Below are positions 1 to 64,000 of a DNA stretch of 64,000 nt, in pieces. The stretch lies in sequence record NC_048731.1; one strand, 5' to 3'. How positions within the stretch are numbered: the stretch's first letter is position 1; every line of letters begins with the position of its first letter. Under the pieces are notes generated by a model. That model was not told where the DNA came from, made no database searches, and saw nothing but the letters and a program-made list of their open reading frames with translations. The DNA is from Escherichia phage fp01. The translations under genes and the position numbers were made by a program.

Positions 1-827
1 TCCTCATCTGTTGTCTCAATCCAGATCATGACGATAAACACCCAAGTTTGCGTATTGATCCTGAAACAGGTATTATGCACTGCTTGAGTTGTGGCTTCGG
101 TAAAGGTATACCGAGCATTTACCATTATTTTAATGAGACTCAGTACCGACAGTCTCCAAGACTATCGCAGGTACGTAAAAAGATTTCAGAGATTAGGAAT
201 GGATCTACGAATCTTGCAATTCCTGAATCTGCTTACCTTTTCGAAGGTGATTTCCGAGGTATAAGTTCTAAGACCTTGAAGAAATATTTTGCTTTCCAAC
301 ACCAAGCAGACTGGGAAGGCAGAATTGTATTCCCAATCACAGATGCTGTTGGACGCAATATCCTATTTTTGGGTCGTTCTATAAACAGTTCTGCCCCTCC
401 TAAATACTTAGTAAAACCAAAACAAGTTTCACCACCGATTTTCCCTGTACGATATAATACTCCAGTTCTTATTCTAGTTGAAGGTATCTTTGATATGCTG
501 AACCTAGAGGATAATGGTATAGACTATGCTTCTTGCTGCTTTGGCACACATCAGTTCACCTCAGATAACATTGCAGATAAGTTCAGTCCTTATATTATTG
601 CTGGTGTTAAAGTTGTTGTTATCTTACTAGATAATGATGCTTCTGGTAATAAGGCTGCACAAGCATTGGCCAAATTAATTCGTACAAAAACGCGTTTAAC
701 ACCTGTAGTTGCTAACTTTCTTCTACCAGAAGGCAAAGATCCAGGTGACTTAAACAAAGATGAAATTGATATGTTAGCAAAACGTATTGAAATTTTAGTT
801 GCTGAATCGCTTAAAGATTTGGTATAA
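1..827 (+). CDS. DNA primase, C-terminal part (5' end lies upstream of the window)
   Basis: Frame is open from nt 3; CHC2-type zinc-finger motif 'HDDKHPSLRID...HCLSCG' and TOPRIM-like acidic motifs 'VEGIFD', 'LLDNDASGNKAA', 'KDPGD'. The TTG at 48 in the ORF track is not the real start. Confidence 0.6.
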   Translation, partial: LICCLNPDHDDKHPSLRIDPETGIMHCLSCGFGKGIPSIYHYFNETQYRQSPRLSQVRKKISEIRNGSTNLAIPESAYLFEGDFRGISSKTLKKYFAFQHQADWEGRIVFPITDAVGRNILFLGRSINSSAPPKYLVKPKQVSPPIFPVRYNTPVLILVEGIFDMLNLEDNGIDYASCCFGTHQFTSDNIADKFSPYIIAGVKVVVILLDNDASGNKAAQALAKLIRTKTRLTPVVANFLLPEGKDPGDLNKDEIDMLAKRIEILVAESLKDLV

Positions 828-828
828 T
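799..828 (+). promoter_or_regulatory. sigma70-type promoter upstream of DNA polymerase gene
   Basis: 'TTGCTG' + 18 nt + 'TATAAT' followed by AT-rich 'ATATATTGG', same style as other early promoters in the window. Confidence 0.4.
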
Positions 829-889
829 ATATTGGTAAGTTAGAGAAGAAACACTGAAGTTATACTTACTTACCAAGAGGAGATTAAAT

Positions 890-3457
890 TTGAAAATCGC
901 AGTAGTTGATAAAGCTCTAAATAACACTCGTTACGATAAACATTTCCAGCTATACGGCGAGGAAGTTGATGTATTCCATATGTGTAACGAGAAGTTATCT
1001 GGTCGTTTGCTTAAAAAGCACATTACTATTGGAACACCAGAAAACCCATTTGATCCGAATGATTATGATTTTGTTATACTAGTAGGTGCTGAACCTTTCC
1101 TGTATTTCGCAGGTAAGAAAGGCATTGGTGACTATACTGGTAAACGTGTAGAGTATAATGGATATGCTAACTGGATTGCGAGTATCAGCCCAGCCCAGTT
1201 ACACTTTAAGCCTGAAATGAAACCAGTTTTCGATGCAACAGTAGAAAATATCCACGATATTATCAATGGTCGTGAGAAGATTGCAAAAGCTGGTGATTAC
1301 CGTCCTATTACTGACCCTGATGAGGCGGAAGAATATATCAAGATGGTGTATAATATGGTTATCGGACCTGTCGCATTCGACTCCGAAACCTCAGCACTAT
1401 ACTGTCGAGATGGTTATCTGCTAGGTGTTTCTATATCTCACCAAGAGTATCAGGGTGTATATATCGATTCTGATTGTCTCACAGAGGTTGCAGTATATTA
1501 TCTCCAGAAAATTCTGGATAGTGAAAACCACACTATTGTTTTTCACAACTTGAAGTTTGATATGCACTTTTATAAGTACCATCTGGGACTTACTTTTGAT
1601 AAAGCACATAAAGAACGCAGGCTCCATGATACTATGTTGCAGCATTATGTTCTAGATGAGCGTCGTGGTACTCATGGCTTGAAATCTCTAGCAATGAAGT
1701 ATACCGATATGGGTGACTATGACTTTGAACTAGATAAGTTCAAGGAGGATTACTGCAAAGCACATAAAATCAAGAAAGAAGATTTCACCTATGATTTAAT
1801 TCCGTTTGATATTATGTGGCCTTACGCTGCGAAAGATACTGATGCCACCCTACGTTTGCACAACTTCTTCTTACCAAAAATTGAGAAGAATGAAAAACTT
1901 TGCAGCCTGTATTATGATGTCCTAATGCCTGGTTGTGTATTTCTCCAGCGTGTTGAGGATCGTGGTGTACCTATTTCTATTGATCGTTTAAAAGAAGCAC
2001 AGTACCAGTTAACCCATAATCTGAATAAAGCTCGTGAGAAGCTGTATACTTATCCAGAAGTAGTTCAGCTAGAGAAAGATCAGAATGAAGCGTTTAACCC
2101 AAACTCTGTTAAACAACTCCGTGTTCTTCTGTTTGACTATGTTGGCTTAACTCCAACAGGTAAATTGACGGATACTGGAGCAGACTCTACAGATGCAGAA
2201 GCTCTGAACGAATTGTCTACGCAGCATCCAATTGCTAAGACTCTACTAGAGATTCGTAAGCTGACTAAGCTGATCTCTACTTACGTTGAGAAAATTCTTC
2301 TGAGTATTGATGCAGATGGTTGCATTCGTACTGGCTTCCACGAACACATGACTACTTCTGGTCGCCTGAGTTCTTCTGGTAAACTGAACCTGCAACAGTT
2401 ACCTCGTGATGAATCTATTATCAAGGGCTGTGTAGTAGCTCCTCCCGGGTATCGTGTAATCGCATGGGACTTAACAACTGCGGAAGTTTATTATGCTGCT
2501 GTTCTATCTGGCGATAGAAATATGCAACAAGTATTTATCAACATGAGAAATGAACCAGATAAATACCCGGACTTCCACTCTAACATCGCACACATGGTAT
2601 TTAAGCTCCAATGCGAACCTCGTGATGTTAAAAAGTTATTCCCAGCTCTGCGTCAAGCAGCTAAAGCAATCACCTTTGGTATTCTATATGGTTCTGGCCC
2701 AGCTAAAGTAGCTCATTCTGTTAACGAAGCTCTTCTGGAGCAGGCTGCTAAGACAGGCGAACCGTTTGTAGAATGTACGGTTGCAGATGCTAAAGAGTAT
2801 ATCGAAACTTACTTCGGTCAGTTCCCGCAGCTTAAGCGTTGGATTGATAAGTGCCACGATCAGATCAAGAATCATGGATTTATCTATAGTCACTTTGGTC
2901 GTAAGCGTCGTCTGCACAATATCCACTCCGAAGACCGTGGTGTTCAGGGTGAGGAAATCCGTTCTGGATTTAACGCAATCATTCAGTCTGCTTCTTCTGA
3001 TAGTCTCCTTTTAGGTGCTGTAGATGCAGATAATGAGATCATTTCTCTTGGCCTAGAACAAGAGATGAAGATTGTTATGCTGGTTCATGACTCCGTAGTT
3101 GCTATTGTTCGTGAGGATTTGATCGACCAATACAATGAAATCCTGATTCGTAATATTCAGAAAGACCGTGGTATCAGTATTCCTGGCTGTCCGATTGGTA
3201 TTGATTCAGATTCTGAAGCTGGAGGTTCTCGTGACTACTCTTGTGGTAAGATGAAGAAGCAGCATCCATCAATCGCTTGTATTGATGATGATGAATATAC
3301 CCGCTATGTCAAAAGTGTGTTACTTGATGCAGATTTCGAGTATAAGAAACTAGCTGCAATGGATAAAGAGCATCCAGATCACAGCAAATACAAGGATGAT
3401 AAGTTTATTGCTGTATGTAAAGATTTGGATAACGTGAGAAGGATTCTCGGTGCTTGA
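890..3457 (+). CDS. DNA polymerase, family A with 3'-5' exonuclease domain (T5 DNA polymerase-like, 855 aa)
   Basis: Exo motif 'VAFDSETS'; Pol I motif B 'RQAAKAITFGILYGSG'; motif C 'LVHDSVV'. Apparent TTG start preceded by 'AGGAG'. Size matches T5 DNA polymerase as I recall it. Confidence 0.85.
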   Translation: MKIAVVDKALNNTRYDKHFQLYGEEVDVFHMCNEKLSGRLLKKHITIGTPENPFDPNDYDFVILVGAEPFLYFAGKKGIGDYTGKRVEYNGYANWIASISPAQLHFKPEMKPVFDATVENIHDIINGREKIAKAGDYRPITDPDEAEEYIKMVYNMVIGPVAFDSETSALYCRDGYLLGVSISHQEYQGVYIDSDCLTEVAVYYLQKILDSENHTIVFHNLKFDMHFYKYHLGLTFDKAHKERRLHDTMLQHYVLDERRGTHGLKSLAMKYTDMGDYDFELDKFKEDYCKAHKIKKEDFTYDLIPFDIMWPYAAKDTDATLRLHNFFLPKIEKNEKLCSLYYDVLMPGCVFLQRVEDRGVPISIDRLKEAQYQLTHNLNKAREKLYTYPEVVQLEKDQNEAFNPNSVKQLRVLLFDYVGLTPTGKLTDTGADSTDAEALNELSTQHPIAKTLLEIRKLTKLISTYVEKILLSIDADGCIRTGFHEHMTTSGRLSSSGKLNLQQLPRDESIIKGCVVAPPGYRVIAWDLTTAEVYYAAVLSGDRNMQQVFINMRNEPDKYPDFHSNIAHMVFKLQCEPRDVKKLFPALRQAAKAITFGILYGSGPAKVAHSVNEALLEQAAKTGEPFVECTVADAKEYIETYFGQFPQLKRWIDKCHDQIKNHGFIYSHFGRKRRLHNIHSEDRGVQGEEIRSGFNAIIQSASSDSLLLGAVDADNEIISLGLEQEMKIVMLVHDSVVAIVREDLIDQYNEILIRNIQKDRGISIPGCPIGIDSDSEAGGSRDYSCGKMKKQHPSIACIDDDEYTRYVKSVLLDADFEYKKLAAMDKEHPDHSKYKDDKFIAVCKDLDNVRRILGA

Positions 3458-3947
3458 TTTCAAATTGCCCGTATATGCTTTACGGGCGTTTGTATCAATT
3501 GAGCAAGAGGGTGATTATTCCGTAATTACAACAAGGTATAATAAATATGTGCTAGATAACAGGAAGTTGCCTGGCACGTTTTCTCAACGTAGGCTTATTC
3601 TATTTGAGAAACGGAAAGAATTACCCTACAAGCTCTACCCTATTAGAGGTAGAATATCAATGTTGTCTCAATTAGTTGGGTCAAAGCGTAGCCAATTTAT
3701 AGATTCTGATGGAAATCTTATTAACTGGAAGAAAACTACATTCTATGATGTTGTCACCTCTAAAGTTTTGCATTCAGCTAGAATTTATAATGGAAAATAC
3801 CAATGCTATGTAGCTAAAGTTCCATACCCATTTGTATTATCCTATGTTCCAGCTTATATAAGCTATATTCTGGTAAATAATAGCCCTGTTATTTACCAAG
3901 TCCATCAAGAGGAGCCTGAAATTCCTAGACTTAGAATAAAATTATGA
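3450..3947 (+). CDS. hypothetical protein (start uncertain; possible internal ATG near 3660)
   Basis: Open frame between polymerase and helicase genes; no recognisable motif. Confidence 0.3.
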   Translation: MLDFKLPVYALRAFVSIEQEGDYSVITTRYNKYVLDNRKLPGTFSQRRLILFEKRKELPYKLYPIRGRISMLSQLVGSKRSQFIDSDGNLINWKKTTFYDVVTSKVLHSARIYNGKYQCYVAKVPYPFVLSYVPAYISYILVNNSPVIYQVHQEEPEIPRLRIKL

Positions 3948-5296
3948 AAGTTGTTATATCTAATAAAGCCTATTTCAAGCCCGATGATGAACTTTGGGAT
4001 TATTGTAGTAAGCAAACCACTTATCACATAGAGACAATGACTAGTAAATACCCTATTATGTATAAGAATAGTGGTGTTGTTGCCAAAGAGATTAAGTGGA
4101 TTCCTATCACTCGTCTAGATTTATTAGATGCTAAAGGAGTAAAATACGAATTAGTCGATAAACGCACATTAGCTCCGGCAGATATACCAAAACCTAAGTT
4201 CAAGCTGCGTGAAGAAGATCAGCTTCCAATATACGAAGAATGCGATGATACCTGTATTATTAATGGTAAGCCTGGATTTGGTAAAACTATCCTAGCCCTT
4301 GCACTTGCGTATAAATTTGGCCAAAAAACTCTGGTAATATGTACGAATACATCCATTCGTGAGATGTGGGCAGCAGAAGTTCGTAAATGGTTTGGGTTTG
4401 AACCGGGTATCATAGGTTCTGGGAAATACAATATTGATCCACCAATTGTAGTCAGTAATATTCAAACAGTGAATAAACATGCGAATAATCTTTCTAAAGT
4501 ATTCGGTACTGTTATAGTTGATGAAGTTCACCATTGTGTGGCTACAACTTTCACTAACTTCCTAGAAATATCATGTGCTCGCTATAAGATTGGACTATCC
4601 GGTACATTAAAAAGAAAAGATGGTCTACAAGTTATGTTCAAAGATTTCTTTGGATATAAGATTTTTAGCCCACCGGTTAATAATACTGTTGCACCTACAA
4701 TCCATAGGTACTCTGTACCTGTTGAGTTATCAGGAAATCAGAATGTGCCATGGGCATTACGTGCTAATGATGTGTACAATCATCCTGAGTATCGAGAAAC
4801 TATTATAAACCTAGCACATTTATATGTGAATATGGGGCATAAAGTACTCATTGTAAGCGATAGAACAGAGTTAATCCAAACAGTACTAGAAGCTCTTGCA
4901 CAGCGTGGTGTTACAACTTATGAAATTATAGGGGCAACCCACTTAGATGACCGATTAAAAATCCAGGAAGATATAGCAAAAGGTGGACCTTGTGTACTTG
5001 CAGCAGCTCAGAGTATCTTCTCTGAAGGTATTTCCCTTAATGAGCTATCTTGTTTAATAATGGGAAGTCTTATTAATAATGAATCTCTCATTGAACAGCT
5101 TGCAGGACGTGTTCAACGTATTGTCGATGGTAAACTCGACCCTATTGTTGTAGATCTAATCATGAAAGGTGGTACTGGGCTAAGACAGGCTTCTGGACGT
5201 ATGGCAGTATATCGTAACAACGGGTGGAAAACTATTACCACGACTCCGGAGAAAGCAGTTCAATTAGCTAAAATTGCATTTGGCAACAGCTCATAA
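3944..5296 (+). CDS. SF2 DNA helicase (T5 D10-like)
   Basis: Walker A 'NGKPGFGKT', Walker B/DEAH-like 'VDEVHH', later 'SGT' and Q/R-rich helicase motifs; ATG at 3944 overlaps the upstream stop. Confidence 0.7.
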   Translation: MKVVISNKAYFKPDDELWDYCSKQTTYHIETMTSKYPIMYKNSGVVAKEIKWIPITRLDLLDAKGVKYELVDKRTLAPADIPKPKFKLREEDQLPIYEECDDTCIINGKPGFGKTILALALAYKFGQKTLVICTNTSIREMWAAEVRKWFGFEPGIIGSGKYNIDPPIVVSNIQTVNKHANNLSKVFGTVIVDEVHHCVATTFTNFLEISCARYKIGLSGTLKRKDGLQVMFKDFFGYKIFSPPVNNTVAPTIHRYSVPVELSGNQNVPWALRANDVYNHPEYRETIINLAHLYVNMGHKVLIVSDRTELIQTVLEALAQRGVTTYEIIGATHLDDRLKIQEDIAKGGPCVLAAAQSIFSEGISLNELSCLIMGSLINNESLIEQLAGRVQRIVDGKLDPIVVDLIMKGGTGLRQASGRMAVYRNNGWKTITTTPEKAVQLAKIAFGNSS

Positions 5297-5308
5297 ATGA
5301 TGTATAAT
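5280..5308 (+). promoter_or_regulatory. sigma70 promoter (T5 early type)
   Basis: 'TTGGCA' + 17 nt + 'TATAAT', followed by 'ATATACATAAATTTGAGAGAG', which resembles the downstream region of the classical T5 PN25 promoter as I recall it. Confidence 0.45.
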
Positions 5309-5379
5309 ATATACATAAATTTGAGAGAGAAAGTTTCGGATTGATAAGAAAGTCCGAAGCAGAAAAATAAAAATTTTAG

Positions 5380-5409
5380 TTGCTAAATTCTCTCGAAATC
5401 TAGTATAAT
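5380..5409 (+). promoter_or_regulatory. sigma70 promoter (T5 early type), tandem copy
   Basis: 'TTGCTA' + 18 nt + 'TATAAT' followed by 'ATATACATAAATTCGAGGAG'; near-duplicate of the promoter at 5280-5308. Confidence 0.45.
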
Positions 5410-5793
5410 ATATACATAAATTCGAGGAGAAAACAAAAATTAAATTCTTCGATTATGAAAAGCTATACTTACTAGCTAGAGGAAATTCCGACCTAATTAT
5501 TAAGCTATTCAAAAGAATGCTTACAGAGCCTGATGCTCACCAACTATTGGTCGGTTCCTCATTCATTTTGAATGAATCAACTATTGTTGATAATCCAAAT
5601 AAATTGTCTAATAGACAACTGGCAGAATATCTAGGAATTTTAAGTCTACGAAATTATGCCGAATACAAGTTTACAAACGATCCTAGTTTGGACATGCAAT
5701 ATGTTCCAGTATGGATACCACGTTTAGTAATCGACACTAACCCACTAATCGCAATTAACAAATCGAAATTAATCTTTAAAGAGGAAATAAAAT

Positions 5794-6567
5794 ATGGCTA
5801 AGTCTTGGGGCGAAACTACTGGCGGTTCTAACGATAAAATCGAATTCCTGAAGTTCAACAACGGTATCACTCGTGTTCGTATCGTTTCTGGTGTTCTTCC
5901 ACGTTATGTCTATTGGCTGACTAATAAAGAGGGTAACGTAGCTCCTTTTGAATGTCTCCGTTTTAACCGTGACAAAGAGAGCTTTGTTCGTGGTAAAGCT
6001 GATCCAGTTCATGAGATGGGCTTCTTCGAGAAAGAGCTGGATAAAGATGGTAATCGTGTTCCGCTGAAACCGAAGAAAAACTATATCGCTTTTGTTATTG
6101 ACCGTTCTGATAACAAACTGAAAGTAATGGAAGTCAAGGCTACTATTCTGAAAGGCATCCAGTCTATCATGAAGCAGCTGAGCCTGGCAACTCCGTTTGA
6201 TATTGATATTTCTATCGAGAAAAAAGGTAAAGGTTTCGATACTGAGTATGATGTACAGCAGATTGCTGCTATGCAGTTCCAGATTAAGCTGCAAGATCCT
6301 AACAGTGCGGAATCTAAGCAATATGCTGCGGATGTCGATCTGATCGGTGAAGCTATGTGTGATGAAGATGGCGACATCATTAAGTTCGAAAAAGTTCCTT
6401 CTCTGGAACAAACCTATCCGGTTCCTACCTATGAAGAGCAGAAAGAAGCAATTCAAGCCTTCATGGAGGGTCGTGAGAATAAAGATGATGATGCCAAATC
6501 TGGTAATAGCAATGCAGGCTCCCAGAAAGGTATTGACTCAGAAGCTGCAAGCGATCTGGACGACTAA
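5794..6567 (+). CDS. abundant early protein with acidic C-terminal tail, possibly ssDNA-binding protein
   Basis: Strong RBS 'AAAGAGGAAATAAAATATG'; codon usage visibly biased toward major E. coli codons; C-terminus 'DSEAASDLDD' is SSB-like; followed by a strong terminator. Function is inference. Confidence 0.55.
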   Translation: MAKSWGETTGGSNDKIEFLKFNNGITRVRIVSGVLPRYVYWLTNKEGNVAPFECLRFNRDKESFVRGKADPVHEMGFFEKELDKDGNRVPLKPKKNYIAFVIDRSDNKLKVMEVKATILKGIQSIMKQLSLATPFDIDISIEKKGKGFDTEYDVQQIAAMQFQIKLQDPNSAESKQYAADVDLIGEAMCDEDGDIIKFEKVPSLEQTYPVPTYEEQKEAIQAFMEGRENKDDDAKSGNSNAGSQKGIDSEAASDLDD

Positions 6568-6574
6568 TAAATAG

Positions 6575-6598
6575 AGGGGCTTCGGCCCCTTTCTTTTT
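6575..6598 (+). terminator. rho-independent terminator
   Basis: Hairpin 'AGGGGC-TTCG-GCCCCT' (UUCG tetraloop) followed by 'TTCTTTTT'. Confidence 0.7.
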
Positions 6599-6603
6599 AA
6601 CCA

Positions 6604-7581
6604 ATGAGAATATTATTTAGTGCTGATCATCATATCAAACTAGGACAAGATAAAGTTCCAAAGGAATGGCAGAAGCGTCGCTTCCTGATGCTAGGAGAAC
6701 GGTTAAATGATATATTCCATAATCATAACTGTGATCTTCATATTGCTGGTGGTGATATACTTGATGTTGCCGACCCGTCGTCAGAAGAAATAGAACTGCT
6801 TGAACAGTTCATGTCAAGACTTGACCATCCAGGCAAAATCTTTACTGGAAATCATGAAATGTTAACTAAAACCATTTCATGTCTATATCATTATGCAGGA
6901 GTTATTAATAAAGTAACGAGCGGGAAGTGGGAAGTAATTACCAAACCATATCGTTCCCCTGAATTTGATATTGTTCCATATGACGAAATCCATAAATCTA
7001 AGTGGAAACCATCTGAATCAAAACTATGTTTCACGCATGTTCGTGGTGAAATCCCTCCACATGTAAAACCAGAAATTGATCTAACTAAGTATAACTGTTA
7101 TGATACTGTAATTGCTGGCGATTTACATTCTTATACTAATAGCCAGACTATCGGATCTACTAGACTTCTCTACCCAGGGTCTCCATTAACTACATCGTTC
7201 CATAGAGAACGCACAAAAGGTACAAATGGTTGTTTTATCGTTGATACCGACACATTAAAAGTAGAATGGATTGAACTCGGTGATTTACCACAACTGATTC
7301 GTAAAACAATCGGAGCCGGTGAAGAGATGGAACCTAGTGATTATGATCGTGTAGTATATGAAGTTACTGGTGACGTTGTTCAATTAAAGTCAATCAAAGA
7401 CTCTGATTTATTAGATAAGAAGATTAACCATCGAGTTACTAAAGACGCTAAGTTAAATCTTGTCGATCTTGATATGTTAGGTGAACTTGAACTTTACTTC
7501 CGTGAAGTCGAGAAGCTATCTCAAGGCGACATTGATAGAATCTTGGCTAGAGCTGCGAAATATGTCAAAGATTACAATTAA
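6604..7581 (+). CDS. Mre11/SbcD-like metallophosphatase nuclease (T5 D13-like)
   Basis: Calcineurin-like phosphoesterase motifs 'ADHH', 'GGDILD', 'TGNHE'. Confidence 0.75.
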   Translation: MRILFSADHHIKLGQDKVPKEWQKRRFLMLGERLNDIFHNHNCDLHIAGGDILDVADPSSEEIELLEQFMSRLDHPGKIFTGNHEMLTKTISCLYHYAGVINKVTSGKWEVITKPYRSPEFDIVPYDEIHKSKWKPSESKLCFTHVRGEIPPHVKPEIDLTKYNCYDTVIAGDLHSYTNSQTIGSTRLLYPGSPLTTSFHRERTKGTNGCFIVDTDTLKVEWIELGDLPQLIRKTIGAGEEMEPSDYDRVVYEVTGDVVQLKSIKDSDLLDKKINHRVTKDAKLNLVDLDMLGELELYFREVEKLSQGDIDRILARAAKYVKDYN

Positions 7582-9400
7582 GACACTAAAATTTAGTAAC
7601 GTTATGTCTTACGGTAAGGACATCGTAATTCATTTCGATAAGAATCCAGTTACTCAACTAATTGGTGGCAATGGGCTAGGGAAATCCACTATTGCTACTG
7701 TTATTGAAGAATTGTTTTATAACAAGAACTCACGGGGTATTAAGAAGGACGCCCTGTTCTCTTGGTCTACTCCGAAAAAAGAGTATGATATGCACGCTTA
7801 CTTCTCGAAAGATGAAGATGAGTATGAATTGCATAAAGTAGTTAAATCAACTGCTAAAGTAACTCTTATTAAGAATGGAGAAGATATTAGTGGCCACACG
7901 GCAACTCAAACATACAAGATGATTGAAGAGATTATGGGTGGTGACTTCCAAACATTCACCAAACTAATTTATCAATCAGTGGGTTCCAATCTAGACTTTC
8001 TAAAAGCAACAGATGCAACACGTAAGGCTTTTCTTGTCAACTTGTTCAATCAAGAACAGTATAAAGAAATGTCAGAAACTATTAAGGCTGACCGTAAAGA
8101 AATAGCAAATACCTTAAATAATTTGCAGGGCCAAATGGCTGTAATTACGAAGATCCTTAATGGAAAGAATAATCTGGGAACTTTGCAGGAACCTGTAGAA
8201 GTACCGGAGTTTGATGAAGAGCCATTAGCACAAGAACTTACTGAATCGAAAATTAAGGCGGCATTAGCCAAGTCTCAAGAGGCTAATATTACTAAATTGC
8301 GTAATTTGGACAAAGCTGTACAAGTTGCCGAACAATCTTTCGAACCTTTCAAAAATTTGCCCGCGCCTACTGACCAAAACGAAGAGATCTCAAGTGTTAC
8401 GCGTGACCTAACGATTGTGACCTCACGTGCGGGAGAAGTTAAGAAACGTTATCAGAAGTTCAAGCAAGAGGCTTCAAATACTGAATGTCCTACTTGTGGT
8501 ACTCATCTGGATACAACTGCTGCTCAAAAAGCAATGGATATGGCTAGAATAGAATATGACCCTCTGTTCAAAGAGAAGCAATCTCTTGAAGCTAAGCTAG
8601 AACAGTTGAAGAAAGAACAACTTGAGTACGTTGCGTATACTAGAGCAAAGGATGCTTTGGATAAAGCAGTGGCAGCTAGAGACGAGTTCAAAAATTCAAT
8701 GAGTGACGCCTCTTTTGAAGAACTCAATGTGCAAAACCTACAGGTGCAAATCCGACAACTAGAACAGGAAATAGCTGATGGCCGTTCTAAGGTTGCAATT
8801 GCCAAAGAGCATAATGCAAATGTCGAATTAGCCAATGCAAAATATAAAGCGAAACTAGAACAGATTGAGAAAGCTGAGGCAGAAATGTCTGAGATTACTT
8901 CCAAACTGGATGAAGTATCAGAAGCTGTTTCTGATCTAGATATTCTGATTGCTGCATTGAAAAATCTGGTAGGGTATAAACTAGAACATAGCGTGAAAGT
9001 ATTTGAAGAGCTTATCAATAAATACCTTTCCATTATGACTGGCGGTAAGTTCGCACTTGGATTTGAACTTGATGAAACAAAATTACAAGTAGTAATCTTC
9101 AATGATGGAAACCGTACTAGTATGGAGAATTGCTCTACTGGTCAGCAAAGTCGAATCAACCTAGCAACTCTGTTAGCTATTCGAATGCTACTAACATCTA
9201 TTAGTAAAGTTAATATTAATCTTCTATTCCTTGATGAAGTAATTAGCTTTATTGATACGAAAGGACTTGACACCCTTGTTGAATTATTAAATGAGGAAGA
9301 AAGTCTAAATTCTATCATTGTTTCTCATGGGCATACGCATCCATTGGCCCATAAGATTACTGTCAAAAAAGATGCAGAAGGATTTTCCTACTTAGAATAA
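7562..9400 (+). CDS. Rad50/SbcC-like ATPase (T5 D12-like)
   Basis: Walker A 'GGNGLGKST', long coiled coil with zinc-hook-like 'CPTCG', ABC signature 'STGQQSRINLA', Walker B 'LLFLDEV'. Likely start is ATG at 7562 (MSKITIK), not 7481. Confidence 0.75.
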   Translation: MSKITIKTLKFSNVMSYGKDIVIHFDKNPVTQLIGGNGLGKSTIATVIEELFYNKNSRGIKKDALFSWSTPKKEYDMHAYFSKDEDEYELHKVVKSTAKVTLIKNGEDISGHTATQTYKMIEEIMGGDFQTFTKLIYQSVGSNLDFLKATDATRKAFLVNLFNQEQYKEMSETIKADRKEIANTLNNLQGQMAVITKILNGKNNLGTLQEPVEVPEFDEEPLAQELTESKIKAALAKSQEANITKLRNLDKAVQVAEQSFEPFKNLPAPTDQNEEISSVTRDLTIVTSRAGEVKKRYQKFKQEASNTECPTCGTHLDTTAAQKAMDMARIEYDPLFKEKQSLEAKLEQLKKEQLEYVAYTRAKDALDKAVAARDEFKNSMSDASFEELNVQNLQVQIRQLEQEIADGRSKVAIAKEHNANVELANAKYKAKLEQIEKAEAEMSEITSKLDEVSEAVSDLDILIAALKNLVGYKLEHSVKVFEELINKYLSIMTGGKFALGFELDETKLQVVIFNDGNRTSMENCSTGQQSRINLATLLAIRMLLTSISKVNINLLFLDEVISFIDTKGLDTLVELLNEEESLNSIIVSHGHTHPLAHKITVKKDAEGFSYLE

Positions 9401-9403
9401 AAC

Positions 9404-9886
9404 ATGGCTGTAGATAGTAGAGAGAAAGGTAAACGTGGTGAATATCAGGTAAGAGATATTCTACGTGAGCGTACAGGTCTTGAGTGGGAACGTGTTCCTG
9501 GCTCTGGTGCTTTTGGCCAGAGCCACGGACTAAAAGGTGACATCTACCTTCCACCACAAAGCGGACACATTAGTAGATACTGCTTCGAAGTTAAGTGGTA
9601 TAAAGATGATAATATATCAAGTAATTTATTTAATGTTGGTGAATCCACTCTAGAGAAGTGGTGGCAGCAGTGCTCACGTGAAGGTGAGCAAATGAACTCC
9701 AAACCTGCATTAATATTCAAAAAAGACAGAGGACAGTGGTTAATAGCTTTGGATAGCTCAGACCCGATGGTTGACAACTTAATGAGTCGTACCCATATGG
9801 TGTTAAATAAGAAAGACATGGAAATCGTAATTGGTTTATTTGAGCCGTGGCTACATCATGCATCTGTTGAGGACTTAATTAAATAA
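9404..9886 (+). CDS. hypothetical protein, possible PD-(D/E)xK-type nuclease
   Basis: Candidate 'GDIYL...FEVKWYK' D...ExK arrangement; placed between SbcC-like and flap endonuclease genes. Weak. Confidence 0.4.
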   Translation: MAVDSREKGKRGEYQVRDILRERTGLEWERVPGSGAFGQSHGLKGDIYLPPQSGHISRYCFEVKWYKDDNISSNLFNVGESTLEKWWQQCSREGEQMNSKPALIFKKDRGQWLIALDSSDPMVDNLMSRTHMVLNKKDMEIVIGLFEPWLHHASVEDLIK

Positions 9887-10761
9887 TGAGTAAATCCTGG
9901 GGAAAATTTATTGAAGAAGAGGAAGCTGAAATGGCTTCCCGTCGTAACCTAATGATTGTCGATGGAACTAACTTAGGCTTTCGCTTCAAGCATAACAATA
10001 GTAAAAAACCATTTGCCTCAAGTTATGTTTCCACTATTCAGTCTCTTGCAAAATCTTATTCTGCTAGAACTACAATAGTTTTAGGAGATAAGGGGAAGTC
10101 TGCATTCCGCTTAGAGCATTTACCTGAGTATAAGGGTAATCGAGATGAGAAATACTCTCAGCGTACGGAAGAGGAGAAAGCGTTAGATGAGCAGTTCTTC
10201 GAGTATTTGAAAGATGCTTTCGAATTATGTGAAACTACGTTCCCAACTTTCACTATTCGTGGTGTAGAAGCAGACGACATGGCAGCTTATATTGTTAAGC
10301 TCATCGGGCATCTATATGATCATATTTGGCTAATTTCTACCGATGGTGACTGGGATACTTTATTAACTGATAAAGTATCTCGCTTCTCTTTCACAACACG
10401 TCGTGAATATCATCTTCGTGATATGTATGAGCATCATAATGTTGACGATGTAGAGCAGTTTATCTCCCTGAAAGCAATTATGGGTGATTTAGGGGATAAT
10501 ATCCGAGGTGTTGAAGGTATTGGGGCAAAGCGTGGGTATAATATTATTCGTGAATTTGGTAACGTTCTGGATATTATTGATCAGCTTCCACTGCCTGGAA
10601 AACAGAAATATATACAGAATTTAAATGCTTCGGAAGAATTGCTTTATCGAAACCTAATTCTGGTTGATTTACCTACCTACTGTGTGGATGCTATTGCTGC
10701 TGTAGGTCAAGATGTATTAGATAAATTTACAAAAGATATTTTGGAGATTGCAGAACAATGA
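9886..10761 (+). CDS. flap endonuclease / 5'-3' exonuclease (T5 D15-like, 291 aa)
   Basis: N-terminus 'MSKSWGKFIEEEEAEMASRRNLMIVDGTNLGFRF' and overall sequence match what I recall of T5 5'-exonuclease; conserved acidic clusters 'VDGTN', 'GVEADD', 'STDGDWD'. Confidence 0.85.
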   Translation: MSKSWGKFIEEEEAEMASRRNLMIVDGTNLGFRFKHNNSKKPFASSYVSTIQSLAKSYSARTTIVLGDKGKSAFRLEHLPEYKGNRDEKYSQRTEEEKALDEQFFEYLKDAFELCETTFPTFTIRGVEADDMAAYIVKLIGHLYDHIWLISTDGDWDTLLTDKVSRFSFTTRREYHLRDMYEHHNVDDVEQFISLKAIMGDLGDNIRGVEGIGAKRGYNIIREFGNVLDIIDQLPLPGKQKYIQNLNASEELLYRNLILVDLPTYCVDAIAAVGQDVLDKFTKDILEIAEQ

Positions 10762-11204
10762 TTAAAATTAAATTAACTCATCCAGATTGTATGCCTAAGA
10801 TTGGTTCCGAAGATGCTGCAGGTATGGATCTGCGAGCATTCTTTGGTACTAACCCTGCTGCAGATTTACGTGCTATTGCACCAGGCAAATCCCTAATGAT
10901 TGACACCGGTGTCGCGGTGGAAATTCCGCGAGGTTGGTTCGGTTTGGTAGTTCCTCGTAGCTCTTTAGGTAAGCGTCATTTGATGATTGCAAATACCGCG
11001 GGAGTGATTGACTCAGACTATCGTGGAACTATTAAGATGAACCTGTTCAACTACGGTTCTGAAATTCAAACTCTGGAAAATTTTGAAAGACTTTGTCAGC
11101 TGGTAGTAGTACCACACTACTCAACTCATAATTTTGAAATTGTTGACGAACTAGGGGAGACTGATCGTGGAGAGGGTGGCTTTGGAAGTTCGGGAAGTAA
11201 ATAA
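10758..11204 (+). CDS. dut: dUTP pyrophosphatase
   Basis: dUTPase motifs 'AGMDLRA', 'VPRSSLG', 'GVIDSDYRGT', 'RGEGGFGSSG'. Confidence 0.85.
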   Translation: MIKIKLTHPDCMPKIGSEDAAGMDLRAFFGTNPAADLRAIAPGKSLMIDTGVAVEIPRGWFGLVVPRSSLGKRHLMIANTAGVIDSDYRGTIKMNLFNYGSEIQTLENFERLCQLVVVPHYSTHNFEIVDELGETDRGEGGFGSSGSK

Positions 11205-11228
11205 TCTACATATCAAATAAATAATAAA

Positions 11229-11260
11229 CCCCAGAGGGATATCCCTCTGGGGTTTTCTTT
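11229..11260. terminator. bidirectional rho-independent terminator between converging modules
   Basis: Hairpin 'CCCCAGAGGG-ATAT-CCCTCTGGGG' flanked by A-run upstream and 'TTTTCTTTTATT' downstream. Confidence 0.65.
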
Positions 11261-13389
11261 TATTGAGGTACTATCTGTACCTTTAATTGCTTGAGTTCTT
11301 CTTCTAAGTCTTCAATCCTTTTAATAAGATCTTGAACAACATGCATAGTATCAAGAAGCATTGGAGTTGTATCAAGTTCTTTTTGTTCCTGTTCTGCCCC
11401 ATTGTTATCATAGAATTTTCTAGTTTTAACATAAAGCGGTTCTATAACTTCTGTTTCCTGAGCGATAACACCTCGTCTTATACGTTGAAGATTATCGTTA
11501 TTATATATGAATGTCACAAAGTTTAGATTTTTGATGTTTTCTAAAGCTTTTTCAACAGTTGTATTTTCTATAGAATGTTTAAGGCGCCTATCTGAAGTTG
11601 CATTCTTTTGTAAAGTGTATGTTTCTTCTGATCCTGGTTGCCATTTGTGGAAAAAAATATCGGAATTTAATGGTTGAATACCGACACGAACTCCATAAGC
11701 GTTATTAGCATCGCCAGCAATATGCCATACGGATTGTGCAAAAGATGTTCCGTTGTGATGAATCATCCCCCAGTGACACGAAGTCTTATAACCACCTTGA
11801 CTAGATTGGGCACCACTAAGAAGACTATTAAAAGCGTAATTTGCTCCAATAGCCTGGTCTTCCGCGCTAAATGTACCTTTAGTAAAACCTGTTTCACTCC
11901 AAGCCATCATAGTCCCATATCTTGCTCTATATCGATCGCTACTCAGCGTACCTGTGTCATCAAAGGCAAGGTCTTTTGTCACCCCTTTTGTCTTGTTGTA
12001 TACAGACAGAATCGCATAATAAAGGCCATCCATGTATGCATCGCATCGCAATCCTGCATCCGCTTCAACAACGGTGCCGATTTTGTATTGGGCCTTTACC
12101 TGTCCTGACAATGCCTTTACGCCAGAGCCTGGGCGGACAGCATCAGCATTCATTACACTCCAAGACGTATTCGCGGCAACAAAGCCACCAGAGGCACGAA
12201 TCACCCAAACGCCGACAAAGTTGCGCGGAACGATTTCTGCTGCTGAACGACCATAAACAGGACTGCAGCGAGAAGCGTCAAAGTTGGTTTGTATGTACCT
12301 TGAACCAGAGCCAACCGCAGCAGGAGCGTCCCCCGAAGTTATCGACTGAAAAGCACCGTTAGTTGCCACTTGGCTTGCTAAAGAAGCCAATGTCACCATT
12401 GTGTGCGGCGCTGCGTAAGTTATATTTGGAGCGCCTGATTCAGACACAACCCCGTTGGACGATGAATTCCCGCCGTCACCCCTGCCAAATAAGGCCTGTA
12501 TGGAACCAGTTTGAACACCGTTCCTGTCAGGCACTCGAAACGTTGTTGTTCCGTTACCCAAAGAATATTTACCACGCTTTGATGCGTCAGCAAGCCATTC
12601 CGCATCTGAAATCGGCGTAAGCATTTGCGCATATGCCCAAAGCTCAGGCCAGTCAGCCCTGTTAAGAAGCTGCCCATCAGAAACCACCTCATACGGTTGA
12701 ATATACGCACGGCTATCTCGAAGATGGAAATCACCGACACCGTAGTTCATCACGCCATTCATTGTGGGTCCTACTGTGCCAGTATTAATTTTGTTCTCCA
12801 CCCAACGCTTAGTTACAGCATCATAATCATTAACGGGGTCTCCCGCAAGGGGGGTAGATCCAATAGGACGAACATTTAACCACGCAGCTGCGCGATCTGC
12901 TAAATCTGATAAATTATTTTCAGTCAATAGGCTTTCGTCTTTTGTTGGCACATTATAACTTTGTCTAAAAGCTTCTTTTGATACTACTCCAGTACCCCCT
13001 TGTTCTATAGAAAGTGCAGTGGTTAAACCTGTTAAAGATTTAATAGTTGAGTTGGCACCATCCATGTCTATACTAGCAAATCTTGACCATGCAGTCCATG
13101 AACTGTAAAAAGATCTACTATATATCTCATTACTATTATAAGGTAAGTAAATTTGAGTACAAGAAGTTGCTAAATTGCTTGCATTATTTTTTAAAACTAG
13201 TAATGTACCTGCAGCCGCAACAGGATAGTTAAGAGAAGTAGGAGAGTTAGCATTTTCAGATTGCCAATACTTTCCATACACACTCCCATCAAGTGTATTT
13301 AAATTTGTTCCTGTAGTAATTAAACCATATACAGGTAAAGCGGCTACATCAGTAGCCTTTAAGTTAATTTTATCAATTCTAAGAGCCAT
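11260..13389 (-). CDS. L-shaped tail fibre distal protein with C-terminal intramolecular chaperone (auto-cleaving) domain
   Basis: C-terminal ~110 aa ('KHSIENTTVEKALENIKNLNFVTF...EDLEEELKQLKVQ') resembles the S74-type chaperone domain found at the end of T5 pb1 and other phage fibres; body is Gly/Ser/Thr-rich. Confidence 0.65.
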   Translation of the reverse strand: MALRIDKINLKATDVAALPVYGLITTGTNLNTLDGSVYGKYWQSENANSPTSLNYPVAAAGTLLVLKNNASNLATSCTQIYLPYNSNEIYSRSFYSSWTAWSRFASIDMDGANSTIKSLTGLTTALSIEQGGTGVVSKEAFRQSYNVPTKDESLLTENNLSDLADRAAAWLNVRPIGSTPLAGDPVNDYDAVTKRWVENKINTGTVGPTMNGVMNYGVGDFHLRDSRAYIQPYEVVSDGQLLNRADWPELWAYAQMLTPISDAEWLADASKRGKYSLGNGTTTFRVPDRNGVQTGSIQALFGRGDGGNSSSNGVVSESGAPNITYAAPHTMVTLASLASQVATNGAFQSITSGDAPAAVGSGSRYIQTNFDASRCSPVYGRSAAEIVPRNFVGVWVIRASGGFVAANTSWSVMNADAVRPGSGVKALSGQVKAQYKIGTVVEADAGLRCDAYMDGLYYAILSVYNKTKGVTKDLAFDDTGTLSSDRYRARYGTMMAWSETGFTKGTFSAEDQAIGANYAFNSLLSGAQSSQGGYKTSCHWGMIHHNGTSFAQSVWHIAGDANNAYGVRVGIQPLNSDIFFHKWQPGSEETYTLQKNATSDRRLKHSIENTTVEKALENIKNLNFVTFIYNNDNLQRIRRGVIAQETEVIEPLYVKTRKFYDNNGAEQEQKELDTTPMLLDTMHVVQDLIKRIEDLEEELKQLKVQIVPQ

Positions 13390-13398
13390 TTTAACTCC

Positions 13399-13704
13399 TT
13401 ATGCCCACATGCGAACAGGTGTTTCTGGGTTTACTATAAATTTATCTAGTATAGAGAGATCAAAATCATCAATATTCATAATACGCAGATTAACGTGATA
13501 TCCTTCTTGCACTACATACTCAATATCTTCTATATTTTGATACTCTGTTAAGGGTTTTGCAGGCTGACTGATAATACCGATAAAATCAATACTGACATTT
13601 TCACAATATAAACTACCTGTTTCTTCATCTAAACTAAAGCCAAATTTTATCAAATTAATTTTCATTTCATCAGCATTAGTAAATTTTAGATATAAATCTT
13701 TCAT
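13399..13704 (-). CDS. hypothetical protein within tail-fibre locus
   Basis: Compact ORF between the two fibre genes; no motif. Confidence 0.4.
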   Translation of the reverse strand: MKDLYLKFTNADEMKINLIKFGFSLDEETGSLYCENVSIDFIGIISQPAKPLTEYQNIEDIEYVVQEGYHVNLRIMNIDDFDLSILDKFIVNPETPVRMWA

Positions 13705-13750
13705 TATAGAATCCTTAATTTTATGGGAACATTATATAATATTCCTGTAC

Positions 13751-15654
13751 TTACCGTAAGCCATTAATTTGATCATTATTTAAAGCCCTATACCATACTC
13801 GGAAATTCTTAATATGATATACAAATTTAGAAGGGGTAGGAGATGGTGATGCACCTAACCTAGACGGAATACCTGTCAAACTCACGGGAGTACTAGTAGA
13901 TTTAGCAGTTTTACCATTAAAGAAATTACTAATCTCATTCCCTGTTATTTTTTGAGCATAGGTCATAGGAGGTAGACTTTCTATATCTGGAATAGCTAAG
14001 GTTGGCCCTGTACTAGATCTATATGTTCTTATAGTGGCATTATCAGCGCTATCACAGCGGCAGATAATGTCATACTTAGAACCTCTTACTTGCATAACTT
14101 CTACATAACTAGTATAAGGTCGTACTTTACAATTAAATTCAAAAGATACTGTGCGCTCAAAGTAGTCCGCCAGGGTTCTATAGCCGGCATTATCTGGTAT
14201 ACACCACCATTCATCTGCTGTTCTAGTAGTGGTGGTATCAGTGCTATTACGGATGTAAGAAGTTGGAGCTATGCCTTCCTCAACCTGTATACCCCAAATG
14301 TAGAAACCAGAAACACCATCCCCCTGGTAGACAGTAGTATTGGTATTTTTAGCCATCTGGAGTCTAAATATAGTGCTTCGACTTTCAGTGGCTGCAAAAG
14401 AAACCCAAATTCTATATATACCTCCAGTTAATCTCTCATACCCCCCTCTAATATTACTAGCAGAACCACTTGTAGCAACAGTTTCATTTTTAATATCAAA
14501 AAACATACCAACAGTTGTACCGGAAGCTACACGTAGATATACTAAACGGTTAGCGGTATCATCTTTAACATAAGCAGAATAGCAATAAAAAGTATCAGCA
14601 GTCAAAGATATCCATTTATCGTTGCAGTAATGCTCGCCGTCATTGGTATTCTCGGTAAACTTAGTCATCAACATTTCGCCAGTCGGGCACGCCGAAGCAT
14701 TAGGAGTTGTAATAACTAGACTACCTCCAGTAATTGCTTCTGAATTAGTATATAAATTAGTGCACTGAGACTCCATTAATAAACCTTGCTTTTCAAATCT
14801 AGGTTCATTAATATCTGCAAAACACATTTTACCACTTTTATCTATATAACTGGCGGTAGTTGAGCGAGTAAAATTTGCAGATTTTGTTGGCAATTCCAGA
14901 GTTACATCATTAATTGTTGCTAAATCGTAGGGGGCCATACCAGATAATAATCTCATATCATCAGTTAAAGGTACCCAAACATCCGGATAAGGGACAGGTT
15001 CATACATAATAATACTAGCAGCAGAAGCAGCGGCGGCAGCTTCAGAAGCTTTAGCATTAATTTCAGAAGCTTTAGCGTTAGTCTCTGAAGCTTTAGCATT
15101 AGTCTCAGAAGNNNNNNNNNNNNNNNNNNNNNNNNNNNNNNNNNNNNNNNNNTTTTACTTGCTAATGCATTAGTTTCGCTAGTAGCAGCATTAGTTTCCG
15201 AGGTTTTAGCTTTGGTTTCACTAGATTTTGCATTAGTTTCTGATGCTTTTGCATTAGTCTCGGATGTTTTAGCCTTAGTTTCACTAGCTTTCGCATTAGT
15301 CTCAGATACTTTAGCTGCTGCGGCTGATGCTGCAGATCTATCCGCTGATGCAGCAGATTGAGTAGCAGATGTAGCGGACTGAGTGGCAGAGGCTTCAGAA
15401 GCTCCAGCAGAAATAGCAGCTTCCTGTTCAGAATCCTTAGCATTAAGTTCTGAAGTCTTAGCAGCTATCTCAGAAGCTTTTGCAGCTGCAGCAGATTTAG
15501 CCGTAGCCTCAATAGAGGATACTAATTCACTTGCAGTAATAGAGCTAATAGAATTACCTAGAGTTACAGTATATCTAGGAAATTTACTAGCAGTAGCTTT
15601 AGTATCATCAATATTTAATATCTGTTGTACAATAATCTTAGTAGTTACTGCCAT
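13751..15654 (-). CDS. L-shaped tail fibre proximal protein (interrupted by assembly gap; true length unknown)
   Basis: Reading upstream of the Met at 15007 in the same frame stays open through the 21-nt repeats to the gap; beyond the gap the N-terminal part starts at 15654. Track ORFs 13751..15007 and 14965..15654 are therefore one gene. Confidence 0.55.
15040..15310 (-). repeat. tandem 21-nt repeats encoding 7-aa units (SETNAKA-like)
   Basis: At least 10 copies of 'GCATTAGT(C/T)TC(A/G)GA(A/T)GCTTTA'-like units on the plus strand, encoding 'ASETNAKASETKAKTSETNA...'. Confidence 0.8.
15112..15152. other. assembly gap (41 N)
   Basis: Run of n inside the tandem-repeat region; length is not a multiple of 3, so the downstream frame in the track is artefactual. 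Confidence 0.95.
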
Positions 15655-16076
15655 TATTTAGTTACCCCATCACTGATAAATACTTTACCCTCCATTATGC
15701 GAAAGGAGCTAATTGCAGATCCTACAACATCTCTAGTCATGATTATATCATAGTATCCTGCTAATCGCTGACGGGGGTTATACTTATCTCTATCTTTAGA
15801 TGCTTTAGCTCCTAGATTTTCCACGGATTCTACTGGCAAACTTATAGCCACAGCCCCCTGGGCAGCATCAATAATATTAGTAGTAAAGGATGCTAGGGTT
15901 TCTGCGTTCTCTTCTAGACTACTTTTTATAACACCTCTTAGAGAATACCCCGTTAAATTAACAGGGGTATTTGTAGGTGGGTAAGTACTATCATCAACAT
16001 CTAAGAACTGCATCATTAAACCATATGGTACTTTCTCATCTATTACTAAGTCTATAACTCTATTTTCAGTACTCAT
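15654..16076 (-). CDS. tail collar protein (T5 p132-like)
   Basis: 140 aa; sits between baseplate genes and the fibre gene as in T5; assignment by order and size. Confidence 0.45.
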
Positions 16077-16079
16077 TAT

Positions 16080-18152
16080 TTACCTTATATGGATGTACCC
16101 GTTTTGCAGGTCTATCTTCATTCTGTAATAGGCTTCCGGGTTGGAGGATAGTGCTGCTGCACGATCATATATAATATTTACACCGATTTGGGATAGGAAA
16201 GCATTACCAGCAACTATTTTACTAGCAGTTACAGTACCATTAACTATCATATCACCGTGTAAGACCATAGCAGGGCTAACCCATGCCGAGCCATTCCATT
16301 GTCTAGTAAATGCTGTTTGCGGAGCATTACTATTAAACTCAGTTAATACATCGTATTTAACAGGCGGGGAACCAAAATTACTTTGGAAGAAGGAGTTAGC
16401 ACGACTATCGTCCCATCCTCCTAATCCGGCCACTCCAAGAGAATACATGCCCGGACCTCTCTGGCCATCCGCACCAATAGTACCTTCAGTACCACTCCAC
16501 TGAACAACATCCGCCCAACTAGTACCTTCCAATAATTTATTTGTAACAGGGTCTAGAGTACCAGTTGTAGCATAAATATTCTGAGTCATATCAGTACGGT
16601 TAGGTGGTGTTTTAGACCATCCAGGAGGCGGATAATCTTGCTCCAATGGTTTTGCTGGCAAACTTTTACCAAGTTTATAAACAAATACTGTTTGTTTACC
16701 CTGCATCCCAGTACCAATATCTACGTCTCCATTAGGAGTACCAATAACAACTCCACTAGAAATACGAAGAGTATCGCCATCATAGCGTATCCACTGAGTA
16801 GCATTACCTATATCTAACTTTGGCTTAGCAGAAGTGTTATCCATTCCCATCCAGATACCAGATTTTGTATCTCCCCAAGTTTTACCTTGAGTATAGATTG
16901 CCGGGTTATCTTGGCCAGTTAGATTAGTCATTACAAAGTTAGCAGCATTGATAGTTTTAGTTATAATACTACCATCAACGTTAACTATCTTTTTAATAGG
17001 GTCGAAAGATATTGGTGCTTTTCCTTCTGCATCTAGGAGGCCTATATTAATAGCACCAGTAGCAGCATCGATTAAAAATGTTTGCTTCCACGTGGAGCCA
17101 TCTTTGATCTTACCTTTAATATACGCATAGTTTACTTCTATACCAGTTTCATTAACAAAGCTATTATCAAGATGGGTGTCCTCATTTAGTATAAAAGTCT
17201 GTACTGCAGAATCTGTAACATCTTGAGCATTTGGCCCCCACGCTATAGAGGAGACCTTAAATTTATGCTCAATTTTCCACGGAAACGATATAATAGTTGC
17301 CGCTTGTGCAGCACCTACGTTAATTTTTTGGGCCTTAGTCCATCCAGTTCTTGCAAATTCTGTGGAATCTATATAAGAAACGACAAATTCCCGAACATTG
17401 GCTCCAGATCCCCTATTCCACTCCCACTGTACACGAAGGTCATATCTCTCTTTACCATCTGCAATTCTTGCAGCCTTGAAGGTAATATTGCTAGGAGCAG
17501 TGGGCGGTACAAAGTTATACTCTACAGTAAGAACTTTAGAAAATTCAAAGTATCCAGAGGAGTCTACCGTTACACCATCAGGCATAGTAACTTGCCCTGA
17601 TATGCGTACTTTATAATCACCAATAGGGACACCACCAAATCTAATAGTGGGGGATAACGGACCTACATAATATTTTACCCACGTACTATTTGAAGGTTGA
17701 GTACTTTTTAACTCAATAGTACAGTAGCTTGCTTCACCAGTTGTTTCTACGACAACTATCGGTGCACCTACCCCAACATCCACAGGTTCTGATTCAGATC
17801 TTGCTGCAACAATTGTTGGCTTCTCTTTTGTCCTAAAGTTAGTCTCATTAGAGAGATTGATACCAATCTTAGCCTCTAACAGTTCAGAATCAATAATAGA
17901 GTCGTAAAAAGCCCCTTGAATCTCATAAGAGGTTGAAGGGGTCAGATTATTAATCATTACGAAGAAAGTATCTATACCAGTATAATCACGTCTATCTATA
18001 CTTTCTCCTGTCTTTAACCAAAAAGATCTGCCAATAACGTCATAGTCAGTATATATAGAATGCTGGACATATGCCATTGTATATCCAGTCATTATACTAT
18101 TTAAGACCATTTTGGCTGGTGCATTATTCGAAATCATTAAATGGATGCCCAC
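16080..18152 (-). CDS. baseplate tube / central fibre protein (T5 pb4-like)
   Basis: 690 aa, Gly/Thr/Ser-rich beta-rich composition, downstream of hub gene. Confidence 0.45.
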   Translation of the reverse strand: MGIHLMISNNAPAKMVLNSIMTGYTMAYVQHSIYTDYDVIGRSFWLKTGESIDRRDYTGIDTFFVMINNLTPSTSYEIQGAFYDSIIDSELLEAKIGINLSNETNFRTKEKPTIVAARSESEPVDVGVGAPIVVVETTGEASYCTIELKSTQPSNSTWVKYYVGPLSPTIRFGGVPIGDYKVRISGQVTMPDGVTVDSSGYFEFSKVLTVEYNFVPPTAPSNITFKAARIADGKERYDLRVQWEWNRGSGANVREFVVSYIDSTEFARTGWTKAQKINVGAAQAATIISFPWKIEHKFKVSSIAWGPNAQDVTDSAVQTFILNEDTHLDNSFVNETGIEVNYAYIKGKIKDGSTWKQTFLIDAATGAINIGLLDAEGKAPISFDPIKKIVNVDGSIITKTINAANFVMTNLTGQDNPAIYTQGKTWGDTKSGIWMGMDNTSAKPKLDIGNATQWIRYDGDTLRISSGVVIGTPNGDVDIGTGMQGKQTVFVYKLGKSLPAKPLEQDYPPPGWSKTPPNRTDMTQNIYATTGTLDPVTNKLLEGTSWADVVQWSGTEGTIGADGQRGPGMYSLGVAGLGGWDDSRANSFFQSNFGSPPVKYDVLTEFNSNAPQTAFTRQWNGSAWVSPAMVLHGDMIVNGTVTASKIVAGNAFLSQIGVNIIYDRAAALSSNPEAYYRMKIDLQNGYIHIR

Positions 18153-20986
18153 TCCACAGACTGTTCTCCATCATCTCCTTCCGCTCTAATACGAAAATAT
18201 AGTTTTCTATTGATTCCTAGAGCATCACTATTATGAAGAGCAAAATCTGCCTTATTATACATTAATAAATAGTCATAAGTATACTGATTTTCAATACGTA
18301 CACTTCTTAGCATTCTATTCTGGGAATCATAGATTTCCAGAGTATAGAATATACTTTCTATTATATCTTCTTCTGGTATCCTATCCCAAGCTAGTTTTAC
18401 ATCTGGGCCTACAAATTCAGTTACATCCCCAGAAGCCGTATTAGTTACCCTAAAATTAGATACTACGCTTAGGTTTTTAGCAGAGTTAAGTTCTATAGAT
18501 AATGTTACTGGAGAACTTCTCCTACCATTTATATCCACAGCCCTTATTTCAAATATTGCTAAACCTGCAGGCTCTCCAATTATCTCTTGGATCATGCGTT
18601 CATTGGGATTTGTTTCTAGTTGCTGCACAATATAAGGCTCAGCATGACCGGAATGCACGATAGAGTAATAAACTACGTTATTAGTTAAACTTGGAAGCCA
18701 GGATAACTCACCATTTTTTCCTATGGAACCAACTAAACCACCAGGTGTAGGAGTATATTTAAAATCTCTAGGAGGAAGAACATTGTTACTAATATCTGGT
18801 ATATCATTACCACTATTATCTACTTGATCAGAGTTGATAAATACATCTTCCCCATACTCCTGTAGAGTAACATTTATCTTTCCTTCCCTAGAGTTTTCGA
18901 CTTCATCTACTAAAAAGTACTTCTTATCCCATCCGTAACGGTCGTATGTAAATGCAATAGCATCATTAGGCTCAATACCAATGAATTGATATGGTAAAGA
19001 AAATGAGAGGGTTCTAGAATACCTAGATTTCTTAAGTTCTCTGTCTGCAAAACTTCTAGCAGTATAGTAGTTAGTTATATTTGCAAAAGATAATTGTAAT
19101 TTTTTGTCTAAATTTTTATCTTGCTCTTTATATCTAGAGTTATAAAAGGTAATAGAGTTAGTTTTCCAGCTAAGAGCTGGGTCTACGATAGATGCTTGAA
19201 CTGAGTTGAATTTATTTCTACCAGTAGTATCTGATAGCTCTAAATCACCATAAGTATCCAGAAAATTAATTTCTAATGGAGTATTAGAATATTTTTCTAC
19301 AGTAATCCTATATTGACCCGATAAGTTGTTAATAGCCCCACCGTAGGATTCTAGTAAACCTTGAACATTTTTAAATACTGATTCAGATGTATCTAGAATA
19401 GTATTCATTTGTACTATTTGTCTATTTTCTGCTAATGGATCAGTCCACCCAACATATCTCCAGTATGGCTGCCAGGATACTTGGTAGGATTCATCTATAA
19501 TATCTAGGATAGCAGCTTCTTGTACCAATTGTTGGAGAGGGAACTGATCAATAGCAATGTTTGCACCATACCTATCTGAAGTTAAGTAGTCAAGTGTTTG
19601 CCAAATACCATTTAAACTAGTACTATTAGCAGTTACTCTACCATCAGAATGGTAGATTTTTATCTTCTTACCCTGAATCTCAGCACTAACTTCTGGAATC
19701 TCAGTTCTATTTTCATTAATAGTAAAGCGTACTACCGCGTATGCAGTATCTAATAGTTTATATCTAGCATCCCAGTACTCAGGCCCATTACCGTTCATAC
19801 TTTGGAGATAGAACCCACGCTCCTTCGCTATATTTACTAATACTTCAGAAGCCGTTTGATCAGCTTTTCCATGATAAGTCCAAATCCTTATATCACCATT
19901 ACCATCGTTATATTTATATTCCTGGCCATGCACAGAAGGACTACTAGAAGACATTCCTGATGCTATTCTCTGCATGGTGTCTCCTGCTACTTTTTTAACA
20001 CCGAAACAGGTTCTAGCAGAGCTATCATTAGAGTCCATACAAATCATAGGGTTATCCCCGAAGGAAAAGTCAAGAAAACCGTCTATCTCTCCTTCAGCAA
20101 AAGCATATACTACGTAAACTATATTAGGATTGTGTAATTCCGTATCCGCAAAAATAGGTATTCCCGGTATTTTCTGTACACCATAAACTACTGGTATATA
20201 CTTAGCAGCAAGGTTAAAATCTATATCTACTTCTTTAGTAACAGTCTCATAATACTTTTTAAGACTATAACTTCTAGATAGTCCAAATAGCTTTTTCTTA
20301 GACTTTAGCTTGTATCTTTCTTCCTGTACCTGATACTTTGCTAGAATAGAGATACTTTTATTGGCGTGAAAGAAACCGTAGTCTTCTTGGTACTCAAGTC
20401 TTTTAGCCCCATTAGATGGAAGTAATTGTCCTGCTACAACTTCAAGCCCTCTATGAGAAGCATCATCAGTAAATCTACCATTAACCCTATCAAAATCATA
20501 GAATTGGTTAGAACAATTCCAAGTAATTGTGGAGGTTCCAACTCCCGAAGTACTAATATTATCCTTAATACCTCCACCAGTAATTCTACCTCTAAAGTAT
20601 AATAAAGGCCCATTTGTGTCTGGGTCTACAGGTAAAATAGAACCATCCTCTGTAATAATTGCTTGATGAATTGATACTAGTCTATCTAAAAAGGACACAC
20701 CATTCTGCACTAATTTCAGTACTTCATCCTGCGCTGTACCTGTAATAGTAAAAGATAGGCTGCCAATAGATAAATCTCTATTTTGTTTATGTGTGCTAAT
20801 AGACTTAACTTTACCGGCCTGGTACAGAATACCGTTATATAGTACATCTCTAAAATAGTCAGTTAAGTAAATAAAAGCAGTACTAGTACCAGTAGAGCCG
20901 GGTAATTCTAGAGAAATTAGACTAGCAGTTTTTATTCTGCTATTATTTTTTAAGTAGTTTCTAGCACTATCTAATATTTTTTTCAT
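18137..20986 (-). CDS. baseplate hub protein (T5 pb3-like, 949 aa)
   Basis: Large protein directly after Dit-like gene; size matches T5 pb3 as recalled. Confidence 0.55.
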   Translation of the reverse strand: MKKILDSARNYLKNNSRIKTASLISLELPGSTGTSTAFIYLTDYFRDVLYNGILYQAGKVKSISTHKQNRDLSIGSLSFTITGTAQDEVLKLVQNGVSFLDRLVSIHQAIITEDGSILPVDPDTNGPLLYFRGRITGGGIKDNISTSGVGTSTITWNCSNQFYDFDRVNGRFTDDASHRGLEVVAGQLLPSNGAKRLEYQEDYGFFHANKSISILAKYQVQEERYKLKSKKKLFGLSRSYSLKKYYETVTKEVDIDFNLAAKYIPVVYGVQKIPGIPIFADTELHNPNIVYVVYAFAEGEIDGFLDFSFGDNPMICMDSNDSSARTCFGVKKVAGDTMQRIASGMSSSSPSVHGQEYKYNDGNGDIRIWTYHGKADQTASEVLVNIAKERGFYLQSMNGNGPEYWDARYKLLDTAYAVVRFTINENRTEIPEVSAEIQGKKIKIYHSDGRVTANSTSLNGIWQTLDYLTSDRYGANIAIDQFPLQQLVQEAAILDIIDESYQVSWQPYWRYVGWTDPLAENRQIVQMNTILDTSESVFKNVQGLLESYGGAINNLSGQYRITVEKYSNTPLEINFLDTYGDLELSDTTGRNKFNSVQASIVDPALSWKTNSITFYNSRYKEQDKNLDKKLQLSFANITNYYTARSFADRELKKSRYSRTLSFSLPYQFIGIEPNDAIAFTYDRYGWDKKYFLVDEVENSREGKINVTLQEYGEDVFINSDQVDNSGNDIPDISNNVLPPRDFKYTPTPGGLVGSIGKNGELSWLPSLTNNVVYYSIVHSGHAEPYIVQQLETNPNERMIQEIIGEPAGLAIFEIRAVDINGRRSSPVTLSIELNSAKNLSVVSNFRVTNTASGDVTEFVGPDVKLAWDRIPEEDIIESIFYTLEIYDSQNRMLRSVRIENQYTYDYLLMYNKADFALHNSDALGINRKLYFRIRAEGDDGEQSVEWASI

Positions 20987-21597
20987 AGACTTTCCCGTAA
21001 ATTTAATGAGATGTTGGAATATGTTCCGTTATTATTTAGTGTAGATCCAAAAGCATCACCATTCATGAGTTTTGTTCTAAATAGTATTCCATTAAATACT
21101 GGCTTCTCCGCTCCAGTAGTAGTTATAAATAAATCAGGGTATAAGTTTATAGACCATGTATTACCTGATTTGTTAAATGATGTTATTTTATATACTTTTG
21201 GGTGGTTAGACAGCTTAAATAGATCCCCCGGTTTTGGAGTACCTGTAAGAAGTCCTTTTGTATCCATAGTTACATTAGAACCCTTCTGTCCAGCAGGTAT
21301 ATTTACTAGACTAGTATTACCTCTAACTCTAAAAGCTTCGTATTGGGGTAATATAACATCTATGTAACCACCAGTCCTTTTGTATTCTAGAATAAAAGCA
21401 TCTAGAACACTATATTCATCTGGAAATAATTCTGGATAAGAAATATTTATACCCCAGTATTGAGCAGATACCTTAACTTCGTTAACTTTACCATTTGGTA
21501 ACTCATCACGAATTACTGGGTCATTATCAATCAGGTTAACACTTTCGAATCCTAAGCCTGAAAGTTCTGGATTCGTGTATGGGTCTGGTAATCTCAT
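20983..21597 (-). CDS. distal tail protein Dit (T5 pb9-like, 204 aa)
   Basis: Immediately downstream of the tape measure gene; size matches T5 pb9. Confidence 0.5.
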   Translation of the reverse strand: MRLPDPYTNPELSGLGFESVNLIDNDPVIRDELPNGKVNEVKVSAQYWGINISYPELFPDEYSVLDAFILEYKRTGGYIDVILPQYEAFRVRGNTSLVNIPAGQKGSNVTMDTKGLLTGTPKPGDLFKLSNHPKVYKITSFNKSGNTWSINLYPDLFITTTGAEKPVFNGILFRTKLMNGDAFGSTLNNNGTYSNISLNLRESL

Positions 21598-21680
21598 AGT
21601 TAATTTCTCCTCTTTAATAACAATATTATAATAGTATTAGAAAATTTTATCAAGAAATTTTTATTTTTCCATAAAGAAAA

Positions 21681-21699
21681 GGAGGACTCAAAGTCCTCC
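21681..21699 (-). terminator. hairpin after tape measure gene
   Basis: 'GGAGGACT-CAA-AGTCCTCC' followed on the minus strand by T-rich 'TTTTCTTTATGGAAAAATAAAAA'. Confidence 0.5.
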
Positions 21700-21706
21700 T
21701 CCAGTT

Positions 21707-24700
21707 TTAAGAATTTCCTAATGTTTTCAGACTAGCACCGTTCTCATTCAGAGCTAATTCTACTGCGTCTCTTAGAGCACTACTATTACTAGAAGCAAAC
21801 TCTCTAAAACTTGCAGCATCCATAGCACTAATATTCAGGATGATAGGTCTTCCTGAAGTTGAGTTAGATGAGGTTTTTAGCTCATCATTAGGTGTAGCTT
21901 TCATAGGAACCATAGGGGTAACTACTTCTGTACCATGCTCACCCATTTGATAACTAACCCCAGGGTACATATTACCGCCTTCAGCACGAGGAACGAAAGA
22001 GTTAGCACCACCTATACCTTTATCGCCTCTGATATAAGATAGTTCACCTGCATTAGCAGACATGGACACATCTATATTCTTCTGACGTTCTCCTAAGGTT
22101 AGGTAACTAGTTGTATCCGCTCCAGAATCTGCAATAGAAGACATACCAGATGCAGAAGATGCTTGAGCAAGAGCTAAGGCACCTGCTAAACCTGCCGCCA
22201 CCATCAAAGGAATAGAGAACGGGTACGGTACAGCTGTCGCCGCTTGCATTACAGCTACTGCAGTTTGGATGATGATCTGCTTCTTAGCTGCGTCTTGTTG
22301 AATCTTCAGTTTTTCAGCTTCCAACTTCTTCAACTTAGCTTTAGATGCTTCTGATTTACCATCACGTTTCTGCTCTGCTGCAATAGCCTGATCAATTGCA
22401 CTAACCTGCTGACTAGTACTATACTGAATCACAGAAGATACAGCTTGCATACCTGCTGCGATCGTGGAAGTAGTATCTAGTGATTTCATTGAGAACTGAA
22501 TCATAGCATTAGTTAAATTACCCATGCTTTGAGCCACAGCAGTTGCTTCTGAGTTTAGCTCAGATAACTTAGAGATTGCCTGATCATAAGAGGCCATCCT
22601 ATTTCCCATATCAGCAAAATCTTTGTCTTTTCCAGATAGTCCAGTTGTAGGAGTATACACAGCACCTAAAGAAGACCCAACAGAAGCTTGCATTTGAGCA
22701 TTACGTTGTGCTGTTAAAGCCGCTATCTGAGCCCTTGTCTTGGCTATTTCAGCATTCCAACGCATCTGCTCATTAGCGTTACCTTTAGTAAGTTCCTTCA
22801 TCTGAGTATAAAAGTCTAACTGCATTTCCATTTTTTGCATTTCCCCTGCCAGAGGGAACATTGAAGTTAGAGTATTTTCAAAGGCTTCCTGCCTTTTACT
22901 GGTCATTTCAGCTTGCTGATCTTGGCGGAATTTCCAGATTTCACGTTCAATTTGGGCTTGAGCACGTCTTGATTGTTCAGCTTCTTTGTGTTTATCTGCT
23001 TGCTTAGAGTACCACTCATACTTTTCTTTTTCAATGGTCAATTCAAGATTTAACTGTGCTAGACGATACTGAGTATCTGTCATAGTACGGTTATTTAAGA
23101 GAGCTATCTCACGATCTACACCCAGGATTTTATCTGTGTAATCCTTGACCTTCTTCTGAGCTTCCATACCCTGATTGGTAAGTTTAAGTTTCTCCAGCTG
23201 AATTTTTTCAATTTCTTTCTCAACAGCTTTATTTCCCTGGTTTGTTTGAAGAACACGGCGTAAAGCAGCTTCTTGCTCTTCTAACTGTTGCAGCTCTAAA
23301 CGTCTACCAGCTTCCTGAGCTTTTTCTTTATCCTTAGTTTGGTTATATACATCAGCTATCTTCTGTTGAACTGCTAACTGGTTCTTAGTCTCATTACCAG
23401 TTAGTTTAACGTACTCAGATAAGGCCTGAGACGCAGTTTTCATTTCAGACAGAGTATTGTAACCTAGGTTAAGATTTTTAACGTATTCATCAGCACTCTT
23501 ACCAGTACCTAGAGATAGAGATTCTATGTTTTTTATAGCATCTGCTAAAGTAGCACTAGTTTTAGCAGCAGTATCTGTATTCTGAGCAACGTTCTGTATA
23601 TCATTAGCTAAGTCACTAGCAGTTTTCTTAGTCTGATTGTACGCTTTCTGCTGCTCAGTTAATCCTTTTAATACAGTAGAGTTAAAATCGTATACAGCAT
23701 CAGGATCAGTAGTGTCTCTTTGTAGATTAATTTGCTTCTGAAACTCTGGACTAGCCTTTGCAGCAGCAGCCCCAGCAGCTTGATACGCTGATTTCCAAGC
23801 ATTTAGGTTCTCTGTAGAATCCTCTACTTCCTTACCAAGTCTAGTTACTTGTAGACCCATAGCTGCAGTTTCTGCTACAAATTGCTTATTGGCCTCCGAA
23901 GCACCTGCTGCTGCAAGACCAACAGGAATACCTTCACCAACTTGACGTATAGCTAGTTTTGTATAGAAATCTGCTTGTTCCATTCGTTTATCGAACTCAG
24001 ATTTTAGCTTATTACGCTTATCAAGAGATTCCTTATACATATCTAGAGCTTTATTATAGCCTTCTTCAGAGGCAGCTAAACTTAAAGCAACAGCACCAAC
24101 ATTGGTAGGGTCTATCTGTCTATTAGTTTTTTCTTGGGCCCTAGCTGCTTCAGCAGATATAGAAGCCTGAGATGTATAAAATACTGTGTTGATAGCATCA
24201 ATTACTGGCCCTAAATATTTAGCAGCAGCTTGTTGTATTTTTCTTAGTGCAGCATCTGCATTAGCAGCAAATTGCTCCCACGGAGTTGCACGTAGTACTT
24301 CATCTAGGTAGCCAAATCGCTTAGTAGATTCAGCAATTACCGCGTTAGCGTATGCTTGTTGTTTCTGGAAGGTAGTAAGACTATTAACATTATATGTTAT
24401 ACCTGTGTTTGCAGCATTTAACTGTTTAACATAATCAGCGTATGCGTCATTAAGACGGATAGTGACACCAAGTTCATCCAGAAGTTCGATTTCTTGTTTA
24501 GATACGCCCTTAATTACACGGTTAAGTGCATCAGTCATATCAACGCCAAGAACAGCAGCCGCACGACGAGCTACTAAACCAAATTTATTAAGTTGTTCGG
24601 CATCAAATCCATAAGCGGATGCTGAAGACGCCTGTCTCATTGCTTCCTCAAAAGAAATAGCATATCCAGCAGCTTCTTGTAGCGATCTAGCAAGGGTCTG

Positions 24701-25390
24701 AACAGGAGTACCTGTCTGAGTACCTACTATAACACCAAATTTTTCTAGACGATTTAGCTGATCACCTAGTTTAAGTTGTTCAAATGCTGATTGCAAAACG
24801 AAGATGTTGGAAGCAAGAGCTGCGTACATAATAGGTAGACTACCACCGATCTTAGCCATTGCCGCAAAATCACGAGTTGCACCACGTGCTGAACCAGAAG
24901 TATTACCAATAGCTCTAGAAGCTCTACCAGCGGCACCAGCAGTATCATTAAAACCCCTAGCTGTGCCACCTAATGCTCTATTAGTATCATATAATCTATC
25001 CTGGACTTTTTCTGTTGCAGCTGCAACATCATTACCCATTGTTTTAACAGATCTAGAAACTCCATCGAATCCAATTTCTAGTTTATCTGTTACTTCAATG
25101 AGCTGGATAGCCAGGTAATCTAGCTTATCACCAATACCGTCAATGGATTTAGTGATACCAGCCATACCCCTACTAGCTTGCATTTTAGTAAGACTTTTCG
25201 CTGCTCTGTCTGCTGCCCTCTCAATGGAATAAAGAGTTTTGGGCATTTTACCTAACTGCTCATTTGTCAGTTCGGAAGCAGCAGCAGCGTTTTCTAACGC
25301 ATCAGATACGTTTTCAATAGACTTTGCAGTACGAGTTGCCCCCTTCTGTTTAACGTCTATTAATAATTCTCGTATTAGCTTATCAGTCAT
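21707..25390 (-). CDS. tail tape measure protein (T5 pb2-like)
   Basis: 1227 aa, Ala/Gln-rich, extended coiled-coil-like composition; largest gene of the tail module. Confidence 0.85.
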   Translation of the reverse strand: MTDKLIRELLIDVKQKGATRTAKSIENVSDALENAAAASELTNEQLGKMPKTLYSIERAADRAAKSLTKMQASRGMAGITKSIDGIGDKLDYLAIQLIEVTDKLEIGFDGVSRSVKTMGNDVAAATEKVQDRLYDTNRALGGTARGFNDTAGAAGRASRAIGNTSGSARGATRDFAAMAKIGGSLPIMYAALASNIFVLQSAFEQLKLGDQLNRLEKFGVIVGTQTGTPVQTLARSLQEAAGYAISFEEAMRQASSASAYGFDAEQLNKFGLVARRAAAVLGVDMTDALNRVIKGVSKQEIELLDELGVTIRLNDAYADYVKQLNAANTGITYNVNSLTTFQKQQAYANAVIAESTKRFGYLDEVLRATPWEQFAANADAALRKIQQAAAKYLGPVIDAINTVFYTSQASISAEAARAQEKTNRQIDPTNVGAVALSLAASEEGYNKALDMYKESLDKRNKLKSEFDKRMEQADFYTKLAIRQVGEGIPVGLAAAGASEANKQFVAETAAMGLQVTRLGKEVEDSTENLNAWKSAYQAAGAAAAKASPEFQKQINLQRDTTDPDAVYDFNSTVLKGLTEQQKAYNQTKKTASDLANDIQNVAQNTDTAAKTSATLADAIKNIESLSLGTGKSADEYVKNLNLGYNTLSEMKTASQALSEYVKLTGNETKNQLAVQQKIADVYNQTKDKEKAQEAGRRLELQQLEEQEAALRRVLQTNQGNKAVEKEIEKIQLEKLKLTNQGMEAQKKVKDYTDKILGVDREIALLNNRTMTDTQYRLAQLNLELTIEKEKYEWYSKQADKHKEAEQSRRAQAQIEREIWKFRQDQQAEMTSKRQEAFENTLTSMFPLAGEMQKMEMQLDFYTQMKELTKGNANEQMRWNAEIAKTRAQIAALTAQRNAQMQASVGSSLGAVYTPTTGLSGKDKDFADMGNRMASYDQAISKLSELNSEATAVAQSMGNLTNAMIQFSMKSLDTTSTIAAGMQAVSSVIQYSTSQQVSAIDQAIAAEQKRDGKSEASKAKLKKLEAEKLKIQQDAAKKQIIIQTAVAVMQAATAVPYPFSIPLMVAAGLAGALALAQASSASGMSSIADSGADTTSYLTLGERQKNIDVSMSANAGELSYIRGDKGIGGANSFVPRAEGGNMYPGVSYQMGEHGTEVVTPMVPMKATPNDELKTSSNSTSGRPIILNISAMDAASFREFASSNSSALRDAVELALNENGASLKTLGNS

Positions 25391-25413
25391 GTTTTATTTT
25401 TCCCAATAAAAAA

Positions 25414-25438
25414 GGCTCTGGGCAAATCACCCAGAGCC
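25414..25438 (-). terminator. hairpin plus T-run upstream of tape measure gene
   Basis: 'GGCTCTGGG-TGATTTG-CCCAGAGCC' (minus strand) followed by 'TTTTTTATTGGGAAAAATAAAAC' then ATG. Confidence 0.55.
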
Positions 25439-25473
25439 AAGCCTCATCGTGGAACGCCCATTGGAGGAAACTT

Positions 25474-25842
25474 TTATCGTGCACGAGATTTAGCATGTGG
25501 TTTAACGTTAGGAATCCTTCCGTTTTGCGGTTTATGCTTCTCAGCACGTTTACGTGCAGCGTCTACAGCTTTAGCATCAAATATATTGATAATGTGTAGA
25601 ACAAATTCTTTTTCTATAGGATCAGTAATCCCATAAATATCAAATAAAACACCTAATGCAGCCTTATCCTTACCTATAAAAATAGGAAAGTCACCCGGTA
25701 TGAAACAATCAATTAGACTGTTATAAATATTCATACTAATAGATACAATAGGTGGAAAATCTTCGAGTTCAACGGGCATAGCCTTTGGATCAGGTTCTAT
25801 ACCCATTGACTCGCAAAGTATTAAATATTGTTGTTTAGTCAT
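25474..25842 (-). CDS. hypothetical tail assembly protein
   Basis: 122 aa, between tail tube and tape measure genes where chaperones usually lie. Confidence 0.35.
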   Translation of the reverse strand: MTKQQYLILCESMGIEPDPKAMPVELEDFPPIVSISMNIYNSLIDCFIPGDFPIFIGKDKAALGVLFDIYGITDPIEKEFVLHIINIFDAKAVDAARKRAEKHKPQNGRIPNVKPHAKSRAR

Positions 25843-25903
25843 TTTAGATGCTGAGCTTTTAATACATTTGTCTGCAAAATCAGCAACAGCATCTAGGAGT
25901 TCT

Positions 25904-26308
25904 TTACGCTTTTGGGCTACGAAAAGTGTCTAAGTGGAACACTGTCTGGTTGATCCAAGAATCAAACGCAGCAGAGTTCTGCATGAGCATTACAGCATTA
26001 TCGCGGCTAAAAGGAACCTCAGTAGCAGGATCAGCATCTGTTTCAATCAGCATCAGTTTTTCAACGTCACCAACAGTTAAGCCAGTCCAACCTTTAATAG
26101 CTGCGTCAACAAAGGCTTCAATGAACTTATCATCATCCTGCACCTGAATCAAAGTACCGTTAACCCATTCATCGCGTTTAGCAGAAGAAATAACACGTTT
26201 AGAGGTAGCACGAGACATATAGTTAAGTTCTAGTTTAAAGTTCGGCATACCTGGGTAGGAAAGAGTAATAGTACGAGTATCAAGAGTAATATCTTTTAAA
26301 TTAATCAT
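25904..26308 (-). CDS. putative tail assembly chaperone
   Basis: 134 aa, position only. Confidence 0.35.
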   Translation of the reverse strand: MINLKDITLDTRTITLSYPGMPNFKLELNYMSRATSKRVISSAKRDEWVNGTLIQVQDDDKFIEAFVDAAIKGWTGLTVGDVEKLMLIETDADPATEVPFSRDNAVMLMQNSAAFDSWINQTVFHLDTFRSPKA

Positions 26309-27204
26309 TTTTTAATTTCTCCAAAGAAATCTATTCTCACTGGGTCTGAAGAAGCAGTAGGTATAATATCCCACTCAACTCTATACACATCTGAGAACTC
26401 TAGGCGTTTTGTAATACGTGCTGAAGGAAAATCTATAGAAATATTATTATTTCTTATCGTTAAAGGTACATCTGTCTCCGGTTCTATATTATAAACCATA
26501 TCTCCTGCAAAACGTTTTAAGTAGTATAGAGAAATGGTTGCCGAAGCATTCATTTCAGTTACATAGGCTCTTTTATTATTATAAATTTTATTTATATCAA
26601 AAACACTCTTATCCTCTCTCCAGGAGCACTGCTGTTGGAAAGATAAAGAGGCAGAAATAAGACCGGGTAAGATGCTGCCATTAGTAGAAGCCATTACTGG
26701 GCTGTAAGACATTACTTCACCCTGTATAATAGAAGCTGCTTCTCTATATGTAGATACTTCTGAGAATTTCCCAGACTCAATACCAACATTAAGAATTGGT
26801 ATGTTCTTATCTAAAGAAAAATCTACTGTAGATACATAACAGTTTTCAAAATATACACAGTTATTATCTTTGTTTACTATATAGATATTGAACATAATAG
26901 GTTCAATATTACTACTATATAGCGGGAGTAAGAAAGTATTACCTTTTCTATCAAAACCTAACCATTCAAAGAAGTTAGCCTCAGTAAGAGTATTACTGAA
27001 ATTTACTGCTAAAGAGATAGAAGAGGGGGTTTGAGCATTTATAATAGAGTCTGCATAGTTAGTTCTACGATGAACAGTCCTACGAAGAGTCTTGAATTCC
27101 TCGTAGGAAGTCTGTATATCATAGTTTGATAGGGCATCAAAATGAAATGCCCTACCATCATACTCAACTATAACTTTTGACTCTCTCATTAGAGAGTAGT
27201 ACAT
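26305..27204 (-). CDS. hypothetical tail protein
   Basis: 299 aa directly downstream of the major tail gene. Confidence 0.4.
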   Translation of the reverse strand: MYYSLMRESKVIVEYDGRAFHFDALSNYDIQTSYEEFKTLRRTVHRRTNYADSIINAQTPSSISLAVNFSNTLTEANFFEWLGFDRKGNTFLLPLYSSNIEPIMFNIYIVNKDNNCVYFENCYVSTVDFSLDKNIPILNVGIESGKFSEVSTYREAASIIQGEVMSYSPVMASTNGSILPGLISASLSFQQQCSWREDKSVFDINKIYNNKRAYVTEMNASATISLYYLKRFAGDMVYNIEPETDVPLTIRNNNISIDFPSARITKRLEFSDVYRVEWDIIPTASSDPVRIDFFGEIKK

Positions 27205-27208
27205 TTAA

Positions 27209-28618
27209 TTAGCCACCAGAACTAGTAACTGTAATGCTCTTAGTACCTTCTACACCAGAACCATCTTTAGCAACAGCTTTAACAGTAACCTCTCCAGTCT
27301 TAGTAGTATCCGCAGTTAATAGACCAGATTCTGGATCAATTGTAGCTGCATCACCACTAGAAATAGACCAAGTTACAGCACTATTAGTAGCGTCAGGCGG
27401 AGTTACTTCAACAGACATCTGTAAAGTATTGCTATTCTCCACTGAAGTGACATTACCAGCAGATTTAACTGTGATTGATTCAACTAGTTTTGGTGGAGTT
27501 TTAGCGCCATCTCCTGTAGCAATCAGATTAGCCACAGTGGTTTTAGTATACTTGTTAGAGAAACCAAGATAACCCTCATCACCCGTATCCAAATCTGTAG
27601 GGATAGCTTTAAACTCTACTGAAGTACCAAGTACATCATCAGTCTCAATAGTAGGAATGTTAACATGCGCCTGTTTAGCAACTAACACAGCTGCCGGACG
27701 TTCATCATCGTATTCACCACCAAGGATAAGTGCAATCTCAAACTTGTTAACTACCTTAAGAGTTTTAATTAGATCTTTATATAGCTCCATAGATCCTAGA
27801 GCTTTATCGTTAAGGTAAGCTGTCAGAGAACCAGTTAGTTCAAATGCGCCAGTAAATGAACCGATCGGAATATTTACACGGGACATAATATTCGGGGTTA
27901 GATACGTGATGTTATTATTAATGGTGAAAGTACCACCAGTAATAGGGATATCATATGCCTTATCAGAATCCATATCCTTAATTTTCAGGATAGTCAATTT
28001 GTTCTTGATATAAGAACTCTGAATAGTCATATAAGTTTCATCATCAATACCTACCTCATCTGGATCAAATGGTTGCGCATCCAGAGGAATAAGCTGATTA
28101 CCATTACCAGACCAAGTTACACGACCAATATCCTCAATATCAACGTTAACTTCTGCCTGGTTGATCTGGCAAGAGTCGATGTAACTCCATGCTTTGTCAG
28201 TCAGGATGTAGATATGCAGCATTGCCAGTTCGTGGTACGCGTTATCTTTAAAGTTAACCATAAAATTGGTTTCGTTATTATGTGCTCCTGTATCACCTTC
28301 TAGGTTAAGAGCTTTACCACTAGAAAGAGCATGCCATAACATATAGTCAGGGACAATCTGTTTGTTAGTAGTTTTATCTTTATATGGCAGGATATAAGTA
28401 GAGAAACTCCACTCAGCCGCGTTTAAAGAGTCGTTAAAACGTTTAGAACCACGAGTTGGACGCGGACCAGCTTCATTAACAGTAATATCTGTTGAGTTAC
28501 TGTCCTGACCCCAAGAAATATCATCCTGAACTAGAATCTCTTGCGTGTTGGTCTTATCATGACCAGTCTTAACCGTAGACACGAAGATTCGAGTATTACG
28601 TAATAGTTGTAAAGACAT
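27209..28618 (-). CDS. major tail tube protein with C-terminal Ig-like domain (T5 pb6-like)
   Basis: 469 aa; C-terminal ~90 aa 'ITVKSAGNVTSVENSNTLQMSVEVTPPDATNSAVTWSISSGDAATIDPESGLLTA...' is BIG2/Ig-like. Confidence 0.7.
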   Translation of the reverse strand: MSLQLLRNTRIFVSTVKTGHDKTNTQEILVQDDISWGQDSNSTDITVNEAGPRPTRGSKRFNDSLNAAEWSFSTYILPYKDKTTNKQIVPDYMLWHALSSGKALNLEGDTGAHNNETNFMVNFKDNAYHELAMLHIYILTDKAWSYIDSCQINQAEVNVDIEDIGRVTWSGNGNQLIPLDAQPFDPDEVGIDDETYMTIQSSYIKNKLTILKIKDMDSDKAYDIPITGGTFTINNNITYLTPNIMSRVNIPIGSFTGAFELTGSLTAYLNDKALGSMELYKDLIKTLKVVNKFEIALILGGEYDDERPAAVLVAKQAHVNIPTIETDDVLGTSVEFKAIPTDLDTGDEGYLGFSNKYTKTTVANLIATGDGAKTPPKLVESITVKSAGNVTSVENSNTLQMSVEVTPPDATNSAVTWSISSGDAATIDPESGLLTADTTKTGEVTVKAVAKDGSGVEGTKSITVTSSGG

Positions 28619-28644
28619 TTAATTATTTTCTCCTAATCTGTAAC

Positions 28645-29130
28645 TTATCTGCGAAGTGACCTACGTGGAGGCTGATACCTCACTGTTACATTTATTTCTG
28701 CTAAACCATATGGGGCCAGTAGACCCTCATCTGTACTAACTGATGTAATGATCATATCAGTTGCCTCACATGGGAAGGTCGATCCATTAGGTTTACTAAC
28801 AGTATATTCTAAATTTCCACCTGTGTCAATAACGGTTTTTATATCCGCTACGAGTTTTTCAAGTTGCTCTTGAATGTCTGTTTTCTCTTTATCGTACACC
28901 AGGATTGGAAGTTCTAAAAACATCCACTGTTGGCCTGAAGGAAGATACTGCCCAGTTTCAGTTCCGATATGAACTGCCACATAAGGAAACTCTCGTATTT
29001 CCTCAAATTTATAAGTTTGACGAGAAACGTTTCCATATAGGTTATTAAAATATTCGTCAGGTTGAGAACCGTCCAACTGTTTAGATATACGGTCAACCAG
29101 AGCTTGTGCAATACTTGTTCTATGATCCAT
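28645..29130 (-). CDS. tail terminator / completion protein
   Basis: 161 aa immediately upstream of the tail tube gene. Confidence 0.45.
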   Translation of the reverse strand: MDHRTSIAQALVDRISKQLDGSQPDEYFNNLYGNVSRQTYKFEEIREFPYVAVHIGTETGQYLPSGQQWMFLELPILVYDKEKTDIQEQLEKLVADIKTVIDTGGNLEYTVSKPNGSTFPCEATDMIITSVSTDEGLLAPYGLAEINVTVRYQPPRRSLRR

Positions 29131-29133
29131 TTA

Positions 29134-29901
29134 TTAGGTTCCTTGATTAACCTTGATTTTATATCTAGAGTGAATCAGGTCTCTTGCAGCTTTTGCTATA
29201 GCCTCACCAATAAGTTTTTGGGGGTTTCTAGCACCAGGATAAGGTCGTAGAGATAGTCCCCTATAGGTAGATACTGCAGGGTTGAATACAGAATATGGAC
29301 GAGTCATATAATTATACGTTACGTTTAATTCAGGAGAACCTTTACTAGTTTCAGAATCACGGAGCATAACATCTTTAATTTTTAAAGAGTTTGCAAACCT
29401 GCCAGTTCTAAATTTTAATGGAGCTCCTGTCTTTTTCATATCCTTTATTAAGTACTCTTTAGCAACTATCTCTAGTATAACCTTCATATTGCTATTAGAC
29501 ACGAAACGTCCGGAAGCACCTGTTATTGCACCTGAGTATCCATCCTCTACGTCTCTAGGATCCCCAAAGTTTACCTGCACTCTGCCTGTAGAACGTTTTT
29601 TACCTACAGCGGATTTTTTGCCAGCAGTTGCCTGTATAAGATTTTCTAGAGCACCTAAATCCCCAGAAAGATCTAAACTAGAGGATACCGCTTTTAGTAT
29701 AGAGGCTGTTCTAACATCAAGAAGATCTTGTGATACGGGTTTTGAAAACTTAAAAGATACTTGAGCAACAGTACCATCTCTGGTAGGATCTTTTAACCCT
29801 GTTTCAACAGAGTATACAACAGTATTCTTATTATTTTCAGATCGTCCTGCAGTATCTAGCTGCTCTTTAATAATCTGTTTAGCTAGATCGGAAAGAGACA
29901 T
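29134..29901 (-). CDS. hypothetical head-tail joining protein
   Basis: Position between capsid and tail genes. Confidence 0.4.
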   Translation of the reverse strand: MSLSDLAKQIIKEQLDTAGRSENNKNTVVYSVETGLKDPTRDGTVAQVSFKFSKPVSQDLLDVRTASILKAVSSSLDLSGDLGALENLIQATAGKKSAVGKKRSTGRVQVNFGDPRDVEDGYSGAITGASGRFVSNSNMKVILEIVAKEYLIKDMKKTGAPLKFRTGRFANSLKIKDVMLRDSETSKGSPELNVTYNYMTRPYSVFNPAVSTYRGLSLRPYPGARNPQKLIGEAIAKAARDLIHSRYKIKVNQGT

Positions 29902-30413
29902 TATACTCTCCTATACACTTCAATAATAGTACGAATATGCTCTGGAATACCAGACTTAGTGCTATTGAAGGTTACTGTTTCACCACCAATTGTTTTAGCT
30001 TGGCGGTAATCTTGTTTGTGCCAATGATCTACTAGCATACATGCTGCAAGTTTGAGATCTTCAGGTATTGGATTGAATCCACCTTGTGTATATGCTACAT
30101 CCATATAACCTTCTGGAGGATTAAATTTGAGAAGGATAATACCGTCAGAGTATAGCTTATACTGCTCTGGGTCAATCTCATTATCATTAATCGTCACTTT
30201 AGTTACGGAAGTAGCAGATGGTGAACTCAGAAAATATTTCCTACGTGTAGGTTTTGTATTGATTAACTGGTCTACCGCATCAGCATCATCCATGCCTAGA
30301 AGGCTTGTAATCAGCGCATTGGCAGCAGTAATCATCATTTCTACACCAGACTCTAATTCAGGTCGTTTTAAACTACCGTATAATCTATAATCTTCGGCTG
30401 TGATGATTTGCAT
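29901..30413 (-). CDS. hypothetical head completion / connector protein
   Basis: Position; start follows the shared intergenic cassette. Confidence 0.4.
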   Translation of the reverse strand: MQIITAEDYRLYGSLKRPELESGVEMMITAANALITSLLGMDDADAVDQLINTKPTRRKYFLSSPSATSVTKVTINDNEIDPEQYKLYSDGIILLKFNPPEGYMDVAYTQGGFNPIPEDLKLAACMLVDHWHKQDYRQAKTIGGETVTFNSTKSGIPEHIRTIIEVYRRV

Positions 30414-30433
30414 TTATTTTTCCCAATAAAAAA

Positions 30434-30451
30434 GGAGAGCCGAAGCTCTCC
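30434..30451 (-). terminator. hairpin plus T-run after major capsid gene
   Basis: 'GGAGAGC-TTCG-GCTCTCC' (minus) followed by 'TTTTTTATTGGGAAAAATAAATG'. Confidence 0.55.
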
Positions 30452-30472
30452 TTATCGGCTGAAAAGCCTGTA

Positions 30473-31849
30473 TTAAGACGCAGCGTAAGCACCAGATACA
30501 ACGCCATTACTAAAGTAACGTTGCAGGTTAACACGCTGAGTAACGTAGTACGCATCACGCTGTTTACCAGCTTGGCGCTCACGTTCAACAGTAACAGCGC
30601 GCTGACGCGGCATTACGAAGTTATCTTTATAAACAATAACTGCGAACTCTTTATCTACTGCTTTAGCTGGGAAGTACTCAGAAACTACAACCGGCAGACC
30701 ATAAATACGACCAACCTGACCTTGCAGTTTAACAGCATCGTTACCAACCTGGGCAACATCCTGCCATTCTTCATCTTCTAGCAGGTCGTAGTAAGCATCC
30801 ATAGATACGATCAGTACCAGTTTGCTCAGTTTCAGACCATGACGGCCAAGTTTACGACGCAGTTTAGAAATAGTTTTAGCAGTTACCAGAACAGTACCAT
30901 CAGCTTTAGCTTCAGTAGTAACTTTAGCACCATCGTCTTCAGCCAGTTTCAACAGACCTTTCGGTTTACCAGTACCATCACCAGTCATAAACGCTTCTTC
31001 GATAGAAACAGCATGTGCTTCAATCAGACGCTTACGCAGCAGAGGCAGCAGAGAGAAGATTGCATCTTCTTCAGTTTCATCAGTGATGAAGGATTTAGCA
31101 GCCAGTTTGTAGGTTTTAAAACTAATTTCAGTTAAAGTACCCTTAACTTCTTCACCAACAGTAGCATCAGTACCATATGAACCAGCATCTACCCAAGTAG
31201 CTTTTCCAGCTTCAGGCTCAACCAGCATAGTAAGAATTTTGCTGGACATTGGCAGTTCATCGAACAGTGCACCAACTACTAACTCTTTCTGCAGGTCACG
31301 AAGAATACGGGTAGAGAAAATAGTTTCATAGTTTTCACTGGAAACCTGTACAGAGGAAGAGGTATTAACAGCTTTAACGTGGGCCTTACCATGTTCAGTT
31401 TCAAATACGTCCTTCTCCATCATATAGGACAGAAGAACTAGTTTTTCAACTTCATCTTCAAAAGCTTCCTGAGTACCGTACAGTGCTTTAGCTACACTAT
31501 CACCAACGAAGGAACGACCTTCACGAGCTGCTAGCAGAGATTTAATTTCATCCTGAAGACCAACAATAGTTTCCTGCTGTTTTTCTACAGTCTGTGCAAA
31601 CAGTTCTGCGCTCTTCTTGGATTTTTCATCCAGGGACTTAACCAGCTCCAGAGCTTGTTCCAGTTTCTGACGATCTTCGCCAACTGCTTTAGAAACCAGG
31701 TCATTCATACGAGCCAGTTCTTTTTCTTCCTGCTCTTTACGCATACGTTCAGCTTCGGCAGCTTTCTGAGCAGCGGTCAGACCTTCCAGAGATTTAGCCA
31801 GATCACCCAGACCAAGTTCTTCTTTCAGCTTATTAATATCAATAGTCAT
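30473..31849 (-). CDS. major capsid protein with N-terminal scaffolding (delta) domain (T5 pb8-like, 458 aa)
   Basis: N-terminal coiled-coil 'KLKEELGLGDLAKSLEGLTAAQKAAEAERMRKEQEEKE', then HK97-like body; lies after protease gene. Confidence 0.8.
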   Translation of the reverse strand: MTIDINKLKEELGLGDLAKSLEGLTAAQKAAEAERMRKEQEEKELARMNDLVSKAVGEDRQKLEQALELVKSLDEKSKKSAELFAQTVEKQQETIVGLQDEIKSLLAAREGRSFVGDSVAKALYGTQEAFEDEVEKLVLLSYMMEKDVFETEHGKAHVKAVNTSSSVQVSSENYETIFSTRILRDLQKELVVGALFDELPMSSKILTMLVEPEAGKATWVDAGSYGTDATVGEEVKGTLTEISFKTYKLAAKSFITDETEEDAIFSLLPLLRKRLIEAHAVSIEEAFMTGDGTGKPKGLLKLAEDDGAKVTTEAKADGTVLVTAKTISKLRRKLGRHGLKLSKLVLIVSMDAYYDLLEDEEWQDVAQVGNDAVKLQGQVGRIYGLPVVVSEYFPAKAVDKEFAVIVYKDNFVMPRQRAVTVERERQAGKQRDAYYVTQRVNLQRYFSNGVVSGAYAAS

Positions 31850-31866
31850 TTTTAAATAATTCTCCG

Positions 31867-32499
31867 TTATTCTTTAACGTAGCCTAAAGCTATCGCAAGT
31901 TTTTCTAGTTCAGAAAGATTACGTTCTTGAGCTGGGACAGCTTTAGAACTTATTGCAGTAAAAGATTTGCGCCATTCAGTATAATCATGACCATTCATAC
32001 TCTTAGCGAGATTGAATGTTGAGTCTTGATTACAAGGTACAGAAACTACCGAAACTTCGTATAGTTCTAAATCTTTAATAATAAATATATCAGTAGCTTC
32101 ATCCCACTCTGCATCTAGGCAGCGGAATCCGATACTAAAAGTTTTCAGTACACCGTTTTTAATTAGTGAAAAGATAGCCGGATCAGAACTTTCATAGATC
32201 TCGCATTCGATTTCGAGACCCATTTCAGTAGGATTAAGATCAATACACTTGCCGATTGGACGACGATGGTCGTGTCCGAAAAGAATAATCGGGTTTTTCA
32301 TGTAGTTAGCAAGTGCATTAGATGTTTTCCATGCCGAAGCAGGAATCACATCACCAGCACGATCTTTACTAATTGTATTAGCAAATCCACGGATTTTTAC
32401 AACACCCTCTTTGGATTCGCTATCAATAGATTTAATATAAGCATCTAAATGAACCGGTGCTGATTTTAACTTATTATAGTCAATCGCAGCGTTTGTCAT
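31867..32499 (-). CDS. prohead protease (T5 pb11-like, 210 aa)
   Basis: Position between portal/decoration and capsid genes; size. Confidence 0.65.
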   Translation of the reverse strand: MTNAAIDYNKLKSAPVHLDAYIKSIDSESKEGVVKIRGFANTISKDRAGDVIPASAWKTSNALANYMKNPIILFGHDHRRPIGKCIDLNPTEMGLEIECEIYESSDPAIFSLIKNGVLKTFSIGFRCLDAEWDEATDIFIIKDLELYEVSVVSVPCNQDSTFNLAKSMNGHDYTEWRKSFTAISSKAVPAQERNLSELEKLAIALGYVKE

Positions 32500-32502
32500 T
32501 TA

Positions 32503-32985
32503 TTAGCCTCCAACACCGGGATTAACAGTAGCCACACACTCGTTAGAAGTAATAGAAACGGATTTACTATCCGTTACCACAACTTTATAAGTGCCAGCAT
32601 CTTCCGCAGCAGCTGTAGCTTTGTTAAAGTTAGGACCAGTAGCACCACTTAGCGGGGAACCATCTTTAGTCCAAGCATAAGTATAAGGTGCTGTACCTCC
32701 AGTAACTGTTACACCAAGATTAATTGCTGCACCAGTTTCAACTGTTAGAGTTTTAGCTAAATTTTTAGTGAAGGCTAGAGCAGGTACTGCTGGACCAGCC
32801 TTACCATAAGCCTCTACAAATTTCTTCCATACTTTGCGGTTAGTATGCGCAGATGAAAGTCCTAGTTCTCTACGCAGAAAAGCATAGCTAGGAACATATT
32901 TATGCGCAGCAACCGTAGCAAAGAAGATATGAGATTCTGGTAGTTTTTCACCAAAAATGGTCTTTAGACCACTATAATCAATCAT
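32503..32985 (-). CDS. capsid decoration protein with Ig-like domain (T5 pb10-like)
   Basis: C-terminal 'VTVTGGTAPYTYAWTKDGSPLSG...GTYKVVVTD' Ig-like repeat. Confidence 0.5.
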   Translation of the reverse strand: MIDYSGLKTIFGEKLPESHIFFATVAAHKYVPSYAFLRRELGLSSAHTNRKVWKKFVEAYGKAGPAVPALAFTKNLAKTLTVETGAAINLGVTVTGGTAPYTYAWTKDGSPLSGATGPNFNKATAAAEDAGTYKVVVTDSKSVSITSNECVATVNPGVGG

Positions 32986-34199
32986 TCTTTATCTCCCTCG
33001 GTGGAACCTTGAGGTCTACCACCTTCTTGACCGGATACGCCTGTTGCAGAACCAGCGACGTTAGCAGGAATACGAATCTTATTCATCTGCTCATCATCTA
33101 AAGGCTCAAGGTTCAGCTCTAAACGAGCTTCGTTACCAGTTATAATACCATTATTAACCAATGAGGTTAAATGTTTAGCCTCAGATTCTTTATCTGGTGT
33201 TAATGCAGCTACTTCCTTAGTATTAGGAGTAATCTTATAACCAAAAAAGAAAGTAAGAGAACTAGTCAGCTTGTTCAGCATAGGGATGATAGTCATATAA
33301 TAGAACAGTTCGATATTTGGTCGAATGTTCGCATTATTACCACCATCAAGTAGCACTTGCGGAACACCAAAGGCTAGACAGATAGATTTATTAAATCCTT
33401 CAATGTCTTCCTTAAAGTCTAGATCTTTAAAAGAGGATATTTGGGAGTACGGTTTAGCTTTCATACCACCATCTAGAATCAGGACAGAGGACTGACCAGT
33501 ACTAGGATTATAATCTAGTTGCAATTCTTCTTGTTTACGCTCACGCAATTTCTTGTTCAGGATTTCATCCGTCTCAAGAATAAGACCAATCACGGTTCCG
33601 TTATCGAGGAATTTCTCTTTAAAGTTAAGCATCTTAGAACGCTTCTCAAGAGAATCAATAACAGTAGCAACACGAGATTGTCCAGAAATTTGAGAATTTG
33701 TGCCGCACACGTAACTGTTATCCTTTATAAAGATAATCTCATCTACGCGATAGTCTATCTGATTATTAAATATAAATTTTTTGATAAACTTATTGGCATC
33801 TGCCTCTACTTGCATTAGTGCAGCAGGGACATGGTAAAGTGCTGTGCCATCCCAATAGATGTATGCACAACCTTCAAAGAGTAGGTCAGTGACTACAAGT
33901 CTACGGAATGTGCTTATATCCATGAATGGATTAGGTCGTACATTTAAGAGAGTGTCTAGAGTCTTTGTCTTGATGCCATTGGCATATGTGACAATATTAT
34001 ATTTATCTCCGACAGTATAAGAACACTCCGCCGCACTATCTATAACCATATTAGCAGTTCTATTGAGAATCTCAATTTTACTGTAGGCTTGTCCAGTGGT
34101 AAAAGGCTTACGGTTAGTGCGATGACTAACTGGTTCCATGTCTCTTATAATACGTTGACCCGGATTTAGCTTTTCAGTAATCCAGCTTTTAAAACCCAT
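32982..34199 (-). CDS. portal protein (T5 pb7-like)
   Basis: 405 aa downstream of terminase large subunit; size and position. Confidence 0.7.
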   Translation of the reverse strand: MGFKSWITEKLNPGQRIIRDMEPVSHRTNRKPFTTGQAYSKIEILNRTANMVIDSAAECSYTVGDKYNIVTYANGIKTKTLDTLLNVRPNPFMDISTFRRLVVTDLLFEGCAYIYWDGTALYHVPAALMQVEADANKFIKKFIFNNQIDYRVDEIIFIKDNSYVCGTNSQISGQSRVATVIDSLEKRSKMLNFKEKFLDNGTVIGLILETDEILNKKLRERKQEELQLDYNPSTGQSSVLILDGGMKAKPYSQISSFKDLDFKEDIEGFNKSICLAFGVPQVLLDGGNNANIRPNIELFYYMTIIPMLNKLTSSLTFFFGYKITPNTKEVAALTPDKESEAKHLTSLVNNGIITGNEARLELNLEPLDDEQMNKIRIPANVAGSATGVSGQEGGRPQGSTEGDKE

Positions 34200-34636
34200 T
34201 ATAAGAACCTTGCGAATCCTGATTTTGTTTCAGTCTTGACTTGTGTCTTTTCTTGAGGATTCTGTAATTTGTCTTTCTGCTTTTGAACCCACACTTTTTG
34301 CTTATTAGCAGAAAATAAGGGAGGTTCTTTTGTGTAAACCTTATGTAATAATTGGTGATGGTGTACACAAAGGGTAACAGTGTCTTCTACTAGCTCATGC
34401 CTGTATCGATCATAGAATGCCGTCCTATTTGAAAGGACTGTTTCTTCGTCAGTGAAATCCAGTTGGAGTTCTTTAGCAAATTTTTTAACTAGTAGAGACA
34501 CCGTATGGTAATGATGAAGCTCTAATTCTTCAGCACAACCGCAGATAGCACATTGAGAGTCTTTTTTATATTGACTTTTTATTCCGTCTCTCATAAGGGA
34601 TATAGCATCGCGTTTATATTTTACATTGCTTGCCAT
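34199..34636 (-). CDS. HNH endonuclease
   Basis: 'CAICGC...ELHHYH...LCVHHHQLLH' Cys/His HNH-type motif; likely start 'MASNVKYK' with 'GAGGAG' RBS. Confidence 0.5.
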   Translation of the reverse strand: MASNVKYKRDAISLMRDGIKSQYKKDSQCAICGCAEELELHHYHTVSLLVKKFAKELQLDFTDEETVLSNRTAFYDRYRHELVEDTVTLCVHHHQLLHKVYTKEPPLFSANKQKVWVQKQKDKLQNPQEKTQVKTETKSGFARFL

Positions 34637-34750
34637 AGTGTTCTCCTCAACTGTATGAATATAGTATACATAATCGTATCGAATTTGTAAAGGGGATTTT
34701 AAAATGCAGGAATGGGATACCAACTGAGTAGTATCCCATCCTATACTTAT

Positions 34751-36067
34751 TTATTTACCACGGGAAATAGAGTAAATTCCATAGCGCAGAGCATCACAAA
34801 GGTGAGAGTTAGCATCATGACGTGGTTTTTCACGTGATAATTTCTCTTCGCCTTCTTGGAAATCCCACTTGTAGTTCTGCAATGCATGGATTAATGAAGA
34901 GCATGAAGCGTCTACAATAATCTTACCCTGTTGGAATAGTGCTTGTAAACATGCTAATCCATCTAGGACAGATTTTTTAGCTGGAGCTGATGCAATTTCA
35001 TGTTCGTAAGCTAAGTCCTGGCGGAACTGAGCTGCCGCGGAATCAACGAAGATACGATCTACGTTATAACGATCTATACAGTGCTGAATATACGCAGCAT
35101 GCTGAGCTGTAGTTTTCTCTGCCTGCTGGTACTCTTCTAATACATAGTAAGTATCTGTATCATAATGATACTTGATAGTAAGAACTGCTGTAGGATCACG
35201 ATAACCAACGTCAATGCCAAGCAATGTTTCGAATGCTTCATCATCTTTAAAGAAGTGACGCATACCTTTAAGGTCTTTAACATGATCGATAGCATTAAAG
35301 GTATCAAAGATCTGACCTTCGAATACAGAGAAGTCAGCCTCATATTCCTGACGGAAGTAGTTTTTACTAACAGTACGACGTGCTTCTTCGATGTCATTCA
35401 GGTCAGCACGTGGATTATCACGATATGTACCATGAATAGACACCCAGTTAGGTAATGTATCATCAAATCCATAGGCATAAAACTCTTTAAACCAGTTACC
35501 ACCACGAGGAGTAGAGATAAATAGAGCCTTAGAATTAGGTTTATCTAGAGTAGGGCGCAGCTGAACCCTAAAGGCATCACCACCCACATCGGAAATTGCC
35601 GCCTCGTCAAAGATGATAAAATCATATGAACGTCCAACTGCGGAGTCCGCCTGAGCCGCAGAAGCTAGTTTAAATAGAGAACCATTAGCTAACTCAATCT
35701 CTTTATCTTTAGCATTCTCACGTTCAGTTTGCAACCCATACTTCTTAATAAGACCACGAATCTGAGACCATCCGATATTGGCCAGTGAGTAGTTAGGGGC
35801 AACTACTAGCACCTTCACATTAGGTTCCAGCAATTTTAGGAACCCAAGTGTATATGCTATAAAGGATTTGCCTACACGACGTGACACACACGCCGTTACA
35901 AAACGATGTCTAGGGTCCTCTAAAGCATTAATAATTGCTATTTGAGGACCATTAGGTGTAATACCTTCTTGCGCTAGTATTCCTGAAACCGGTAGACGAA
36001 AGAAACGTTTGTCTATTCCGAAATCAATAACATCTACTGTATTAACGTAGGGTCTTGATACTTCCAT
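34751..36067 (-). CDS. terminase large subunit
   Basis: Walker A-like 'SRRVGKSF', Walker B 'DFIIFDEAA', C-terminal RNaseH-like nuclease acidic residues; 438 aa. Confidence 0.85.
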   Translation of the reverse strand: MEVSRPYVNTVDVIDFGIDKRFFRLPVSGILAQEGITPNGPQIAIINALEDPRHRFVTACVSRRVGKSFIAYTLGFLKLLEPNVKVLVVAPNYSLANIGWSQIRGLIKKYGLQTERENAKDKEIELANGSLFKLASAAQADSAVGRSYDFIIFDEAAISDVGGDAFRVQLRPTLDKPNSKALFISTPRGGNWFKEFYAYGFDDTLPNWVSIHGTYRDNPRADLNDIEEARRTVSKNYFRQEYEADFSVFEGQIFDTFNAIDHVKDLKGMRHFFKDDEAFETLLGIDVGYRDPTAVLTIKYHYDTDTYYVLEEYQQAEKTTAQHAAYIQHCIDRYNVDRIFVDSAAAQFRQDLAYEHEIASAPAKKSVLDGLACLQALFQQGKIIVDASCSSLIHALQNYKWDFQEGEEKLSREKPRHDANSHLCDALRYGIYSISRGK

Positions 36068-36549
36068 TACTTCTTACCTCCAGTAGCTAGGGAAGTAATT
36101 AAGTCCATGTAGTTTTGATCCCCAGCTCCAGCAATAATATTATTCTGGATGTTGGTCTGATTGGCTGGAGTACGGGCTGCTGCCTTCACTTTCTCCAGTT
36201 CTACCATCATTTTCATTTCTTCCATCTTCATCTTGTGTGCCTTCCAGAGAATATCCATAATATCCTGGTCAGAACCCATGCCGGTTTCTTCTAGCTCCTC
36301 TAGTTTACGCTTGATAACTTCATCCAGAACACCAAATAAACGATCTCTGTTACGGAAACCACTCTCCATAAAAATATCATTTAAGTAGTTCTTAACTTCA
36401 CTACGATTCATAATATCTCGAAAAGCAATTTCGGACATCCCAAGACTACGTGCGGCAGAAGGCACATCGCTGCCGCACTGTAAATAAGCTTCAATCACAT
36501 CCATCCCTTCAGGGGACATAAGATCTGGTACTAATACATCATTTGCCAT
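36067..36549 (-). CDS. terminase small subunit (putative)
   Basis: 160 aa immediately upstream of and coupled to the large subunit gene. Confidence 0.5.
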
Positions 36550-36559
36550 ATTTCCTCCT

Positions 36560-38317
36560 TTAGGTAAGGCGTTGAACTGTTACTCTTAATCTAGGTAGGA
36601 AAACCGCACTACCTAAACTTACGTGCATAACTACCCCTAACTCTACATTTCCATTTCCTAGATTTTTAACTGTATATGTGAAACTATTTCTACTTAGTGC
36701 ATTATTAGGTGTGTATCTAAATGCAGATGTAGTATGAAATGGTACTAAGTAACCTACAGGTAATGTTAAAATCTGGTGGAATATTGCATCTCCATTACTA
36801 TAGCTATAAGCCCTTCTTCCCTGCACCTGAAATACACCGTTATTCCATGTATTAGCCGGAACACCAGCACAATTAAGATTACCAGATATAACTTCAGTAG
36901 TAAGAATAACGGTAGCATTACCTCCTGGAATTCCTAGTCCAATAGTAGATAGAGCCACGTATCTGTCTCCAGTTCCGGGGTAGTAAGGGGTAATATCATC
37001 CCCCATGTAAGAACTACCAACATTTCCACTAAAAAGTCTCAGAGGAACTGAAGAAGGCCCCCAAACAACACCATGTTCATTACCAATAGTATTATTACTT
37101 GAGTTTACGTACCATTGCTTACCCGCTCCGAATTTGTAAATACTAATTTGAGACTTAGCCCCTCCATAGTCTACGGGAGACCATAAACTTCCATTACTAG
37201 AGCCTACAAGTTCGCACCTTGCAGTGGTATCTCCAAAGGCTCCAGTGTACGCTGCGTTATTTCCGACGTATTCCATATCTGGCCTATAGCCTAAGTTACC
37301 AAAAGCATTCTGGTTAATAAACTTATATCCAGTATTCGGTAAACTAACCCCTTTTATAGTAAAATTAGAGGGGGAGATAAGAATATCTGAACCAGTAAAA
37401 GGATTACCAGAGATACCCATATTACCATTAGAATACCTCAGATTAAGTACATACCAAATAACCTTAGTAGGAGTTATGTTATACCAATCCTGTAATATTG
37501 TAGCATTACCAGATTGATTAGCTAAATTAGTTGTAGAACCCCTACAAACAAATCTGTTACCTCCATCGTGGTACATAGTATTTACGCTACCAGGAAGACC
37601 TTGTCTTACCCCGCCATACCCACGTATGTTAGAGCTACAAACATAGAACCAATCGTGTCCTCTGTGTGCTGATCCTAAAGGAGACATCCATCCCGGATCC
37701 CAGTAATATGGATTATTACCATCTATAGGTACTGTACTACTATTAGTAGGAAAACCCAGCTGTGCAAAAGCTTCTGCAACAGTAATACCTACTGGAGCTC
37801 CTGCACCTGGCCTAACTATACCATGATAAGTACTATGTAGGGTGGTCCCACCAGTACCATTTCTAGAGATAGATTCTTCATGCCCTATAGATGGGTTATA
37901 GTTATATGTGCCAGATGCCAGGCTATTACCAAATGCAAATCCACTAGTTTGGGAAACGCTAGCAAAAGATCTAAAAGGATCTGCTTGAGTGGCAACTATA
38001 GTTTGACCTACTTTACTCTGAGTACCATTAAGAAAAGCCCTATGAGTACCATTAATCTCAATAGCAGTTAGTATAACTCTACCTGGGTCATTGGATTTAA
38101 TATTTATTATGTCAGAGGGCATCTGACATACAAAAAACCCATTTCCAGCATTTCCTAACCCGGCCTCATAAGTACCATCAACTAGGACAAATGGCATATC
38201 ACTATGAAAAATACTATTGGCATTTGGACTATAGTGACGATTAATGTCACCCCCAGATTCAGTATTTAAAGATAGTACGGTCTTACCATCGCTATATTTT
38301 CCAGCGAAAAAACCCAT
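36560..38317 (-). CDS. receptor-binding tail protein (T5 pb5/Oad-like)
   Basis: 585 aa Gly/Asn/Ser-rich beta-type protein at the end of the late module, divergently paired with an Llp-like lipoprotein gene as in T5; 'AGGAG' RBS. Confidence 0.55.
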
Positions 38318-38402
38318 ATAATCTCCTATTATAAAAATGTATTTGCTTTCATCCCTCTATTTTGCTATAATAGATTCATAAATTAGAAATGGAGAGATAA
38401 AT

Positions 38403-38669
38403 ATGAAAAAGTTTGTGATTGCACTAGTTGCCGCAGTTATGTTATCTGGTTGTGCACCTGCTCCCAAACCATTTTGTACTGGATTTGTAAAATCTTTTGG
38501 TGGTGCGGGAGAAGAACATTACGGTCTCAAGATTCAAAAAGTTCGTATTAAGGGAGATCGCTTCCCAGTAGTACAGCTCCGTACTAAGTTTGGGTGGTGG
38601 GATCTCAGTCAGTTTGACCTTAAATATGGTGATTGTAAATTTAAACTAGAGCAATCTAACTACCTGTAA
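38403..38669 (+). CDS. llp: superinfection-exclusion lipoprotein (Llp-like)
   Basis: Signal peptide with lipobox 'LSGC'; small size; divergent from the receptor-binding protein gene. Confidence 0.6.
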   Translation: MKKFVIALVAAVMLSGCAPAPKPFCTGFVKSFGGAGEEHYGLKIQKVRIKGDRFPVVQLRTKFGWWDLSQFDLKYGDCKFKLEQSNYL

Positions 38670-38844
38670 TTAGTATAAAGCAAAAAGACATCCAAGTAAA
38701 CTAAATTTTTTATTTTTTGGATGGTATATTGGCAGAAACCACTATGCAAGAAAAGTAGAAGTCCTTCTAGGAAGTCACGAGTATGGTTGGTTATGCACAA
38801 ACTATAAAATATTCCAAATACAACATTTACGGGGCACGAAAGTT

Positions 38845-38973
38845 ATGTCAAATAAAAGAAAGAGCAGACGCGGAGAAGTGTATGATAGCTGGATAAATAG
38901 TTTTGGGTTCGGAACTATCTTATTCTTTATTTTCGTAGGTTTTTGGTTAGCAGCTATGGCGGGGTGGATTTAA
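38845..38973 (+). CDS. small membrane protein (42 aa)
   Basis: 'MSNKRKSRRGEVYDSWINSFGFGTILFFIFVGFWLAAMAGWI'; stop overlaps next start (TAATG). Confidence 0.3.
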   Translation: MSNKRKSRRGEVYDSWINSFGFGTILFFIFVGFWLAAMAGWI

Positions 38974-39077
38974 TGGGAGTAGTAATTATTGTTTTACTAA
39001 TTATTGTAATTCTAGGGCAATGTGTCTTGGATAACCACTTAGCTCGTATTGAACGTAAGCTGCGGGAATATAAATAA
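38973..39077 (+). CDS. small membrane protein (34 aa)
   Basis: 'MGVVIIVLLIIVILGQCVLDNHLARIERKLREYK'; start/stop overlaps with neighbours. Confidence 0.3.
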   Translation: MGVVIIVLLIIVILGQCVLDNHLARIERKLREYK

Positions 39078-39322
39078 TGTTTAGTATTATAATTGCTTTT
39101 ATTATCGGGATACTCGCGGGAGTTTTCGGGACGACTGCGGCAATCAACAAGCATCGTAAATATATTGCGGGAGTGACGCGGGAGATTGCGGAAAGGGAGC
39201 GGAAGTTTGACGAGAAACGTGCGGAGTTTGAGCGAGAGTGGTCGGATGGATCTCGGGCGTCGCGGAAGAGATTCCGTGAGTTCAGGCCAGAACACAGGTT
39301 TGATGACCCTTCTATGCGCTAA
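39077..39322 (+). CDS. small membrane protein with charged C-terminal tail (81 aa)
   Basis: N-terminal TM helix 'MFSIIIAFIIGILAGVFG', Arg/Glu-rich tail. Confidence 0.4.
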   Translation: MFSIIIAFIIGILAGVFGTTAAINKHRKYIAGVTREIAERERKFDEKRAEFEREWSDGSRASRKRFREFRPEHRFDDPSMR

Positions 39323-39436
39323 TTTGACTTTTGCCAAATTTCATAAGATTACACATGGAGGTGTGCCCAGTGGGTTGGGGGAGAATACTTAGTCTGCTAA
39401 CCGCCACCCCCGTTACTATTACCTTGCTAACTGTTT

Positions 39437-39471
39437 CATCCTGTAACCATTTTAATTACAGGATGAAACTA
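39437..39471. terminator. strong hairpin (13-bp arms) downstream of dmp-like gene
   Basis: 'TTTCATCCTGTAA-CCATTTTAA-TTACAGGATGAAA' perfect inverted repeat. Confidence 0.45.
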
Positions 39472-39486
39472 TGTCAACTTTAATTA

Positions 39487-40221
39487 TTACGCAACTTTTA
39501 ATTTCTCAATATATTGTTGCGGGCTGCAACTATATTCTGCGCGTTCTTCCTCGGTCATACTTTCCCAACATAATTTCAAACGATCGGCTAGGAACTGATA
39601 ATCATTATCATCCTCGAGGGATTCATCAATAAAGGTTCCGCCTATCAATGCCACGCCGATTGATAGAATATCATTAACGGCTTGCGCATCTAGCGTTTTA
39701 AATCCATATGACGCAGCCGCTGATAATACACCTTTATGATCATCAATCATTGTAAAATCAGCGTTCGGATATAGCTGTTTAAATAATTCAAAGTAATAAC
39801 TTTTGTATACTGCGTCCTTGCTGTGGTATATCTCGCTAACCTTATCAGCCTCAAAATATTTATGCAGTGTATCGCGGGAAAATACACGGATATTACTATC
39901 ACCACGCCCGCGCAATCCTTGTTTGCGCAAATAATAATAATCCGACTTGCTCATCAGCCGAGCGGTGCAAATAATGTTTAAAGTATTTGAGTCATTCATA
40001 CATTGGCGCATATATTCCACCAAAGGTAATAAGGTGTCTTGCATTATTAAATCATGTTTACACGCTTCATTTTTATACTTATTTAAATTTAAATTCCCGT
40101 CGCTATCAAAGCAAGGCGCTACACGATGGAAAGAATTAATGATAGTGCCGTCCAGATCCCAAATCATGACGCGGGAAATATGCGGGAAATTACGGGAAAT
40201 ATTCATAATAGCTTTATTCAT
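39487..40221 (-). CDS. dmp: HAD-superfamily 5'-deoxyribonucleotidase (T5 Dmp-like)
   Basis: HAD motif I 'IWDLDGTI'; 244 aa; sits downstream of the A1-like gene in the GC-richer island. Confidence 0.6.
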   Translation of the reverse strand: MNKAIMNISRNFPHISRVMIWDLDGTIINSFHRVAPCFDSDGNLNLNKYKNEACKHDLIMQDTLLPLVEYMRQCMNDSNTLNIICTARLMSKSDYYYLRKQGLRGRGDSNIRVFSRDTLHKYFEADKVSEIYHSKDAVYKSYYFELFKQLYPNADFTMIDDHKGVLSAAASYGFKTLDAQAVNDILSIGVALIGGTFIDESLEDDNDYQFLADRLKLCWESMTEEERAEYSCSPQQYIEKLKVA

Positions 40222-40300
40222 TTGTTACGTTCTCCATTAAAGGGATGTAGTTTATCCAGCACTGCCCGCTATTTATAAGCGGGCAATAATAAATCAACTA

Positions 40301-40693
40301 TCAAAGACCATAAGCCAAAGCATCGGCGATAAAACTAATATCTTCGCCGGATATATGGGAACGAATACCCGCGCAGATATACACCTTTGCGCTTGATAGC
40401 TGATCATCAAAGCAAGCCGGACAAGGCGCGACAACTGCAAACGCAAGGCCAGCTTTCACGGCGTCAATGATAATCGTTTCTTGTTTCACCGTATCAACAT
40501 AAACGCCTGCGGCCTTGATGTAACTACTTGCGCGGCCTTGCGTATAGGCGAAAGTCGTGATCTGTAGCGCCTCATTAAATTCGATTAAATCATCAACAAC
40601 GTGACCGGCCTCAACGTGATACCGCTCACCATTAGAATAAACCAGAACGATTGAGGATTGAGCGCGATCGAATGGAATATTTTGCTTTTTCAT
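40301..40693 (-). CDS. hypothetical protein with HxE...PCxxC motif
   Basis: 'YHVEAGH' and 'APCPACF'; start 'MKKQNIPF' with leader 'TTAAATTAATTGGAGTTT'. Confidence 0.5.
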   Translation of the reverse strand: MKKQNIPFDRAQSSIVLVYSNGERYHVEAGHVVDDLIEFNEALQITTFAYTQGRASSYIKAAGVYVDTVKQETIIIDAVKAGLAFAVVAPCPACFDDQLSSAKVYICAGIRSHISGEDISFIADALAYGL

Positions 40694-40759
40694 ATTTATA
40701 AACTCCAATTAATTTAATAAGGGGCATAAGCTGGAAGTATTTCCAGCTTATAAATTTAA

Positions 40760-42424
40760 TTATGCGAAAAATTTGCCGTTTTTAAAGTCAATCAAAGTGC
40801 GTTGCCCGTTGGCGTATGTAATTAAATGCGTTTGCGTCCAGCTTGACGCGCCAACGTTGTAACCCATATCCAGACTACCAGCTACGCCAGCGGTATAAAC
40901 GCCGCCATAAATGCTAGCGGTGTGAGTGTGTCCGGTGTTTAACTTGCCCAATTTCTTAAACTGCTTAGGATTGCCACGGCTGCCGTTTATGCCGTTATGA
41001 CCGTGTACACCACACTCAATGCCTGCAATTTTGAATGATTGATCAGTCGTTAGGAAAATCGCGTTAAACTCGCAACCTGCGACGCTACGCAGCGCATAAT
41101 CTAGCACGTTGAAAGTATCGTCATGATTACCGATTGCCGCGTAAATTGCAGCATTAAGGCGGTGATATAGTTCCGCATTGGCTGGGTCGTCTTTAATGTT
41201 AGCATTACGATCATCAAGCCAACGAGATAGCGCCAAATCGTGATTCGATTCAACAATGATCGTTTGACTAAAATCACGCTCCATCGATTCCAGCACGCGC
41301 CCGGTATCGATAAGATCATCAATAACCTTATCCCGTCCGGCTGCATACTGTTTCGCTAGAAATACACCGGAAGCGCGGTTATGATGATTGCGCGATGTAA
41401 AATCATGCACGTCATGGATAAACTGATATTTAGGCTTGAGAATATCAAGCAAACTATTGTCGCCAGCCCATGACGCTGCGGCGCACTCCTCATCTAATTT
41501 TTCGGCGTGAATGTCACCATACTGTAAGCCTAAAACATGCCCCGATGTTTCATAGCATCCGGCGGGAGTAGCGCAAACATTCAGATCATAAAACACCCCG
41601 CTTTCATCCATTGTTTCAAGCTGGCGAACAAAAAATTCACCGTCCTCATCGAACTCGACAATCAGCGCACCAAAGTTATGAAGTGCTTCCGCTTTCTGTC
41701 CTGCTTTCTGCTGAATGTAGTTTTTGAGTGTTGCCGTTCCGGTTGAATACATGCGGCGCACCACTTCACCTTTTAAAGCTGGGACGCTTTCGGCGGTGAT
41801 TTTAGCGTGACCAATTGCCAGACCCTCGATATTTAAAGCCGTTGCAGTTTCTGCAAATCCAGAAAGCGGATAATCTGCGGTTGGCAAAACATTAATTTCA
41901 GCCATGAAAGCAAAACGGCGGTTATTTAAAAACACGTTTTTGCTGCAAATATACTTATCAAAAGCGGAATCATATTTGATTCCGTCAGCACCTTCCCCAT
42001 TTTGGAATCCGTTTTTATTATAAATATACTTAGAAACAAGCAAATCAGCGCCGATAAATTTGGCATATTGTTCAAGCGAGGACAAAAAGTTTTTATGCGG
42101 GAAAGTATTATTCTGAATCGATGTAATAATAAAGCGTTTGCCTTGTTTTACTTCCCACTGTTCCACGGTACTAGAAACAATTCCAGCCGCTTCGGGGCGC
42201 TCATCGTTTTTAATGGCTTTTACCGCTTTCGCCGCTTTCGGTTTAGCTGGTTTATTTGCTTCCAGCCAGTCGCAGATAGCGGTTGAATGTTTTGCAGTAT
42301 CGTAAACCGCTTTTGATATATCGTCGCAGACCTCCAATTTAGTAGCGCGCAGACGTTTACCATAGAAATTAAAGTCAGCGGCTAGTTTCAGGATAGCGGT
42401 TTGTTTTTCTGCGGAAAAAATCAT
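40760..42424 (-). CDS. A1: pre-early A1-like protein with metallophosphatase (Mre11-like) motifs
   Basis: ~554 aa from 'MIFSAEK'; 'GDIHAE', 'ESNHD', 'GHNGINGSRG', 'TGHTHTA' phosphoesterase motifs; size and position match T5 A1 as recalled. Confidence 0.65.
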   Translation of the reverse strand: MIFSAEKQTAILKLAADFNFYGKRLRATKLEVCDDISKAVYDTAKHSTAICDWLEANKPAKPKAAKAVKAIKNDERPEAAGIVSSTVEQWEVKQGKRFIITSIQNNTFPHKNFLSSLEQYAKFIGADLLVSKYIYNKNGFQNGEGADGIKYDSAFDKYICSKNVFLNNRRFAFMAEINVLPTADYPLSGFAETATALNIEGLAIGHAKITAESVPALKGEVVRRMYSTGTATLKNYIQQKAGQKAEALHNFGALIVEFDEDGEFFVRQLETMDESGVFYDLNVCATPAGCYETSGHVLGLQYGDIHAEKLDEECAAASWAGDNSLLDILKPKYQFIHDVHDFTSRNHHNRASGVFLAKQYAAGRDKVIDDLIDTGRVLESMERDFSQTIIVESNHDLALSRWLDDRNANIKDDPANAELYHRLNAAIYAAIGNHDDTFNVLDYALRSVAGCEFNAIFLTTDQSFKIAGIECGVHGHNGINGSRGNPKQFKKLGKLNTGHTHTASIYGGVYTAGVAGSLDMGYNVGASSWTQTHLITYANGQRTLIDFKNGKFFA

Positions 42425-42518
42425 AGTAATAAACTCCATTAAAGGGATAAAAAACGTTTGTTATTGGCAATATTGCCAGATATAACGCCTTGAATAATAG
42501 GCGTTATAATTTGCAACA

Positions 42519-42716
42519 TTAATTTAAAGGCATAAGGCTAGAACTAACACCACAAACAACGGCGGCAATAAAACAAATCAGACCTAAACGCTTCGCTAAC
42601 TTAGATTTGCGTTTAAAATAATACGAATCTAAGTCATTTTGAAAATATGCGAACAATAACGAGGCCGCCATAATAAATAGTCCTAGAATCAGCGATTCAG
42701 TAGGGTAAAAGATCAT
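42519..42716 (-). CDS. small two-TM membrane protein (65 aa)
   Basis: 'MIFYPTESLILGLFIMAASLLFAYF...LICFIAAVVCGV'; leader 'CCCTTTAACTGGAG'. Confidence 0.4.
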   Translation of the reverse strand: MIFYPTESLILGLFIMAASLLFAYFQNDLDSYYFKRKSKLAKRLGLICFIAAVVCGVSSSLMPLN

Positions 42717-42745
42717 TTTAATAACTCCAGTTAAAGGGAAATTAT

Positions 42746-42765
42746 AGTGGGGAATAATCCCCACT
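42746..42765. promoter_or_regulatory. perfect inverted repeat between A2-like and small membrane genes
   Basis: 'AGTGGGGA-ATAA-TCCCCACT'. Confidence 0.35.
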
Positions 42766-42773
42766 AGTTAAAT

Positions 42774-43181
42774 TTATTCACCTGCGGCCTGTTTTACTTC
42801 ATCGGCAACGCCTAACAACTGCGCCACGGCGTCCAGCGTTTCCAGTTTCGCGCTTTCAAGGCTTGCCAGATCATCGGCGTCTTTGATAATGCCGGAATCA
42901 ATAGCGTGTTTTGCAATTACTCGCACATAATGAGCCTTGCGGATTGAACTGCCGCCGCCAACTTTGCGCGGCTTATCGCTTTTTTGATAGGCTTTCGCGC
43001 TGGTCAATTTTGAGCGAACGGATACGGGAGAAGTCGCGCCCACTGCCTTTGCAATCTCTTTCAGGCCGTCGCTATTTGCAAATTCTAAACCGTTTTCGTT
43101 GATTAACTGCTGATACAGGGTAACAGCTTTTTGGGTGTTGTCTTCATTCCAAGTGAATTTTGCGGTTTTTGCGTTAGTCAT
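42774..43181 (-). CDS. hypothetical pre-early protein (A2-sized, possibly DNA-binding)
   Basis: 135 aa, Lys/Ala-rich; upstream of the A1-like gene in the same operon; leader 'TTAAATTAATTGGAGTTT'. Identity with T5 A2 is a guess from order and size. Confidence 0.3.
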   Translation of the reverse strand: MTNAKTAKFTWNEDNTQKAVTLYQQLINENGLEFANSDGLKEIAKAVGATSPVSVRSKLTSAKAYQKSDKPRKVGGGSSIRKAHYVRVIAKHAIDSGIIKDADDLASLESAKLETLDAVAQLLGVADEVKQAAGE

Positions 43182-43279
43182 GGTAAAAACTCCAATTAAT
43201 TTAATTTAAGGGATTAGATTAACTAATGTTAATCGTTATAACCCTCCTTATTCTAGGAGGGTATAAAGTTAACACTAAT

Positions 43280-43531
43280 TTATAATACAGCTTCCCATTT
43301 TTCGTTGCGTTGAACAACCTTTACAACATCGCCTGATTTAACGCGAACGTTATAAACGGTTTTGCCGTTGTTACTGCGTTCTGTTTCAGCGTATACCGCG
43401 TCGATTGTATCGAACGGCATAAGCGCCGCGCCTTTAATACGTTCGGCCTTTCCGGTTAATTCATCCGTTTTAGTAACGAAAGGAATAAAAACGGATTGAC
43501 CAATTTTAGGCGTGGTAATAACGTTTTGCAT
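43280..43531 (-). CDS. hypothetical protein (83 aa)
   Basis: ORF with 'GGAG' RBS. Confidence 0.45.
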   Translation of the reverse strand: MQNVITTPKIGQSVFIPFVTKTDELTGKAERIKGAALMPFDTIDAVYAETERSNNGKTVYNVRVKSGDVVKVVQRNEKWEAVL

Positions 43532-43762
43532 AATATAGACTCCAGTTTATTCAGTGGATTGTTCCGCATTACCTGCTAGAAAATAACAGGTAATAAGAAA
43601 AAATCCGCTCGCCATTATAAAATCAAATTAAAGAACTCCACGCGGGCCGCTATATCCCAGTTAGGGGGCGAGACACATTATGGTAAGTGCCGACCGTCAA
43701 ATTGTATCAAGTTATCGCTCTTTTCGAACTGGGTATATCTTAAAAGCCCATCGGCTAGGTTG

Positions 43763-43963
43763 TCAAACTATTTTTTGCAGTTTTTTATGATTTTCCTTCA
43801 GGTCAATCATAATATTACGCCAGATCATTTCTAAACCTTGCTGGCGCCCTTTCTTGTACTGCGTGAAGCGGTATTTTACCGATCTTTGCGCTACTGTCAA
43901 TAATTTTTTAGTTTCGCTATCCAGTGCCTTGCTAGGTTTACCAGTGATCAATAGAGTTTGCAT
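43763..43963 (-). CDS. hypothetical basic protein (66 aa)
   Basis: ORF; coupled to an upstream 52-aa ORF by TAATG overlap. Confidence 0.35.
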   Translation of the reverse strand: MQTLLITGKPSKALDSETKKLLTVAQRSVKYRFTQYKKGRQQGLEMIWRNIMIDLKENHKKLQKIV

Positions 43964-44121
43964 TATTTGAGATCCTCCAAAGCGTATAAACCTTTGCCAT
44001 CATTGCAGATTATTACTGCTTCTGAATAGGTGGCATGATATTCGTTTGCCGCTTTTACCCATTGCTCGATCTTTTCGATCGTGTCGTGGGTAGCTGGATG
44101 ATCGTTATATATTGTTTGCAT
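43963..44121 (-). CDS. hypothetical protein (52 aa)
   Basis: ORF 'MQTIYNDHPATHDTIEKIEQWVKAANEYH...' translationally coupled to the next gene. Confidence 0.25.
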   Translation of the reverse strand: MQTIYNDHPATHDTIEKIEQWVKAANEYHATYSEAVIICNDGKGLYALEDLK

Positions 44122-44583
44122 ATCGTCGATTCCTTATAATGAATAAGTTTACCGCCGATAGGCTTTTAAGATATACCCAATTTTTAAAGAGCGCGGCGGT
44201 AAACTCCCCGCCGTGTAGTTCGTCATTGCCGCCCTACGAGATAAATAATAACAAACAACGAAAAAGGCGCAACCTTATATTTGTAAAGAAATGTAAAGAC
44301 AAAATCCACCGGACACCGTGCGGCGATCTGGGCGCGACGGCCTAAAATTAAAAGAAACGGGCGCGCGAATACCACAAAACACAGCAGATAAGCAAGTAAT
44401 TTTTTCATTTATATTTGCTTTGCCCTACTTGACAAAATCTAAAAAGCTCGTGGCGACGATAAACGACGTGGCCCCTTATGATTGGATGGCTAAAAACTTT
44501 ACTGCGTTCTGGGGCGTTTCAGGCCGCTTATTTTCGACTTAACAAATCATTAACAAACGCAAAATTGAAAAATAGTTGGAAAA

Positions 44584-44609
44584 GGTCTTGACTTTTAAAA
44601 ATCAAGACC
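44584..44609 (-). terminator. hairpin downstream of HNH gene
   Basis: 'GGTCTTGA-(10 nt)-TCAAGACC'. Confidence 0.4.
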
Positions 44610-44633
44610 AAATGACTTAATTTATTAAATTAA

Positions 44634-45152
44634 TTAATTGACAATTCCAAATTCAGCTTTTTTAGTTTCAAGCCATAATAATAACTCTTGTAAATCATAA
44701 CCTGACTTACTAACACGCTTGTTAGTAATAGGATTCTTAATTTGAGCAGTCAAATAGTCACGCCCGTAACTATCACGGGGGCGAACTTTATTAACGTAAA
44801 TGTTTTTAGGGATACCATTAGCACGCTTACAGTTTTCATACTCACTAGGAGTACGATTATAATTATTCTGCGAACTATCAACCGCGCGAAGATTCCAGAT
44901 GTTATTATTACGAGTGTTACGATCGATATGATCAATCATTAGCTCGCTATCTATACCGCCATTCATTATACAAAAGATAATTCTATGTACTTTTAACTGT
45001 CCCATGCCTAATAGTTCAACTTGCCAATAATTACCATTTAAACCACCTGCGACGGCGTGATCTTCCCGCCAACGTAAAAATGATAACGCTGTTTCATCAT
45101 AATAAAAGTAACTATTAAAAAGATCATAATCTATATCTTTATATTTACCCAT
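44634..45152 (-). CDS. HNH homing endonuclease
   Basis: 'IDHIDRNTRNNNIWNLRAV' HNH motif; gene is markedly AT-richer than its GC-richer surroundings. Confidence 0.65.
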   Translation of the reverse strand: MGKYKDIDYDLFNSYFYYDETALSFLRWREDHAVAGGLNGNYWQVELLGMGQLKVHRIIFCIMNGGIDSELMIDHIDRNTRNNNIWNLRAVDSSQNNYNRTPSEYENCKRANGIPKNIYVNKVRPRDSYGRDYLTAQIKNPITNKRVSKSGYDLQELLLWLETKKAEFGIVN

Positions 45153-45717
45153 TGTTATAGTTTCCTTATGTTATTAATTTAATCTCTATTATATTATATC
45201 AAAACAATTAGCAGACTAGCTAATGAGTTTTTCAGGTTTAATTAGCAGACTCATAATCACTCTAAAAACCTATTAGCCAACTAACTATATTTTATTATAT
45301 AATAACTGTATAAATTAGTTAGTGAGAACCACTATCATTTAAGTTACCCACAGCCTTATACATTTTGTAAAATAATTTGACACAATAGGCGGCGATATGA
45401 GGGCTTTTACACAGACTTATCCACAGGTTATTCCACTGTATAAATATACAGGGTAAAAAGGTAGTGTTAACAACTGCAATCAATTTTAAGCGGCCTAAAA
45501 CGCTTTCTAACGAGCTAAACGCTGCGGGGTAGTATTAAAGTAAAGCCTTCACCCGTCGGCCTGGTGGCTTCGCCGTGTCTTGCTCTTTACTACACCGCTG
45601 CGCGGTTAGCATAAAACTAGGTGTTAGGCAAGGAAAATAAAAAAGTAAAATAATCTTTGCCTATGCTAGAAAATTACCCTTATCATTCACTCACCGATTA
45701 ACGAGGGAGGCCAACAA

Positions 45718-46704
45718 ATGCGGCTATATAAACCAGATAACGCAACCGTCTTAAAAGGTGCGCTGCGTAACCTGCTGGACGGTAGCAGAACAACCAGCAT
45801 TAAACATTTTGTTTTCAATATTGAAACTATTCATCAAAACTTTTTTGATGATTATGATGCTTACAATATGAATAGTTTTCTACCGTTATATAAGCAAGGG
45901 GCAACGCTTGTTTTATATAATCAGGATTATCAATTACTTACTAGTAGGGGGCCGGATACTGATTTCATAGTCGTAAAAGGCAACACAGTAAAAGCCTATG
46001 ATACTGGGGCGGGCTTAGAAGTTTTTTCAATAGAAAACTATGAAGCCAATGATAATGATCTTTATGACGTAGAAAATTTTCTTGATTCATTTTGGCGTTA
46101 TTTATCAGTTGGCTGGAATCGGTCGGATTCTGATGGGTATCGTTTTGCGGCTATAATGGCCTTTGATGATAACGGTAATTTTTTGCTACCGTCGGAGTTA
46201 TATAATCGGGTATATGAAGGCGATATTGTTGACGCCGGATTTTCTTTCGAAAGGGAAGAAAGTATTGACAGTATAGAAAAACATGCTGTAAATTCTAACA
46301 CTAAAAGCGTTCACACTCAAACTACTGAAAACAAAGGAAAAAATGCCATGACCAAGATCGCTAACATCGTTGCCGCCAATAAGTCTGCCGTTGTAAACGC
46401 TGCAAAACTGGAAGCGGGTAAAATTGCACTGACTCAAATTACGAAAGTAGCGGCTAAAAAAGCACCGTTCATGATCAAAGGCTATATTGATACGCCGATT
46501 GGTCGTGTAGTGATCGCTAACCTGCTGAGTGTAGCGGTTGACCAGTACGCCCCGAGTAACCAGAAAGCGAAAGCGGTAGCAGGGGCGGCTATGGAAGCGG
46601 CGATGTTGGAAATGGTGCAAAGTTTTAACATCGCTGAGATGATTGATGAAATGGTAAAAGGTATCGATATTTCTACTTTCACCACTAACACCGAAAGCGA
46701 GTAA
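45718..46704 (+). CDS. hypothetical protein, acidic N-terminal half and Ala/Lys-rich C-terminal half
   Basis: 328 aa; RBS 'GAGGGAGG'; first gene of a tightly packed plus-strand operon. Confidence 0.6.
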   Translation: MRLYKPDNATVLKGALRNLLDGSRTTSIKHFVFNIETIHQNFFDDYDAYNMNSFLPLYKQGATLVLYNQDYQLLTSRGPDTDFIVVKGNTVKAYDTGAGLEVFSIENYEANDNDLYDVENFLDSFWRYLSVGWNRSDSDGYRFAAIMAFDDNGNFLLPSELYNRVYEGDIVDAGFSFEREESIDSIEKHAVNSNTKSVHTQTTENKGKNAMTKIANIVAANKSAVVNAAKLEAGKIALTQITKVAAKKAPFMIKGYIDTPIGRVVIANLLSVAVDQYAPSNQKAKAVAGAAMEAAMLEMVQSFNIAEMIDEMVKGIDISTFTTNTESE

Positions 46705-46768
46705 TAATAACTAGCGGGGTAACAATCCCCGCTTTACTATTCCCTTGTTAATTAATAGGAGGCTAATT

Positions 46769-47086
46769 ATGCAGCTTAACAAAAAAATGCTAGAACAATT
46801 GCGGGGTAGAATCCAGCGCGATGACTACCCTCACATTAATTATTCTTCGGAAGTAGTAGACACTGCCGATTCATGGAAAAAAGCAGGTTACCCCTATGTA
46901 TGGCAACATGCAGAAAGCGCAAACGGATTCCATGCCTTTCGTGATTTAGGTCATGGAAAACTTTGCGTTTTTAAAGGTGAGTTATTAATAGGAGTATCAG
47001 AATCGGAAGTAATCACGGATGAGGTTGTATTCTTAGACAATGACCAATATGAAACAGGCAATCAGTTTTATTTTCCCGCTAATTAA
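46769..47086 (+). CDS. hypothetical protein (105 aa)
   Basis: Start 'MQLNKKM' preceded by 'TTAATTAATAGGAGGCTAATT'. Confidence 0.55.
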   Translation: MQLNKKMLEQLRGRIQRDDYPHINYSSEVVDTADSWKKAGYPYVWQHAESANGFHAFRDLGHGKLCVFKGELLIGVSESEVITDEVVFLDNDQYETGNQFYFPAN

Positions 47087-47100
47087 TAGGAGGCTAATTA

Positions 47101-47595
47101 ATGGCTGAAGAAAAATATGGCTTCTCACTGGGAGAAGTGAGCACGGCAAAACATGATATGATCATTTTAGTCGATTGTCATACTGGCTATTGCGGGGAAG
47201 GGAATACCGAGGAATATTTTGTTCCTGCTGGTACGGATCTAGACGCTTTCGCTCAGGAAATGGCTATTGATAATGCTTCTCGTTTTGGTAGCGATGGCTA
47301 TGAAGACGAGGAAACTGGCGAATGGTATGAAAATGAAAACGTATATGCGAGCCTTTATCATTATCAATTAAGTAAATCCGGCACATATGTAAACGGCGGC
47401 GATCCTATTAATTCCGTCATGAAATTAATTATTAAACACGGTGGCGTCGAGATAATTGATAACAAAGCGGTAATATATGCAAACCGATTAAAACAGCTTG
47501 TTTATATCCCTGATAGTACCCGATGGGATGAATACGCCGTTTTGCATGACGAATTGAAACGATGTTTCAATGTTGAAGCCTTACAAGTAGTCTAA
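47101..47595 (+). CDS. hypothetical acidic protein (164 aa)
   Basis: Preceded by the same 'TTAATTAATAGGAGGCTAATTA' cassette; Asp/Glu/Tyr-rich. Confidence 0.6.
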   Translation: MAEEKYGFSLGEVSTAKHDMIILVDCHTGYCGEGNTEEYFVPAGTDLDAFAQEMAIDNASRFGSDGYEDEETGEWYENENVYASLYHYQLSKSGTYVNGGDPINSVMKLIIKHGGVEIIDNKAVIYANRLKQLVYIPDSTRWDEYAVLHDELKRCFNVEALQVV

Positions 47596-47701
47596 TGTAA
47601 AGTTTTGTAAAGGTCGCCTTTTATGGTGGCCTTTTTTGCTATAATGCCTTTACACCGTTTGAGGACGGTTGAAAATTTTCCCAAAAATTTGGAGGCTTAA
47701 A

Positions 47702-47932
47702 ATGGTTGCTTATTCTTCTTCTGACGCTCTTTTCACTGGGAAAGGCTGGGTATCTAATCGCTGGATTATTCAAGAAATGGTGCAAGAATACGGCATTGCT
47801 AAAACTTACACTACCATTCAGGCGCTTTATGATAATGATCAAATCGATCAGCAAACGGCGGGCTTTTTGCTGGATACCCTGAAAGCGGAACACTGTACCA
47901 AAAAACAAGCGGCAAAAATTGTTTTAATGTAA
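47702..47932 (+). CDS. hypothetical protein (76 aa)
   Basis: ATG at 47702 with 'GGAGG' RBS; preceded by a 'TATAAT' element at 47639-47644. Confidence 0.45.
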   Translation: MVAYSSSDALFTGKGWVSNRWIIQEMVQEYGIAKTYTTIQALYDNDQIDQQTAGFLLDTLKAEHCTKKQAAKIVLM

Positions 47933-47981
47933 TTAATAACGGGGCGTTACTTTCGCCCCACTAACTAGGGGAGTAGTACAA

Positions 47982-48164
47982 ATGGTTATTTTTCGAGCTG
48001 TTCTAGCAGGTATCTTGGGCGCTATTTTGACCCTTTTCGCCACCGCGTATGGTATTCAGGATTCCTATTGCGGTTTGGTAAATACAAAACCAATGGTTAC
48101 TATTGGCGCTGGCATTGCTGTATTTTCTTATCTGCTAGGCTGCATGACTAGTAAAGGAGAATAA
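47982..48164 (+). CDS. small membrane protein (60 aa, two TM)
   Basis: Hydrophobic 'VIFRAVLAGILGAILTLFATAYG' and 'TIGAGIAVFSYLLGC'. Confidence 0.45.
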   Translation: MVIFRAVLAGILGAILTLFATAYGIQDSYCGLVNTKPMVTIGAGIAVFSYLLGCMTSKGE

Positions 48165-48166
48165 AA

Positions 48167-48379
48167 ATGATCCGCAACGTTTCTCTTGCACGTTCGAAAG
48201 GCTTTAAGCTGGTGGATGCTAACACGTTCGAGCGTCTTGATTGTAAAATCGAATATGTAGCACGTAACAAAAATGCCTTTCGTGTTACCGAGAAAAAATT
48301 TGACAAGCGCGGCAACGTGATCGCTGAAACGGTTAAACACTTTGCCACCTTTTACGCTGCGTTTCGTGGGGTGTTATAA
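48167..48379 (+). CDS. hypothetical basic protein (70 aa)
   Basis: 'AAGGAG' RBS; coupled to neighbours. Confidence 0.45.
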   Translation: MIRNVSLARSKGFKLVDANTFERLDCKIEYVARNKNAFRVTEKKFDKRGNVIAETVKHFATFYAAFRGVL

Positions 48380-48380
48380 A

Positions 48381-48725
48381 ATGGTTATTTATGAAGGCAA
48401 TCGTTTTGTTGCTAATTGCCGCCCGGCATTGTTAGCAAACTATTTAAATCAGCTTTCGCCAGCTTATAAGGGCGTTATTAATATTTATGAGGGCAAGGCA
48501 CATTATAAAATTAATGCGGTCGTTGCCCGTGAACTAGCATTTCAATTTTTGACCTTTGCATCTTGTGACGTTCAAGTTATGGGTGAAGCATTAATTGCGG
48601 AAAATGAAGAGGATTTTATTAATATTTTCCGCAAGGTATGCACCGAGCGCCTGATAATGAAAGGCGCGTATATTCAATCCACTGCGGATAGTATTGAAAC
48701 AGCGTTTCGAAAGGTGGCACAATGA
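48381..48725 (+). CDS. hypothetical protein (114 aa)
   Basis: ATG at 48381 directly after upstream stop. Confidence 0.5.
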   Translation: MVIYEGNRFVANCRPALLANYLNQLSPAYKGVINIYEGKAHYKINAVVARELAFQFLTFASCDVQVMGEALIAENEEDFINIFRKVCTERLIMKGAYIQSTADSIETAFRKVAQ

Positions 48726-48880
48726 AAAAGTTTTTAATAGCTGGCATGTTTCCTTTGTTGCCTTATGTAATTTGCTGGGCTTTATATGCTCATGGTGCTA
48801 GTGTTCCCGGTGTGGCTGCATTTGGTGTATCAGCGGGCTTTCTAGCCGGACTACTAGCAAGCGTATATTTACGCAAGTAA
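48722..48880 (+). CDS. small membrane protein (52 aa)
   Basis: 'MKKFLIAGMFPLLPYVICWALYAHGASVPGVAAFGVSAGFLAGLLASVYLRK'; ATGA overlap with previous gene. Confidence 0.4.
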   Translation: MKKFLIAGMFPLLPYVICWALYAHGASVPGVAAFGVSAGFLAGLLASVYLRK

Positions 48881-48899
48881 TTAACAACGGAGCGTTATT

Positions 48900-49094
48900 A
48901 TGAGCAATAAAATTATTGTAACCAAAACCAGCACAACGGTTGATGTTTTTTACGTGCCCGATACGCCGGAAAACCGACAAGCGGTCGAGCGTGGGGAATA
49001 TGATAAAGTGATTTATGATCACGATGGTTATTATCAGTATTTGGTGGATTCATATGGGGAGGAGGAAAAGATCACGCACCGACTACCGGACTAA
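48900..49094 (+). CDS. hypothetical acidic protein (64 aa)
   Basis: Last ORF before the repeat landscape. Confidence 0.45.
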   Translation: MSNKIIVTKTSTTVDVFYVPDTPENRQAVERGEYDKVIYDHDGYYQYLVDSYGEEEKITHRLPD

Positions 49095-49133
49095 TAATCA
49101 CGGGGCGCAACTATCAGGAAGTGCCCCCAATTC

Positions 49134-49158
49134 TCAAATGAGAATGATTCTCATTTGA
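49134..49158. repeat. perfect 25-nt palindrome
   Basis: 'TCAAATGAGAAT-G-ATTCTCATTTGA'; motif 'AAATGAGAATGATTCT' recurs at ~49650 and ~49700. Confidence 0.85.
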
Positions 49159-49360
49159 CCGCGCCCGCGATGGTTAGCCTGCTAATGGTTAGGGTGTTAC
49201 GTGTCGCCTTGTGTGATCGTTAGCGAGCTAACTAATTTTCAAGCCTCCTCCAATTTTGCCCTTGTTTTAGTATCCCCACCAAAATTAAACGCGTTAGAAT
49301 GCGTTTGAGGGCGTTTTAGCGGTATATTAGAATTATTCACTGCGTAGGAATACTGTATAT

Positions 49361-49460
49361 TTATCCAGTAGGATAAGCTGTGGATAAGTCTGTTGATAAC
49401 GCTTCAAAACGGCTAGGATTTTGTCAAGTCAAATCGTGCTGTTGATAAGTCTGGGGATAA
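49361..49460. promoter_or_regulatory. cluster of DnaA-box-like 9-mers
   Basis: 'TGTGGATAA' (perfect complement of TTATCCACA) plus 'TGTTGATAA' x2, 'TGGGGATAA', 'TTATCCAGT' within ~100 bp. Confidence 0.6.
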
Positions 49461-49485
49461 CTTAAATAATAGTGTTTCTCACTTC

Positions 49486-49740
49486 CGTTCTTAAATGCGA
49501 ATCATTATCATTTGCATTCCACTTCCTGAATAAGAATCATTCCACTATCTAAACGATAATCATTCCACTTCCTGAATAATAATCATTCCACTATCTAAAT
49601 AAGAATCATTCCACTATCTAAACGATAATCATTCCACTTTTTAAATGAGATTGATTCTCATTCCACTTTCTAAATGCGAATTATTATCATTCGCATTCCG
49701 CTTTTTAAATGAGAATGATTCTTATTATCATTCGTATTTA
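49486..49740. repeat. tandem iteron-like ~23-bp repeats
   Basis: About 8 head-to-tail units of 'CATTCCACT(A/T)(T/C)CT(A/G)AA(T/C)(A/G)A(T/G)AAT' with variants. Confidence 0.8.
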
Positions 49741-49762
49741 GCGCAGAGCAATTGCTCTGCGC
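49741..49762. repeat. perfect 22-nt palindrome followed by T-run
   Basis: 'GCGCAGAGCA-ATT-GCTCTGCGC' then 'TTTTGTG'; could act as a terminator or protein site. Confidence 0.8.
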
Positions 49763-49765
49763 TTT

Positions 49766-50369
49766 TGTGCAAAACCGACATTGCTCCACGGGTGTTACGT
49801 GCGGGCGTATGTGCAAATCCGACAGGATTTTTGGTAGTGTGCAAATCCGACCCGAAAAATTTTTATAGTGTGCGAATCCGACAATGAATTTTTCCAAAAA
49901 CTCCAGCAATCCGATGCTGCGCATCAATCCTGTGGAATTAACTAGAATATGTGCAAATCCGACATGAGTTTATTTGTGCGAATCCGACAAGATTTTTGTG
50001 ACTTCGATTGGAGGGTGTGTGATTGTGTGGGTTTGGGGAGAAGTTGAGAGAGCGAGGGAAAATTAGGGGAGAAGCTAGAGAGGCGCATGTTTGGTGCGGG
50101 GGCACCCGATTTGCGGGGATTTTGGGGAAGAGTTGAGAAGATTTGGGTTAATTTGAGATTAGTGGAGATAAAGTAAAATTTTATTAGCTAAATGGGGCAA
50201 AATAGCTTGACAAGTGAAAATTCTTGTGGCTCTAAAAACTCAGGCAATCATGGGCCTTCGGCCCGAAATAATGCTGCCATTTTCAAGAGATTATGTGTCC
50301 ATGAAAACTTAGGCAATTGTGCAAATCCGACCATAAATTTCTAGAAACACAATGTGCAAATCCGACAGT
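49766..50369 (+). repeat. eight dispersed direct copies of a 14-nt motif
   Basis: 'GTGC(A/G)AA(A/T)CCGAC(A/C)' at ~49767, 49811, 49840, 49871, 49950, 49977, 50320, 50353, all on the same strand. Confidence 0.8.
50000..50200 (+). repeat. purine-rich G-tract region with 3 copies of 'GGGGAGAAG(T/C)TGAGAG'-like unit
   Basis: Strong G+A skew on plus strand; G-runs 'GGG','GGGG','GGGGG' spaced by short linkers. Confidence 0.7.
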
Positions 50370-50914
50370 AAAATCCAGAAATGTGTTTTCAAAAAATGTT
50401 GTCTAGAAATAACCGCCCTCCCCATAACCGCCCTGTATTAAACCGCCTAGTATATGTTCCTAGAAACTTAGGAGAACCGCCCACTAGAAGTGTGATATCT
50501 CGTGAGTATTTCGTGAGAACTCTGGAGTTTCTAGGAAAGTGTTGTGCCATCCTAGCAGATGAGCGGCAACAGGTGTATCATCTTGAATGTAAATTATGTG
50601 GTCAAAAGTTTTACTTTTATTTTAAATATAAGATCCCCCAGGGTTCTCATATAGAGCTTTGCCCCCGCCAGAAGGTCTCGTGATGTTTCTAGCAATTTAT
50701 ATTAAATTACTTATTAACTTGTCCTGTCGCTCCGTATCCTCCGCTACAAGTTAGTAATTTTAAATTACTGAACCACCACACCTTCTGTGTGGCAACTCTA
50801 AATGGTTAATTCTATTAACTCATAGAGTTATGATAACATACATTTAGCTATCTGTCAACGAGAGTTTGTATTTGAGTCTCGGTACAGGTATTGTGCACCG
50901 AGACTTGCAGGATC

Positions 50915-51799
50915 TTACAGTAACTCTTGGTATGCTTTTTGATACGCCTCAGTGTCCGTAGGTGTACCTTTTGCAATGGCTATTAATTCATCTGTAATCT
51001 GAATATTCGTATTATAACGTGAGTGGAACTCGTCAGGAATTTCTAGATACCTATTGATGAATGCTGCAGCAAGCGGTGAAGCTACACCCATTTCTAGAAC
51101 CCATCCAACATGGTTTTCAAATTTCAGATAAGGAGAATCAGATGGGATTGGTGGGGTTACATCAATTTTCTCTGGTTCTTTTTCTGGAAGCAACGGATTA
51201 TTATATAATGCTTCATCTGGAAGCACAGATTTACGCTCTTTAAATATATAAGTTTCTAGATCAGATGCTTTAGATCCTGAGTATACAGCAAAGATGCTAG
51301 CTTTACCTTGTGATGCTCTAACTGGTAGATAACTAGTAGGATAGCTTCTTAATGCATCATGGAATGGACTTCCTGAATATTTGTACGTATCCCCATAGAG
51401 ATCGTCAATATTCATTCGTTCATCTTCAAAAATGTGAAATGACTTAAATGGTGGAATGGTGAAGTATTCCATCTGTAATCCATAAACTAAGAAACGATGT
51501 GCATATGCACTGATTTTTAAGACTGTGAATGCTTTTTCACCTTCTTTATGGGCATTGCCCTTTGAAGTAACTGGGTAACGTTTACAAAACATCTCTACTA
51601 GACGTTTCTCATTAAGACTAAGGGTGGAGTACAGTCGTCCACTTAACCCTATAAGTGCATCGAACATAAATGCTAGTTTATCTTTTTCTTCTTGGGTTAG
51701 TTCAGGAAACGGAAGTACTTTAGCATTAGGAACACTATTATTCTCCTTTGCCTTTACTTTGCCAGCATTTTGTCTTAGTTTATCTTTAAAGTTATACAT
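50915..51799 (-). CDS. hypothetical early protein (294 aa)
   Basis: Long ORF, first gene of the minus-strand early block after the repeat region. Confidence 0.55.
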   Translation of the reverse strand: MYNFKDKLRQNAGKVKAKENNSVPNAKVLPFPELTQEEKDKLAFMFDALIGLSGRLYSTLSLNEKRLVEMFCKRYPVTSKGNAHKEGEKAFTVLKISAYAHRFLVYGLQMEYFTIPPFKSFHIFEDERMNIDDLYGDTYKYSGSPFHDALRSYPTSYLPVRASQGKASIFAVYSGSKASDLETYIFKERKSVLPDEALYNNPLLPEKEPEKIDVTPPIPSDSPYLKFENHVGWVLEMGVASPLAAAFINRYLEIPDEFHSRYNTNIQITDELIAIAKGTPTDTEAYQKAYQELL

Positions 51800-51877
51800 T
51801 ATTTATCTCTCATTTTTAAGGTCTGGATGACCTTCTTTTTATTTTAGAGCCTCCGTAGAGGCTCATGTATTAGAGGA

Positions 51878-52492
51878 TTAGCTACCTCTCTTATCCTCGT
51901 CGATAACAGCTCCCAACGCCTCCATAATAGCATCTTCTAAGCTTCCATGCTTACTAGGATTATTAAAATGAATAGTACAAACAGAACTCCTAGAAACTCC
52001 AGCATCCGCAGGTGCTACGCTTCGCATATCAGATTCAAAAGCTTCTTGAGTATGTTTCAGCTGTACAGAAGGGCCGTAGTCTTCACCAAACTTATATGAC
52101 TGCGTACTACTTACCACACCCCCACAAGGAACATTGTGCATATCCGACATTAATCTTTTATCGGAGTTATTCAGCATTGAGATTGTCCCTGACTGCCACG
52201 GATCTCTAATAGTCACTGGAGTACTGGGGCGATTCACCTCGGTCTTCACAAGTTTGTACCCTGCATCGATTAATGCGTTAATTAGATTATCAGCCGGGAT
52301 GCGAGCCTTGCCAAAAATCTTACGAGCATCTTCGAGCTTATCCTCAAGATCTTTACATGCTCTAAGGTCATTGTGTGCAAATGTTAGCTTCATAGATTTG
52401 AATTGTACAGTAGCAGTTAAATCTTTAAAGCTATAATCCCATGTGTTCAGTTCATGATCTGGTACTACTTGAATAGGTTGTTGTGTAAACAT
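51878..52492 (-). CDS. hypothetical early protein (204 aa)
   Basis: ORF. Confidence 0.5.
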   Translation of the reverse strand: MFTQQPIQVVPDHELNTWDYSFKDLTATVQFKSMKLTFAHNDLRACKDLEDKLEDARKIFGKARIPADNLINALIDAGYKLVKTEVNRPSTPVTIRDPWQSGTISMLNNSDKRLMSDMHNVPCGGVVSSTQSYKFGEDYGPSVQLKHTQEAFESDMRSVAPADAGVSRSSVCTIHFNNPSKHGSLEDAIMEALGAVIDEDKRGS

Positions 52493-52677
52493 TATTTATT
52501 CTCCAGTTTGTCTAATAGCTTATGAGCTGCTAGATTATATTGTTCAAGTTCACGATTAAGGATTTGGTTTTCACACTTTAACTCTAGGTTCTCTTTATTA
52601 AGAAGATTGCTAATAAATAGAAGTGCTAGTATAATTAGCAAGGAACCTACGAGCATTAAAAGAAAAAGAGTTTCCAT
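52492..52677 (-). CDS. small membrane/coiled-coil protein (61 aa)
   Basis: N-terminal TM 'LFLLMLVGSLLIILALLFI' then coiled-coil-like tail. Confidence 0.4.
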   Translation of the reverse strand: METLFLLMLVGSLLIILALLFISNLLNKENLELKCENQILNRELEQYNLAAHKLLDKLENK

Positions 52678-53117
52678 TATTTTATCTCCATTCTTAACTT
52701 TGAAAACTTATTATACCAAACTATATGATTATCGTCAATTACAAATTTATGATAACATGCTGGTACGGTATAAGTTCCATAATCCGTGACACGCTGCACA
52801 ACCTTGTGTGCACACAGTCGACAACCATGCCCTTCTAAATGAGATCTAGCAGTTTGCCAGTAATAACCATCATGGTCCGGGCAATAGATCTCAACTTGCT
52901 GTTGCATTGTCTTATAATTTACACGCTCATACCCAAAGAAAGCTCCATGAGCTGCAACAGCTTTCTTGATAAATATAAGGTTTAATGCTTCTTGTTGAAA
53001 GTCGGGATGTAGCTGCTTAATCTTAGTTCTATTAATAGATCCATCCGATTTGATAAACCTATTTATTGGGAAGTTGTTAGCTTCCTCGATTAATAATTCA
53101 TTTACTTTTTCTCTCAT
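52677..53117 (-). CDS. hypothetical Cys/His-rich protein (147 aa from 'MREKVNE')
   Basis: 'CPDHDGYYW...HLEGHGCRLCAH' possible metal-binding motif; TAAtATG junction with upstream gene. Confidence 0.45.
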   Translation of the reverse strand: MREKVNELLIEEANNFPINRFIKSDGSINRTKIKQLHPDFQQEALNLIFIKKAVAAHGAFFGYERVNYKTMQQQVEIYCPDHDGYYWQTARSHLEGHGCRLCAHKVVQRVTDYGTYTVPACYHKFVIDDNHIVWYNKFSKLRMEIK

Positions 53118-53118
53118 A

Positions 53119-53343
53119 TTAGATATTCTCACAGCTAAGGTAGAAACATTCGTAAGCATCCCCAGTAAACTCTTTATCTTGTAATATACACTTAGCCTGG
53201 TCTTCTGGTACTCCAGCATCTAATAATTGTTGTTTACTTGGCTTTTCAGCGAATACCTTTACAAAATATTCACCATCCTGATTATACTCATTTATATCTC
53301 TAGTAAGGACATATACTTGCATTTGAAGTTCCTTGAAACACAA
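53119..53343 (-). CDS. hypothetical protein (74 aa)
   Basis: ORF. Confidence 0.4.
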   Translation of the reverse strand: MCFKELQMQVYVLTRDINEYNQDGEYFVKVFAEKPSKQQLLDAGVPEDQAKCILQDKEFTGDAYECFYLSCENI

Positions 53344-53376
53344 AAGGCCAGAACAATTAAGTCCTGGCCTCTAGAA

Positions 53377-53751
53377 TTAATGAAGTTGTTTACCACTTCT
53401 TAAAATAGTGGCCGTTTCCATAAGATTTAATGTTGTATCACGCTTTTTGATTTGTTTGTCGAGTTCATCGGTACGTTTGCCAATGTAAGCGTTAATAGCC
53501 ATATTCATAGCTGAGGCGAGATCTTCTTTGGTTATCTCTTCATCATCTAAAGCTAATTTAGCTAAAGAATCGAAAGTACTAGAAAGTCCTATAAGATCAG
53601 AAGCTTCCCCAGCCAAAATAGGATTTATATTATCTATTGTTACTTCTAACATAGAGTTAACAATATCTTCACCATCTATTAGACCAGATTCAATATTACT
53701 CTCCCACTCCTTCATCTGCTCCAGCAATGGATTTTTCTTTTCTGTCATGGT
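53377..53751 (-). CDS. hypothetical acidic protein (start uncertain)
   Basis: ORF; probable start at internal Met 'MTEKKNP'. Confidence 0.4.
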   Translation of the reverse strand, partial: TMTEKKNPLLEQMKEWESNIESGLIDGEDIVNSMLEVTIDNINPILAGEASDLIGLSSTFDSLAKLALDDEEITKEDLASAMNMAINAYIGKRTDELDKQIKKRDTTLNLMETATILRSGKQLH

Positions 53752-54157
53752 AAAGGTTTCCTGTGTCAGTTGGTAAGAAGGACGATTGAGCTTTAGGTGG
53801 ATGTTGTTTAGCAATCCAGTTAAGAATCAGCACACGACTAGGGACAATATCGGTATTATACCAGAAATCGTGAACCCATTGACGAGCATCCTCAAACTTA
53901 CCAAATTTATACGCTTTCTTAAACAATTCAAACCCAAAACAATCCGGCGTAAAGTCTACTTCACGATACTGAATTACTTTAGAACCCGTTAGATCTTGAA
54001 TTGCTGCATTAATTTCTGTATGGGAGAATTTTGTTTCGTGAAACTTATTAAAGAATCGGTAGTTGAAGCGTCCGTTCGTTTCGACAAATAACTGGATAAA
54101 GAGATCGTTAAATTGGTTATCAAACCAGTAATTCTGTAGTTGTTGTAGTGCTGTCAT
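53696..54157 (-). CDS. hypothetical protein (153 aa)
   Basis: ORF, aromatic-rich. Confidence 0.45.
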   Translation of the reverse strand: MTALQQLQNYWFDNQFNDLFIQLFVETNGRFNYRFFNKFHETKFSHTEINAAIQDLTGSKVIQYREVDFTPDCFGFELFKKAYKFGKFEDARQWVHDFWYNTDIVPSRVLILNWIAKQHPPKAQSSFLPTDTGNLYHDRKEKSIAGADEGVGE

Positions 54158-54354
54158 TTACGAACTCCGTTAATTGCCACGATGATGCCTTCGTACATAA
54201 AAGGAAGTAGTTCAGAAGTGTAGAAGATATTTTCCGTTATTCCTAGATGTCGAAAAAGTATATTAAATAATGCTGTTAGAAATACAATCTGAGGCAGTAA
54301 TACAAAATACTCAGTTACAATCTTTGGTGCCTGATAAACAAGACGTTTTATCAT
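54154..54354 (-). CDS. small membrane protein (66 aa)
   Basis: Hydrophobic core 'VLLPQIVFLTALFNILF'. Confidence 0.35.
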   Translation of the reverse strand: MIKRLVYQAPKIVTEYFVLLPQIVFLTALFNILFRHLGITENIFYTSELLPFMYEGIIVAINGVRK

Positions 54355-54453
54355 TGTTTTTAAGTCTCCTTATTACTTTGGCCTGCTCCACAATAATAAA
54401 AACTGCAAGCACTAATAGTGCTATTAGCCCCGCAGTAATTGGTACTAAATCAA

Positions 54454-54780
54454 TCATGGGAGACGCCATACGTAATTAGCTGTCTGTAGAGTCTTAGCAG
54501 TATCATCATGGTACATTACTACAGACTTTGGTGAATAGCTATCAGCTAGTTCTTTACGAATCATTTCACACTCTTCACCAGTATCAATATTTTTAACTAT
54601 CACTTTCATATTAAGTGGTGTTAATACAGAAAGTGGTTTCCAAGAGTCCTCAATTTCAATTCCTACCTTTTTCTCGATTAACATGAGAACTTCTAGTGTA
54701 TCATCTGGAATACTAATATTATTATTCACAAACTGTAATATCTCATGTAAGGTATTTAATTCATTAAAATTAAGCTTCAT
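54454..54780 (-). CDS. hypothetical protein (108 aa)
   Basis: ORF. Confidence 0.45.
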   Translation of the reverse strand: MKLNFNELNTLHEILQFVNNNISIPDDTLEVLMLIEKKVGIEIEDSWKPLSVLTPLNMKVIVKNIDTGEECEMIRKELADSYSPKSVVMYHDDTAKTLQTANYVWRLP

Positions 54781-55015
54781 CTTTAAGAATATCCTCTACC
54801 ATATCACAAGACTGTTGCAATTCATCCGCAATTCGTTTAATATCAGTTTTTGTTATTTTACCAATTAACATCACCAGTAACATAGAAAAGATAATAAGTG
54901 GGACTGGAATAACAAATAAAGCTACCTTAGCTACATTCTTTGGCGTCCATGTGTGGTACTTAGTAACCAGTACACCAACCACAATTAGATAAAACGCTAG
55001 AATAAACATCATCAT
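54770..55015 (-). CDS. small membrane protein (81 aa)
   Basis: Two hydrophobic helices. Confidence 0.4.
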   Translation of the reverse strand: MMMFILAFYLIVVGVLVTKYHTWTPKNVAKVALFVIPVPLIIFSMLLVMLIGKITKTDIKRIADELQQSCDMVEDILKDEA

Positions 55016-55293
55016 TTTTTAATCTCCGTAATTATCTGTGCACGCATTACTTTATTAGGTAGTTTTGTATTCCCAGCAATTGCTTCGATATTGTTTAGTT
55101 TTTCTTTTAGAATATCTGAGCGTCTCTGAGCTAGTTCAATATCTTGTTCTTGTTCTATTAAGCGGCAGTGAAGTCCACTATTAGTAGTAAGCATACTCTC
55201 TATATTTTTTCGCATGCTTACAATACCAATAATCCCCCCAATCGCTGCTAGTGTCATAAGAACTAGCAATCCAATGAGAATTTCTATAATCAT
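55012..55293 (-). CDS. membrane-anchored coiled-coil protein (93 aa)
   Basis: N-terminal TM 'IIEILIGLLVLMTLAAIGGIIGIV'. Confidence 0.4.
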   Translation of the reverse strand: MIIEILIGLLVLMTLAAIGGIIGIVSMRKNIESMLTTNSGLHCRLIEQEQDIELAQRRSDILKEKLNNIEAIAGNTKLPNKVMRAQIITEIKK

Positions 55294-55826
55294 TTATTTA
55301 ATTCCTCTAAAGTAGGTAATGGTTTTGTATGATCAAAAGTTTCTATAACAGCGGTAGGCCCATGTAGTTCTAAACGTAGTTCATTAGCTCTTTGAACTGC
55401 CAACTCTAAATCTAGGTATCTAAAGTAACCTCCGTGTACTGTAATACTTTCGGCGCTTCTGACCTGGACTCTCCATTGTTGTCGATCTTTTTTCCAGGTA
55501 ATTCCTAAGTACCCCGAATTAGATTGAGCGATTTTGCTACGATTATTCTCTTGGGACGTACAATCTTTTAAATTACACCACCTATTATCTTTTCTTATAT
55601 TATTTAAGTGGTGTACTAGATTTGGAATATACCCCTCCATGTACAAAAAGGCTAATCTATGGGCTGCGTATCTTTTTCTATTTATTCCAATAAATATATA
55701 ACCATCCTTATCAGGACTACCAGCAATACTACCTGCTTTACCTCGTCCTCTACTGACTTTCCTTATAAACTCGCCCGTTTCCGGGTGGTATTCAAATAAC
55801 TCTTTTAATCTTTCTTGTGTTAGCAT
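55290..55826 (-). CDS. HNH homing endonuclease with AP2-like DNA-binding segment
   Basis: 'VHHLNNIRKDNRWCNL' HNH motif; 'GYLGITWKKDRQQWRVQV' AP2-like. Confidence 0.6.
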   Translation of the reverse strand: MLTQERLKELFEYHPETGEFIRKVSRGRGKAGSIAGSPDKDGYIFIGINRKRYAAHRLAFLYMEGYIPNLVHHLNNIRKDNRWCNLKDCTSQENNRSKIAQSNSGYLGITWKKDRQQWRVQVRSAESITVHGGYFRYLDLELAVQRANELRLELHGPTAVIETFDHTKPLPTLEELNK

Positions 55827-56089
55827 TTTTTCTTTAATTGCTTGACTTCACGCTCAAAGCTAGCTGCTCGGCGTTCTGCCACTGCTTGATGCTCCTTAGC
55901 AAAGCGTGTCTCTTGTTTTGCTAAGTTAAAGGCCATAGCGTTCTTGTTAAGAGAATCGTACATCTTCTTCATCGCCGGAATAGACATTTTCATCAGTTGC
56001 CCCTCAAATCCTTGCATGTCGAGGAGAATTGCCAGAACGTTAGCCATTTCATTTTTAGTCATGTTTTCCATTAGAATTTCCTCTCTCAT
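55820..56089 (-). CDS. hypothetical protein (89 aa)
   Basis: ORF downstream of a PN25-like promoter with 'GAGAGAGG' RBS. Confidence 0.45.
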   Translation of the reverse strand: MREEILMENMTKNEMANVLAILLDMQGFEGQLMKMSIPAMKKMYDSLNKNAMAFNLAKQETRFAKEHQAVAERRAASFEREVKQLKKKC

Positions 56090-56103
56090 TAATTTATGAA
56101 CTT

Positions 56104-56132
56104 ATTATACAGAATTTTAAGGCTTAAAGCAA
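56104..56132 (-). promoter_or_regulatory. sigma70 promoter closely resembling T5 PN25
   Basis: Minus-strand 'TTGCTT' + 17 nt ('TAAGCCTTAAAATTCTG') + 'TATAAT' + 'AAGTTCATAAATTAATGAGAGAGG'. Confidence 0.6.
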
Positions 56133-56149
56133 CTGAATTTTTTAATTAC

Positions 56150-56578
56150 TTACCAATCGTTAACAACGCCGGAGAACTCAGAAGCAAAAACTTTTTCAAA
56201 TTTCTCTGCAATTTCAGGATGATCTTTGCAGATCAGCTCAATACAGGCTTCTGGAGTCATTCCTTCATCTTCAGGATCACCGTAGTATTTGTCCCAGAGA
56301 TCATCAGGAATGATGCGTTCAGCTAGATCTTGGAAATAAACTGCCTGGTAACGTGGGGCTTCTTCAGCAAAGAGTTCTTCGATCTCTTCATCAGCCTCAC
56401 CTCTGTAATCTGCCATTAATAGGGCATCAGTTGCGTAACATTCCCAGACCATCAAACGTTCAGAGATAGGATTAGACTTATCTTGAACGTAAGACTGGAA
56501 CAAGGTTCGGAAAGTTGCCTTAACTTGTTCAAACTTATCTGCTGCTGCGAAAACTAGAGCTTTATCAACTTTGTTCAT
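56150..56578 (-). CDS. hypothetical acidic protein (142 aa)
   Basis: ORF with own promoter. Confidence 0.5.
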   Translation of the reverse strand: MNKVDKALVFAAADKFEQVKATFRTLFQSYVQDKSNPISERLMVWECYATDALLMADYRGEADEEIEELFAEEAPRYQAVYFQDLAERIIPDDLWDKYYGDPEDEGMTPEACIELICKDHPEIAEKFEKVFASEFSGVVNDW

Positions 56579-56608
56579 TTTGATTCCTTCTCATCAATTT
56601 ATAAAGTA

Positions 56609-56637
56609 ATTATACAGAAACTTAAGCATTTTAGCAA
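56609..56637 (-). promoter_or_regulatory. sigma70 promoter (T5 early type)
   Basis: Minus-strand 'TTGCTA' + 17 nt + 'TATAAT' + 'TACTTTATAAATTGATGAGAAGG'. Confidence 0.55.
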
Positions 56638-56745
56638 ATAAAACTTTTAATTAAAATGCCTAATCCCGTGCCAATAGCAATACAAATGATTATAAGTATT
56701 GCTATCGCTTGTATGATTCGTTTAATAATAGCCTCGGTTATATAC

Positions 56746-57267
56746 TCAGACATTTAACATCCAGCTAGTTTTATCATGTGAAGTGTACTTACCACCCATG
56801 ATGTCTTCCAGGCGTACTGGTGATTTTGCATACTCGACACAAACATTAATATAACGAGGGTCTCCCATTAGCTCAAAGTGAGTATGCCCATGTAAGTTCT
56901 TTTTACCTCTCAGTTCCCCAGGGTGTATTGGAGCATGGGAAAGCCAGAAGTTTTTATACTTAACTAGTGATTGTACGTTATCTACAACCCCTATTAAGTC
57001 TTTGAAAGATAATCCTTCTCGTTCTAAGTCGTGGTTTCCCAAAACTAACGTAGTTCTAACATTGCCAAATAGTTTTTCGAACTTCTCCAAACCATTTCTA
57101 GATACAAATGCGTCTCCTAAAATATAGAATACTGTACGCTTATCTTTCATGGATGTAATAGTATCCATAATAAATTCATCATGCTCTTCCATAGTAGAGA
57201 AGATTGGTCTGAATTTAGTAATATTTGTATGCCCCAAGTGGAGATCACTCCAAAAGCGAACTTTCAT
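56746..57267 (-). CDS. calcineurin-like metallophosphoesterase (173 aa)
   Basis: 'SDLHLGH', 'GDAF', 'GNHD', 'HGHTH' motifs. Confidence 0.65.
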   Translation of the reverse strand: MKVRFWSDLHLGHTNITKFRPIFSTMEEHDEFIMDTITSMKDKRTVFYILGDAFVSRNGLEKFEKLFGNVRTTLVLGNHDLEREGLSFKDLIGVVDNVQSLVKYKNFWLSHAPIHPGELRGKKNLHGHTHFELMGDPRYINVCVEYAKSPVRLEDIMGGKYTSHDKTSWMLNV

Positions 57268-58130
57268 TAAAGAATCCTCTGTACACCGCAGCTATTATTT
57301 TTGTCTGTGGTAAATGTGGTGATTTTGCCAGTTTCATCGTTAACTTGCGCAACCGTCAACTGCCCGTTGAAAACACCGCCAGTATCCAGATAAACACGGT
57401 TTTTATAAAGAAGTGGGTAAGGAACTCCAGTGTGTCCGTGGAACACAAAATCTACCCCCTTAACTTCTGGCACTACGTTTATTAGTTCCACCGGCATCCC
57501 GGCATACCTTTTAAAGTATGGGTGATTTGCATCCTCAGACATATGGGAAAATACATCTTGAATAATATCACGATCCCATAGGCAAGCATCCATAAGACCT
57601 CCTAACCCATGATCTGTAGCATGTTCTAGTTGTACTACTAGATTGTCCCAATTAGGGATTTTTACTTCATCGCCACATTCTTTGTATTCAATTGGTACTG
57701 CGGCATGTGCTACACCATATTTTTTCCCTCTATGTAGTACAGTCATAAGTAGGGGCATTTTTTCAGCCATATCTTCGGCAATATTTTTAATGGTGTCTGC
57801 ATCTAGTTCATTCATAGCCCACATACCACCATTATACATCCAATTAGCCCAATCTCCTACAATCATAAATTGGTCATGATTACCACGTACACTGATAAAA
57901 CGTGGATTATACAGGAATTTGGCTAAAACTTGTAGGTTTTGTGTGCCTCGGTCTATTAAGTCTCCGACACATACTACGCAATCTTTTTTGCTATTATACC
58001 CAGCTAATTTCAACGCATCTTCTAGCAAATCATTGCATCCATGAATATCACCAACGAAAAACAAGTTGGCGTCATCCGGCACTACTAGAGTTTTATGTAC
58101 ATTAAATTCTTTTTTCATAATTATTCCCAA
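57267..58130 (-). CDS. serine/threonine protein phosphatase (PPP family)
   Basis: 'GDIHGC', 'GDLIDRG', 'GNHD' signature triad; 'HGHT' later. Confidence 0.75.
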   Translation of the reverse strand: MGIIMKKEFNVHKTLVVPDDANLFFVGDIHGCNDLLEDALKLAGYNSKKDCVVCVGDLIDRGTQNLQVLAKFLYNPRFISVRGNHDQFMIVGDWANWMYNGGMWAMNELDADTIKNIAEDMAEKMPLLMTVLHRGKKYGVAHAAVPIEYKECGDEVKIPNWDNLVVQLEHATDHGLGGLMDACLWDRDIIQDVFSHMSEDANHPYFKRYAGMPVELINVVPEVKGVDFVFHGHTGVPYPLLYKNRVYLDTGGVFNGQLTVAQVNDETGKITTFTTDKNNSCGVQRIL

Positions 58131-58366
58131 ATAACAGTTAAAATAGTTGTGCCATAATCATTAGATAGTTGGAGAGTATAACCCTCTTTATAGAGGGCTT
58201 TTATAGCTTCATAACTAATTTCATCACGATTAAACTGTACAAAAGAACCTCCAATCTCCACAGAAGAAACTATTCTCTTTTTAACATACTTATACGTTTT
58301 CTTCTTGCTCTTAAGGAGTGCAGCTCTATTTATCCTGGCTAAACGTTTTGCTTGTTCCGCTAACAT
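58121..58366 (-). CDS. hypothetical protein (81 aa)
   Basis: ORF with PN25-type promoter and 'GGAGGA' RBS. Confidence 0.45.
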   Translation of the reverse strand: MLAEQAKRLARINRAALLKSKKKTYKYVKKRIVSSVEIGGSFVQFNRDEISYEAIKALYKEGYTLQLSNDYGTTILTVIWE

Positions 58367-58393
58367 TTAATCCTCCAATCAATTTATATAAGT

Positions 58394-58422
58394 ATTATAC
58401 CAAAATTTTTAGCAAAAAGCAA
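58394..58422 (-). promoter_or_regulatory. sigma70 promoter (T5 early type)
   Basis: Minus-strand 'TTGCTT' + 17 nt + 'TATAAT'. Confidence 0.5.
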
Positions 58423-58431
58423 GTAAAATAA

Positions 58432-58457
58432 AAGCCTGATCAGCTAAGATCAGGCTT
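58432..58457 (-). terminator. rho-independent terminator
   Basis: 'AAGCCTGATC-(loop)-GATCAGGCTT' then T-rich tract on the minus strand. Confidence 0.55.
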
Positions 58458-58463
58458 TGTTTA

Positions 58464-58754
58464 TTAGTCCTCTGGATTATCATCCAGGAAATTTTTAATA
58501 GCTTCGTGCATAGTTTCTTTACGAAGCTGACGTCCAATCAGAATATGATTAGCTTCTACTCGACCATTAGGTAAGCGATCCGCCAGAACCACTACAGGAA
58601 CTTGGCGCACTCCAAATTTCTGCATTAATTCTGTATTATCAGTCTCTTTATGGATTTCCAAATTATAGTCACTGACTACTTTATCAAATACTGGCTCAAA
58701 CATTTTGCAAGGATTGCAAGTGGAACCTTTCAATAGATATACTAATTTACTCAT
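58464..58754 (-). CDS. thioredoxin/glutaredoxin-like protein
   Basis: Active-site-like 'CNPC' near N-terminus in a ~96-aa protein. Confidence 0.55.
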   Translation of the reverse strand: MSKLVYLLKGSTCNPCKMFEPVFDKVVSDYNLEIHKETDNTELMQKFGVRQVPVVVLADRLPNGRVEANHILIGRQLRKETMHEAIKNFLDDNPED

Positions 58755-59178
58755 AGTTATTAATGGCCTCTAAGAAGTTTTTCATAGTTTTTACAGTTGC
58801 GGTGCTCAGATCAAGATTTACACCCAAACACTCGGTTAGTGCTTCCTGATAAGGAGCCTTTAATCTGCCTTCTGGGACTTCTACCTTCTTATATTCTTTA
58901 TTTTTGACCTTTTTAATCATAGTCTCTAGTACAAGAAGAGGTAATTTAGCACCTTCAATATCAGTACCCAAAAGTTCAGTTAAAATTTTATTAAGATCAA
59001 GACGAGTTAACTTTTTGCCCTTAGACATAGATGCACCTACCTTTGTATCAATAGATTTTTCCGCTTTCTTTTCGAGCTTTTTGTACTCAGGAGAGTCATG
59101 ATCACGGAGTGCAATGTTTAGCTCGTACTGTGGTATACGAAAATGTTCCGCCATTTGAGTATAGAAACGATCAGACAT
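58747..59178 (-). CDS. hypothetical protein (143 aa)
   Basis: ORF. Confidence 0.45.
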   Translation of the reverse strand: MSDRFYTQMAEHFRIPQYELNIALRDHDSPEYKKLEKKAEKSIDTKVGASMSKGKKLTRLDLNKILTELLGTDIEGAKLPLLVLETMIKKVKNKEYKKVEVPEGRLKAPYQEALTECLGVNLDLSTATVKTMKNFLEAINNYE

Positions 59179-59213
59179 AATATATACCTCTCTCTTAACT
59201 AATTTATGTATAT

Positions 59214-59242
59214 ATTATATAATAACTAGGGCTAAAAGTCAA
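59214..59242 (-). promoter_or_regulatory. sigma70 promoter (T5 early type)
   Basis: Minus-strand 'TTGACT' + 17 nt + 'TATAAT' + 'ATATACATAAATTAG'. Confidence 0.5.
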
Positions 59243-59255
59243 CTACTTTTTTATC

Positions 59256-59672
59256 TTAATCTACTGCATGGATAAATCTTTTCCTAACTAGATACATAGT
59301 TATTGGGTAAATTGAGTACATAAGTATCGGGGAGAAAAGGGTGAAATAAGCTGTAACTCCCCCAGCTAACATCAAAGGTATTAATGCTAGAGTAAGGGCC
59401 ATAAGAATCATGCCGAATGAAACAGCCAAAGCTATGGATATAGGATTCTCTAGTTCCATCCATAGCCAACAATATTTCGTATCTCTATGGCAATTGCATT
59501 TACAAACGCCGAATGAACCCATAATTATATACTCTAGTCCGTGAATAACCTTTATTAATAAGCTATTTCGGGTAGTTAATGCAAGGATAGTAAAGACTAT
59601 CATTAAAATGAATACTACTAGACTTATTTTCCAGATACCTAGCAGCATCATAGTGAATAGTTCTGCAAACAT
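59256..59672 (-). CDS. multi-pass membrane protein with 'CKCNCH' motif
   Basis: Four hydrophobic segments; located just downstream of endolysin. Confidence 0.45.
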   Translation of the reverse strand: MFAELFTMMLLGIWKISLVVFILMIVFTILALTTRNSLLIKVIHGLEYIIMGSFGVCKCNCHRDTKYCWLWMELENPISIALAVSFGMILMALTLALIPLMLAGGVTAYFTLFSPILMYSIYPITMYLVRKRFIHAVD

Positions 59673-59750
59673 GGCTTTCTCCTATCTTCAAAAAATTATT
59701 AAAGCCCCCTTTGCCTAAAAAGGCGGGAATATTCCCGCCTCAGTTATTAA

Positions 59751-60164
59751 TTAAACTAGTTCTACATGACCGCCATCATAGGTACCACGTTTTATTTCAT
59801 CGTGATAGTCTCCCGAAGCATTCCAATCAGCACCAAAACGAAGTTTAATGCCTAGTTCTTTACCTGCTTGTTCAAAAGCCTTTTTAACTGCCCAAAATGC
59901 TTCTAAGTCATTCCAATCAATCTTGCCATTAATGTATGGAGCAAAATCAAGAGCATCCCCAGTAATATGCTTGCTTTTACTAGGATCTTTTAAAAATGAA
60001 GTACCATTAGCAATATTCTGGGCACTTTGTGCTACTGTACGAATACCCTGTACGATCGTGAAATCATATGGAGATAATTCTAAAGCTCTACGAGCTACTT
60101 TTTGTAGCTCTGGCTTAACGGTAGCTAATTGTTTTTCGCTATTTTTACCAAATTTAAAACTCAT
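59751..60164 (-). CDS. lys: endolysin, L-alanyl-D-glutamate peptidase type (T5 Lys-like, 137 aa)
   Basis: Sequence 'MSFKFGKNSEKQLATVKPELQKV...' matches T5 endolysin as I recall it; coupled to holin gene. Confidence 0.8.
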   Translation of the reverse strand: MSFKFGKNSEKQLATVKPELQKVARRALELSPYDFTIVQGIRTVAQSAQNIANGTSFLKDPSKSKHITGDALDFAPYINGKIDWNDLEAFWAVKKAFEQAGKELGIKLRFGADWNASGDYHDEIKRGTYDGGHVELV

Positions 60165-60817
60165 ATTGATCTACCTAAAGATCTCTGTTGTGGGGAACAG
60201 AGCTTTGTTAAATACTCGTTAAATTTCTCAGAATCGGCTGCATCTACAGGATTATCTTTCCAAGCAATACCAATATATCCAGCATAGATATTGTTTAGAT
60301 TGAAATACGGACAAGTGTATATGTAATTAAAAGTAACGTTCTTAAACGCAGGTATATTTAACCCCATGTATTTATTTACTTTTACACTTAAATCCGATGC
60401 GTAGTTAAAGCCTTCCAAGTGACGTCTATATAGCTCAGACGTTTTATTTACCGCTTTATCGGCCAAGTCAGCCCTATCTAATTGCGCATTGCTTTCCCAT
60501 GCAATAATGTTAGAATAATCATTAATGGCATCGGGTTTATACTTGACGACAAAAACAGCATCCGCACCCGTTTGAGAAAAGAGTACCATGCTTTTTTCTC
60601 TAGCTACATTAGGAAAGTTATCTATCCTTTGAGTTTGAACATCCTGTAGAACCGCAGACGTGGAGAAAGTCTTTAAGAATGACATCACCTCGCTAGTATT
60701 ACTAACAAATAAGAAAATAATGACAGCAACTAAGATAGTTAGCAGACGTTTAAGAAGCGATGCTGGATCTTTCGCTTCTTGGAGCAGTACCGTTAATAAT
60801 TGTAAGAACTTTTCCAA
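60161..60817 (-). CDS. hol: holin, T4 T-type (single N-terminal TM, large periplasmic domain, 218 aa)
   Basis: One TM 'LLTILVAVIIFLFV' then ~170-aa soluble domain; directly upstream of endolysin. Confidence 0.7.
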   Translation of the reverse strand: MEKFLQLLTVLLQEAKDPASLLKRLLTILVAVIIFLFVSNTSEVMSFLKTFSTSAVLQDVQTQRIDNFPNVAREKSMVLFSQTGADAVFVVKYKPDAINDYSNIIAWESNAQLDRADLADKAVNKTSELYRRHLEGFNYASDLSVKVNKYMGLNIPAFKNVTFNYIYTCPYFNLNNIYAGYIGIAWKDNPVDAADSEKFNEYLTKLCSPQQRSLGRSI

Positions 60818-60973
60818 TTGTAACCTCCTCTAACCAGTACCATTATACTAATTTTGGAGGAAAATTACAATGTGTTTTTAAAGATCACTTCTGGAGCATA
60901 AAATTTTGTCGTTGTCAAGAAGAATTTTAGATAAAAGAAAAGCCAGGGTCGTTAAACCCTGGCTTAAAATTAC

Positions 60974-61573
60974 TTACTCTTCGTTATGCTCCTCGGATTG
61001 AGGTAACTGGGCTTTATTATATTGCTCAGATCGATATTTTGCCAAGATTTCAATACGCTTATGGATTTCTTTGCTATCTAGATAGATATTTTTGTTGTCT
61101 TTTACCATCTCGTCGATTTCATCTATTGAGAAGAACGGATAGTAGACATCTAGCATCATATCTTCTACGAACTTGTTGTAAGATTCATAGGCTTTCTTGA
61201 TTTCTTGACCTTTCTCACAGAATCCGCCAGAGAACGTGTGTCCCATTAGCGTAGCATGTGGATGTACTACCCACCCATGACAGGATAGGAAAATTGTGCA
61301 GTAAGCAGAAGCACTAGGACCAACCAGATGTCCTATAACTGTTCCACGGCAATTAGCAATTAAGTTAGATAACTGTGCAGCAGTATCAACATAACCACCA
61401 GGGCCATTAATCATCAGATTAATTTCGTCGTCCTCATTTGCTTGCATAAGTACCATTGATAAATCACGGTATTCATCCGGCGGGCCTAATTCTTCATCAA
61501 AGAAAAAGGTATACTCATTAGATTGGCGAATGGAGTGAAACAGGTTAGTCTTTTCTTCTTTTTTATTAGTCAT
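60974..61573 (-). CDS. ClpP-like serine protease
   Basis: 'INGPGGYV' and 'GHLVGPSASAYCTIFLSCHG' resemble ClpP active-site regions. Confidence 0.55.
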   Translation of the reverse strand: MTNKKEEKTNLFHSIRQSNEYTFFFDEELGPPDEYRDLSMVLMQANEDDEINLMINGPGGYVDTAAQLSNLIANCRGTVIGHLVGPSASAYCTIFLSCHGWVVHPHATLMGHTFSGGFCEKGQEIKKAYESYNKFVEDMMLDVYYPFFSIDEIDEMVKDNKNIYLDSKEIHKRIEILAKYRSEQYNKAQLPQSEEHNEE

Positions 61574-61585
61574 AGCGATCCTTGA

Positions 61586-62338
61586 TTATCCAACTAGTGG
61601 TTCTAGCTCTAAGTCACAGAAGTTATAAACTTCTAGTTTAAGGTTATTGATACCATCGAATTTATTAACTAATTCGTGAGTAATATATTTTGCAGGAATG
61701 CCACTTTCAGATGGATGATCTGATTTAATAGTGAACTTCTGCTCAGCGGGTACTACATTTACTATCAAAGAATCCATATCTAAATGGTTTGTTTCTCTGA
61801 GTAGCTCTCCTTCATTGGGGAATCTAACATCTGTTATTACGGCGACGTCTGGGTCGTCTTTAGCGATGGATTGCTCCAGAATTATGAGCCAAATGCGTTC
61901 ATGCACCAGCTGCCTTCCTAGCTCTGTTCCTACGAGCTGTAACATTTTTCTCGGAGAAATAAATAAGCTATAAAGACCGTCTTCTTTATTCTCTGAGATA
62001 AGTTGTTGAGGATTAAGATATTTTTCCTCAAAAATAGGCCAAACGTACGAGAAGTCTTCAAACTTATCGATACCGTACTTAAACCACACATCTCTGGCTC
62101 GCTCCAGTTGAGATTGTGTGACCGTAAACCATTGGTCAACCTCTTTCCCCCTGCGCTCTCCTAGAAACTCTGGAGTTACACCGAGGATTACGGATGCAAG
62201 TTCATAAACGGGCTTAGCAAAACTATAACGACGGGGTAAACACGTTGGATACGTGTCATTACACCAATCGATAATTAATTTTGCAACGGTATCTTTTCCC
62301 GAACCAGCTTCACCATGTAAACCGACTAATACTGACAT
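61586..62338 (-). CDS. dnk: deoxynucleoside monophosphate kinase
   Basis: P-loop 'GLHGEAGSGKDT'; 250 aa; matches T5 dNMP kinase in size and position. Confidence 0.65.
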   Translation of the reverse strand: MSVLVGLHGEAGSGKDTVAKLIIDWCNDTYPTCLPRRYSFAKPVYELASVILGVTPEFLGERRGKEVDQWFTVTQSQLERARDVWFKYGIDKFEDFSYVWPIFEEKYLNPQQLISENKEDGLYSLFISPRKMLQLVGTELGRQLVHERIWLIILEQSIAKDDPDVAVITDVRFPNEGELLRETNHLDMDSLIVNVVPAEQKFTIKSDHPSESGIPAKYITHELVNKFDGINNLKLEVYNFCDLELEPLVG

Positions 62339-62691
62339 TAATCTTTCCTATTGTTAATTGGTGGATAGTAAACTAAGCAACGTTTTTCTTGTAAATCTTG
62401 GCGATAGAAGCAAACCATACCAGTCAGTCGTGAAATGTAAGAGTAAACTGCTTCCTCACATTTTGCTTTTGCATTCCAATCTTTATATGGTACAACAACT
62501 ACTACGCCATCTTCTCCATTTGTAGCTAATTTCTTTTCAAACTTAAAGTCAAAGCTACAAGGTTGAAGTCCTTTAGGCCAGTCTACATGAGCTTGCTTTA
62601 ACTCATGAGATGGCTCTGGTTTTATTTCTTCTGCACAGCCTGTGATTGTGATTGCGGCTGCGAGCAGTATTCCAAGTTTCCAGTTAAACAC
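62338..62691 (-). CDS. lipoprotein (117 aa)
   Basis: Signal peptide with lipobox 'ITGC'; Cys-rich mature part; overlaps upstream gene by 70 nt. Confidence 0.55.
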   Translation of the reverse strand: MFNWKLGILLAAAITITGCAEEIKPEPSHELKQAHVDWPKGLQPCSFDFKFEKKLATNGEDGVVVVVPYKDWNAKAKCEEAVYSYISRLTGMVCFYRQDLQEKRCLVYYPPINNRKD

Positions 62692-63071
62692 GCTAATCTT
62701 TCCTCGAACTCTTTATTCTGCTTTTTAGCAATTAATGTTACCAACCCAGGCTTTGCAGCTATAATATCTTGGCGACTAAGTGCTTTATCTAACTGCTTGA
62801 TCTTTTTGTCTAGATCTGCTTGCGAAATATTATTCATTGTGAAATACTGATTCATTCTAGTCTCACGAAGTTCACTTTCAGCTTTCACCTTATTAAGCGA
62901 AGTCTCTAGAGAAGAGATCTTTTTAGTAGCTACTGCAAGATCACCTGCTAGAGTCTCAACCTTATTAACTAAGTGATAAGCACCGAATCCGATGCCTATC
63001 GCTAGACCTGCTCCCAGGATAAACCACTTACCGTGCCATATTCCTGAAAGAAGTTTTTGTATCAAATCCAT
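62622..63071 (-). CDS. membrane-anchored coiled-coil protein (i-spanin-like)
   Basis: N-terminal TM 'WFILGAGLAIGIGFGAY' followed by heptad-rich periplasmic region. Confidence 0.45.
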   Translation of the reverse strand: MDLIQKLLSGIWHGKWFILGAGLAIGIGFGAYHLVNKVETLAGDLAVATKKISSLETSLNKVKAESELRETRMNQYFTMNNISQADLDKKIKQLDKALSRQDIIAAKPGLVTLIAKKQNKEFEERLACLTGNLEYCSQPQSQSQAVQKK

Positions 63072-63726
63072 GCGCTGCTAACCTGTCTTTATCTGATACT
63101 TTAATCATATCAGGCTCACCAGTTCCTAGTACACCGAAGATATACTGTTCGAGAACTTGGTGTAAACGGTATAAGTTACTTTCAATTTCCTGCCACGGAA
63201 TACCTGACTGATGGAAACGAATGTTAGTCTGAATCACGAAGTTACGAACATCATCGTTATCGTTCTTCTTGATACCTTTCACATATGCAATCGGTACACG
63301 CAGTTCGGATAAGATACGTTCTGCTTTAGGTTTTGCTTCAACGAGCAAATCACGCATTGTTTCACGAACATCTCCACGACTCTTATCCATTAAGTAAGAG
63401 CGAGCATGCAATCCCATCTCTTCCATTTTATCGAACATAGTGTCGAGATTAAACGTTTTGAAGCTAAATGCTGGATGCCAGCAGTACAGCTCGTGTAACC
63501 AGTAAACTTCACCTGCAACAAATAGTGGATTCACAAAATATTCGAAATCACCACGGAAAGATAGCGAACCATCACGAAATACCTGGCGACTATGCACGAT
63601 GTTCTTTTCTGCATCATCAGTTACTTTAACCAGTAGCTCTTCGGTTTTACGCTCCCAAACACGATCTGCATCAAATAAACTGTTCTGCAAATCATATACG
63701 TCGGCGAATTTAGAAATGATCCTCAT
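63028..63726 (-). CDS. hypothetical protein (232 aa)
   Basis: ORF with PN25-type promoter upstream. Confidence 0.5.
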   Translation of the reverse strand: MRIISKFADVYDLQNSLFDADRVWERKTEELLVKVTDDAEKNIVHSRQVFRDGSLSFRGDFEYFVNPLFVAGEVYWLHELYCWHPAFSFKTFNLDTMFDKMEEMGLHARSYLMDKSRGDVRETMRDLLVEAKPKAERILSELRVPIAYVKGIKKNDNDDVRNFVIQTNIRFHQSGIPWQEIESNLYRLHQVLEQYIFGVLGTGEPDMIKVSDKDRLAAHGFDTKTSFRNMAR

Positions 63727-63757
63727 ATTTAATCCTCTTGCCTCAATCTATAAACAT

Positions 63758-63786
63758 ATTATACAAAAGTTTGGGCATCTAAGCAA
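63758..63786 (-). promoter_or_regulatory. sigma70 promoter (T5 early type)
   Basis: Minus-strand 'TTGCTT' + 17 nt + 'TATAAT' + 'ATGTTTATAGATTGAGG'. Confidence 0.5.
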
Positions 63787-64000
63787 CTAAAATTTTATTA
63801 TAAAAATAGCCCAGTCGCAAAAGTGCAGGCTGGGCTTTGTCATTATTTGCTTTTGCTAGTAAGCTGACTTAGTGTCAATCTTATGTAATATTAGTTTCTC
63901 TAGCTTTGCGTAGTACCCCTGCATTTCTCCACAATTTGATGTCAGCAACTGTTTCTTTATATGGAGCAATGGTAGAACCAATTGGGCCAGCAACTAATAG

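Follow-up and report, generated by a model that had tools for sequence, protein, structure and literature searches.

Transfer of the bacteriophage T5 genome stops after 8% of the DNA, a question since the 1960s for which DnaA boxes provide the sole sequence-based hypothesis. The stop occurs without protein synthesis, FhuA proteoliposomes release the whole T5 genome in vitro, and the products of A1 and A2 are needed for transfer to resume (Davison, bioRxiv 10.1101/866236). According to Davison, the DnaA boxes of the injection stop signal (iss), TTATCCACA, TTATCAACA (twice) and TTATCCCCA, were first noted in 1987 (Heusterspreute, cited in Davison, bioRxiv 10.1101/866236). Davison described eight DnaA boxes, paired 3 bp apart, across 25 T5-like phages, and proposed that membrane-bound DnaA on these boxes halts injection, a block that A1 and A2 relieve by cutting the DNA free (bioRxiv 10.1101/866236). 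A 2023 paper stated that experimental studies of the DnaA stop idea were lacking, and a 2026 PNAS paper still termed the idea proposed. Our literature search returned no report testing T5 on dnaA mutants, nor any experimental report of DnaA or LexA binding, or of genetics, for iss DNA.

An earlier note on the DNA analyzed here had pointed to a cluster of five DnaA-box-like 9-mers and had suggested, among other roles, a roadblock during the injection pause, which is Davison's published hypothesis. The DnaA-box cluster itself is thus already known; the additions made by our analysis are its deep conservation and an adjacent LexA box.

The cluster lies in the injection stop signal

The window, a 64,000-nt stretch of Escherichia phage fp01 (NC_048731.1), comes from a T5-like phage (Tequintavirus). 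It matches Salmonella phage L6jm (Tequintavirus) colinearly over the latter's first 19.5 kb, at ~90% nucleotide identity, the left genome end lies near window position 39378, and the A1 product is 97.5% identical to its counterpart in Salmonella phage Th1. The features that place the cluster are as follows.

39487-40221: dmp, pre-early gene
40760-42439, minus strand: A1, pre-early gene
42774-43181, minus strand: A2, pre-early gene
45321..45453, minus strand: inverted partner module, corresponding to T5 IRC-spacer-IRD of Repeat Region 2
45718..49094, plus strand: rightward pre-early operon (ORFs; colinear with ORF10-18 of phage L6jm)
49351..49483, plus strand: whole module, corresponding to T5 palindrome D plus IRD'-spacer-IRC' (about 9330-9462 of AY587007)

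In this genome with dmp, A1 and A2, the cluster occupies the non-coding inner end of the terminal repeat, 3' of the rightward pre-early operon. The region aligns with T5 positions 9319-9699, inside the iss and IRD'/IRC' annotations, with 86% identity across 450 nt around the module, and the module is 88-97% identical in 40 close relatives. The T5 counterpart of the cluster is contained in the NC_005859 feature "injection stop signal (iss)" and is annotated in AY587007 as palindrome D, inverted repeat D', direct repeat B copies 1 and 2, and inverted repeat C'. By alignment, the DnaA-box cluster is the IRD'-spacer-IRC' element of a T5-type injection stop signal. The earlier note had spoken of an injection pause, and a T5-like, two-step-injection layout is supported by the dmp, A1 and A2 genes at 39487-43181 together with the match of the cluster to the annotated iss. 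The element ends roughly 155 bp short of the T5 shear point, which is at about 9618 (Davison, bioRxiv 10.1101/866236).

Two further features of the window were observed. An HNH-endonuclease-like ORF lies at 44634-45152, between Repeat Regions 1 and 2, where an HNH-type insertion is confined to a few relatives, namely T5, Shivani and FFH1 (Davison, bioRxiv 10.1101/866236). In the late-gene part of the window, 41 consecutive N (bases masked or unresolved) occupy 15112-15152.

Four DnaA boxes in two phased pairs

The 9-mers and the conserved sequences between and beside them are listed here in order of position.

49361-49369, plus strand: 9-mer TTATCCAGT, 2 mismatches to TTATCCACA
49379..49387, minus strand: DnaA box A, plus-strand letters TGTGGATAA, reading TTATCCACA; 0 mismatches; 10 nt from the 16-nt LexA core
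49391..49399, minus strand: DnaA box B, plus-strand letters TGTTGATAA, reading TTATCAACA; 1 mismatch, at position 6; 3 nt from box A
49400..49439, no strand: spacer with conserved motif GTCAAGTCAAAT (conservation profile of 66 unique modules)
49440..49448, minus strand: DnaA box C, plus-strand letters TGTTGATAA, reading TTATCAACA; 1 mismatch
49452..49460, minus strand: DnaA box D, plus-strand letters TGGGGATAA, reading TTATCCCCA; 1 mismatch
49469..49483, no strand: conserved flank motif ATAGTGTTTCTCACT, adjoining the outermost DnaA box; also at 3265-3283 of locus L006

The earlier note's count of one perfect 9-mer with one- and two-mismatch variants in ~100 bp was reproduced (0, 1, 1, 1 and 2 mismatches), and all five 9-mers lie where it had placed them. 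Four of the five are recognized DnaA boxes, and as such candidate binding sites; the fifth, at 49361-49369, is a LexA half-site and not a DnaA box (see below). Boxes A-D form two same-strand pairs with 3 nt between members, all within 82 bp (49379-49460). Boxes B, C and D deviate at position 6 or 7 and fall outside the Schaper-Messer consensus TT(A/T)TNCACA, as given by Davison (bioRxiv 10.1101/866236). The position of box D is occupied by a perfect TTATCCACA in T5 and most relatives.

Boxes with at most one mismatch number 20 in the whole window versus 19.4 expected, and perfect boxes number 2 versus 0.72 expected, both of the latter falling either in the element or in its inverted partner (45417). 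The clustering, not the window-wide count, carries the signal. When the largest cluster per 100 bp was scored in 1000 first-order Markov sequences of 64 kb each, none reached four boxes with at most one mismatch (the maximum was three, in 6 runs), and a Poisson estimate gives the cluster a family-wise probability of ~4e-5. Because each box pair belongs to one copy of an internal direct repeat of 24 nt (family D10; 49377-49400, 49438-49461), the four boxes are not independent events, and the cluster is best regarded as a built structure.

A LexA-box-like palindrome adjoins each DnaA cluster

The 9-mer at 49361-49369 is the right half of a palindrome and was therefore rejected as a DnaA box. It departs from the DnaA box twice, both times in the CACA end, and most relatives have TTATACAGT at this position, with 3 mismatches to the DnaA box. 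The palindrome and the corresponding sites of the partner module are the following.

49351..49370, no strand: LexA/SOS-box-like palindrome TACTGTATATTTATCCAGTA, which includes the 9-mer 49361-49369
45344, 45405 and 45417, plus strand: partner-module boxes TTACCCACA, TTTTACACA and TTATCCACA, respectively
45434-45453: partner-module LexA box, with a perfect CTGT-N8-ACAG core

Compared with the 20-nt SOS-box consensus TACTGTATATATATACAGTA, TACTGTATATTTATCCAGTA has 2 mismatches, and a match within 3 mismatches was found in 0 of 100 shuffles. The palindrome at 49351-49370, with CCAG in one arm, has a heterology index of 2.1, the best in the 64 kb, and the perfect core at 45434-45453 has the second best (5.6), compared to a lowest value of 6.3 and a mean of 11.0 in 100 simulations; these indices, from a matrix of E. 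coli SOS boxes, are approximate. Both sites have the features by which we recognize a LexA box, namely the CTGT-N8-ACAG palindrome, an AT-rich center and a score like that of known boxes. The two best LexA-like sites in 64 kb thus each adjoin one DnaA cluster. Most relatives have a perfect CTGT-N8-ACAG core, reading CTGTATATTTATACAG, and the T5 sequence at this position is TACTGTATAAATATACAGTA. Neither the promoter scan of the window nor the T5 annotation places a LexA-like site over a repressed promoter.

The T5 records (AY587007 and NC_005859) annotate the LexA site only as "palindrome D," and Davison's preprint (bioRxiv 10.1101/866236) treats palindrome D as a plain palindrome, with neither "LexA" nor "SOS" in its text. 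A full-text search combining LexA with T5-family terms returned nothing relevant, the T5 papers of 1987, 2005 and 2015 lying outside its range. The LexA box beside the iss DnaA boxes has probably, though not certainly, not been reported before.

The two modules are 3.9 kb apart and inverted, and they flank the rightward pre-early operon (45718-49094) with their LexA boxes on the inner side. The ACA end of every DnaA box points toward the LexA box; across the lineages compared below, the gaps from the 16-nt LexA core to the DnaA boxes are 9–11, 21–23, 70–74 and 83 nt. Within a box pair the starts are 12 nt apart here and 11–13 nt apart among relatives, approximately one helical turn.

The layout outlasts detectable DNA homology

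To compare the element among relatives, we anchored the comparison on the A1 protein rather than on the DNA element, using nine annotated phage regions and 80 IMG/VR loci, with 33 loci as controls in which a truncated A1-like gene is all that is shared. Every Demerecviridae-type locus with enough upstream DNA contains 2–6 perfect TTATCCACA boxes versus 0.1–0.2 expected, which lie in two stereotyped places in opposite orientations. Conservation of the boxes in related phages, whose absence the earlier note had taken as grounds for abandoning its reading, is thus borne out. In five distant lineages pooled (Proteus, Providencia, two Vibrio groups and Aeromonas; A1 31–46% identical to that of the window), 21 perfect boxes were found versus 0.89 expected (Poisson 7e-22), while the 33 control loci contain 6 versus 6.0 expected and lack the LexA-DnaA layout. 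The palindrome CTGT-N8-ACAG likewise occurs 1.07–1.20 times per 10 kb in Demerecviridae loci, nearly always 22–35 nt from a DnaA box (center to center), versus 0.10 in controls (~10-fold).

The 131-bp element is conserved whole among close relatives, spacer included, and blastn finds it in the Klebsiella and Erwinia lineages. By the same method the element is not alignable in Proteus, Providencia, Vibrio and Aeromonas phages, indicating that in these lineages the boxes are kept as a motif and not as inherited flanking sequence. When 66 unique modules were aligned, the consensus at all four box positions was a perfect TGTGGATAA; which box is perfect varies by phage, being A here and D in T5. 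The gap series of 9–11, 21–23, 70–74 and 83 nt is kept in Markadamsvirinae, Sugarlandvirus, Erwinia phage KEY, and Proteus, Providencia and Vibrio Thalassavirus phages. In the Proteus, Providencia and Thalassavirus phages the order is LexA core, 9–11 nt, box, 2–4 nt, box, with a third box at 70–74 nt. In the other Vibrio lineage and the Aeromonas phage, a LexA box lies near the DnaA boxes with looser spacing and mixed orientation. These comparisons show that in most lineages the predicted layout is conserved across Demerecviridae beyond detectable DNA homology, and that the module is a composite of consensus-like motifs for two pre-existing host proteins, LexA and DnaA, at fixed distances.

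An IMG/VR scan for the composite pattern returned 79 stretches, mostly T5-like; A1 is present in four further metagenomic contigs, three of which also have dmp and A2. A LexA box directly abuts two DnaA boxes in metagenomic contigs L145 (4243-4330), L100, L102, L107, L117, L118, L121, L147 and L153, and A1, A2 and dmp were all absent from the examined stretches of these nine. In L145, three more box-like sites lie just upstream of a small-terminase-subunit-like ORF and a LexA-type winged-helix-like ORF. Contigs of this type may represent a second phage group that uses paired LexA and DnaA host sites.

Sequence around the module

Outside the module, the remainder of the iss repeat region contains several families of repeats and palindromes.

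49484..49996, no strand: rest of the iss repeat region, with Fur-box-like palindromes, tandem repeats, the palindrome J homologue and GTGCAAATCCGAC repeats
49515-49652: five tandem 23-nt repeats (CATTCCACT..TAAA..AAT)
49740-49763: homologue of T5 palindrome J with its major nick site
49757-49996: GTGCAAATCCGAC motif, ~7 copies, corresponding to T5 "direct repeat D"

Approximately 75 bp of the 23-nt array are missing from T5, which suggests that the array expands and contracts between relatives. In Proteus phages the flank motif that adjoins the outermost box is a perfect palindrome, GATAGTGAGAAACACTATC. Fur-box-like palindromes occur in the iss region at 49134-49158, 49491-49515 and 49676-49729, as well as at 770-788 of locus L004; one example, GAGAATGATTCTTATTATC, has 3 mismatches from GATAATGATAATCATTATC. 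Fur-like sites with at most 5 mismatches number 18 in the window versus 4.65 expected, and those with at most 4 mismatches number 3 per 497 kb in the controls. A Klebsiella phage has a Fur-like site with only 2 mismatches, whereas such sites are absent from the Vibrio phages and are not near the module in Providencia phages. Given this distribution and the AT-rich, repetitive nature of the motif, Fur boxes at iss are a weak lead. Outside iss, the strongest Fur-like matches (3 mismatches), at 39591-39615, lie inside the dmp coding sequence and are probably a coding coincidence, as this stretch would encode the acidic run DDNDY.

An Rfam scan of 44500-51000 gave no known RNA family, and neither A1 nor A2 has a Pfam match. 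Promoter and terminator predictions in 44900-50900 did not exceed background, and none put the boxes within a promoter. We also considered an oriC-like origin and rejected it, finding none of its AT-rich 13-mers, GATC cluster or IHF site beside the boxes: GATC is absent from 49300-50000 (versus 3.2 per kb window-wide), and neither a 13-mer unwinding-element match nor an IHF core adjoins them.

A proposed host-protein clamp and its rivals

The DnaA motif of divergent phages is identical to the host DnaA box, and two unrelated motifs have stayed fixed on host consensus while the phage proteins diverged to ~31% identity. Both observations point to host proteins as ligands, and together they strongly suggest that the module is bound by host DnaA, and probably by LexA, rather than by phage proteins. 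Host-protein binding becomes much more credible where motifs and geometry are conserved and other DNA similarity is lost. That bound DnaA and LexA would also form a clamp that takes part in the injection pause is suggested only weakly, and we put the likelihood of this explanation as a whole a little short of even. Since no new protein has to be made for the pause, which is not seen in vitro with the receptor alone, a sequence-specific stop acting from the cytoplasmic side would have to use pre-existing host proteins. DnaA (largely membrane-associated) and LexA would load onto the module once the rear end of the first-step DNA comes through, and the bulky complex near the membrane could hold this DNA in place until A1 and A2 bring about its release or a bypass of the complex. 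By our estimate, a 10–20 nm length of DNA that spans the distance from the channel exit to a membrane-anchored complex would withstand roughly 5–20 pN before buckling, so that such a clamp is not physically absurd.

Several considerations weaken the clamp. A complex on DNA that has already entered would need anchoring near the channel exit to stop further push; three of the four boxes are off the Schaper-Messer consensus; and the upstream copy of the module enters first yet does not stop transfer, giving no more than a minor band near 5.8 kb (Davison, bioRxiv 10.1101/866236). Since the spacer is conserved too, the boxes may be no more important than other ligands or DNA structure. As for release, T5 plates and grows on recA strains; this, if it holds, excludes cleavage of LexA through RecA as the signal. 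A restart timer in which host-DNA degradation leads through RecA to LexA cleavage was likewise discarded, because A2 mutants degrade host DNA but do not resume transfer (Davison, bioRxiv 10.1101/866236).

The conserved sites could instead act on transcription, the bound modules insulating or regulating the rightward pre-early operon, either as roadblocks that prevent RNA polymerase from transcribing into, and pulling on, DNA not yet out of the channel, or by coupling pre-early expression to the SOS and replication state of the host. The arrangement lends itself to this, as the modules flank the operon with LexA boxes inward and, in T5, the upstream module is flanked by P3 and P4, which are divergent promoters, and the downstream module comes after the operon terminators; moreover, Schaefer and Messer reportedly found that box-bound DnaA can block a transcribing polymerase. 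The E. coli uvrB promoter region has been described as combining LexA and DnaA sites (PMC6015884). We nonetheless consider a transcriptional role unlikely: the T5 sites are 110–300 nt from annotated promoters without overlapping them, the promoter and terminator signal of the window does not rise above background, and such a role would explain neither the fixed geometry nor why the element lies just inside the shear point. A role of the terminal repeats in replication or recombination, as an origin-like site or a synapsis or circularization site joining the left and right repeats, appears more doubtful. Phased DnaA boxes that adjoin an AT-rich iteron-like array (the five 23-nt tandem repeats, 30% GC) resemble plasmid origins, two modules are present in each terminal repeat, and circles minus one repeat are seen during T5 replication (Davison, bioRxiv 10.1101/866236). 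Yet the array is partly missing from T5, the GATC, unwinding and IHF elements named above are all lacking, and T5 origins have been mapped near the genome center, the replication genes being silent in the first-step period (Davison, bioRxiv 10.1101/866236).

The likeness to host sites might also be incidental, if a phage or virion protein such as A2 reads the motifs or if palindromes and cruciforms jam in the tail. A2 is said to bind DNA as a dimer and to associate with both A1 and the membrane (Davison, bioRxiv 10.1101/866236), the region is rich in palindromes and repeats, and conservation extends to the spacer and flanks. The specificity of a phage protein would be expected to drift, and two unrelated motifs that stay on host consensus despite 31–46% A1 identity and unalignable flanks therefore count against a phage ligand. 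With a stop that requires no new protein synthesis and an A2 that matches no Pfam family, we regard this explanation as distinctly improbable. Titration of DnaA by the boxes, which would shut down host replication initiation and which the earlier note had also raised, seems scarcely credible. Clustered boxes are loosely like the DnaA-titrating locus datA. A phage genome carries merely 4–8 boxes, however, titration would not account for the fixed LexA-DnaA geometry or for the existence of two inverted copies, and host DNA is degraded within minutes of infection (Davison, bioRxiv 10.1101/866236).

Returning to the clamp of host proteins, we offer more tentatively, and with real doubt, the broader proposal that the T5 iss could be a family-wide landing pad for LexA and DnaA at fixed spacing, perhaps with Fur on the nearby palindromes, and so a ready-made clamp. 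Proteins of the host would suit this purpose because no phage protein exists yet when the DNA arrives. As lexA is dispensable in sulA mutants while dnaA is essential, the LexA box gives the simpler genetic test of a host-protein clamp. If the LexA part is true and functional, the pause or the timing of pre-early expression should change in SOS-induced or lexA(Def) cells.

Comparison with known systems

The T5 iss is homologous DNA at the same position, the inner end of the terminal repeat, and it has the same four boxes, described there as DnaA and DnaA* boxes, in two pairs with a 3-nt gap; its Repeat Region 2 likewise contains the inverted partner. It differs in that the perfect box is D in T5 and A here, and in the ~75 extra bp of 23-nt repeats downstream of the module in the window. 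The DnaA-oligomerization region of E. coli oriC is alike in having direct-orientation boxes approximately one helical turn apart, a strong box usually being paired with a weaker one. Gaps between boxes are 2 nt in oriC arrays versus 3 nt here, and the phage element lacks the 13-mers, GATC cluster and IHF core of oriC.

Precedents for the LexA component come from two sources. The E. coli uvrB promoter region (PMC6015884) provides a chromosomal precedent for LexA and DnaA sites in one control region; the uvrB sites overlap promoters and regulate a gene, whereas the iss sites lie off the annotated T5 promoters and form a fixed-geometry module in two inverted copies. Mobile elements and temperate phages with LexA boxes, such as GIL01 (PMC4551915), resemble the present case in that a phage genome carries host LexA sites. 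In those cases, LexA controls a lysis-lysogeny promoter, whereas T5-like phages are strictly lytic and their LexA box lies outside known promoters.

Follow-up and report, generated by a model that had tools for sequence, protein, structure and literature searches.

What does an array of short, identically oriented repeats do in the untranslated DNA beside the terminal repeat of a T5-like phage? The two-step DNA injection of T5 was described in 1968 and has been known for more than 50 years. In the literature, the cis-acting signal by which the transfer stops and restarts is undefined, and A2, a DNA-binding protein that is essential for second-step transfer, has no identified DNA target. Such an array is found in the window, by which we mean the whole 64-kb stretch of DNA analyzed here. 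Identifying the protein that binds it, be it A2, the small terminase subunit or some other one, would make a defined protein–DNA system out of a ‘complicated repeat region’, and would tell whether the stop and restart of injection and the packaging cut share one signal.

An earlier note, made from the sequence of the window, had counted eight same-strand copies of a 14-nt motif, and a motif search returns the same number, with eight + strand matches to GTGCAAATCCGACA at 0–1 mismatch spanning 49767–50367 (Table 1). When up to three mismatches are allowed the window contains 13 hits, against 4.0 expected, and none of 100 shuffles scores as high; the eight-copy array is confirmed as real, non-random and far above chance. 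The start-to-start spacings reported by a repeat finder are 44, 28, 31, 81, 25, 343 and 35 bp, and the array hence consists of two clusters, of six and two copies, approximately 330 bp apart. The spacing of 27–31 bp proposed earlier holds for some pairs but not for the array overall. Within clusters the spacing is irregular (13–143 nt) and in some phages the copies abut at 13–17 nt, and the helical phasing that the same note had suggested is not significant (Rayleigh R = 0.24, p ~0.07, from 47 non-independent spacings of <100 bp in 8 phages). The conserved unit is slightly longer than 14 nt and reads (A)T-GTGC(A/G)AA(T/A)CCGA(C/T)(A), followed by a weak T-rich tail. That the array is untranslated agrees with the T5 annotation, in which the region has the rightward pre-early operon on one side and the first leftward early gene on the other.

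Table 1 Features of the array, its surroundings and the candidate reader genes in window coordinates (DRD, the T5 name of the repeat; TR, terminal repeat)
Feature	Position	Strand	Basis or remark
DRD copy 1 (GTGCAAAACCGACA)	49767..49780	+	motif search; starts 4 nt right of nick-site homologue
DRD copy 2, exact	49811..49824	+	motif search
DRD copy 3	49839..49852	+	motif search
DRD copy 4	49870..49883	+	motif search
DRD copy 5, exact	49951..49964	+	motif search
DRD copy 6, last within TR	49976..49989	+	motif search, blastn map to T5
DRD copy 7, first outside TR, 87 nt past its end	50319..50332	+	motif search, blastn map
DRD copy 8, exact	50354..50367	+	motif search
Paired DnaA-box-like sequences (TGTGGATAA, TGTTGATAA, GGGGATAA)	49360..49461	.	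homologous to T5 IRD'-spacer-IRC'
AT-rich 23-nt tandem repeats and palindromes	49480..49740	.	T5 DRE/DRC/pal elements
Palindrome AGCGCAGAGCAA/TTGCTCTGCGCT with CTGCGC nick-site homologue	49740..49763	.	comparison with T5
TTACGTG, second half of apparently bipartite nick-site signature	49795..49801	+	~31 nt right of GCGC
G-rich short repeats (TTTGGGGAGAAG-like, three copies)	50032..50132	+	between left DRD cluster and TR end
Most conserved block, TTGACA..ATTCTTGTGGCTC|TAAAAAC	50166..50290	.	right TR end after 50232 by T5 homology
Off-array DRD-like tandem pair (8729, 8744; 15 nt apart)	8729..8757	+	in D13 (SbcC-like) gene
Off-array DRD copy	52136..52149	+	in minus-strand T5.019-like gene
Putative small terminase subunit (T5.156 homologue), rival candidate reader	36067..36549	-	
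Gene A2, pre-early DNA-binding protein, candidate motif reader	42774..43181	-	

The genome was rightly read as T5-like in the earlier note: blastn maps the window onto T5 (AY543070), and the region matches approximately 450–515 T5-like phage records. The window is a circularly permuted T5-like assembly in which the terminal repeat (TR) is present once, starting near 39364; window positions 6–11205 correspond to T5 70.2–81.4 kb, and the T5 right terminus (121750 = 10219) aligns to window 50232. The array itself is an already known feature: it corresponds by homology to the T5 DRD repeats of Repeat Region 3, which are located within or beside the annotated injection stop signal. It agrees with Repeat Region 3 in location, in the sequence, order, orientation and spacing of the repeats, and in the IRD'-spacer-IRC' pairs and DRE-type repeats upstream. 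T5 carries nine copies at 9753–10491, an extra copy at 12154 and a pair at 78936/78951 inside D13, and its record annotates an ‘injection stop signal (iss)’ at 9140–10149, a major minus-strand nick at 9748/9749 and the TR end at 10219. By this annotation, copies 1–6 lie inside the TR and within the iss, with the TR end in the wide gap between the clusters.

The T5 repeat region has been described before, with Heusterspreute et al. 1987 among the sources, and Davison lists the ‘nine DRD repeats’ of Repeat Region 3 and gives them no role. The shear point of first-step DNA that Davison calculated, at 9618, lies ~55 bp left of the first DRD copy once the 80-bp offset between two T5 records is taken into account. 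According to the BF23 genome paper, these repeats have lacked experimental study (PMC10644984), no paper in the collection searched contains the motif string, and the literature searched assigns the DRD repeats neither a function nor a binding protein. The sequence feature is therefore not new, and its interest lies in the function of DRD and in the features added here. The family-wide conservation, the straddling of the TR end and the polarity are absent from the T5 repeat literature searched, and further additions are the adjacency of copy 1 to a conserved nick site and a recurrent secondary site.

The array straddles the right TR boundary (~50232 by homology), which leaves six copies within the TR and two beyond it. 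In every phage with an annotated or inferable TR end, this end lies within the array gap, and the numbers of copies left and right of it are 6/3 in T5, 6/2 in the window (by homology), 6/1 in phiR2-01, 7/2 in Stitch, 5/6 in IME260 and 4/1+ in GRLPWR. The left TR boundary has no DRD. As the left cluster is inside the TR, a second copy of this cluster lies 250–470 bp from the right genome end. At the left edge of the array, the 7.9% minus-strand nick of T5 maps by homology between window 49762 and 49763, and copy 1 starts about 4–5 nt to its right. The four major T5 nick sites have in common CC(C/T)GCGC and a TTAC(G/A)-type block ~31 nt rightward. A role of DRD as nick-targeting signal was rejected: DRD occurs in the spacer of the 7.9% site only, and the other three major nicks are without it, so that it is not needed for nicking.

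Across 18 aligned close relatives the whole non-coding region is constrained, and the best conserved block, 50166–50290, surrounds the TR end and includes a hairpin, GGGCCTTCGGCCC, at 50252–50264 right after that end. Motif columns are more often identical to the window than non-motif columns (95% versus 85%; Mann-Whitney p = 2.6e-7, same relatives). The left part of the block, 50166–50238, is the sole DNA that can still be aligned with Klebsiella Sugarlandvirus phages. In one of these, IME260, the blastn alignment covers just these 73 bp, yet the 14-mer occurs 11 times in this phage, always in one orientation, with five copies to the left of the annotated TR end and six beyond it. The 13-mer occurs 8 times in Erwinia phage KEY, 8 times in Eos, at least 7 times in Pectobacterium phage DU_PP_V, ~5 times in Vibrio phage GRLPWR (a Thalassavirus with an A1 protein that is 31% identical) and 10 times, in two clusters, in JSF12. 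The motif is thus retained in Sugarlandvirus, Erwinia, Pectobacterium and Vibrio phages despite flanks that cannot be aligned. Diverged variants, given in T5 orientation, are GTAGAAATTCGAC in Aeromonas AhSzq-1, G(T/C)G(A/C)GAATTAGAC in Proteus phage 1, GTGCGAA.. with an end that is mostly (T/A)A in Vibrio 70E37-4 and D51, and GTGCGAA.. or GTGCGGA.. with the end TCTA in VspSw_1. The diverged variants were counted as four phages, two from Vibrio, one from Aeromonas and one from Proteus.

The arrangement of the elements is also conserved, being common to T5, the window, IME260, KEY and Eos, with the main elements present in GRLPWR and JSF12 as well. From left to right it consists of AT-rich repeats, the nick motif CC(T/C)GCGC, 2–4 nt, copy 1, TTAC(G/A), the left cluster, G-rich short repeats, the TTGAC...TGTGGCTC|TAAAAAC block, a hairpin and the right cluster. 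The TTAC(G/A) element is clear in the window, T5, IME260, KEY and GRLPWR, and the G-rich short repeats have equivalents in every genus examined. The block is recognizable in the enterobacterial phages, GRLPWR and JSF12 keep its TTGAC start alone, and the hairpin follows it in T5-like phages, KEY and Eos. In DU_PP_V, for which the stretch compared ends at the block, the parts up to the block are present without a clear nick motif. No short element of the stop/restart region is more sharply conserved than the DRD array, which alone recurs with an unchanged 13-mer across most of the genera compared (Escherichia through Vibrio phages). The conservation is one of sequence and not of structure. The earlier note had called for a comparison of T5-like genomes, and in these the motif, its orientation and its position are kept while the copy number varies.

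Outside the array, the 64-kb window has just three more copies (8729, 8744 and 52136), all on the + strand. The first two form a tandem pair that encodes NVQNLQVQIRQ, and for the third, a copy is also found in the equivalent region to the right of the array in T5, phiR2-01 and Stitch. We scanned the whole genomes of T5, KEY and GRLPWR with a 16-nt weight matrix (PWM) built from 49 array sites and found, at an off-array cut-off score of ≥16, three sites in T5 (12152, 78934 and 78949), eight in KEY and one in GRLPWR, whereas block shuffles predict 0.1–0.3 per genome. All strong off-array sites in the three genomes (12/12) have the orientation of the array, irrespective of the strand of the gene in which they lie. 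In these three genomes DRD hence combines over-representation with co-orientation across the replicon, as polar genome motifs do. A secondary site recurs in the D13–D15 block of recombination-nuclease genes, at non-orthologous positions in T5, KEY and GRLPWR. In T5 and the window the D13 pair is spaced 15 nt apart at codons ~388–398, and in KEY a pair with the same 15-nt spacing lies over the D13 zinc hook, ~80 codons earlier than in T5, a 2-mismatch match in KEY D13 being one member of this pair in the PWM scan; GRLPWR has DRD copies in D14 and D15. The earlier note would have given up its proposal if the motif were similarly frequent elsewhere in the genome or were not conserved; we find three other copies in 63 kb and a family-wide motif. 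These results establish the existence and position of the array, its conservation throughout the family and its polarity across the genome.

The earlier note had suggested a directional protein-binding array, for example for packaging or injection. This is partly supported: the position in the iss, the straddling of the TR end and the 12/12 co-orientation fit a directional array, and protein binding, A2 as the binder and a ratchet role are what we infer. Our preferred reading, held tentatively, is that the DRD array may be a set of binding sites for the pre-early DNA-binding protein A2 that acts in the restart of DNA transfer. The DRD copies would be co-oriented 13–15 bp recognition sites for a phage-encoded, sequence-specific DNA-binding protein, with A2 as the candidate reader, probably together with A1 at the membrane. 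First-step transfer would halt just left of the array, without requiring a new protein. A2, made from the first-step DNA, would then bind the left cluster at the measured first-step end (8.0–8.2% of the T5 genome), and successive head-to-tail binding would capture or ratchet the next ~0.7 kb inward, upon which second-step transfer would restart. At the second left-cluster copy, near the right end, the same binding could pull in, anchor or protect the DNA that enters last.

In favor of the A2 reading, the start of the array coincides with the measured end of first-step DNA, the known need for A2 in second-step transfer fits, and A2 was found in every family member examined. We compared the two candidate readers, A2 and the small terminase subunit, by alignment. 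In an AF2 model of A2 (pLDDT 84), predicted with an alignment of database homologues, three N-terminal helices form an HTH-like domain, and the third of them, VSVRSKL, hardly varies. Between T5 and GRLPWR, which have the same motif, the HTH segment of A2 is ~52% identical, compared with 42% for the whole protein (hand counts on the alignment). In an 11-phage alignment, R81 of A2 is kept in 8/8 taxa with a motif ending in GA(C/T) and is P or Q in three Vibrio phages that mostly lack this ending, and residue 57 is other than S just in three phages with altered motifs, namely JSF12, the Aeromonas phage and the Proteus phage. However, the taxa form clades, so that this covariation comes down to one or two evolutionary events in what is probably a single clade, and nearly any protein would divide the taxa in a similar way. 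A Foldseek search of the A2 model against the PDB gave nothing significant, the best matches being Myb, TnpE, TetR and LexA-type HTH folds at E > 0.7, and a local copy of Pfam gave no hit for A2 or the small terminase. Relatives carry the recent family PF26822.

Against the A2 reading, the right cluster and the off-array sites, including the D13 pair, have no clear role in a restart, and the constant position of the TR end between the clusters is explained more directly by a packaging role than by an injection role. A broader form of the A2 reading, which we regard as possible but rather doubtful, would make DRD a family-wide, genome-polar ‘handle’ read by A2, in which the border array, its right-end duplicate and the sparse co-oriented copies, among them the recurrent D13–D15 pair, let A1 and A2 restart and complete the two-step transfer. 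If true, this would provide the first cis-acting partner for A2 and a mechanism for two-step transfer. One protein could serve several of the proposed roles.

The position of the TR end leads to the strongest alternative, which we consider conceivable, if on the unlikely side, that DRD is a terminase recognition site of the pac or cosB-like kind at the end where packaging starts. The small terminase subunit would attach to both clusters, introduce a bend or loop and place the large subunit on TGTGGCTC|TAAAAAC. Repeated sites that flank a cut have precedents in P1 pac, SPP1 pacL/pacR, lambda cosB and T7 SRL/SRR, and the first-in/last-in logic of injection and packaging ends is established for tailed phages. 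As the left end of T5 is injected first, the right end is presumably packaged first, and the recognition site is expected at the right end. The right TR end does fall in the array gap wherever it is annotated or inferable, with clusters on both sides of the cut, and repeated sites adjoin the cut at the inferred initiation end in T5, phiR2-01, Stitch, IME260 and GRLPWR. Nowhere in the region is the DNA better conserved than in the block at the cut, whose left part is all that can still be aligned with Sugarlandvirus; the left TR boundary is free of DRD, as expected if the initiation end alone bears the recognition site; and genome-wide co-orientation fits a motor that runs in one direction. The protein side argues against it. 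T5 and GRLPWR have an identical 13-mer, but their small terminases agree at ~23% of positions in the putative HTH (hand count) and at 43% overall, so the predicted DNA-reading part is not conserved with the site. This HTH, itself only predicted, differs at most positions among T5, KEY and GRLPWR, and the invariant parts of the protein do not track the motif variants, being invariant also in the variant-motif phages. Moreover, the DRD sites are 87–470 bp from the cut, beyond most known pac/cos sites, and the packaging direction of T5 is a presumed one. A literature search on T5 terminase and pac gave nothing relevant, including on how the 10-kb terminal repeats are cut.

It is less probable, and in our judgment unlikely, that the array itself is the injection stop signal, a roadblock that would act through a pre-existing host or virion factor or through the DNA itself, halting transfer at ~8% with no newly made protein required. 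The array is located inside or beside the annotated iss and starts where first-step DNA was measured to end. Read on the opposite strand, TGTGCAAAT gives ATTTGCACA, which agrees with the DnaA box TTWTNCACA at 8/9 positions, and true DnaA-box pairs lie 300 bp left of the array. Pauses of T5 ejection in vitro have been reported near nick positions, and the DRD loci, 5 bp and ~360 bp from the 7.9% and 64.8% nicks, are indistinguishable from the nicks at the resolution of the pauses. However, part of the array lies beyond the stop point, and Davison prefers as stop signal the DnaA-box inverted repeats (IRD'-IRC'/DRE elements) further left. GRLPWR and JSF12, both Vibrio phages, have lost the DnaA-like T that precedes GTGC, and the motif has drifted in the Aeromonas phage (changed 5' half), the Proteus phage and some Vibrio phages, unlike the DnaA boxes of the hosts. 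Aeromonas and Proteus hosts retain standard DnaA boxes. DRD as DnaA boxes was rejected: the 8/9 resemblance seen in T5-like phages is not kept across the family. In a scan of one genome per bacterial species, no host arrays (two spaced copies) were found, the hits being two mis-binned T5-like contigs and four unrelated tandem repeats, and there were no A1 or A2 genes near these four. Given the motif drift across phages and the lack of host arrays in this species-level scan, a site for a host factor such as DnaA was also rejected. To an explanation other than those listed here we assign a small probability.

That the repeats are iterons of a replication origin, read by a UL9-like origin-binding helicase of the phage, is very unlikely. 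The layout is origin-like (theta-type), running from DnaA boxes through AT-rich 23-nt repeats to direct repeats; T5.108 matches Pfam Herpes_ori_bp (E = 1.3e-7); and the secondary DRD pair is inside a gene, as with lambda ori. The HSV UL9 box I, CGTTCGCACTT, resembles the DRD reverse complement GGATT(T/C)GCACA. However, the Herpes_ori_bp match spans the helicase part alone and no DNA-binding domain. The adjacent DnaA boxes and AT-rich region of an iteron origin are present, but its regular repeats of 17–22 bp, at ~2 helical turns, are not, given that spacing within clusters is irregular at 13–143 nt with no phasing. Genome-wide co-orientation without a switch point is not expected of bidirectional replication, and electron-microscopic mapping cited by Davison puts the T5 origins near the middle of the genome.

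We give equally little credit to a polar end-protection or ‘self’ signal similar to Chi, which would be read by a nuclease or helicase entering at the right end or would exempt phage DNA from A1-dependent degradation. All strong copies have a single orientation, six of them lie within 470 bp of the right terminus (in the right TR), and the secondary site is recurrent in the D13–D15 recombination-nuclease block. However, the 3–8 copies outside the array are too few to protect 110 kb, there is no DRD near the left end, which is the first to enter the cell, and the reading is pure analogy.

A structured or processed RNA, as the earlier note had also considered, or a CRISPR-like array can be set aside almost entirely, given that, although the minus strand carries a strong sigma-70-like promoter (50858 to 50830) directed into the non-coding region, Rfam has no relevant match, folding is no better than that of shuffles on either strand (z = −0.83 and −0.09) and the conserved columns have no compensatory pattern; a CRISPR array was rejected, in line with the earlier note, because the repeats are short (13–15 nt), imperfect and irregular and the intervening DNA, 11–329 nt long, is conserved between phages.

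Compared with known systems, DRD has partial likenesses to several. Chi and KOPS have a similarly strong, replicon-wide strand bias that is independent of gene orientation, but DRD copies are much less numerous, a single cluster dominates and no translocase is known to go with them. The iterons of theta origins are likewise co-oriented direct repeats beside DnaA boxes and AT-rich DNA, from which DRD differs by its irregular spacing and by having no adjacent initiator gene and no origin mapped at the site. The P1 pac hexamers, the SPP1 pacL/pacR boxes and the lambda cosB R sites are also short repeats, located on either side of or beside the cut at which packaging starts; the DRD copies are further from the cut and all direct repeats, and the putative HTH of the small terminase is not co-conserved with them. 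For T7, Dunn and Studier reportedly described in 1983 the short-repeat arrays SRL and SRR beside the terminal repeats. Like DRD, these are short direct repeats at a terminal-repeat boundary in a virulent phage with staged entry, but they are 7-mers of another sequence that are found at both boundaries, and T7 is of an unrelated phage family. The T5 DRD repeats have the same 14-mer, order and orientation as the array in the window, with spacings of 46, 26, 31, 81, 25, 344, 35 and 137 in T5 that compare with 44, 28, 31, 81, 25, 343 and 35 here. The window has 8 copies against 9 in T5, the distal ninth being absent, and the two arrays have the same neighbors, namely DnaA-box inverted repeats, AT-rich repeats, the nick site and the TR end.

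DRD sites, the direct repeats of T5 Repeat Region 3, recur outside the array in the D13-D15 recombination-nuclease gene block, where the position common to the window and T5, that in Erwinia phage KEY and those in Vibrio phage GRLPWR are non-orthologous. In every case the orientation is that of the array, in two cases the site is a 15-nt tandem pair, and in T5 it lies approximately 360 bp from the 64.8% nick. A weaker DRD-like site, ATGTGGATAT(T/C)CGACG, is found in the UL9-like origin-binding helicase gene of T5 and KEY, co-oriented and at an identical codon (~617).

Coordinates of DRD-related, nick-site and terminal-repeat features
Feature	Genome	Position
Secondary DRD site, D13-D15 block	Window	8729-8757
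Secondary DRD site, D13-D15 block	KEY	28560-28590
Secondary DRD sites, D13-D15 block	GRLPWR	37677, 38004
DRD-like site, helicase gene	T5	61397
DRD-like site, helicase gene	KEY	46078
Major nick sites	T5	9748, 22336, 39746, 78573
Bipartite pattern at DRD copy 1	Window	49757-49801
G-rich repeats	Window	50032-50132
Hairpin	Window	50252-50264
Sigma-70-like promoter, minus strand	Window	50830-50858
GCGC-N28-ATTACACATG at left boundary	Window	~39300-39364
GCGC-N28-ATTACACATG at left boundary	T5	111470-111531
LexA-box-like sequences and DnaA boxes	GRLPWR	12901-13007
Motif clusters	JSF12	6589-6743, 7283-7423

Between the left DRD cluster and the terminal-repeat end, the window carries three G-rich repeats (TTTGGGGAGAAG-like), and IME260, KEY, Eos, DU_PP_V, GRLPWR and Vibrio phage JSF12 have similar repeats, rich in GGGG(A/T), at the equivalent place. 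A fully conserved hairpin, GGGCCTTCGGCCC, lies approximately 20 nt rightward of this end, and at the end of the T5.018-like gene a sigma-70-like promoter (11/12 match, extended -10 TG) faces left, into the non-coding region.

Several relatives (KR233164 (NR01), KX130863 (SHSML-45), NC_100739 (SE3) and PQ002169) have the array region split into two aligned pieces approximately 500 bp further apart, the insertion being an annotated homing/HNH endonuclease gene. The two JSF12 clusters differ in motif variant, with three copies of GTGCTAATTCGAT on the unique-DNA side versus approximately seven of GTGCAAAAC(C/T)GA(C/T) in the other, and in GRLPWR two LexA-box-like sequences, CTGTATATTTATACA(G/T), adjoin two DnaA boxes (AGTTATCCACAAC). 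Short contigs with 80-89% identity to T5 DNA occur in a Spirochaetia (SABI01000336) and a Clostridia (RZZU01000077) metagenome-assembled genome; they are T5-like phage DNA mis-binned into bacterial genomes.

All four major T5 nick sites have a (G/A)(A/T)TTAC(G/A)(C/T/G)GTG-like block approximately 31 nt rightward of CC(C/T)GCGC. DRD copy 1 sits between the two halves of this same pattern in the window, IME260, KEY, Eos and GRLPWR, and JSF12 has the GCGC half there. The nicking signal may be bipartite, comprising a GCGC part and a TTAC-type block. The left terminal-repeat boundary has, directly on its left side, a nick-site-like GCGC-N28-ATTACACATG, with the genome terminus 7 nt past it, which suggests a relation between left-end formation and the nicking signal. 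What the four major nick sites have in common, CC(C/T)GCGC together with the block to its right, goes beyond the published Pu|GCGC.

Follow-up and report, generated by a model that had tools for sequence, protein, structure and literature searches.

A non-coding, strand-asymmetric G-rich tract of conserved composition beside the right end of the terminal repeat in the T5-like phage fp01

The terminal repeat of fp01 and its non-coding region

The stretch of DNA analyzed here, 64 kb of Escherichia phage fp01 (NC_048731.1, hereafter the window), was compared with T5-like phages using a 3-kb query (window 48500–51500), which matched 452 T5-like records, nearly all of them from Salmonella and Escherichia phages. 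S131 was the best match to this query (91.6%), and phage PH204 matched 301 bp around the tract discussed below at 96.7%. The open reading frames (ORFs) follow the order of late structural genes, dmp and A1, small ORFs on the plus strand, 1.7 kb without a convincing gene, and leftward early genes. The products of dmp (244 aa) and A1 (559 aa), both encoded on the minus strand, were assigned by homology to T5, and A1 shares 91–97% identity with A1 from Tequintavirus and Epseptimavirus. In the comparison with T5 (AY587007), T5 position 1 corresponds to window position ~39364 and the end of the left terminal repeat (TR; T5 position 10139) to window position 50232. This places the putative TR of fp01 at ~39364–50232 (plus strand), where it holds dmp, A1, A2, pre-early ORFs and a non-coding repeat region. 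Based on the TR position and the homology mapping to T5, the window is therefore best read as the genome of a T5-like phage (Demerecviridae), in whose assembly the TR of ~10.9 kb appears as a single collapsed copy. A plasmid origin was considered and rejected, with no match in PLSDB and with DnaA boxes and iteron-like repeats that are those of the T5 injection stop signal (iss) region; the replication origins of T5 map to the middle of its genome (Davison, 2020; 10.1101/866236).

The non-coding region is homologous to repeat region 3/iss of T5 (AY587007, NC_005859), with ~88% column identity over 49700–50480, and, as in T5-type phages, it is bordered by the rightward pre-early ORFs on one side and by the early genes, which run leftward, on the other. 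Its elements also come in the T5 order, first DnaA boxes and AT-rich palindromes, then palindrome J and its nick, the array of direct repeat D (DRD), the G-rich tract, the repeat end and further DRD copies, and the differences between T5 and fp01 in repeat region 3 are allelic only. The DnaA-type boxes form two pairs, the boxes of each being 3 bp apart (TGTGGATAA at 49379 with TGTTGATAA at 49391, and TGTTGATAA at 49440 with TGGGGATAA at 49452), and T5-like phages have the same layout of paired DnaA and DnaA* boxes as fp01 (Davison, 2020; 10.1101/866236). Palindrome J (AGCGCAGAGCAATTGCTCTGCGCT; 49740–49763, plus strand) carries, at 49762/49763 and with the nick on the minus strand, the CTGCGC site equivalent to the 7.9% single-strand nick of T5. 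It is followed by six TGTGCRAAWCCGACM 15-mers, which correspond to T5 DRD copies 1–6 (49766–49989, plus strand; starts at 49766, 49810, 49838, 49869, 49950, and 49975). The arrangement that identifies a T5-type region, palindrome J with the nick site and then a TGTGCAAATCCGACA array, is present. Two more DRD copies lie outside the TR (50318–50367, plus strand; starts at 50318 and 50353).

The right end of the TR can be placed with precision. A highly conserved terminus block (50170–50232, plus strand) ends in ...TTGACAAGTGAAAATTCTTGTGGCTC, and the TR would end at 50232/50233, immediately after it. For T5, phiR2-01, and SIY1lw alike, the repeat end given in the annotation falls at window position 50232, and seven contig ends from IMG/VR, that of T5 included, stop exactly 12 nt past the 22-mer AAAATAGCTTGACAAGTGAAAA. 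The TR right end is precisely conserved. By base-by-base mapping, the end of the iss feature of the RefSeq T5 record (9140–10149) falls at window position 50162.

To the right of the repeat end, and 11 nt outside it, is an invariant hairpin (GGCAATCAT-GGGCCTTCGGCCC-GAAATAATGCTGCC; 50243–50278) with T-runs on both strands, similar to a bidirectional terminator. Further to the right, a perfectly conserved consensus promoter (50858 to 50830) is directed leftward. Terminator-like hairpins are located between this promoter and the tract, at ~50640–50620 and at 50243–50278.

Composition, internal elements and conservation of the tract

The first-pass annotation had described a strand-asymmetric, G-rich tract at 50000–50200, with at least seven runs of three or more G, just downstream of a 14-mer array. 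All of this was borne out. The interval contains 79 G, 14 C, 54 A, and 54 T, with 10 such G-runs, and the final TGTGCGAATCCGACA copy of the array ends at 49989. Delimited more closely, the G-rich, C-depleted tract occupies 50006–50160 on the plus strand, with 68 G, 10 C (6.5% C), 36 A, and 41 T, and it has the strongest G–C skew of the 64 kb (z = 6.1, 6.65, and 6.4 in windows of 75, 155, and 200 nt, respectively). The number of G-runs per 200 nt is 10 at the tract, as compared to a mean of 1.0 over the window and a lower maximum elsewhere. However, the 155 nt contain nine such runs where, by our own estimate, ~7 are expected at 44% G; the run count is close to chance for this G content, and therefore the unusual property is the composition rather than the runs.

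The tract lies 72–226 bp inside the TR right end, with the DRD 15-mer array on one side and the terminus block on the other. It corresponds to the final 155 bp of what the RefSeq T5 record annotates as iss and contains direct repeat A (DRA) copies 2 and 3. The virion holds it twice, at ~10.7 kb and inside the final 230 bp of the genome.

The tract is non-coding, and the overlapping ORFs on either strand are no longer than 55 aa, while the indels among relatives are 1 and 2 nt, not multiples of three. Searches of the whole window against Rfam gave no family at the gathering threshold, and the chance-level hits (E up to 5) all fell outside the tract. Neither the FtsK KOPS motif GGGNAGGG nor, with up to one mismatch allowed, the Chi sequence GCTGGTGG was matched within the tract. 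Two other candidate features were tried and rejected. Helical phasing of A/T tracts and G-runs at ~10 bp, which wrapping of the DNA around a protein would predict, was significant against mononucleotide shuffles but was lost when the shuffles kept the runs intact (417/1000), and the tract ranked only 24th of 555 windows; the phasing signal is an artifact of the control. Inverted repeats bracketing the tract (49987–49997 with 50217–50227, and 50020–50034 with 50236–50250) show no covariation in relatives and probably arose by chance.

Several short elements can be recognized within the tract, all on the plus strand. The three repeated units reported in the first-pass annotation hold up in part, since two are good copies and the third is only partial, and the pattern given there, with up to three mismatches, matches two of the three. 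Units 1 (TTTGGGGAGAAGTTGAGA; 50032–50049) and 3 (TTTGGGGAAGAGTTGAGA; 50121–50138) form an 18-mer pair of 89% identity, and unit 3 is equivalent to T5 DRA copy 2 (window 50119–50137). Unit 2 is a partial 12-mer copy (TTAGGGGAGAAG; 50063–50074) whose second half requires an indel; it falls where relatives agree least within the tract (65% pairwise identity), and in T5 it resembles unit 1 less than it does in fp01. Close behind unit 3 is ATTTGGGTTAATTTGAG (50141–50157), the equivalent of T5 DRA copy 3, and the repeat end follows ~75 bp to its right, as in T5-type regions.

Between units 2 and 3 lies a two-tier hairpin (50084–50115, plus strand), with an outer stem of CGCA/TGCG and an inner stem of GGTGC/GCACC; its loop is GGGG in fp01 and GGA in T5. 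Relatives have GCAGC/GCTGC together with GGCGT/ACGCC or TGGCG/CGCCA, i.e., compensatory changes in both tiers, and in addition three one-sided C-to-T changes that leave G–T wobbles on the plus strand. On the 3' side the hairpin is followed by GGGATTTTGGGG in fp01 and by GTTTTTGGGG in Epseptimavirus-type relatives. In the latter the T-run comes directly after the hairpin (GTTTTT), so that hairpin and T-run resemble an intrinsic terminator of the plus strand, whereas fp01 has four T starting 4 nt past the stem. The GGGGATTTTGGGG core (50115–50127, plus strand) consists of a T-run and then a G-run. This motif order, a T-run followed by a G-run near the repeat end, is also found in Sugarlandvirus, in Erwinia phage KEY, and in Vibrio phage GRLPWR.

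We then asked what is kept among relatives, with a main alignment of 26 Tequintavirus and Epseptimavirus sequences. G counts of 60–68 and C counts of 8–15 per ~155 nt were found in 25 of the 26, and the exception, L016, has 73 G, partly in a long homopolymer run. The composition of the tract is conserved within 39–44% G and 5–10% C. Pairwise identity is 0.81 in the tract and 0.65 in the part containing unit 2, as compared to 0.94 in the terminus block and 0.96 just outside the TR. In more distant phages, G-rich and C-poor tracts of the plus strand that cannot be aligned with that of fp01 adjoin the TR right end. In Klebsiella Sugarlandvirus, TTGGGGGAAG-type motifs are interleaved with D repeats; in Erwinia phage KEY, a tract with 55 G and 6 C per 150 nt ends 10 nt from the repeat end; and in the Vibrio Thalassavirus GRLPWR, ...GATTTTGGGGGATTTGGG... 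occurs within the final 200 nt of the TR. With an A1 identity of only 31%, GRLPWR nonetheless retains the 13-mer of the D repeat and the nick motif CCTGCGC. A comparable purine-rich tandem array is present in a Proteus Novosibvirus, in which the TR end is not mapped. A search for the locus with a T5.018-like protein returned close relatives only, and a metagenome scan with a 16-mer, which hit mostly unrelated contigs, followed by a rescan of viral contigs, added only seven T5-like loci. From phages of E. coli to those of Vibrio, it is the strand composition, not the sequence or a G-quadruplex motif, that is conserved.

Taken together, the best explanation of these observations is that the tract is a cis-acting DNA module rather than a gene, kept for its strand composition, its T-run/G-run motifs and one small hairpin. 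The first-pass annotation was right to treat it as a non-coding and strongly strand-asymmetric element, and a cis-acting role is probable.

A possible role in genome-end recognition and the alternatives

As to what such a module might do, we favor the view that the tract is a candidate cis element for genome-end recognition and packaging, while rating this proposal as tentative and clearly short of an even chance. Among the 200-nt windows of the 64 kb, the one with the strongest G-skew ends 35 nt left of the right TR boundary, and the runner-up (39107–39306) ends 58 nt left of the left boundary. T5 shows the same pattern at its boundaries, and in the 12 kb of GRLPWR that were examined, the first and second most skewed windows are again found just left of both boundaries. 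G-rich DNA therefore lies on the same side of both cut sites, as expected for a directional terminase. T5 DNA is injected left end first (Davison, 2020; 10.1101/866236). Under a last-in, first-out rule, packaging would start at the right end, which is the direction that we infer from this order of injection. The initiating terminase cut would then have the tract as the first DNA on its packaged side, and the terminase complex might recognize the tract together with the flanking DRD 15-mer arrays. The tract does adjoin the cut, on the side that would be packaged first if the direction is as proposed.

Arguments for a role in genome-end formation are that the tract keeps a set distance from a precisely conserved cut, that it is retained across the family, and that DRD arrays lie on both sides of the cut. 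The packaging proteins also rank with the better conserved ones between fp01 and GRLPWR, as the large terminase (34751–36067) is 59% and a small protein of 160 aa in the small-terminase position (36067–36549, minus strand) 43% identical, as against 31% for A1. The tract is also unique in the window, which counts against a generic transcription signal, since more such tracts would then be expected. On the other hand, a protein-binding array alone does not explain why C is depleted across the variable spacer. The skewed segment at the left boundary lies in plus-strand ORFs rich in Glu and Arg codons and may be a by-product of coding, and the sequence at the left boundary itself is not conserved between T5 and fp01. 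Further, the gene order is the same in every genus examined, so that being beside the repeat end and being downstream of leftward transcription units are inseparable. A cut-site motif common to the left and right boundaries was rejected, as the TCCAC-type similarity seen in T5 is not kept in fp01. No publication on a pac site in T5 came up in our literature search.

Elements on the packaged side of a terminase cut are known from other phages, namely cosB in lambda and pacB in T7. Like these, the tract is non-coding, and it would directly adjoin a sequence-specific cut on the side that is packaged. T7 offers two further parallels, in that the short-repeat arrays SRL and SRR flank its direct TR as the DRD arrays do in fp01, and a transcription pause or terminator is located at its concatemer junction, comparable to the hairpins of fp01. 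However, there is no sequence similarity to cosB or pacB, binding by terminase in T5-type phages is a proposal only, and the T7 repeat is 160 bp as compared to 10 kb in T5; neither cosB nor pacB is known to carry a strong G/C strand skew. The large terminases of herpesviruses and phages are homologous, and herpesvirus pac1, which we mention as a lead only, has a T-rich core between G/C runs near the genome end, similar to GGGG-ATTTT-GGGG here. By contrast, pac1 is ~30–35 nt from the end and the motif here ~105 nt, and the first G-run of the motif here is lost in Epseptimavirus.

Alternatively, the sequence composition suggests that the early region is separated from the TR by a Rho-loading (rut) site or a transcriptional insulator, a reading that we consider unlikely. 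In this scheme the RNA read leftward from the tract would load Rho, and together with the plus-strand hairpin and T-run the element would keep transcription from crossing the pre-early/early boundary from either side. Rho loads on C-rich, G-poor, unstructured RNA, and the leftward RNA of the tract would be 44% C and 6.5% G over 155 nt, with the central hairpin as its sole predicted structure (minimum free energy −12.7 kcal/mol). This composition is that of a rut site, i.e., at least 70–80 nt of C-rich, G-poor and weakly structured RNA, and ~120 nt of the minus-strand RNA are unpaired beyond the hairpin. A rut site also predicts conservation of composition without sequence, as observed here, and all genera seen have the adjoining early genes on the minus strand. 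The perfectly conserved promoter at 50858 to 50830 fires leftward. In addition, the Epseptimavirus-type hairpin with GTTTTT looks like an intrinsic terminator of the plus strand, on which the three one-sided changes leave G–T wobbles, and the G-skewed segment left of the left TR boundary is likewise downstream of a leftward operon, that of dmp, A1, and A2. The fp01 stretch resembles lambda tR1, as a C-rich, G-poor, unstructured and untranslated minus-strand sequence of more than 80 nt set by its composition, although its skew is more extreme and longer than is typical and both transcription and Rho dependence are only proposed. Against a rut site, the terminator-like hairpins at ~50640–50620 and 50243–50278 stand between the promoter and the tract, and many leftward operons end within the window, but no second tract of this kind occurs in the 64 kb. 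Moreover, nothing was found to show that T5 uses Rho. The strand evidence from the wobbles is weak (p ~0.125), as all three changes are C-to-T, the commonest mutation. No paper on transcripts of this region was found in our literature search.

A further possibility, which we regard as quite unlikely, is that the tract helps to halt DNA transfer after ~8% of the genome or to restart it, acting either as duplex DNA to which a host or pre-early protein (A1/A2) binds or through a non-B structure. Its location fits such a role, being inside the RefSeq T5 iss feature (9140–10149) and ~250–400 bp right of the 7.9% nick and the estimated shear point (Davison, 2020; 10.1101/866236), and by our own geometric reasoning it would be in the channel of the tail or envelope while transfer is paused. 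Structures or host factors have been suspected at the stop (PMC13250531), and pauses of ejection in vitro correlate with nicks (PMC2771126). However, the literature puts the signal further left, the annotated feature represents a sequenced non-coding region rather than a functional map, and a similar G-skew occurs at the other TR boundary, which has no obvious role in injection. The suggestion in the first-pass annotation that the tract could be an obstacle to DNA translocation is nevertheless not absurd, given that the tract lies within the annotated injection stop signal, where transfer pauses; secondary structures at the iss are a published speculation that matches the obstacle idea (PMC13250531).

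The obstacle had been envisaged as a G-quadruplex or R-loop, formed by the G-runs when the plus strand is single-stranded and blocking a polymerase, helicase or motor. On folding predictions this is very unlikely. The tract does contain 9–10 runs of at least three G and accounts for five of the 28 G4Hunter hits in the window (absolute score ≥ 1.2, both strands). At least four such runs are retained in all relatives, and C-depletion takes away competing hairpins. Long-loop or intermolecular forms might still arise. However, no canonical motif (four runs of at least three G, with loops of 1–7 nt, or of up to 12 nt) was matched in the tract or in the whole 64-kb window, and no two-tetrad motif was matched in the tract. 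The G4Hunter score (25-nt window), which the first-pass annotation had named as a check, with a low score as one of two outcomes that would together speak against its idea, peaks at 1.44, below the commonly used cut-off of 1.5, and the minimum-energy fold from ViennaRNA with G-quadruplex energies contains no quadruplex, so that prediction lends the quadruplex idea no support. In 25 of 26 relatives the maximum score is 1.16–1.60, and it is higher only with a G12 homopolymer. Successive G-runs are separated by 13, 3, 17, 7, 28, 12, 5, and 17 nt; random placements of the same runs give a motif with loops of up to 7 nt in 60% of arrangements and one with loops of up to 12 nt in 90%.

The runs are also no more frequent than chance at 44% G, and those of the left half are not kept in the 26-sequence alignment. 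For example, GGGG at 50035 is replaced by GAGG, GTGG, or GGAG in most sequences, and GGGGATTTTGGGG is conserved within Tequintavirus only. Among nine lineages, canonical motifs occur in two, GreteKellenberger and Klebsiella phage JIPh_Kp127, and are absent from T5, phiR2-01, SIY1lw, KEY, GRLPWR, and Proteus phage 1. The motif of the Klebsiella phage reads GGGTATTTTTGGGGGAGGGATAAACAGGG. Telomere-type TTTTGGGG repeats share with the tract a T-run and then a G-run on the strand running 5' to 3' toward a physical DNA end, and TTTTGGGG itself occurs once (50120–50127). By contrast with telomeric and other quadruplex motifs, the runs of fp01 are too widely spaced, form no tandem array, have a sub-threshold propensity and, in the left half, are not conserved. 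A quadruplex does not appear to be the property that is conserved in the tract.

Genome-end recognition, Rho loading, a role in the injection stop, and quadruplex formation are not mutually exclusive.

Implications for T5-like phages

The tract is a known part of the non-coding region of the T5 TR and is already contained in the T5 annotation; as a sequence feature alone it is ordinary. In a comparison of 25 T5-like phages, the region was named Repeat Region 3 and its conservation stressed, DRA copies 2 and 3 were listed with no function given, and the likely iss was placed to the left of the tract, in IRD'-spacer-IRC' and the DRE repeats (Davison, 2020; 10.1101/866236). Neither "G-rich" nor "purine" occurs in that paper, and the accessible T5 literature lists the repeats, without comment on strand asymmetry and without a role for this segment. 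Our analysis adds that the composition is conserved across subfamilies, that the tract contains a covarying hairpin, and that the strongest G-skews lie just left of both TR boundaries.

It is conceivable, although we consider it rather improbable, that in all T5-family phages both TR boundaries are marked by a stretch whose G-rich strand points 5' to 3' toward the cut and which carries GGGGATTTTGGGG-like T-run/G-run motifs, serving as a polar signal that is set by composition and read by a DNA motor. The motor might be the terminase as it cuts the DNA and starts packaging, or the machinery that halts and restarts two-step injection. If this is true, the tract would be the first defined cis element for end formation or the injection stop in T5, a problem more than 50 years old.

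Both the injection of DNA by T5 in two steps and the cutting and duplication of its 10-kb TR are unexplained, and for both, the only candidate cis element is the non-coding region at the TR right end. The conserved composition of the tract and the skews at the two boundaries offer a concrete target that can be mutated in packaging, termination, and injection assays.

Predicted structured elements beyond the right end of the terminal repeat

An invariant hairpin with the core GGGCCTTCGGCCC occupies 50243-50278, outside the inferred terminal repeat (TR) and 11 nt past its end. Both of its strands carry T-runs, so that it resembles a bidirectional terminator placed exactly at the repeat/unique junction. 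The non-coding stretch that runs from the TR end to the first early gene also contains three AACCGCCC(T) repeats together with many CTAGAAA/TTTCTAG motifs (50405-50450 and 50340-50700).

Within 50590-50858 on the minus strand, a perfectly conserved consensus promoter (50858->50830; TTGACA-17 nt with TG-TATCAT) lies immediately beyond the stop of the T5.018-like gene, and downstream of it about 200-230 nt of non-coding sequence are near-invariant. This stretch is predicted to fold into a long imperfect hairpin with an MFE of −66.7 kcal/mol (z = −5.6), a stability that was equaled by none of 200 shuffled sequences. It holds no ORF longer than 33 amino acids and has no match in Rfam. It is a candidate for a small structured RNA or, alternatively, for a large palindrome in the DNA itself.

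G-skew, Chi-like octamers and dispersed repeat copies

Two segments that rank second and fourth in the window for G-skew, 39107-39306 and 38831-39030, lie a short way to the left of the left boundary of the TR (39364), where they fall within small plus-strand ORFs. T5 and Vibrio phage GRLPWR likewise have G-skewed segments just left of this boundary. The skew at this position may be a by-product of coding, or it may be tied to end formation.

Across the whole 64-kb window, octamers resembling Chi (GCTGGTGG, allowing at most one mismatch) number 41 vs. 23 expected, and none of 100 shuffles contained as many; two of the 41, at plus-strand positions 6745 and 48208, are exact Chi sites. The 15-mer repeat also occurs away from its array, with two adjacent copies, TGTGCAAAACCTACA and GGTGCAAATCCGACA, at 8728-8757 within an ORF of 639 amino acids (7481..9400), and a single copy, TGTGCATATCCGACA, at 52135-52149.

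Repeat elements in phages of other genera

In Proteus phage 1 (Novosibvirus), the equivalent non-coding region carries, in reverse complement, a purine-rich tandem array with units of about 16-22 nt (AATAATAGAATGGTGGGG...), located at about 1770-2000 of a 2.6-kb non-coding stretch and containing 53 G and 5 C per 150 nt. A further observation concerns the non-coding repeats of Vibrio phage GRLPWR (record 120300-121000) and Erwinia phage KEY. The Vibrio phage retains the 13-mer GTGCAAATCCGAC, with a CCTGCGC motif of the nick type adjoining its first copy, and DnaA boxes are retained as well. The pre-early protein A1 of this Vibrio phage is only 31% identical, and yet the 13-mer, the nick-type motif and the DnaA boxes are all kept, which for non-coding repeats is unusually deep conservation.

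Follow-up and report, generated by a model that had tools for sequence, protein, structure and literature searches.

The T5 promoter PN25, the most thoroughly studied member of the T5 early-promoter family, is a classic sigma-70 promoter of very high strength and is found in pQE vectors. As described, N25 consists of TTGctt, a 17-bp spacer and TATAAT, with a 6-bp discriminator and UP elements, and its AT-rich initial transcribed sequence permits rapid escape (PMC12464699). In T5, the sigma-70 holoenzyme transcribes all gene classes, several promoters have been verified by primer extension, and early promoters have the discriminator consensus ATATT (Klimuk et al., PMC7472727); our literature search found no genome-wide map of T5 start sites. 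A consensus has also been published for T5-like phages (AKFV33, PMC3326045): TTGCTw / 17-18 / TATAATA, with AAAAATT at -43 and TAAATT at +1.

In this study we analyzed 64,000 nt of Escherichia phage fp01 (NC_048731.1), hereafter the window. This phage is T5-like (Demerecviridae), with its terminal repeat collapsed, and phages AZ23 and PNJ1902 are 96% identical to the window, which contains approximately 61% A+T. Its first position is the equivalent of T5 70213, and its positions 49259-63997 are collinear with T5 9317-24707. An earlier note on this DNA had proposed that five PN25-like sites drive minus-strand early genes. The exact pattern TTGMYW-N17-TATAAT was indeed found at 56104-56132 (site A), 56609-56637 (B), 58394-58422 (C), 59214-59242 (D) and 63758-63786 (F), always on the minus strand. 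All five sites are intergenic, on the coding strand and directly 5' of minus-strand genes that are syntenic with the left early region of T5 (16.0-24.7 kb). They are, with high probability, early-class promoters of a T5-like phage, used by the host sigma-70 RNA polymerase holoenzyme (Table 1).

Table 1. Promoters and intrinsic terminators of the minus-strand block, with their T5 counterparts (record AY543070; identities over 75 positions). Start sites and genes driven are predictions.
Feature	Position	Strand	Elements	T5 counterpart	Genes driven or unit ended
Promoter A	56091..56132	-	-35 TTGCTT 56132-56127; 17-nt spacer; -10 TATAAT 56109-56104	promoter 16245-16319, upstream of T5.032; 75/75	T5.032 homologue (start 56071) and genes beyond
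Promoter A start region	ATAAATT 56097-56091	-	6-nt discriminator AAGTTC; predicted +1 56097
Promoter B	56596..56637	-	TTGCTA / 17 / TATAAT 56614-56609 / TACTTT / ATAAATT; predicted +1 56602	promoter P-F 30 (16779-16784, exactly the orthologous TATAAT); 74/75	T5.033 homologue (56150-56578)
Promoter C	58381..58422	-	TTGCTT / 17 / TATAAT 58399-58394 / ACTTAT / ATAAATT; predicted +1 58387	18550-18624; 68/75	T5.036 homologue, two phosphatase/phosphoesterase genes, small ORF
Promoter D	59201..59242	-	TTGACT / 17 / TATAAT 59219-59214 / ATATAC / ATAAATT; predicted +1 59207	19368-19442; 73/75	T5.038 homologue, thioredoxin
Promoter E (atypical sixth)	60842..60870	-	TTGTAA / 17 / TATAAT; G+C-containing discriminator GGTACT; without ATAAATT block	promoter 20998-21071; 67/75	holin (60161-60817), endolysin (59751-60164)
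Promoter F	63745..63786	-	TTGCTT / 17 / TATAAT 63763-63758 / ATGTTT / ATAGATT; predicted +1 63751	24443-24517; 71/75	T5.047 homologue, spanins, dNMP kinase, ClpP-like protease
Rho-independent terminator 5' of promoter F	63801..63836	-	hairpin 63836-63808, then U-tract; fold -15.3 kcal/mol, z = -3.4	terminator at syntenic 24513-24546
Rho-independent terminator after ClpP-like gene	60931..60965	-	fold -19.1 kcal/mol, z = -5.2	21114-21143	ends unit F
Rho-independent terminator after endolysin	59715..59741	-	fold -17.9 kcal/mol, z = -2.2	19897-19919	ends unit E
Rho-independent terminator after thioredoxin	58423..58458	-	terminator 58431-58458 and T-tract; fold -17.5 kcal/mol, z = -6.0	18607-18637	ends unit D

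Each site was also said to be followed by an ATAAATT block and a purine-rich ribosome-binding site, and this holds: the block stands exactly 6 nt past the -10 hexamer, the exact TATAAT-N6-ATAAATT being present in four of the five sites and ATAGATT in the last one (63745-63763). Purine-rich Shine-Dalgarno tracts (GAGAGAGGA, GAGAAGGA, GGAGGA, AAGAGAGAGG and AAGAGGA) lie 3' of the sites, ahead of a start codon, and the predicted 5' leaders measure 21-29 nt. For site A, the start codon was set at 56071 as in T5.032, which gives a 26-nt leader and leaves a first in-frame ATG (56089) unused. The -35 hexamer of promoter B overlaps the end of a small ORF (56631-56753). A scan of 55500-64000 against Rfam returned no RNA family.

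Could such sites simply be chance pairs of sigma-70-like hexamers, functionless, in AT-rich phage DNA? A generic sigma-70 -35/-10 scan taken at face value would agree with this, with 46 matches for 46.1 expected from shuffled sequence, but such a scan is uninformative because the DNA is AT-rich. The signal is the extended motif in its fixed register. TTGMYW-N17-TATAAT has 8 matches in the window for 0.27 expected (none of 100 shuffles reached 8), TATAAT-N6-ATAAATT with at most one mismatch has 10 for 0.77 expected, and the composite TTG-N20-TATAAT-N6-ATARATT has 7 for 0.00 expected, all five sites included. Chance would moreover have to account for five intergenic positions on the coding strand at such short distances from start codons, and for conservation in eight phages plus a distant one. 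Shuffling statistics and conservation across phages already refute the chance reading, to which we give practically no credence.

The five sites also have the attributes of a single promoter family. The -35 hexamer fits TTGCTW except in D, where both the window and T5 read TTGACT; this site matches the sigma-70 consensus at 11 of 12 positions. A 17-bp spacer and TATAAT are found in all five, the next base being A in four of them and T in B. An A/T-rich block is present near -43 in A (AAAAAATT, an A-tract), B (AAAAGTTTT), D (ATAAAAAAG) and F (ATAAAATTTT); site C has a terminator T-tract there instead (TTTTATTTT), like its T5 orthologue. No extended -10 (TGn, with TG at -15/-14) is seen at the five sites, and the sigma-70 scan, whose list contains B and D among the five, flagged TG before the -10 as absent in both; at four sites (A, B, C and F) TATAAT directly follows a G, as CTG-TATAAT or TGG-TATAAT, and D reads TTA-TATAAT. 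A weight matrix was trained on 23 T5 promoters taken only from T5 26.7-66.5 kb, outside the syntenic range of the window. It gave 64.2 bits to site A, the highest score in the window, then 50.7 to B, 48.3 to C, 45.4 to F and 21.5 to D, for a null maximum of -1.8. The much lower score of D is due to its TTGACT hexamer and its spacer.

The T5 record has promoters annotated at all five syntenic positions, and comparison with these yields 68 to 75 identical positions out of 75, which supports the proposed family. Genomic positions by synteny and downstream genes are the same in both phages; sites C, D and F differ from T5 by a few substitutions. Site C reads TTGCTTTTTGC in the window and TTGCTTTCAGC in T5, and its ATAAATT is ATAGATT in T5; at site F, ATAGATT is found in both. 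The annotations of the four unnamed T5 orthologues may have been made by similarity. Gene content differs as well: the window phage has no hegF separating the spanins from the T5.047 homologue, and it has an HNH gene 3' of the first gene of unit A.

Site A had been described as nearly identical in layout to PN25. The layout is indeed common to both, with TTGCTT / 17 / TATAAT / 6 / ATAAATT / GAGAGAGGA and an A-tract near -43, but only 49 of 75 positions match without gaps, or 61 of 82 with gaps, the leader of site A is 2 nt longer, and the N25 discriminator AGATTC, whose G at -5 was noted by Hsu and Han, is AAGTTC in site A. PN25 is located upstream of D2 in the block of replication genes, at T5 63043-63117, outside the part of the genome covered by the window, and the true orthologue of site A is the T5 feature given in Table 1. 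A search of T5 1-30 kb for PN25, allowing up to 3 mismatches, returned zero matches; the sites of the early left region are thus not PN25. Site A and PN25 are distinct, paralogous promoters. A plus-strand site at 38343-38384, identical to PN25 over the -10..+7 stretch, was also considered as the PN25 orthologue and rejected: its place is that of the llp promoter in T5, it is followed by a lipoprotein ORF, and the window does not include the PN25 locus.

Conservation was followed in seven T5-like relatives (T5, Shivani, NR01, phiR201, EscoHU1, saus176N and bux). All of them keep the five-site architecture at the syntenic positions, even though flanking genes are sometimes replaced. Conservation reaches 96-100% in the -10 hexamer and 89-100% at positions +1..+7, the spacer (79-93%) and the discriminator (65-98%) being more variable. 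Site A is conserved in 8 phages and site F in 7; B shows no variation from -35 to ribosome-binding site among 8 phages, although the coding sequence upstream diverges; C is kept in relatives even with a different downstream gene; and D does not vary in either hexamer or at +1..+7 among 8 phages. A promoter of the family (28-55 bits) is also present in all five syntenic gaps, that of site A included, of the distant Klebsiella phage Riker, whose matched stretch covers only 25% of the query at some 64% nucleotide identity. From Tequintavirus to this distant phage, the T5 early-promoter cassette has thus kept its place at the gene boundaries.

An unbiased repeat search grouped four sites (A, B, C and F) into a single dispersed 65-nt family. 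The 65-70-nt units might therefore be mainly dispersed recombination repeats or mobile cassettes, for instance hotspots of module exchange or homing-endonuclease insertion, and their promoter look secondary. Near-identity between unrelated loci points the same way (over -10..+7, D matches P31A and P31B, and the 38343 site matches PN25), as do the HNH endonuclease genes and gene replacements adjoining the sites in relatives. The conservation profile, on the other hand, peaks on the hexamers and on +1..+7, a functional footprint rather than the uniform identity of a repeat. The sites also stand in a fixed register relative to the start codon, and PN25 and other family members are experimentally proven promoters. 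A recombination role could coexist with promoter function without replacing it. We hold this reading to be very unlikely.

The earlier note further suggested that the sites partition the early region into short transcription units, which is borne out for C and F: both follow a rho-independent terminator, as does the atypical holin promoter E. Only one of the five sites directly abuts its terminator: the T-tract of the terminator after thioredoxin runs into promoter C and adjoins its -35. Upstream of F, the U-tract stops some 14 nt 5' of the -35 hexamer. This latter terminator is kept in relatives, and compensatory stem changes are found in the one after thioredoxin and in the one ending unit F (GGG/CCC to GAG/CTC in Epseptimavirus relatives). 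No terminator lies just upstream of sites A, B and D; they probably add to read-through transcription, and need not define separate units. Two or three of the five are internal promoters, depending on whether two sites or one, besides C, count as sharing a gap with a terminator that stops shortly before the -35. Together with the four intrinsic terminators and promoter E, the five sites would divide the minus-strand block, 8 kb long, into units of approximately 0.5-2.8 kb. Promoter E itself was missing from the earlier list of five sites; among 8 phages, its -10 hexamer does not vary and its -35 hexamer is conserved at 98%.

Under the promoter reading that we favor, unmodified host RNA polymerase with sigma-70 would read a cassette of about 70 nt. 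This cassette comprises an A/T-rich, UP-like block around -43, the -35 TTGCTW (TTGACT at D), an A/T-rich 17-bp spacer, the consensus -10 TATAAT and a 6-bp A/T-rich discriminator. Transcription would start at the A of ATAAATT, and the A/T-rich, purine-rich initial transcribed sequence would favor fast promoter escape, running straight into a strong Shine-Dalgarno through the 21-29 nt leaders. By family resemblance, the sites may be very strong, as the earlier note proposed.

The same elements could have another role. The sites may be promoters whose discriminator, ATAAATT and spacer motif is mainly a signal for a phage early-shut-off factor, gpT5.026 or D5, rather than a determinant of strength. 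Klimuk et al. (PMC7472727) report the discriminator as the main difference between early and late T5 promoters, and a weakening by gpT5.026 of the contacts that polymerase makes with the -5/+2 region. Lysis promoter E has the hexamers in common with the five sites, without their discriminator or ATAAATT block, and +1..+7 is as well conserved as the -10 hexamer. No operator-like symmetry was seen, and we judge this reading unlikely. Also unlikely is the proposal that the invariant ATAAATT at +1..+7, together with a class-specific discriminator, forms a class tag read after initiation, beyond an escape-friendly start. In one version, TAAATT would act as a -10-like element (4/6 matches) re-engaging sigma-70 in a promoter-proximal pause; sigma-dependent pausing at N25 finds no support in PMC4005639, which uses only the N25anti sequence. 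In the other, it would be a determinant for selective shut-off of early units by a phage factor such as gpT5.026; lysis promoter E, without ATAAATT, would then be spared.

For the promoter reading, the outcome is correct but ordinary, since the published T5 genome already has promoter annotations for these sites. It places six promoters and four terminators, with predicted start sites, on an otherwise unannotated T5-like genome, and has little importance beyond annotation; new biology is not implied. The five sites are nevertheless natural relatives of N25, which serves in expression vectors and promoter-escape studies, so that their variants could serve there as a ready-made panel.

Compared with other T5 promoters, the five sites resemble the late and pre-early promoters PJ5, PG25, PH22 and PK28b in their sigma-70 type and 17-bp spacers. 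These promoters differ in their TTGACA- or TTGATA-type -35 and by having no ATAAATT start block, which places the five sites outside the late and pre-early classes; the PG25 orthologue of the window lies at 21625-21653, on the minus strand. The early-promoter discriminator consensus of Klimuk et al. is poorly fitted by sites A and B. The consensus published for AKFV33 (PMC3326045), derived by inspection and prediction rather than by transcript mapping, is exactly the motif of the earlier note, ATAAATT block included.

The earlier note described five minus-strand promoters resembling PN25 (N25), the best-studied early promoter of phage T5. All five (sites A, B, C, D and F) were recovered at the coordinates it gave by an exact pattern search on the minus strand of 55800-64000. 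Over the whole window, this pattern, TTG(C/A)(T/C)(T/A)-N17-TATAAT, occurs 8 times, where dinucleotide-preserving shuffles predict 0.27. The ATAAATT block following TATAAT is exact at four of the five sites, site F having ATAGATT (63745-63751). TATAAT-N6-ATAAATT with at most one mismatch was found 10 times for 0.77 expected, and the full composite TTG-N20-TATAAT-N6-ATARATT 7 times, all five sites included, for 0.00 expected. The purine-rich ribosome binding site is also present: a Shine-Dalgarno tract and then a start codon lie downstream of every site, and leaders measure 21-29 nt if transcription initiates at the first A of ATAAATT (for site A, the start codon was set to 56071, following T5.032). 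A generic sigma-70 scan of this A+T-rich DNA gave no excess (46 matches versus 46.1 in shuffled sequence), so that the evidence lies in the extended, fixed-register motif and not in the hexamers alone. Independently of the motif, an unbiased repeat search placed four of the five sites in a dispersed 65-nt family, D2.

Promoters, terminator hairpins and aligned segments of the window, with T5 counterparts (record AY543070; identities over -43..+26; exact, match to TTG(C/A)(T/C)(T/A)-N17-TATAAT; units are inferred and named after their promoters)
Feature	Window	Strand	T5	Details
Replication genes	6-9793		70213-80000	alignment
Ppol orthologue	823	+		weight-matrix match
P31A orthologue	5303	+		weight-matrix match
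P31B orthologue	5404	+		weight-matrix match
Late genes (stretch tested)	33001-36597		104148-108464	alignment
Promoter of llp-position ORF	38366	+		weight-matrix match; orthologue of known T5 promoter
Pre-early genes	39378-48726		one terminal repeat copy	alignment
Left early region	49259-63997		9317-24707	alignment
Site A	56104-56132	-	16245-16319, before T5.032	exact; 75/75; unit: T5.032 homologue, HNH gene, further small genes, to terminator-like hairpin 53343-53372
Site B	56609-56637	-	P-F30, 16779-16784, before T5.033	exact; 74/75; unit: T5.033 homologue, ~0.5 kb, continues into A
Site C	58394-58422	-	18550-18624, before T5.036	exact; 68/75; unit: T5.036 homologue, two phosphatase/phosphoesterase genes, continues into B without terminator
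Terminator	58431-58458			after thioredoxin; -17.5 kcal/mol, z -6.0
Site D	59214-59242	-	19368-19442, before T5.038	exact; 73/75; unit: T5.038 homologue, thioredoxin, ~0.8 kb
Terminator	59720-59741			after endolysin; -17.9 kcal/mol, z -2.2
Promoter E	60842-60870	-	20998-21071, before holin gene	TTGTAA-N17-TATAAT; unit: holin, endolysin, ~1.1 kb
Terminator	60940-60965			after ClpP-like gene; -19.1 kcal/mol, z -5.2
Site F	63758-63786	-	24443-24517, before T5.047	exact; 71/75; unit: T5.047 homologue, two spanin genes, dNMP kinase, ClpP-like protease, ~2.8 kb
Terminator	63808-63836			before F; -15.3 kcal/mol, z -3.4

Both strands of the window were then scanned with a 72-position weight matrix built from 23 annotated promoters of T5 26.7-66.5 kb, a range without counterpart in the window. 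The training alignment shows that the T5 early-promoter family is highly stereotyped, with AAAAATT near -43, TTGCTW and a GCTTAAA...TCTG spacer, followed by TATAATA, an A/T-rich discriminator, ATAAATT and GAGAGG. Site A has the top score of the window (64.2 bits), and B, C, F and D reach 50.7, 48.3, 45.4 and 21.5 bits, for a maximum of -1.8 bits in 30 first-order Markov randomisations keeping dinucleotide frequencies. The remaining matches correspond to known T5 promoters. Site A had been likened in layout to PN25 (TTGCTTTCAGGAAAATTTTTCTGTATAATAGATTCATAAATTTGAGAGAGGAG; T5 63043-63117, upstream of D2): the layout is indeed the same, but only 49/75 positions match ungapped, or 61/82 gapped. The window begins downstream of the PN25 locus, and site A is a paralogue of PN25.

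Several promoters share longer stretches. From -10 to +7 (TATAATAGATTCATAAATT), the promoter at 38343-38384 (+) does not differ from PN25; it drives an 88-aa ORF (38403-38669), located like llp in T5 and encoding a lipoprotein signal peptide, MKKFVIALVAAVMLSGC. The surrounding 36597-38810 has no nucleotide similarity to the receptor-binding protein and llp module of T5, and the receptor is thus probably different. A 19-nt stretch from -10 to +7, TATAATATATACATAAATT, is common to the P31A and P31B orthologues (5280-5321 and 5404-5422, plus strand) and to promoter D (59201-59219, minus strand), 54 kb apart on opposite strands. Over ~33 nt, the T5 orthologue of the terminator-promoter cassette at C is almost the same as the post-nrdD cassette of T5 (55708-55782). 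These last two cases suggest that promoter cassettes were duplicated or underwent gene conversion with one another. Finally, TTGCTA-N17-TATAAT at 52607-52635 (+), inside minus-strand genes, may have arisen by chance or may act as an antisense promoter; its surroundings are 88% identical to T5 12578-12700, where no promoter is annotated.

All five promoters belong to the left early region, in which every gene is on the minus strand. The 8.2-kb promoter region matches 457 phage records, and its identity reaches 96% with several T5-like phages infecting E. coli, Salmonella and Klebsiella. In the window, late genes, a single terminal repeat copy and the early region follow each other without break, a layout indicating a T5-like genome whose ~10-kb terminal repeat was collapsed or circularly joined in the source assembly. 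Repeats are densely packed at 49100-50400 and 52135-52159 (TGTGCAAATCCGACA, seven copies, plus 29-nt repeats), with a tandem array of a 23-nt unit at 49515-49675 and DnaA-box-like GCTGTGGATAAG at 49377 and 49438; the syntenic T5 region is annotated as the injection stop signal (9140-10149).

AY543070 has a promoter feature at each syntenic position of the five sites, and the 6 bases that bear the P-F30 annotation coincide exactly with the TATAAT that is the orthologue of 56609-56614. We aligned six intergenic regions from T5, Shivani and NR01 (Tequintavirus) and phiR201, EscoHU1, saus176N and bux (Epseptimavirus). At the five sites, identity to the window was 96-100% for the -10 hexamer, 89-100% for +1..+7, 83-100% for the -35 hexamer, 79-93% for the spacer and 65-98% for the discriminator. 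Site B is invariant from the -35 to the ribosome binding site, next to diverged upstream coding sequence; promoter C is retained in most relatives, even before a different gene; and saus176N has TTGCTA-N17-TATAAT-N6-ATAAATT at site A despite unrelated upstream sequence. In the distant Klebsiella phage Riker, whose alignment covers 25% of a 3.6-kb query at ~64% identity, all five syntenic gaps contain a family promoter (28-55 bits). Together with the motif statistics, this conservation excludes chance matches. A recombination repeat devoid of promoter function is unlikely, since conservation peaks at the hexamers and start block, in fixed register to the start codons. The pattern is the signature of an element under selection for its function, not of a neutral repeat.

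The promoters were also proposed to partition the region into short transcription units. This stands for C and F, which are preceded by terminators (only C directly abuts one), but A, B and D are internal and probably reinforce read-through. T5 terminators are annotated at all four matching positions, and two of the four have compensatory stem changes in relatives. The homologue of T5.039 (59256-59672, minus strand; a four-transmembrane protein in T5), placed between the endolysin terminator and promoter D, lacks a recognisable promoter of the family, and would be expressed by terminator read-through or from an unrecognised promoter. In unit A, an HNH homing-endonuclease-like ORF (55290-55826, minus strand), absent there in T5, has 68% nucleotide identity to hegJ, located elsewhere in T5; in relatives, different HNH insertions adjoin promoters C, D and F.

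Owing to its -35 hexamer, promoter E, before the holin gene, escaped the earlier pattern. The hexamer layout is shared with the five early-type promoters, but the discriminator, GGTACT, contains G+C and the ATAAATT block is missing. These features distinguish the lysis operon from the five sites, a distinction that may correspond to a difference in timing. In the interval from the ClpP terminator to E, 60895-60930 (-) carries CTAAAATTCTTCTTGACA-N12-TATGCT, almost invariant in eight T5-like phages (TTGACA-N12-TATGAT in Riker). The 12-nt spacing is too short for sigma-70, and a -10 hexamer is absent at 16-18 nt downstream; this block may have a regulatory role in the lysis operon.

In T5, the sigma-70 form of the host polymerase transcribes all three gene classes, and several promoters were verified in infected cells by primer extension (Klimuk et al. 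2020, PMC7472727). In N25, a 17-bp spacer separates TTGctt from TATAAT, and the discriminator is 6 bp long; one UP element is situated near -49, while the spacer holds another UP-like stretch. Because the initial transcribed sequence of N25 is AT-rich, the enzyme escapes quickly and makes few abortive products (Hsu and Han 2025, PMC12464699). Given a 6-bp discriminator, +1 would be the A of ATAAATT, and the AT-rich block would thus be the first seven transcribed bases. From family membership, we infer that A, B, C, D and F are strong early promoters. It seems improbable that the class-specific parts, the discriminator and ATAAATT, tag these promoters for a phage regulator or for a sigma-dependent pause. 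For such a pause at N25, the single paper checked offers no support.

The earlier observation is therefore correct and its interpretation supported, provided that site A is distinguished from PN25, that only C and F are taken to follow terminators, and that E is added. As the family, its consensus and these exact positions were all on public record before, the finding is ordinary; its value is the annotation of this genome. The early-promoter discriminator consensus ATATT (Klimuk et al. 2020, PMC7472727) fits poorly at A (AAGTTC) and B (TACTTT). The family consensus published with the T5-like phage AKFV33 (TTGCTw, 17-18 bp, TATAATA, with AAAAATT at -43 and TAAATT at +1; PMC3326045) is the motif of the earlier note in full.
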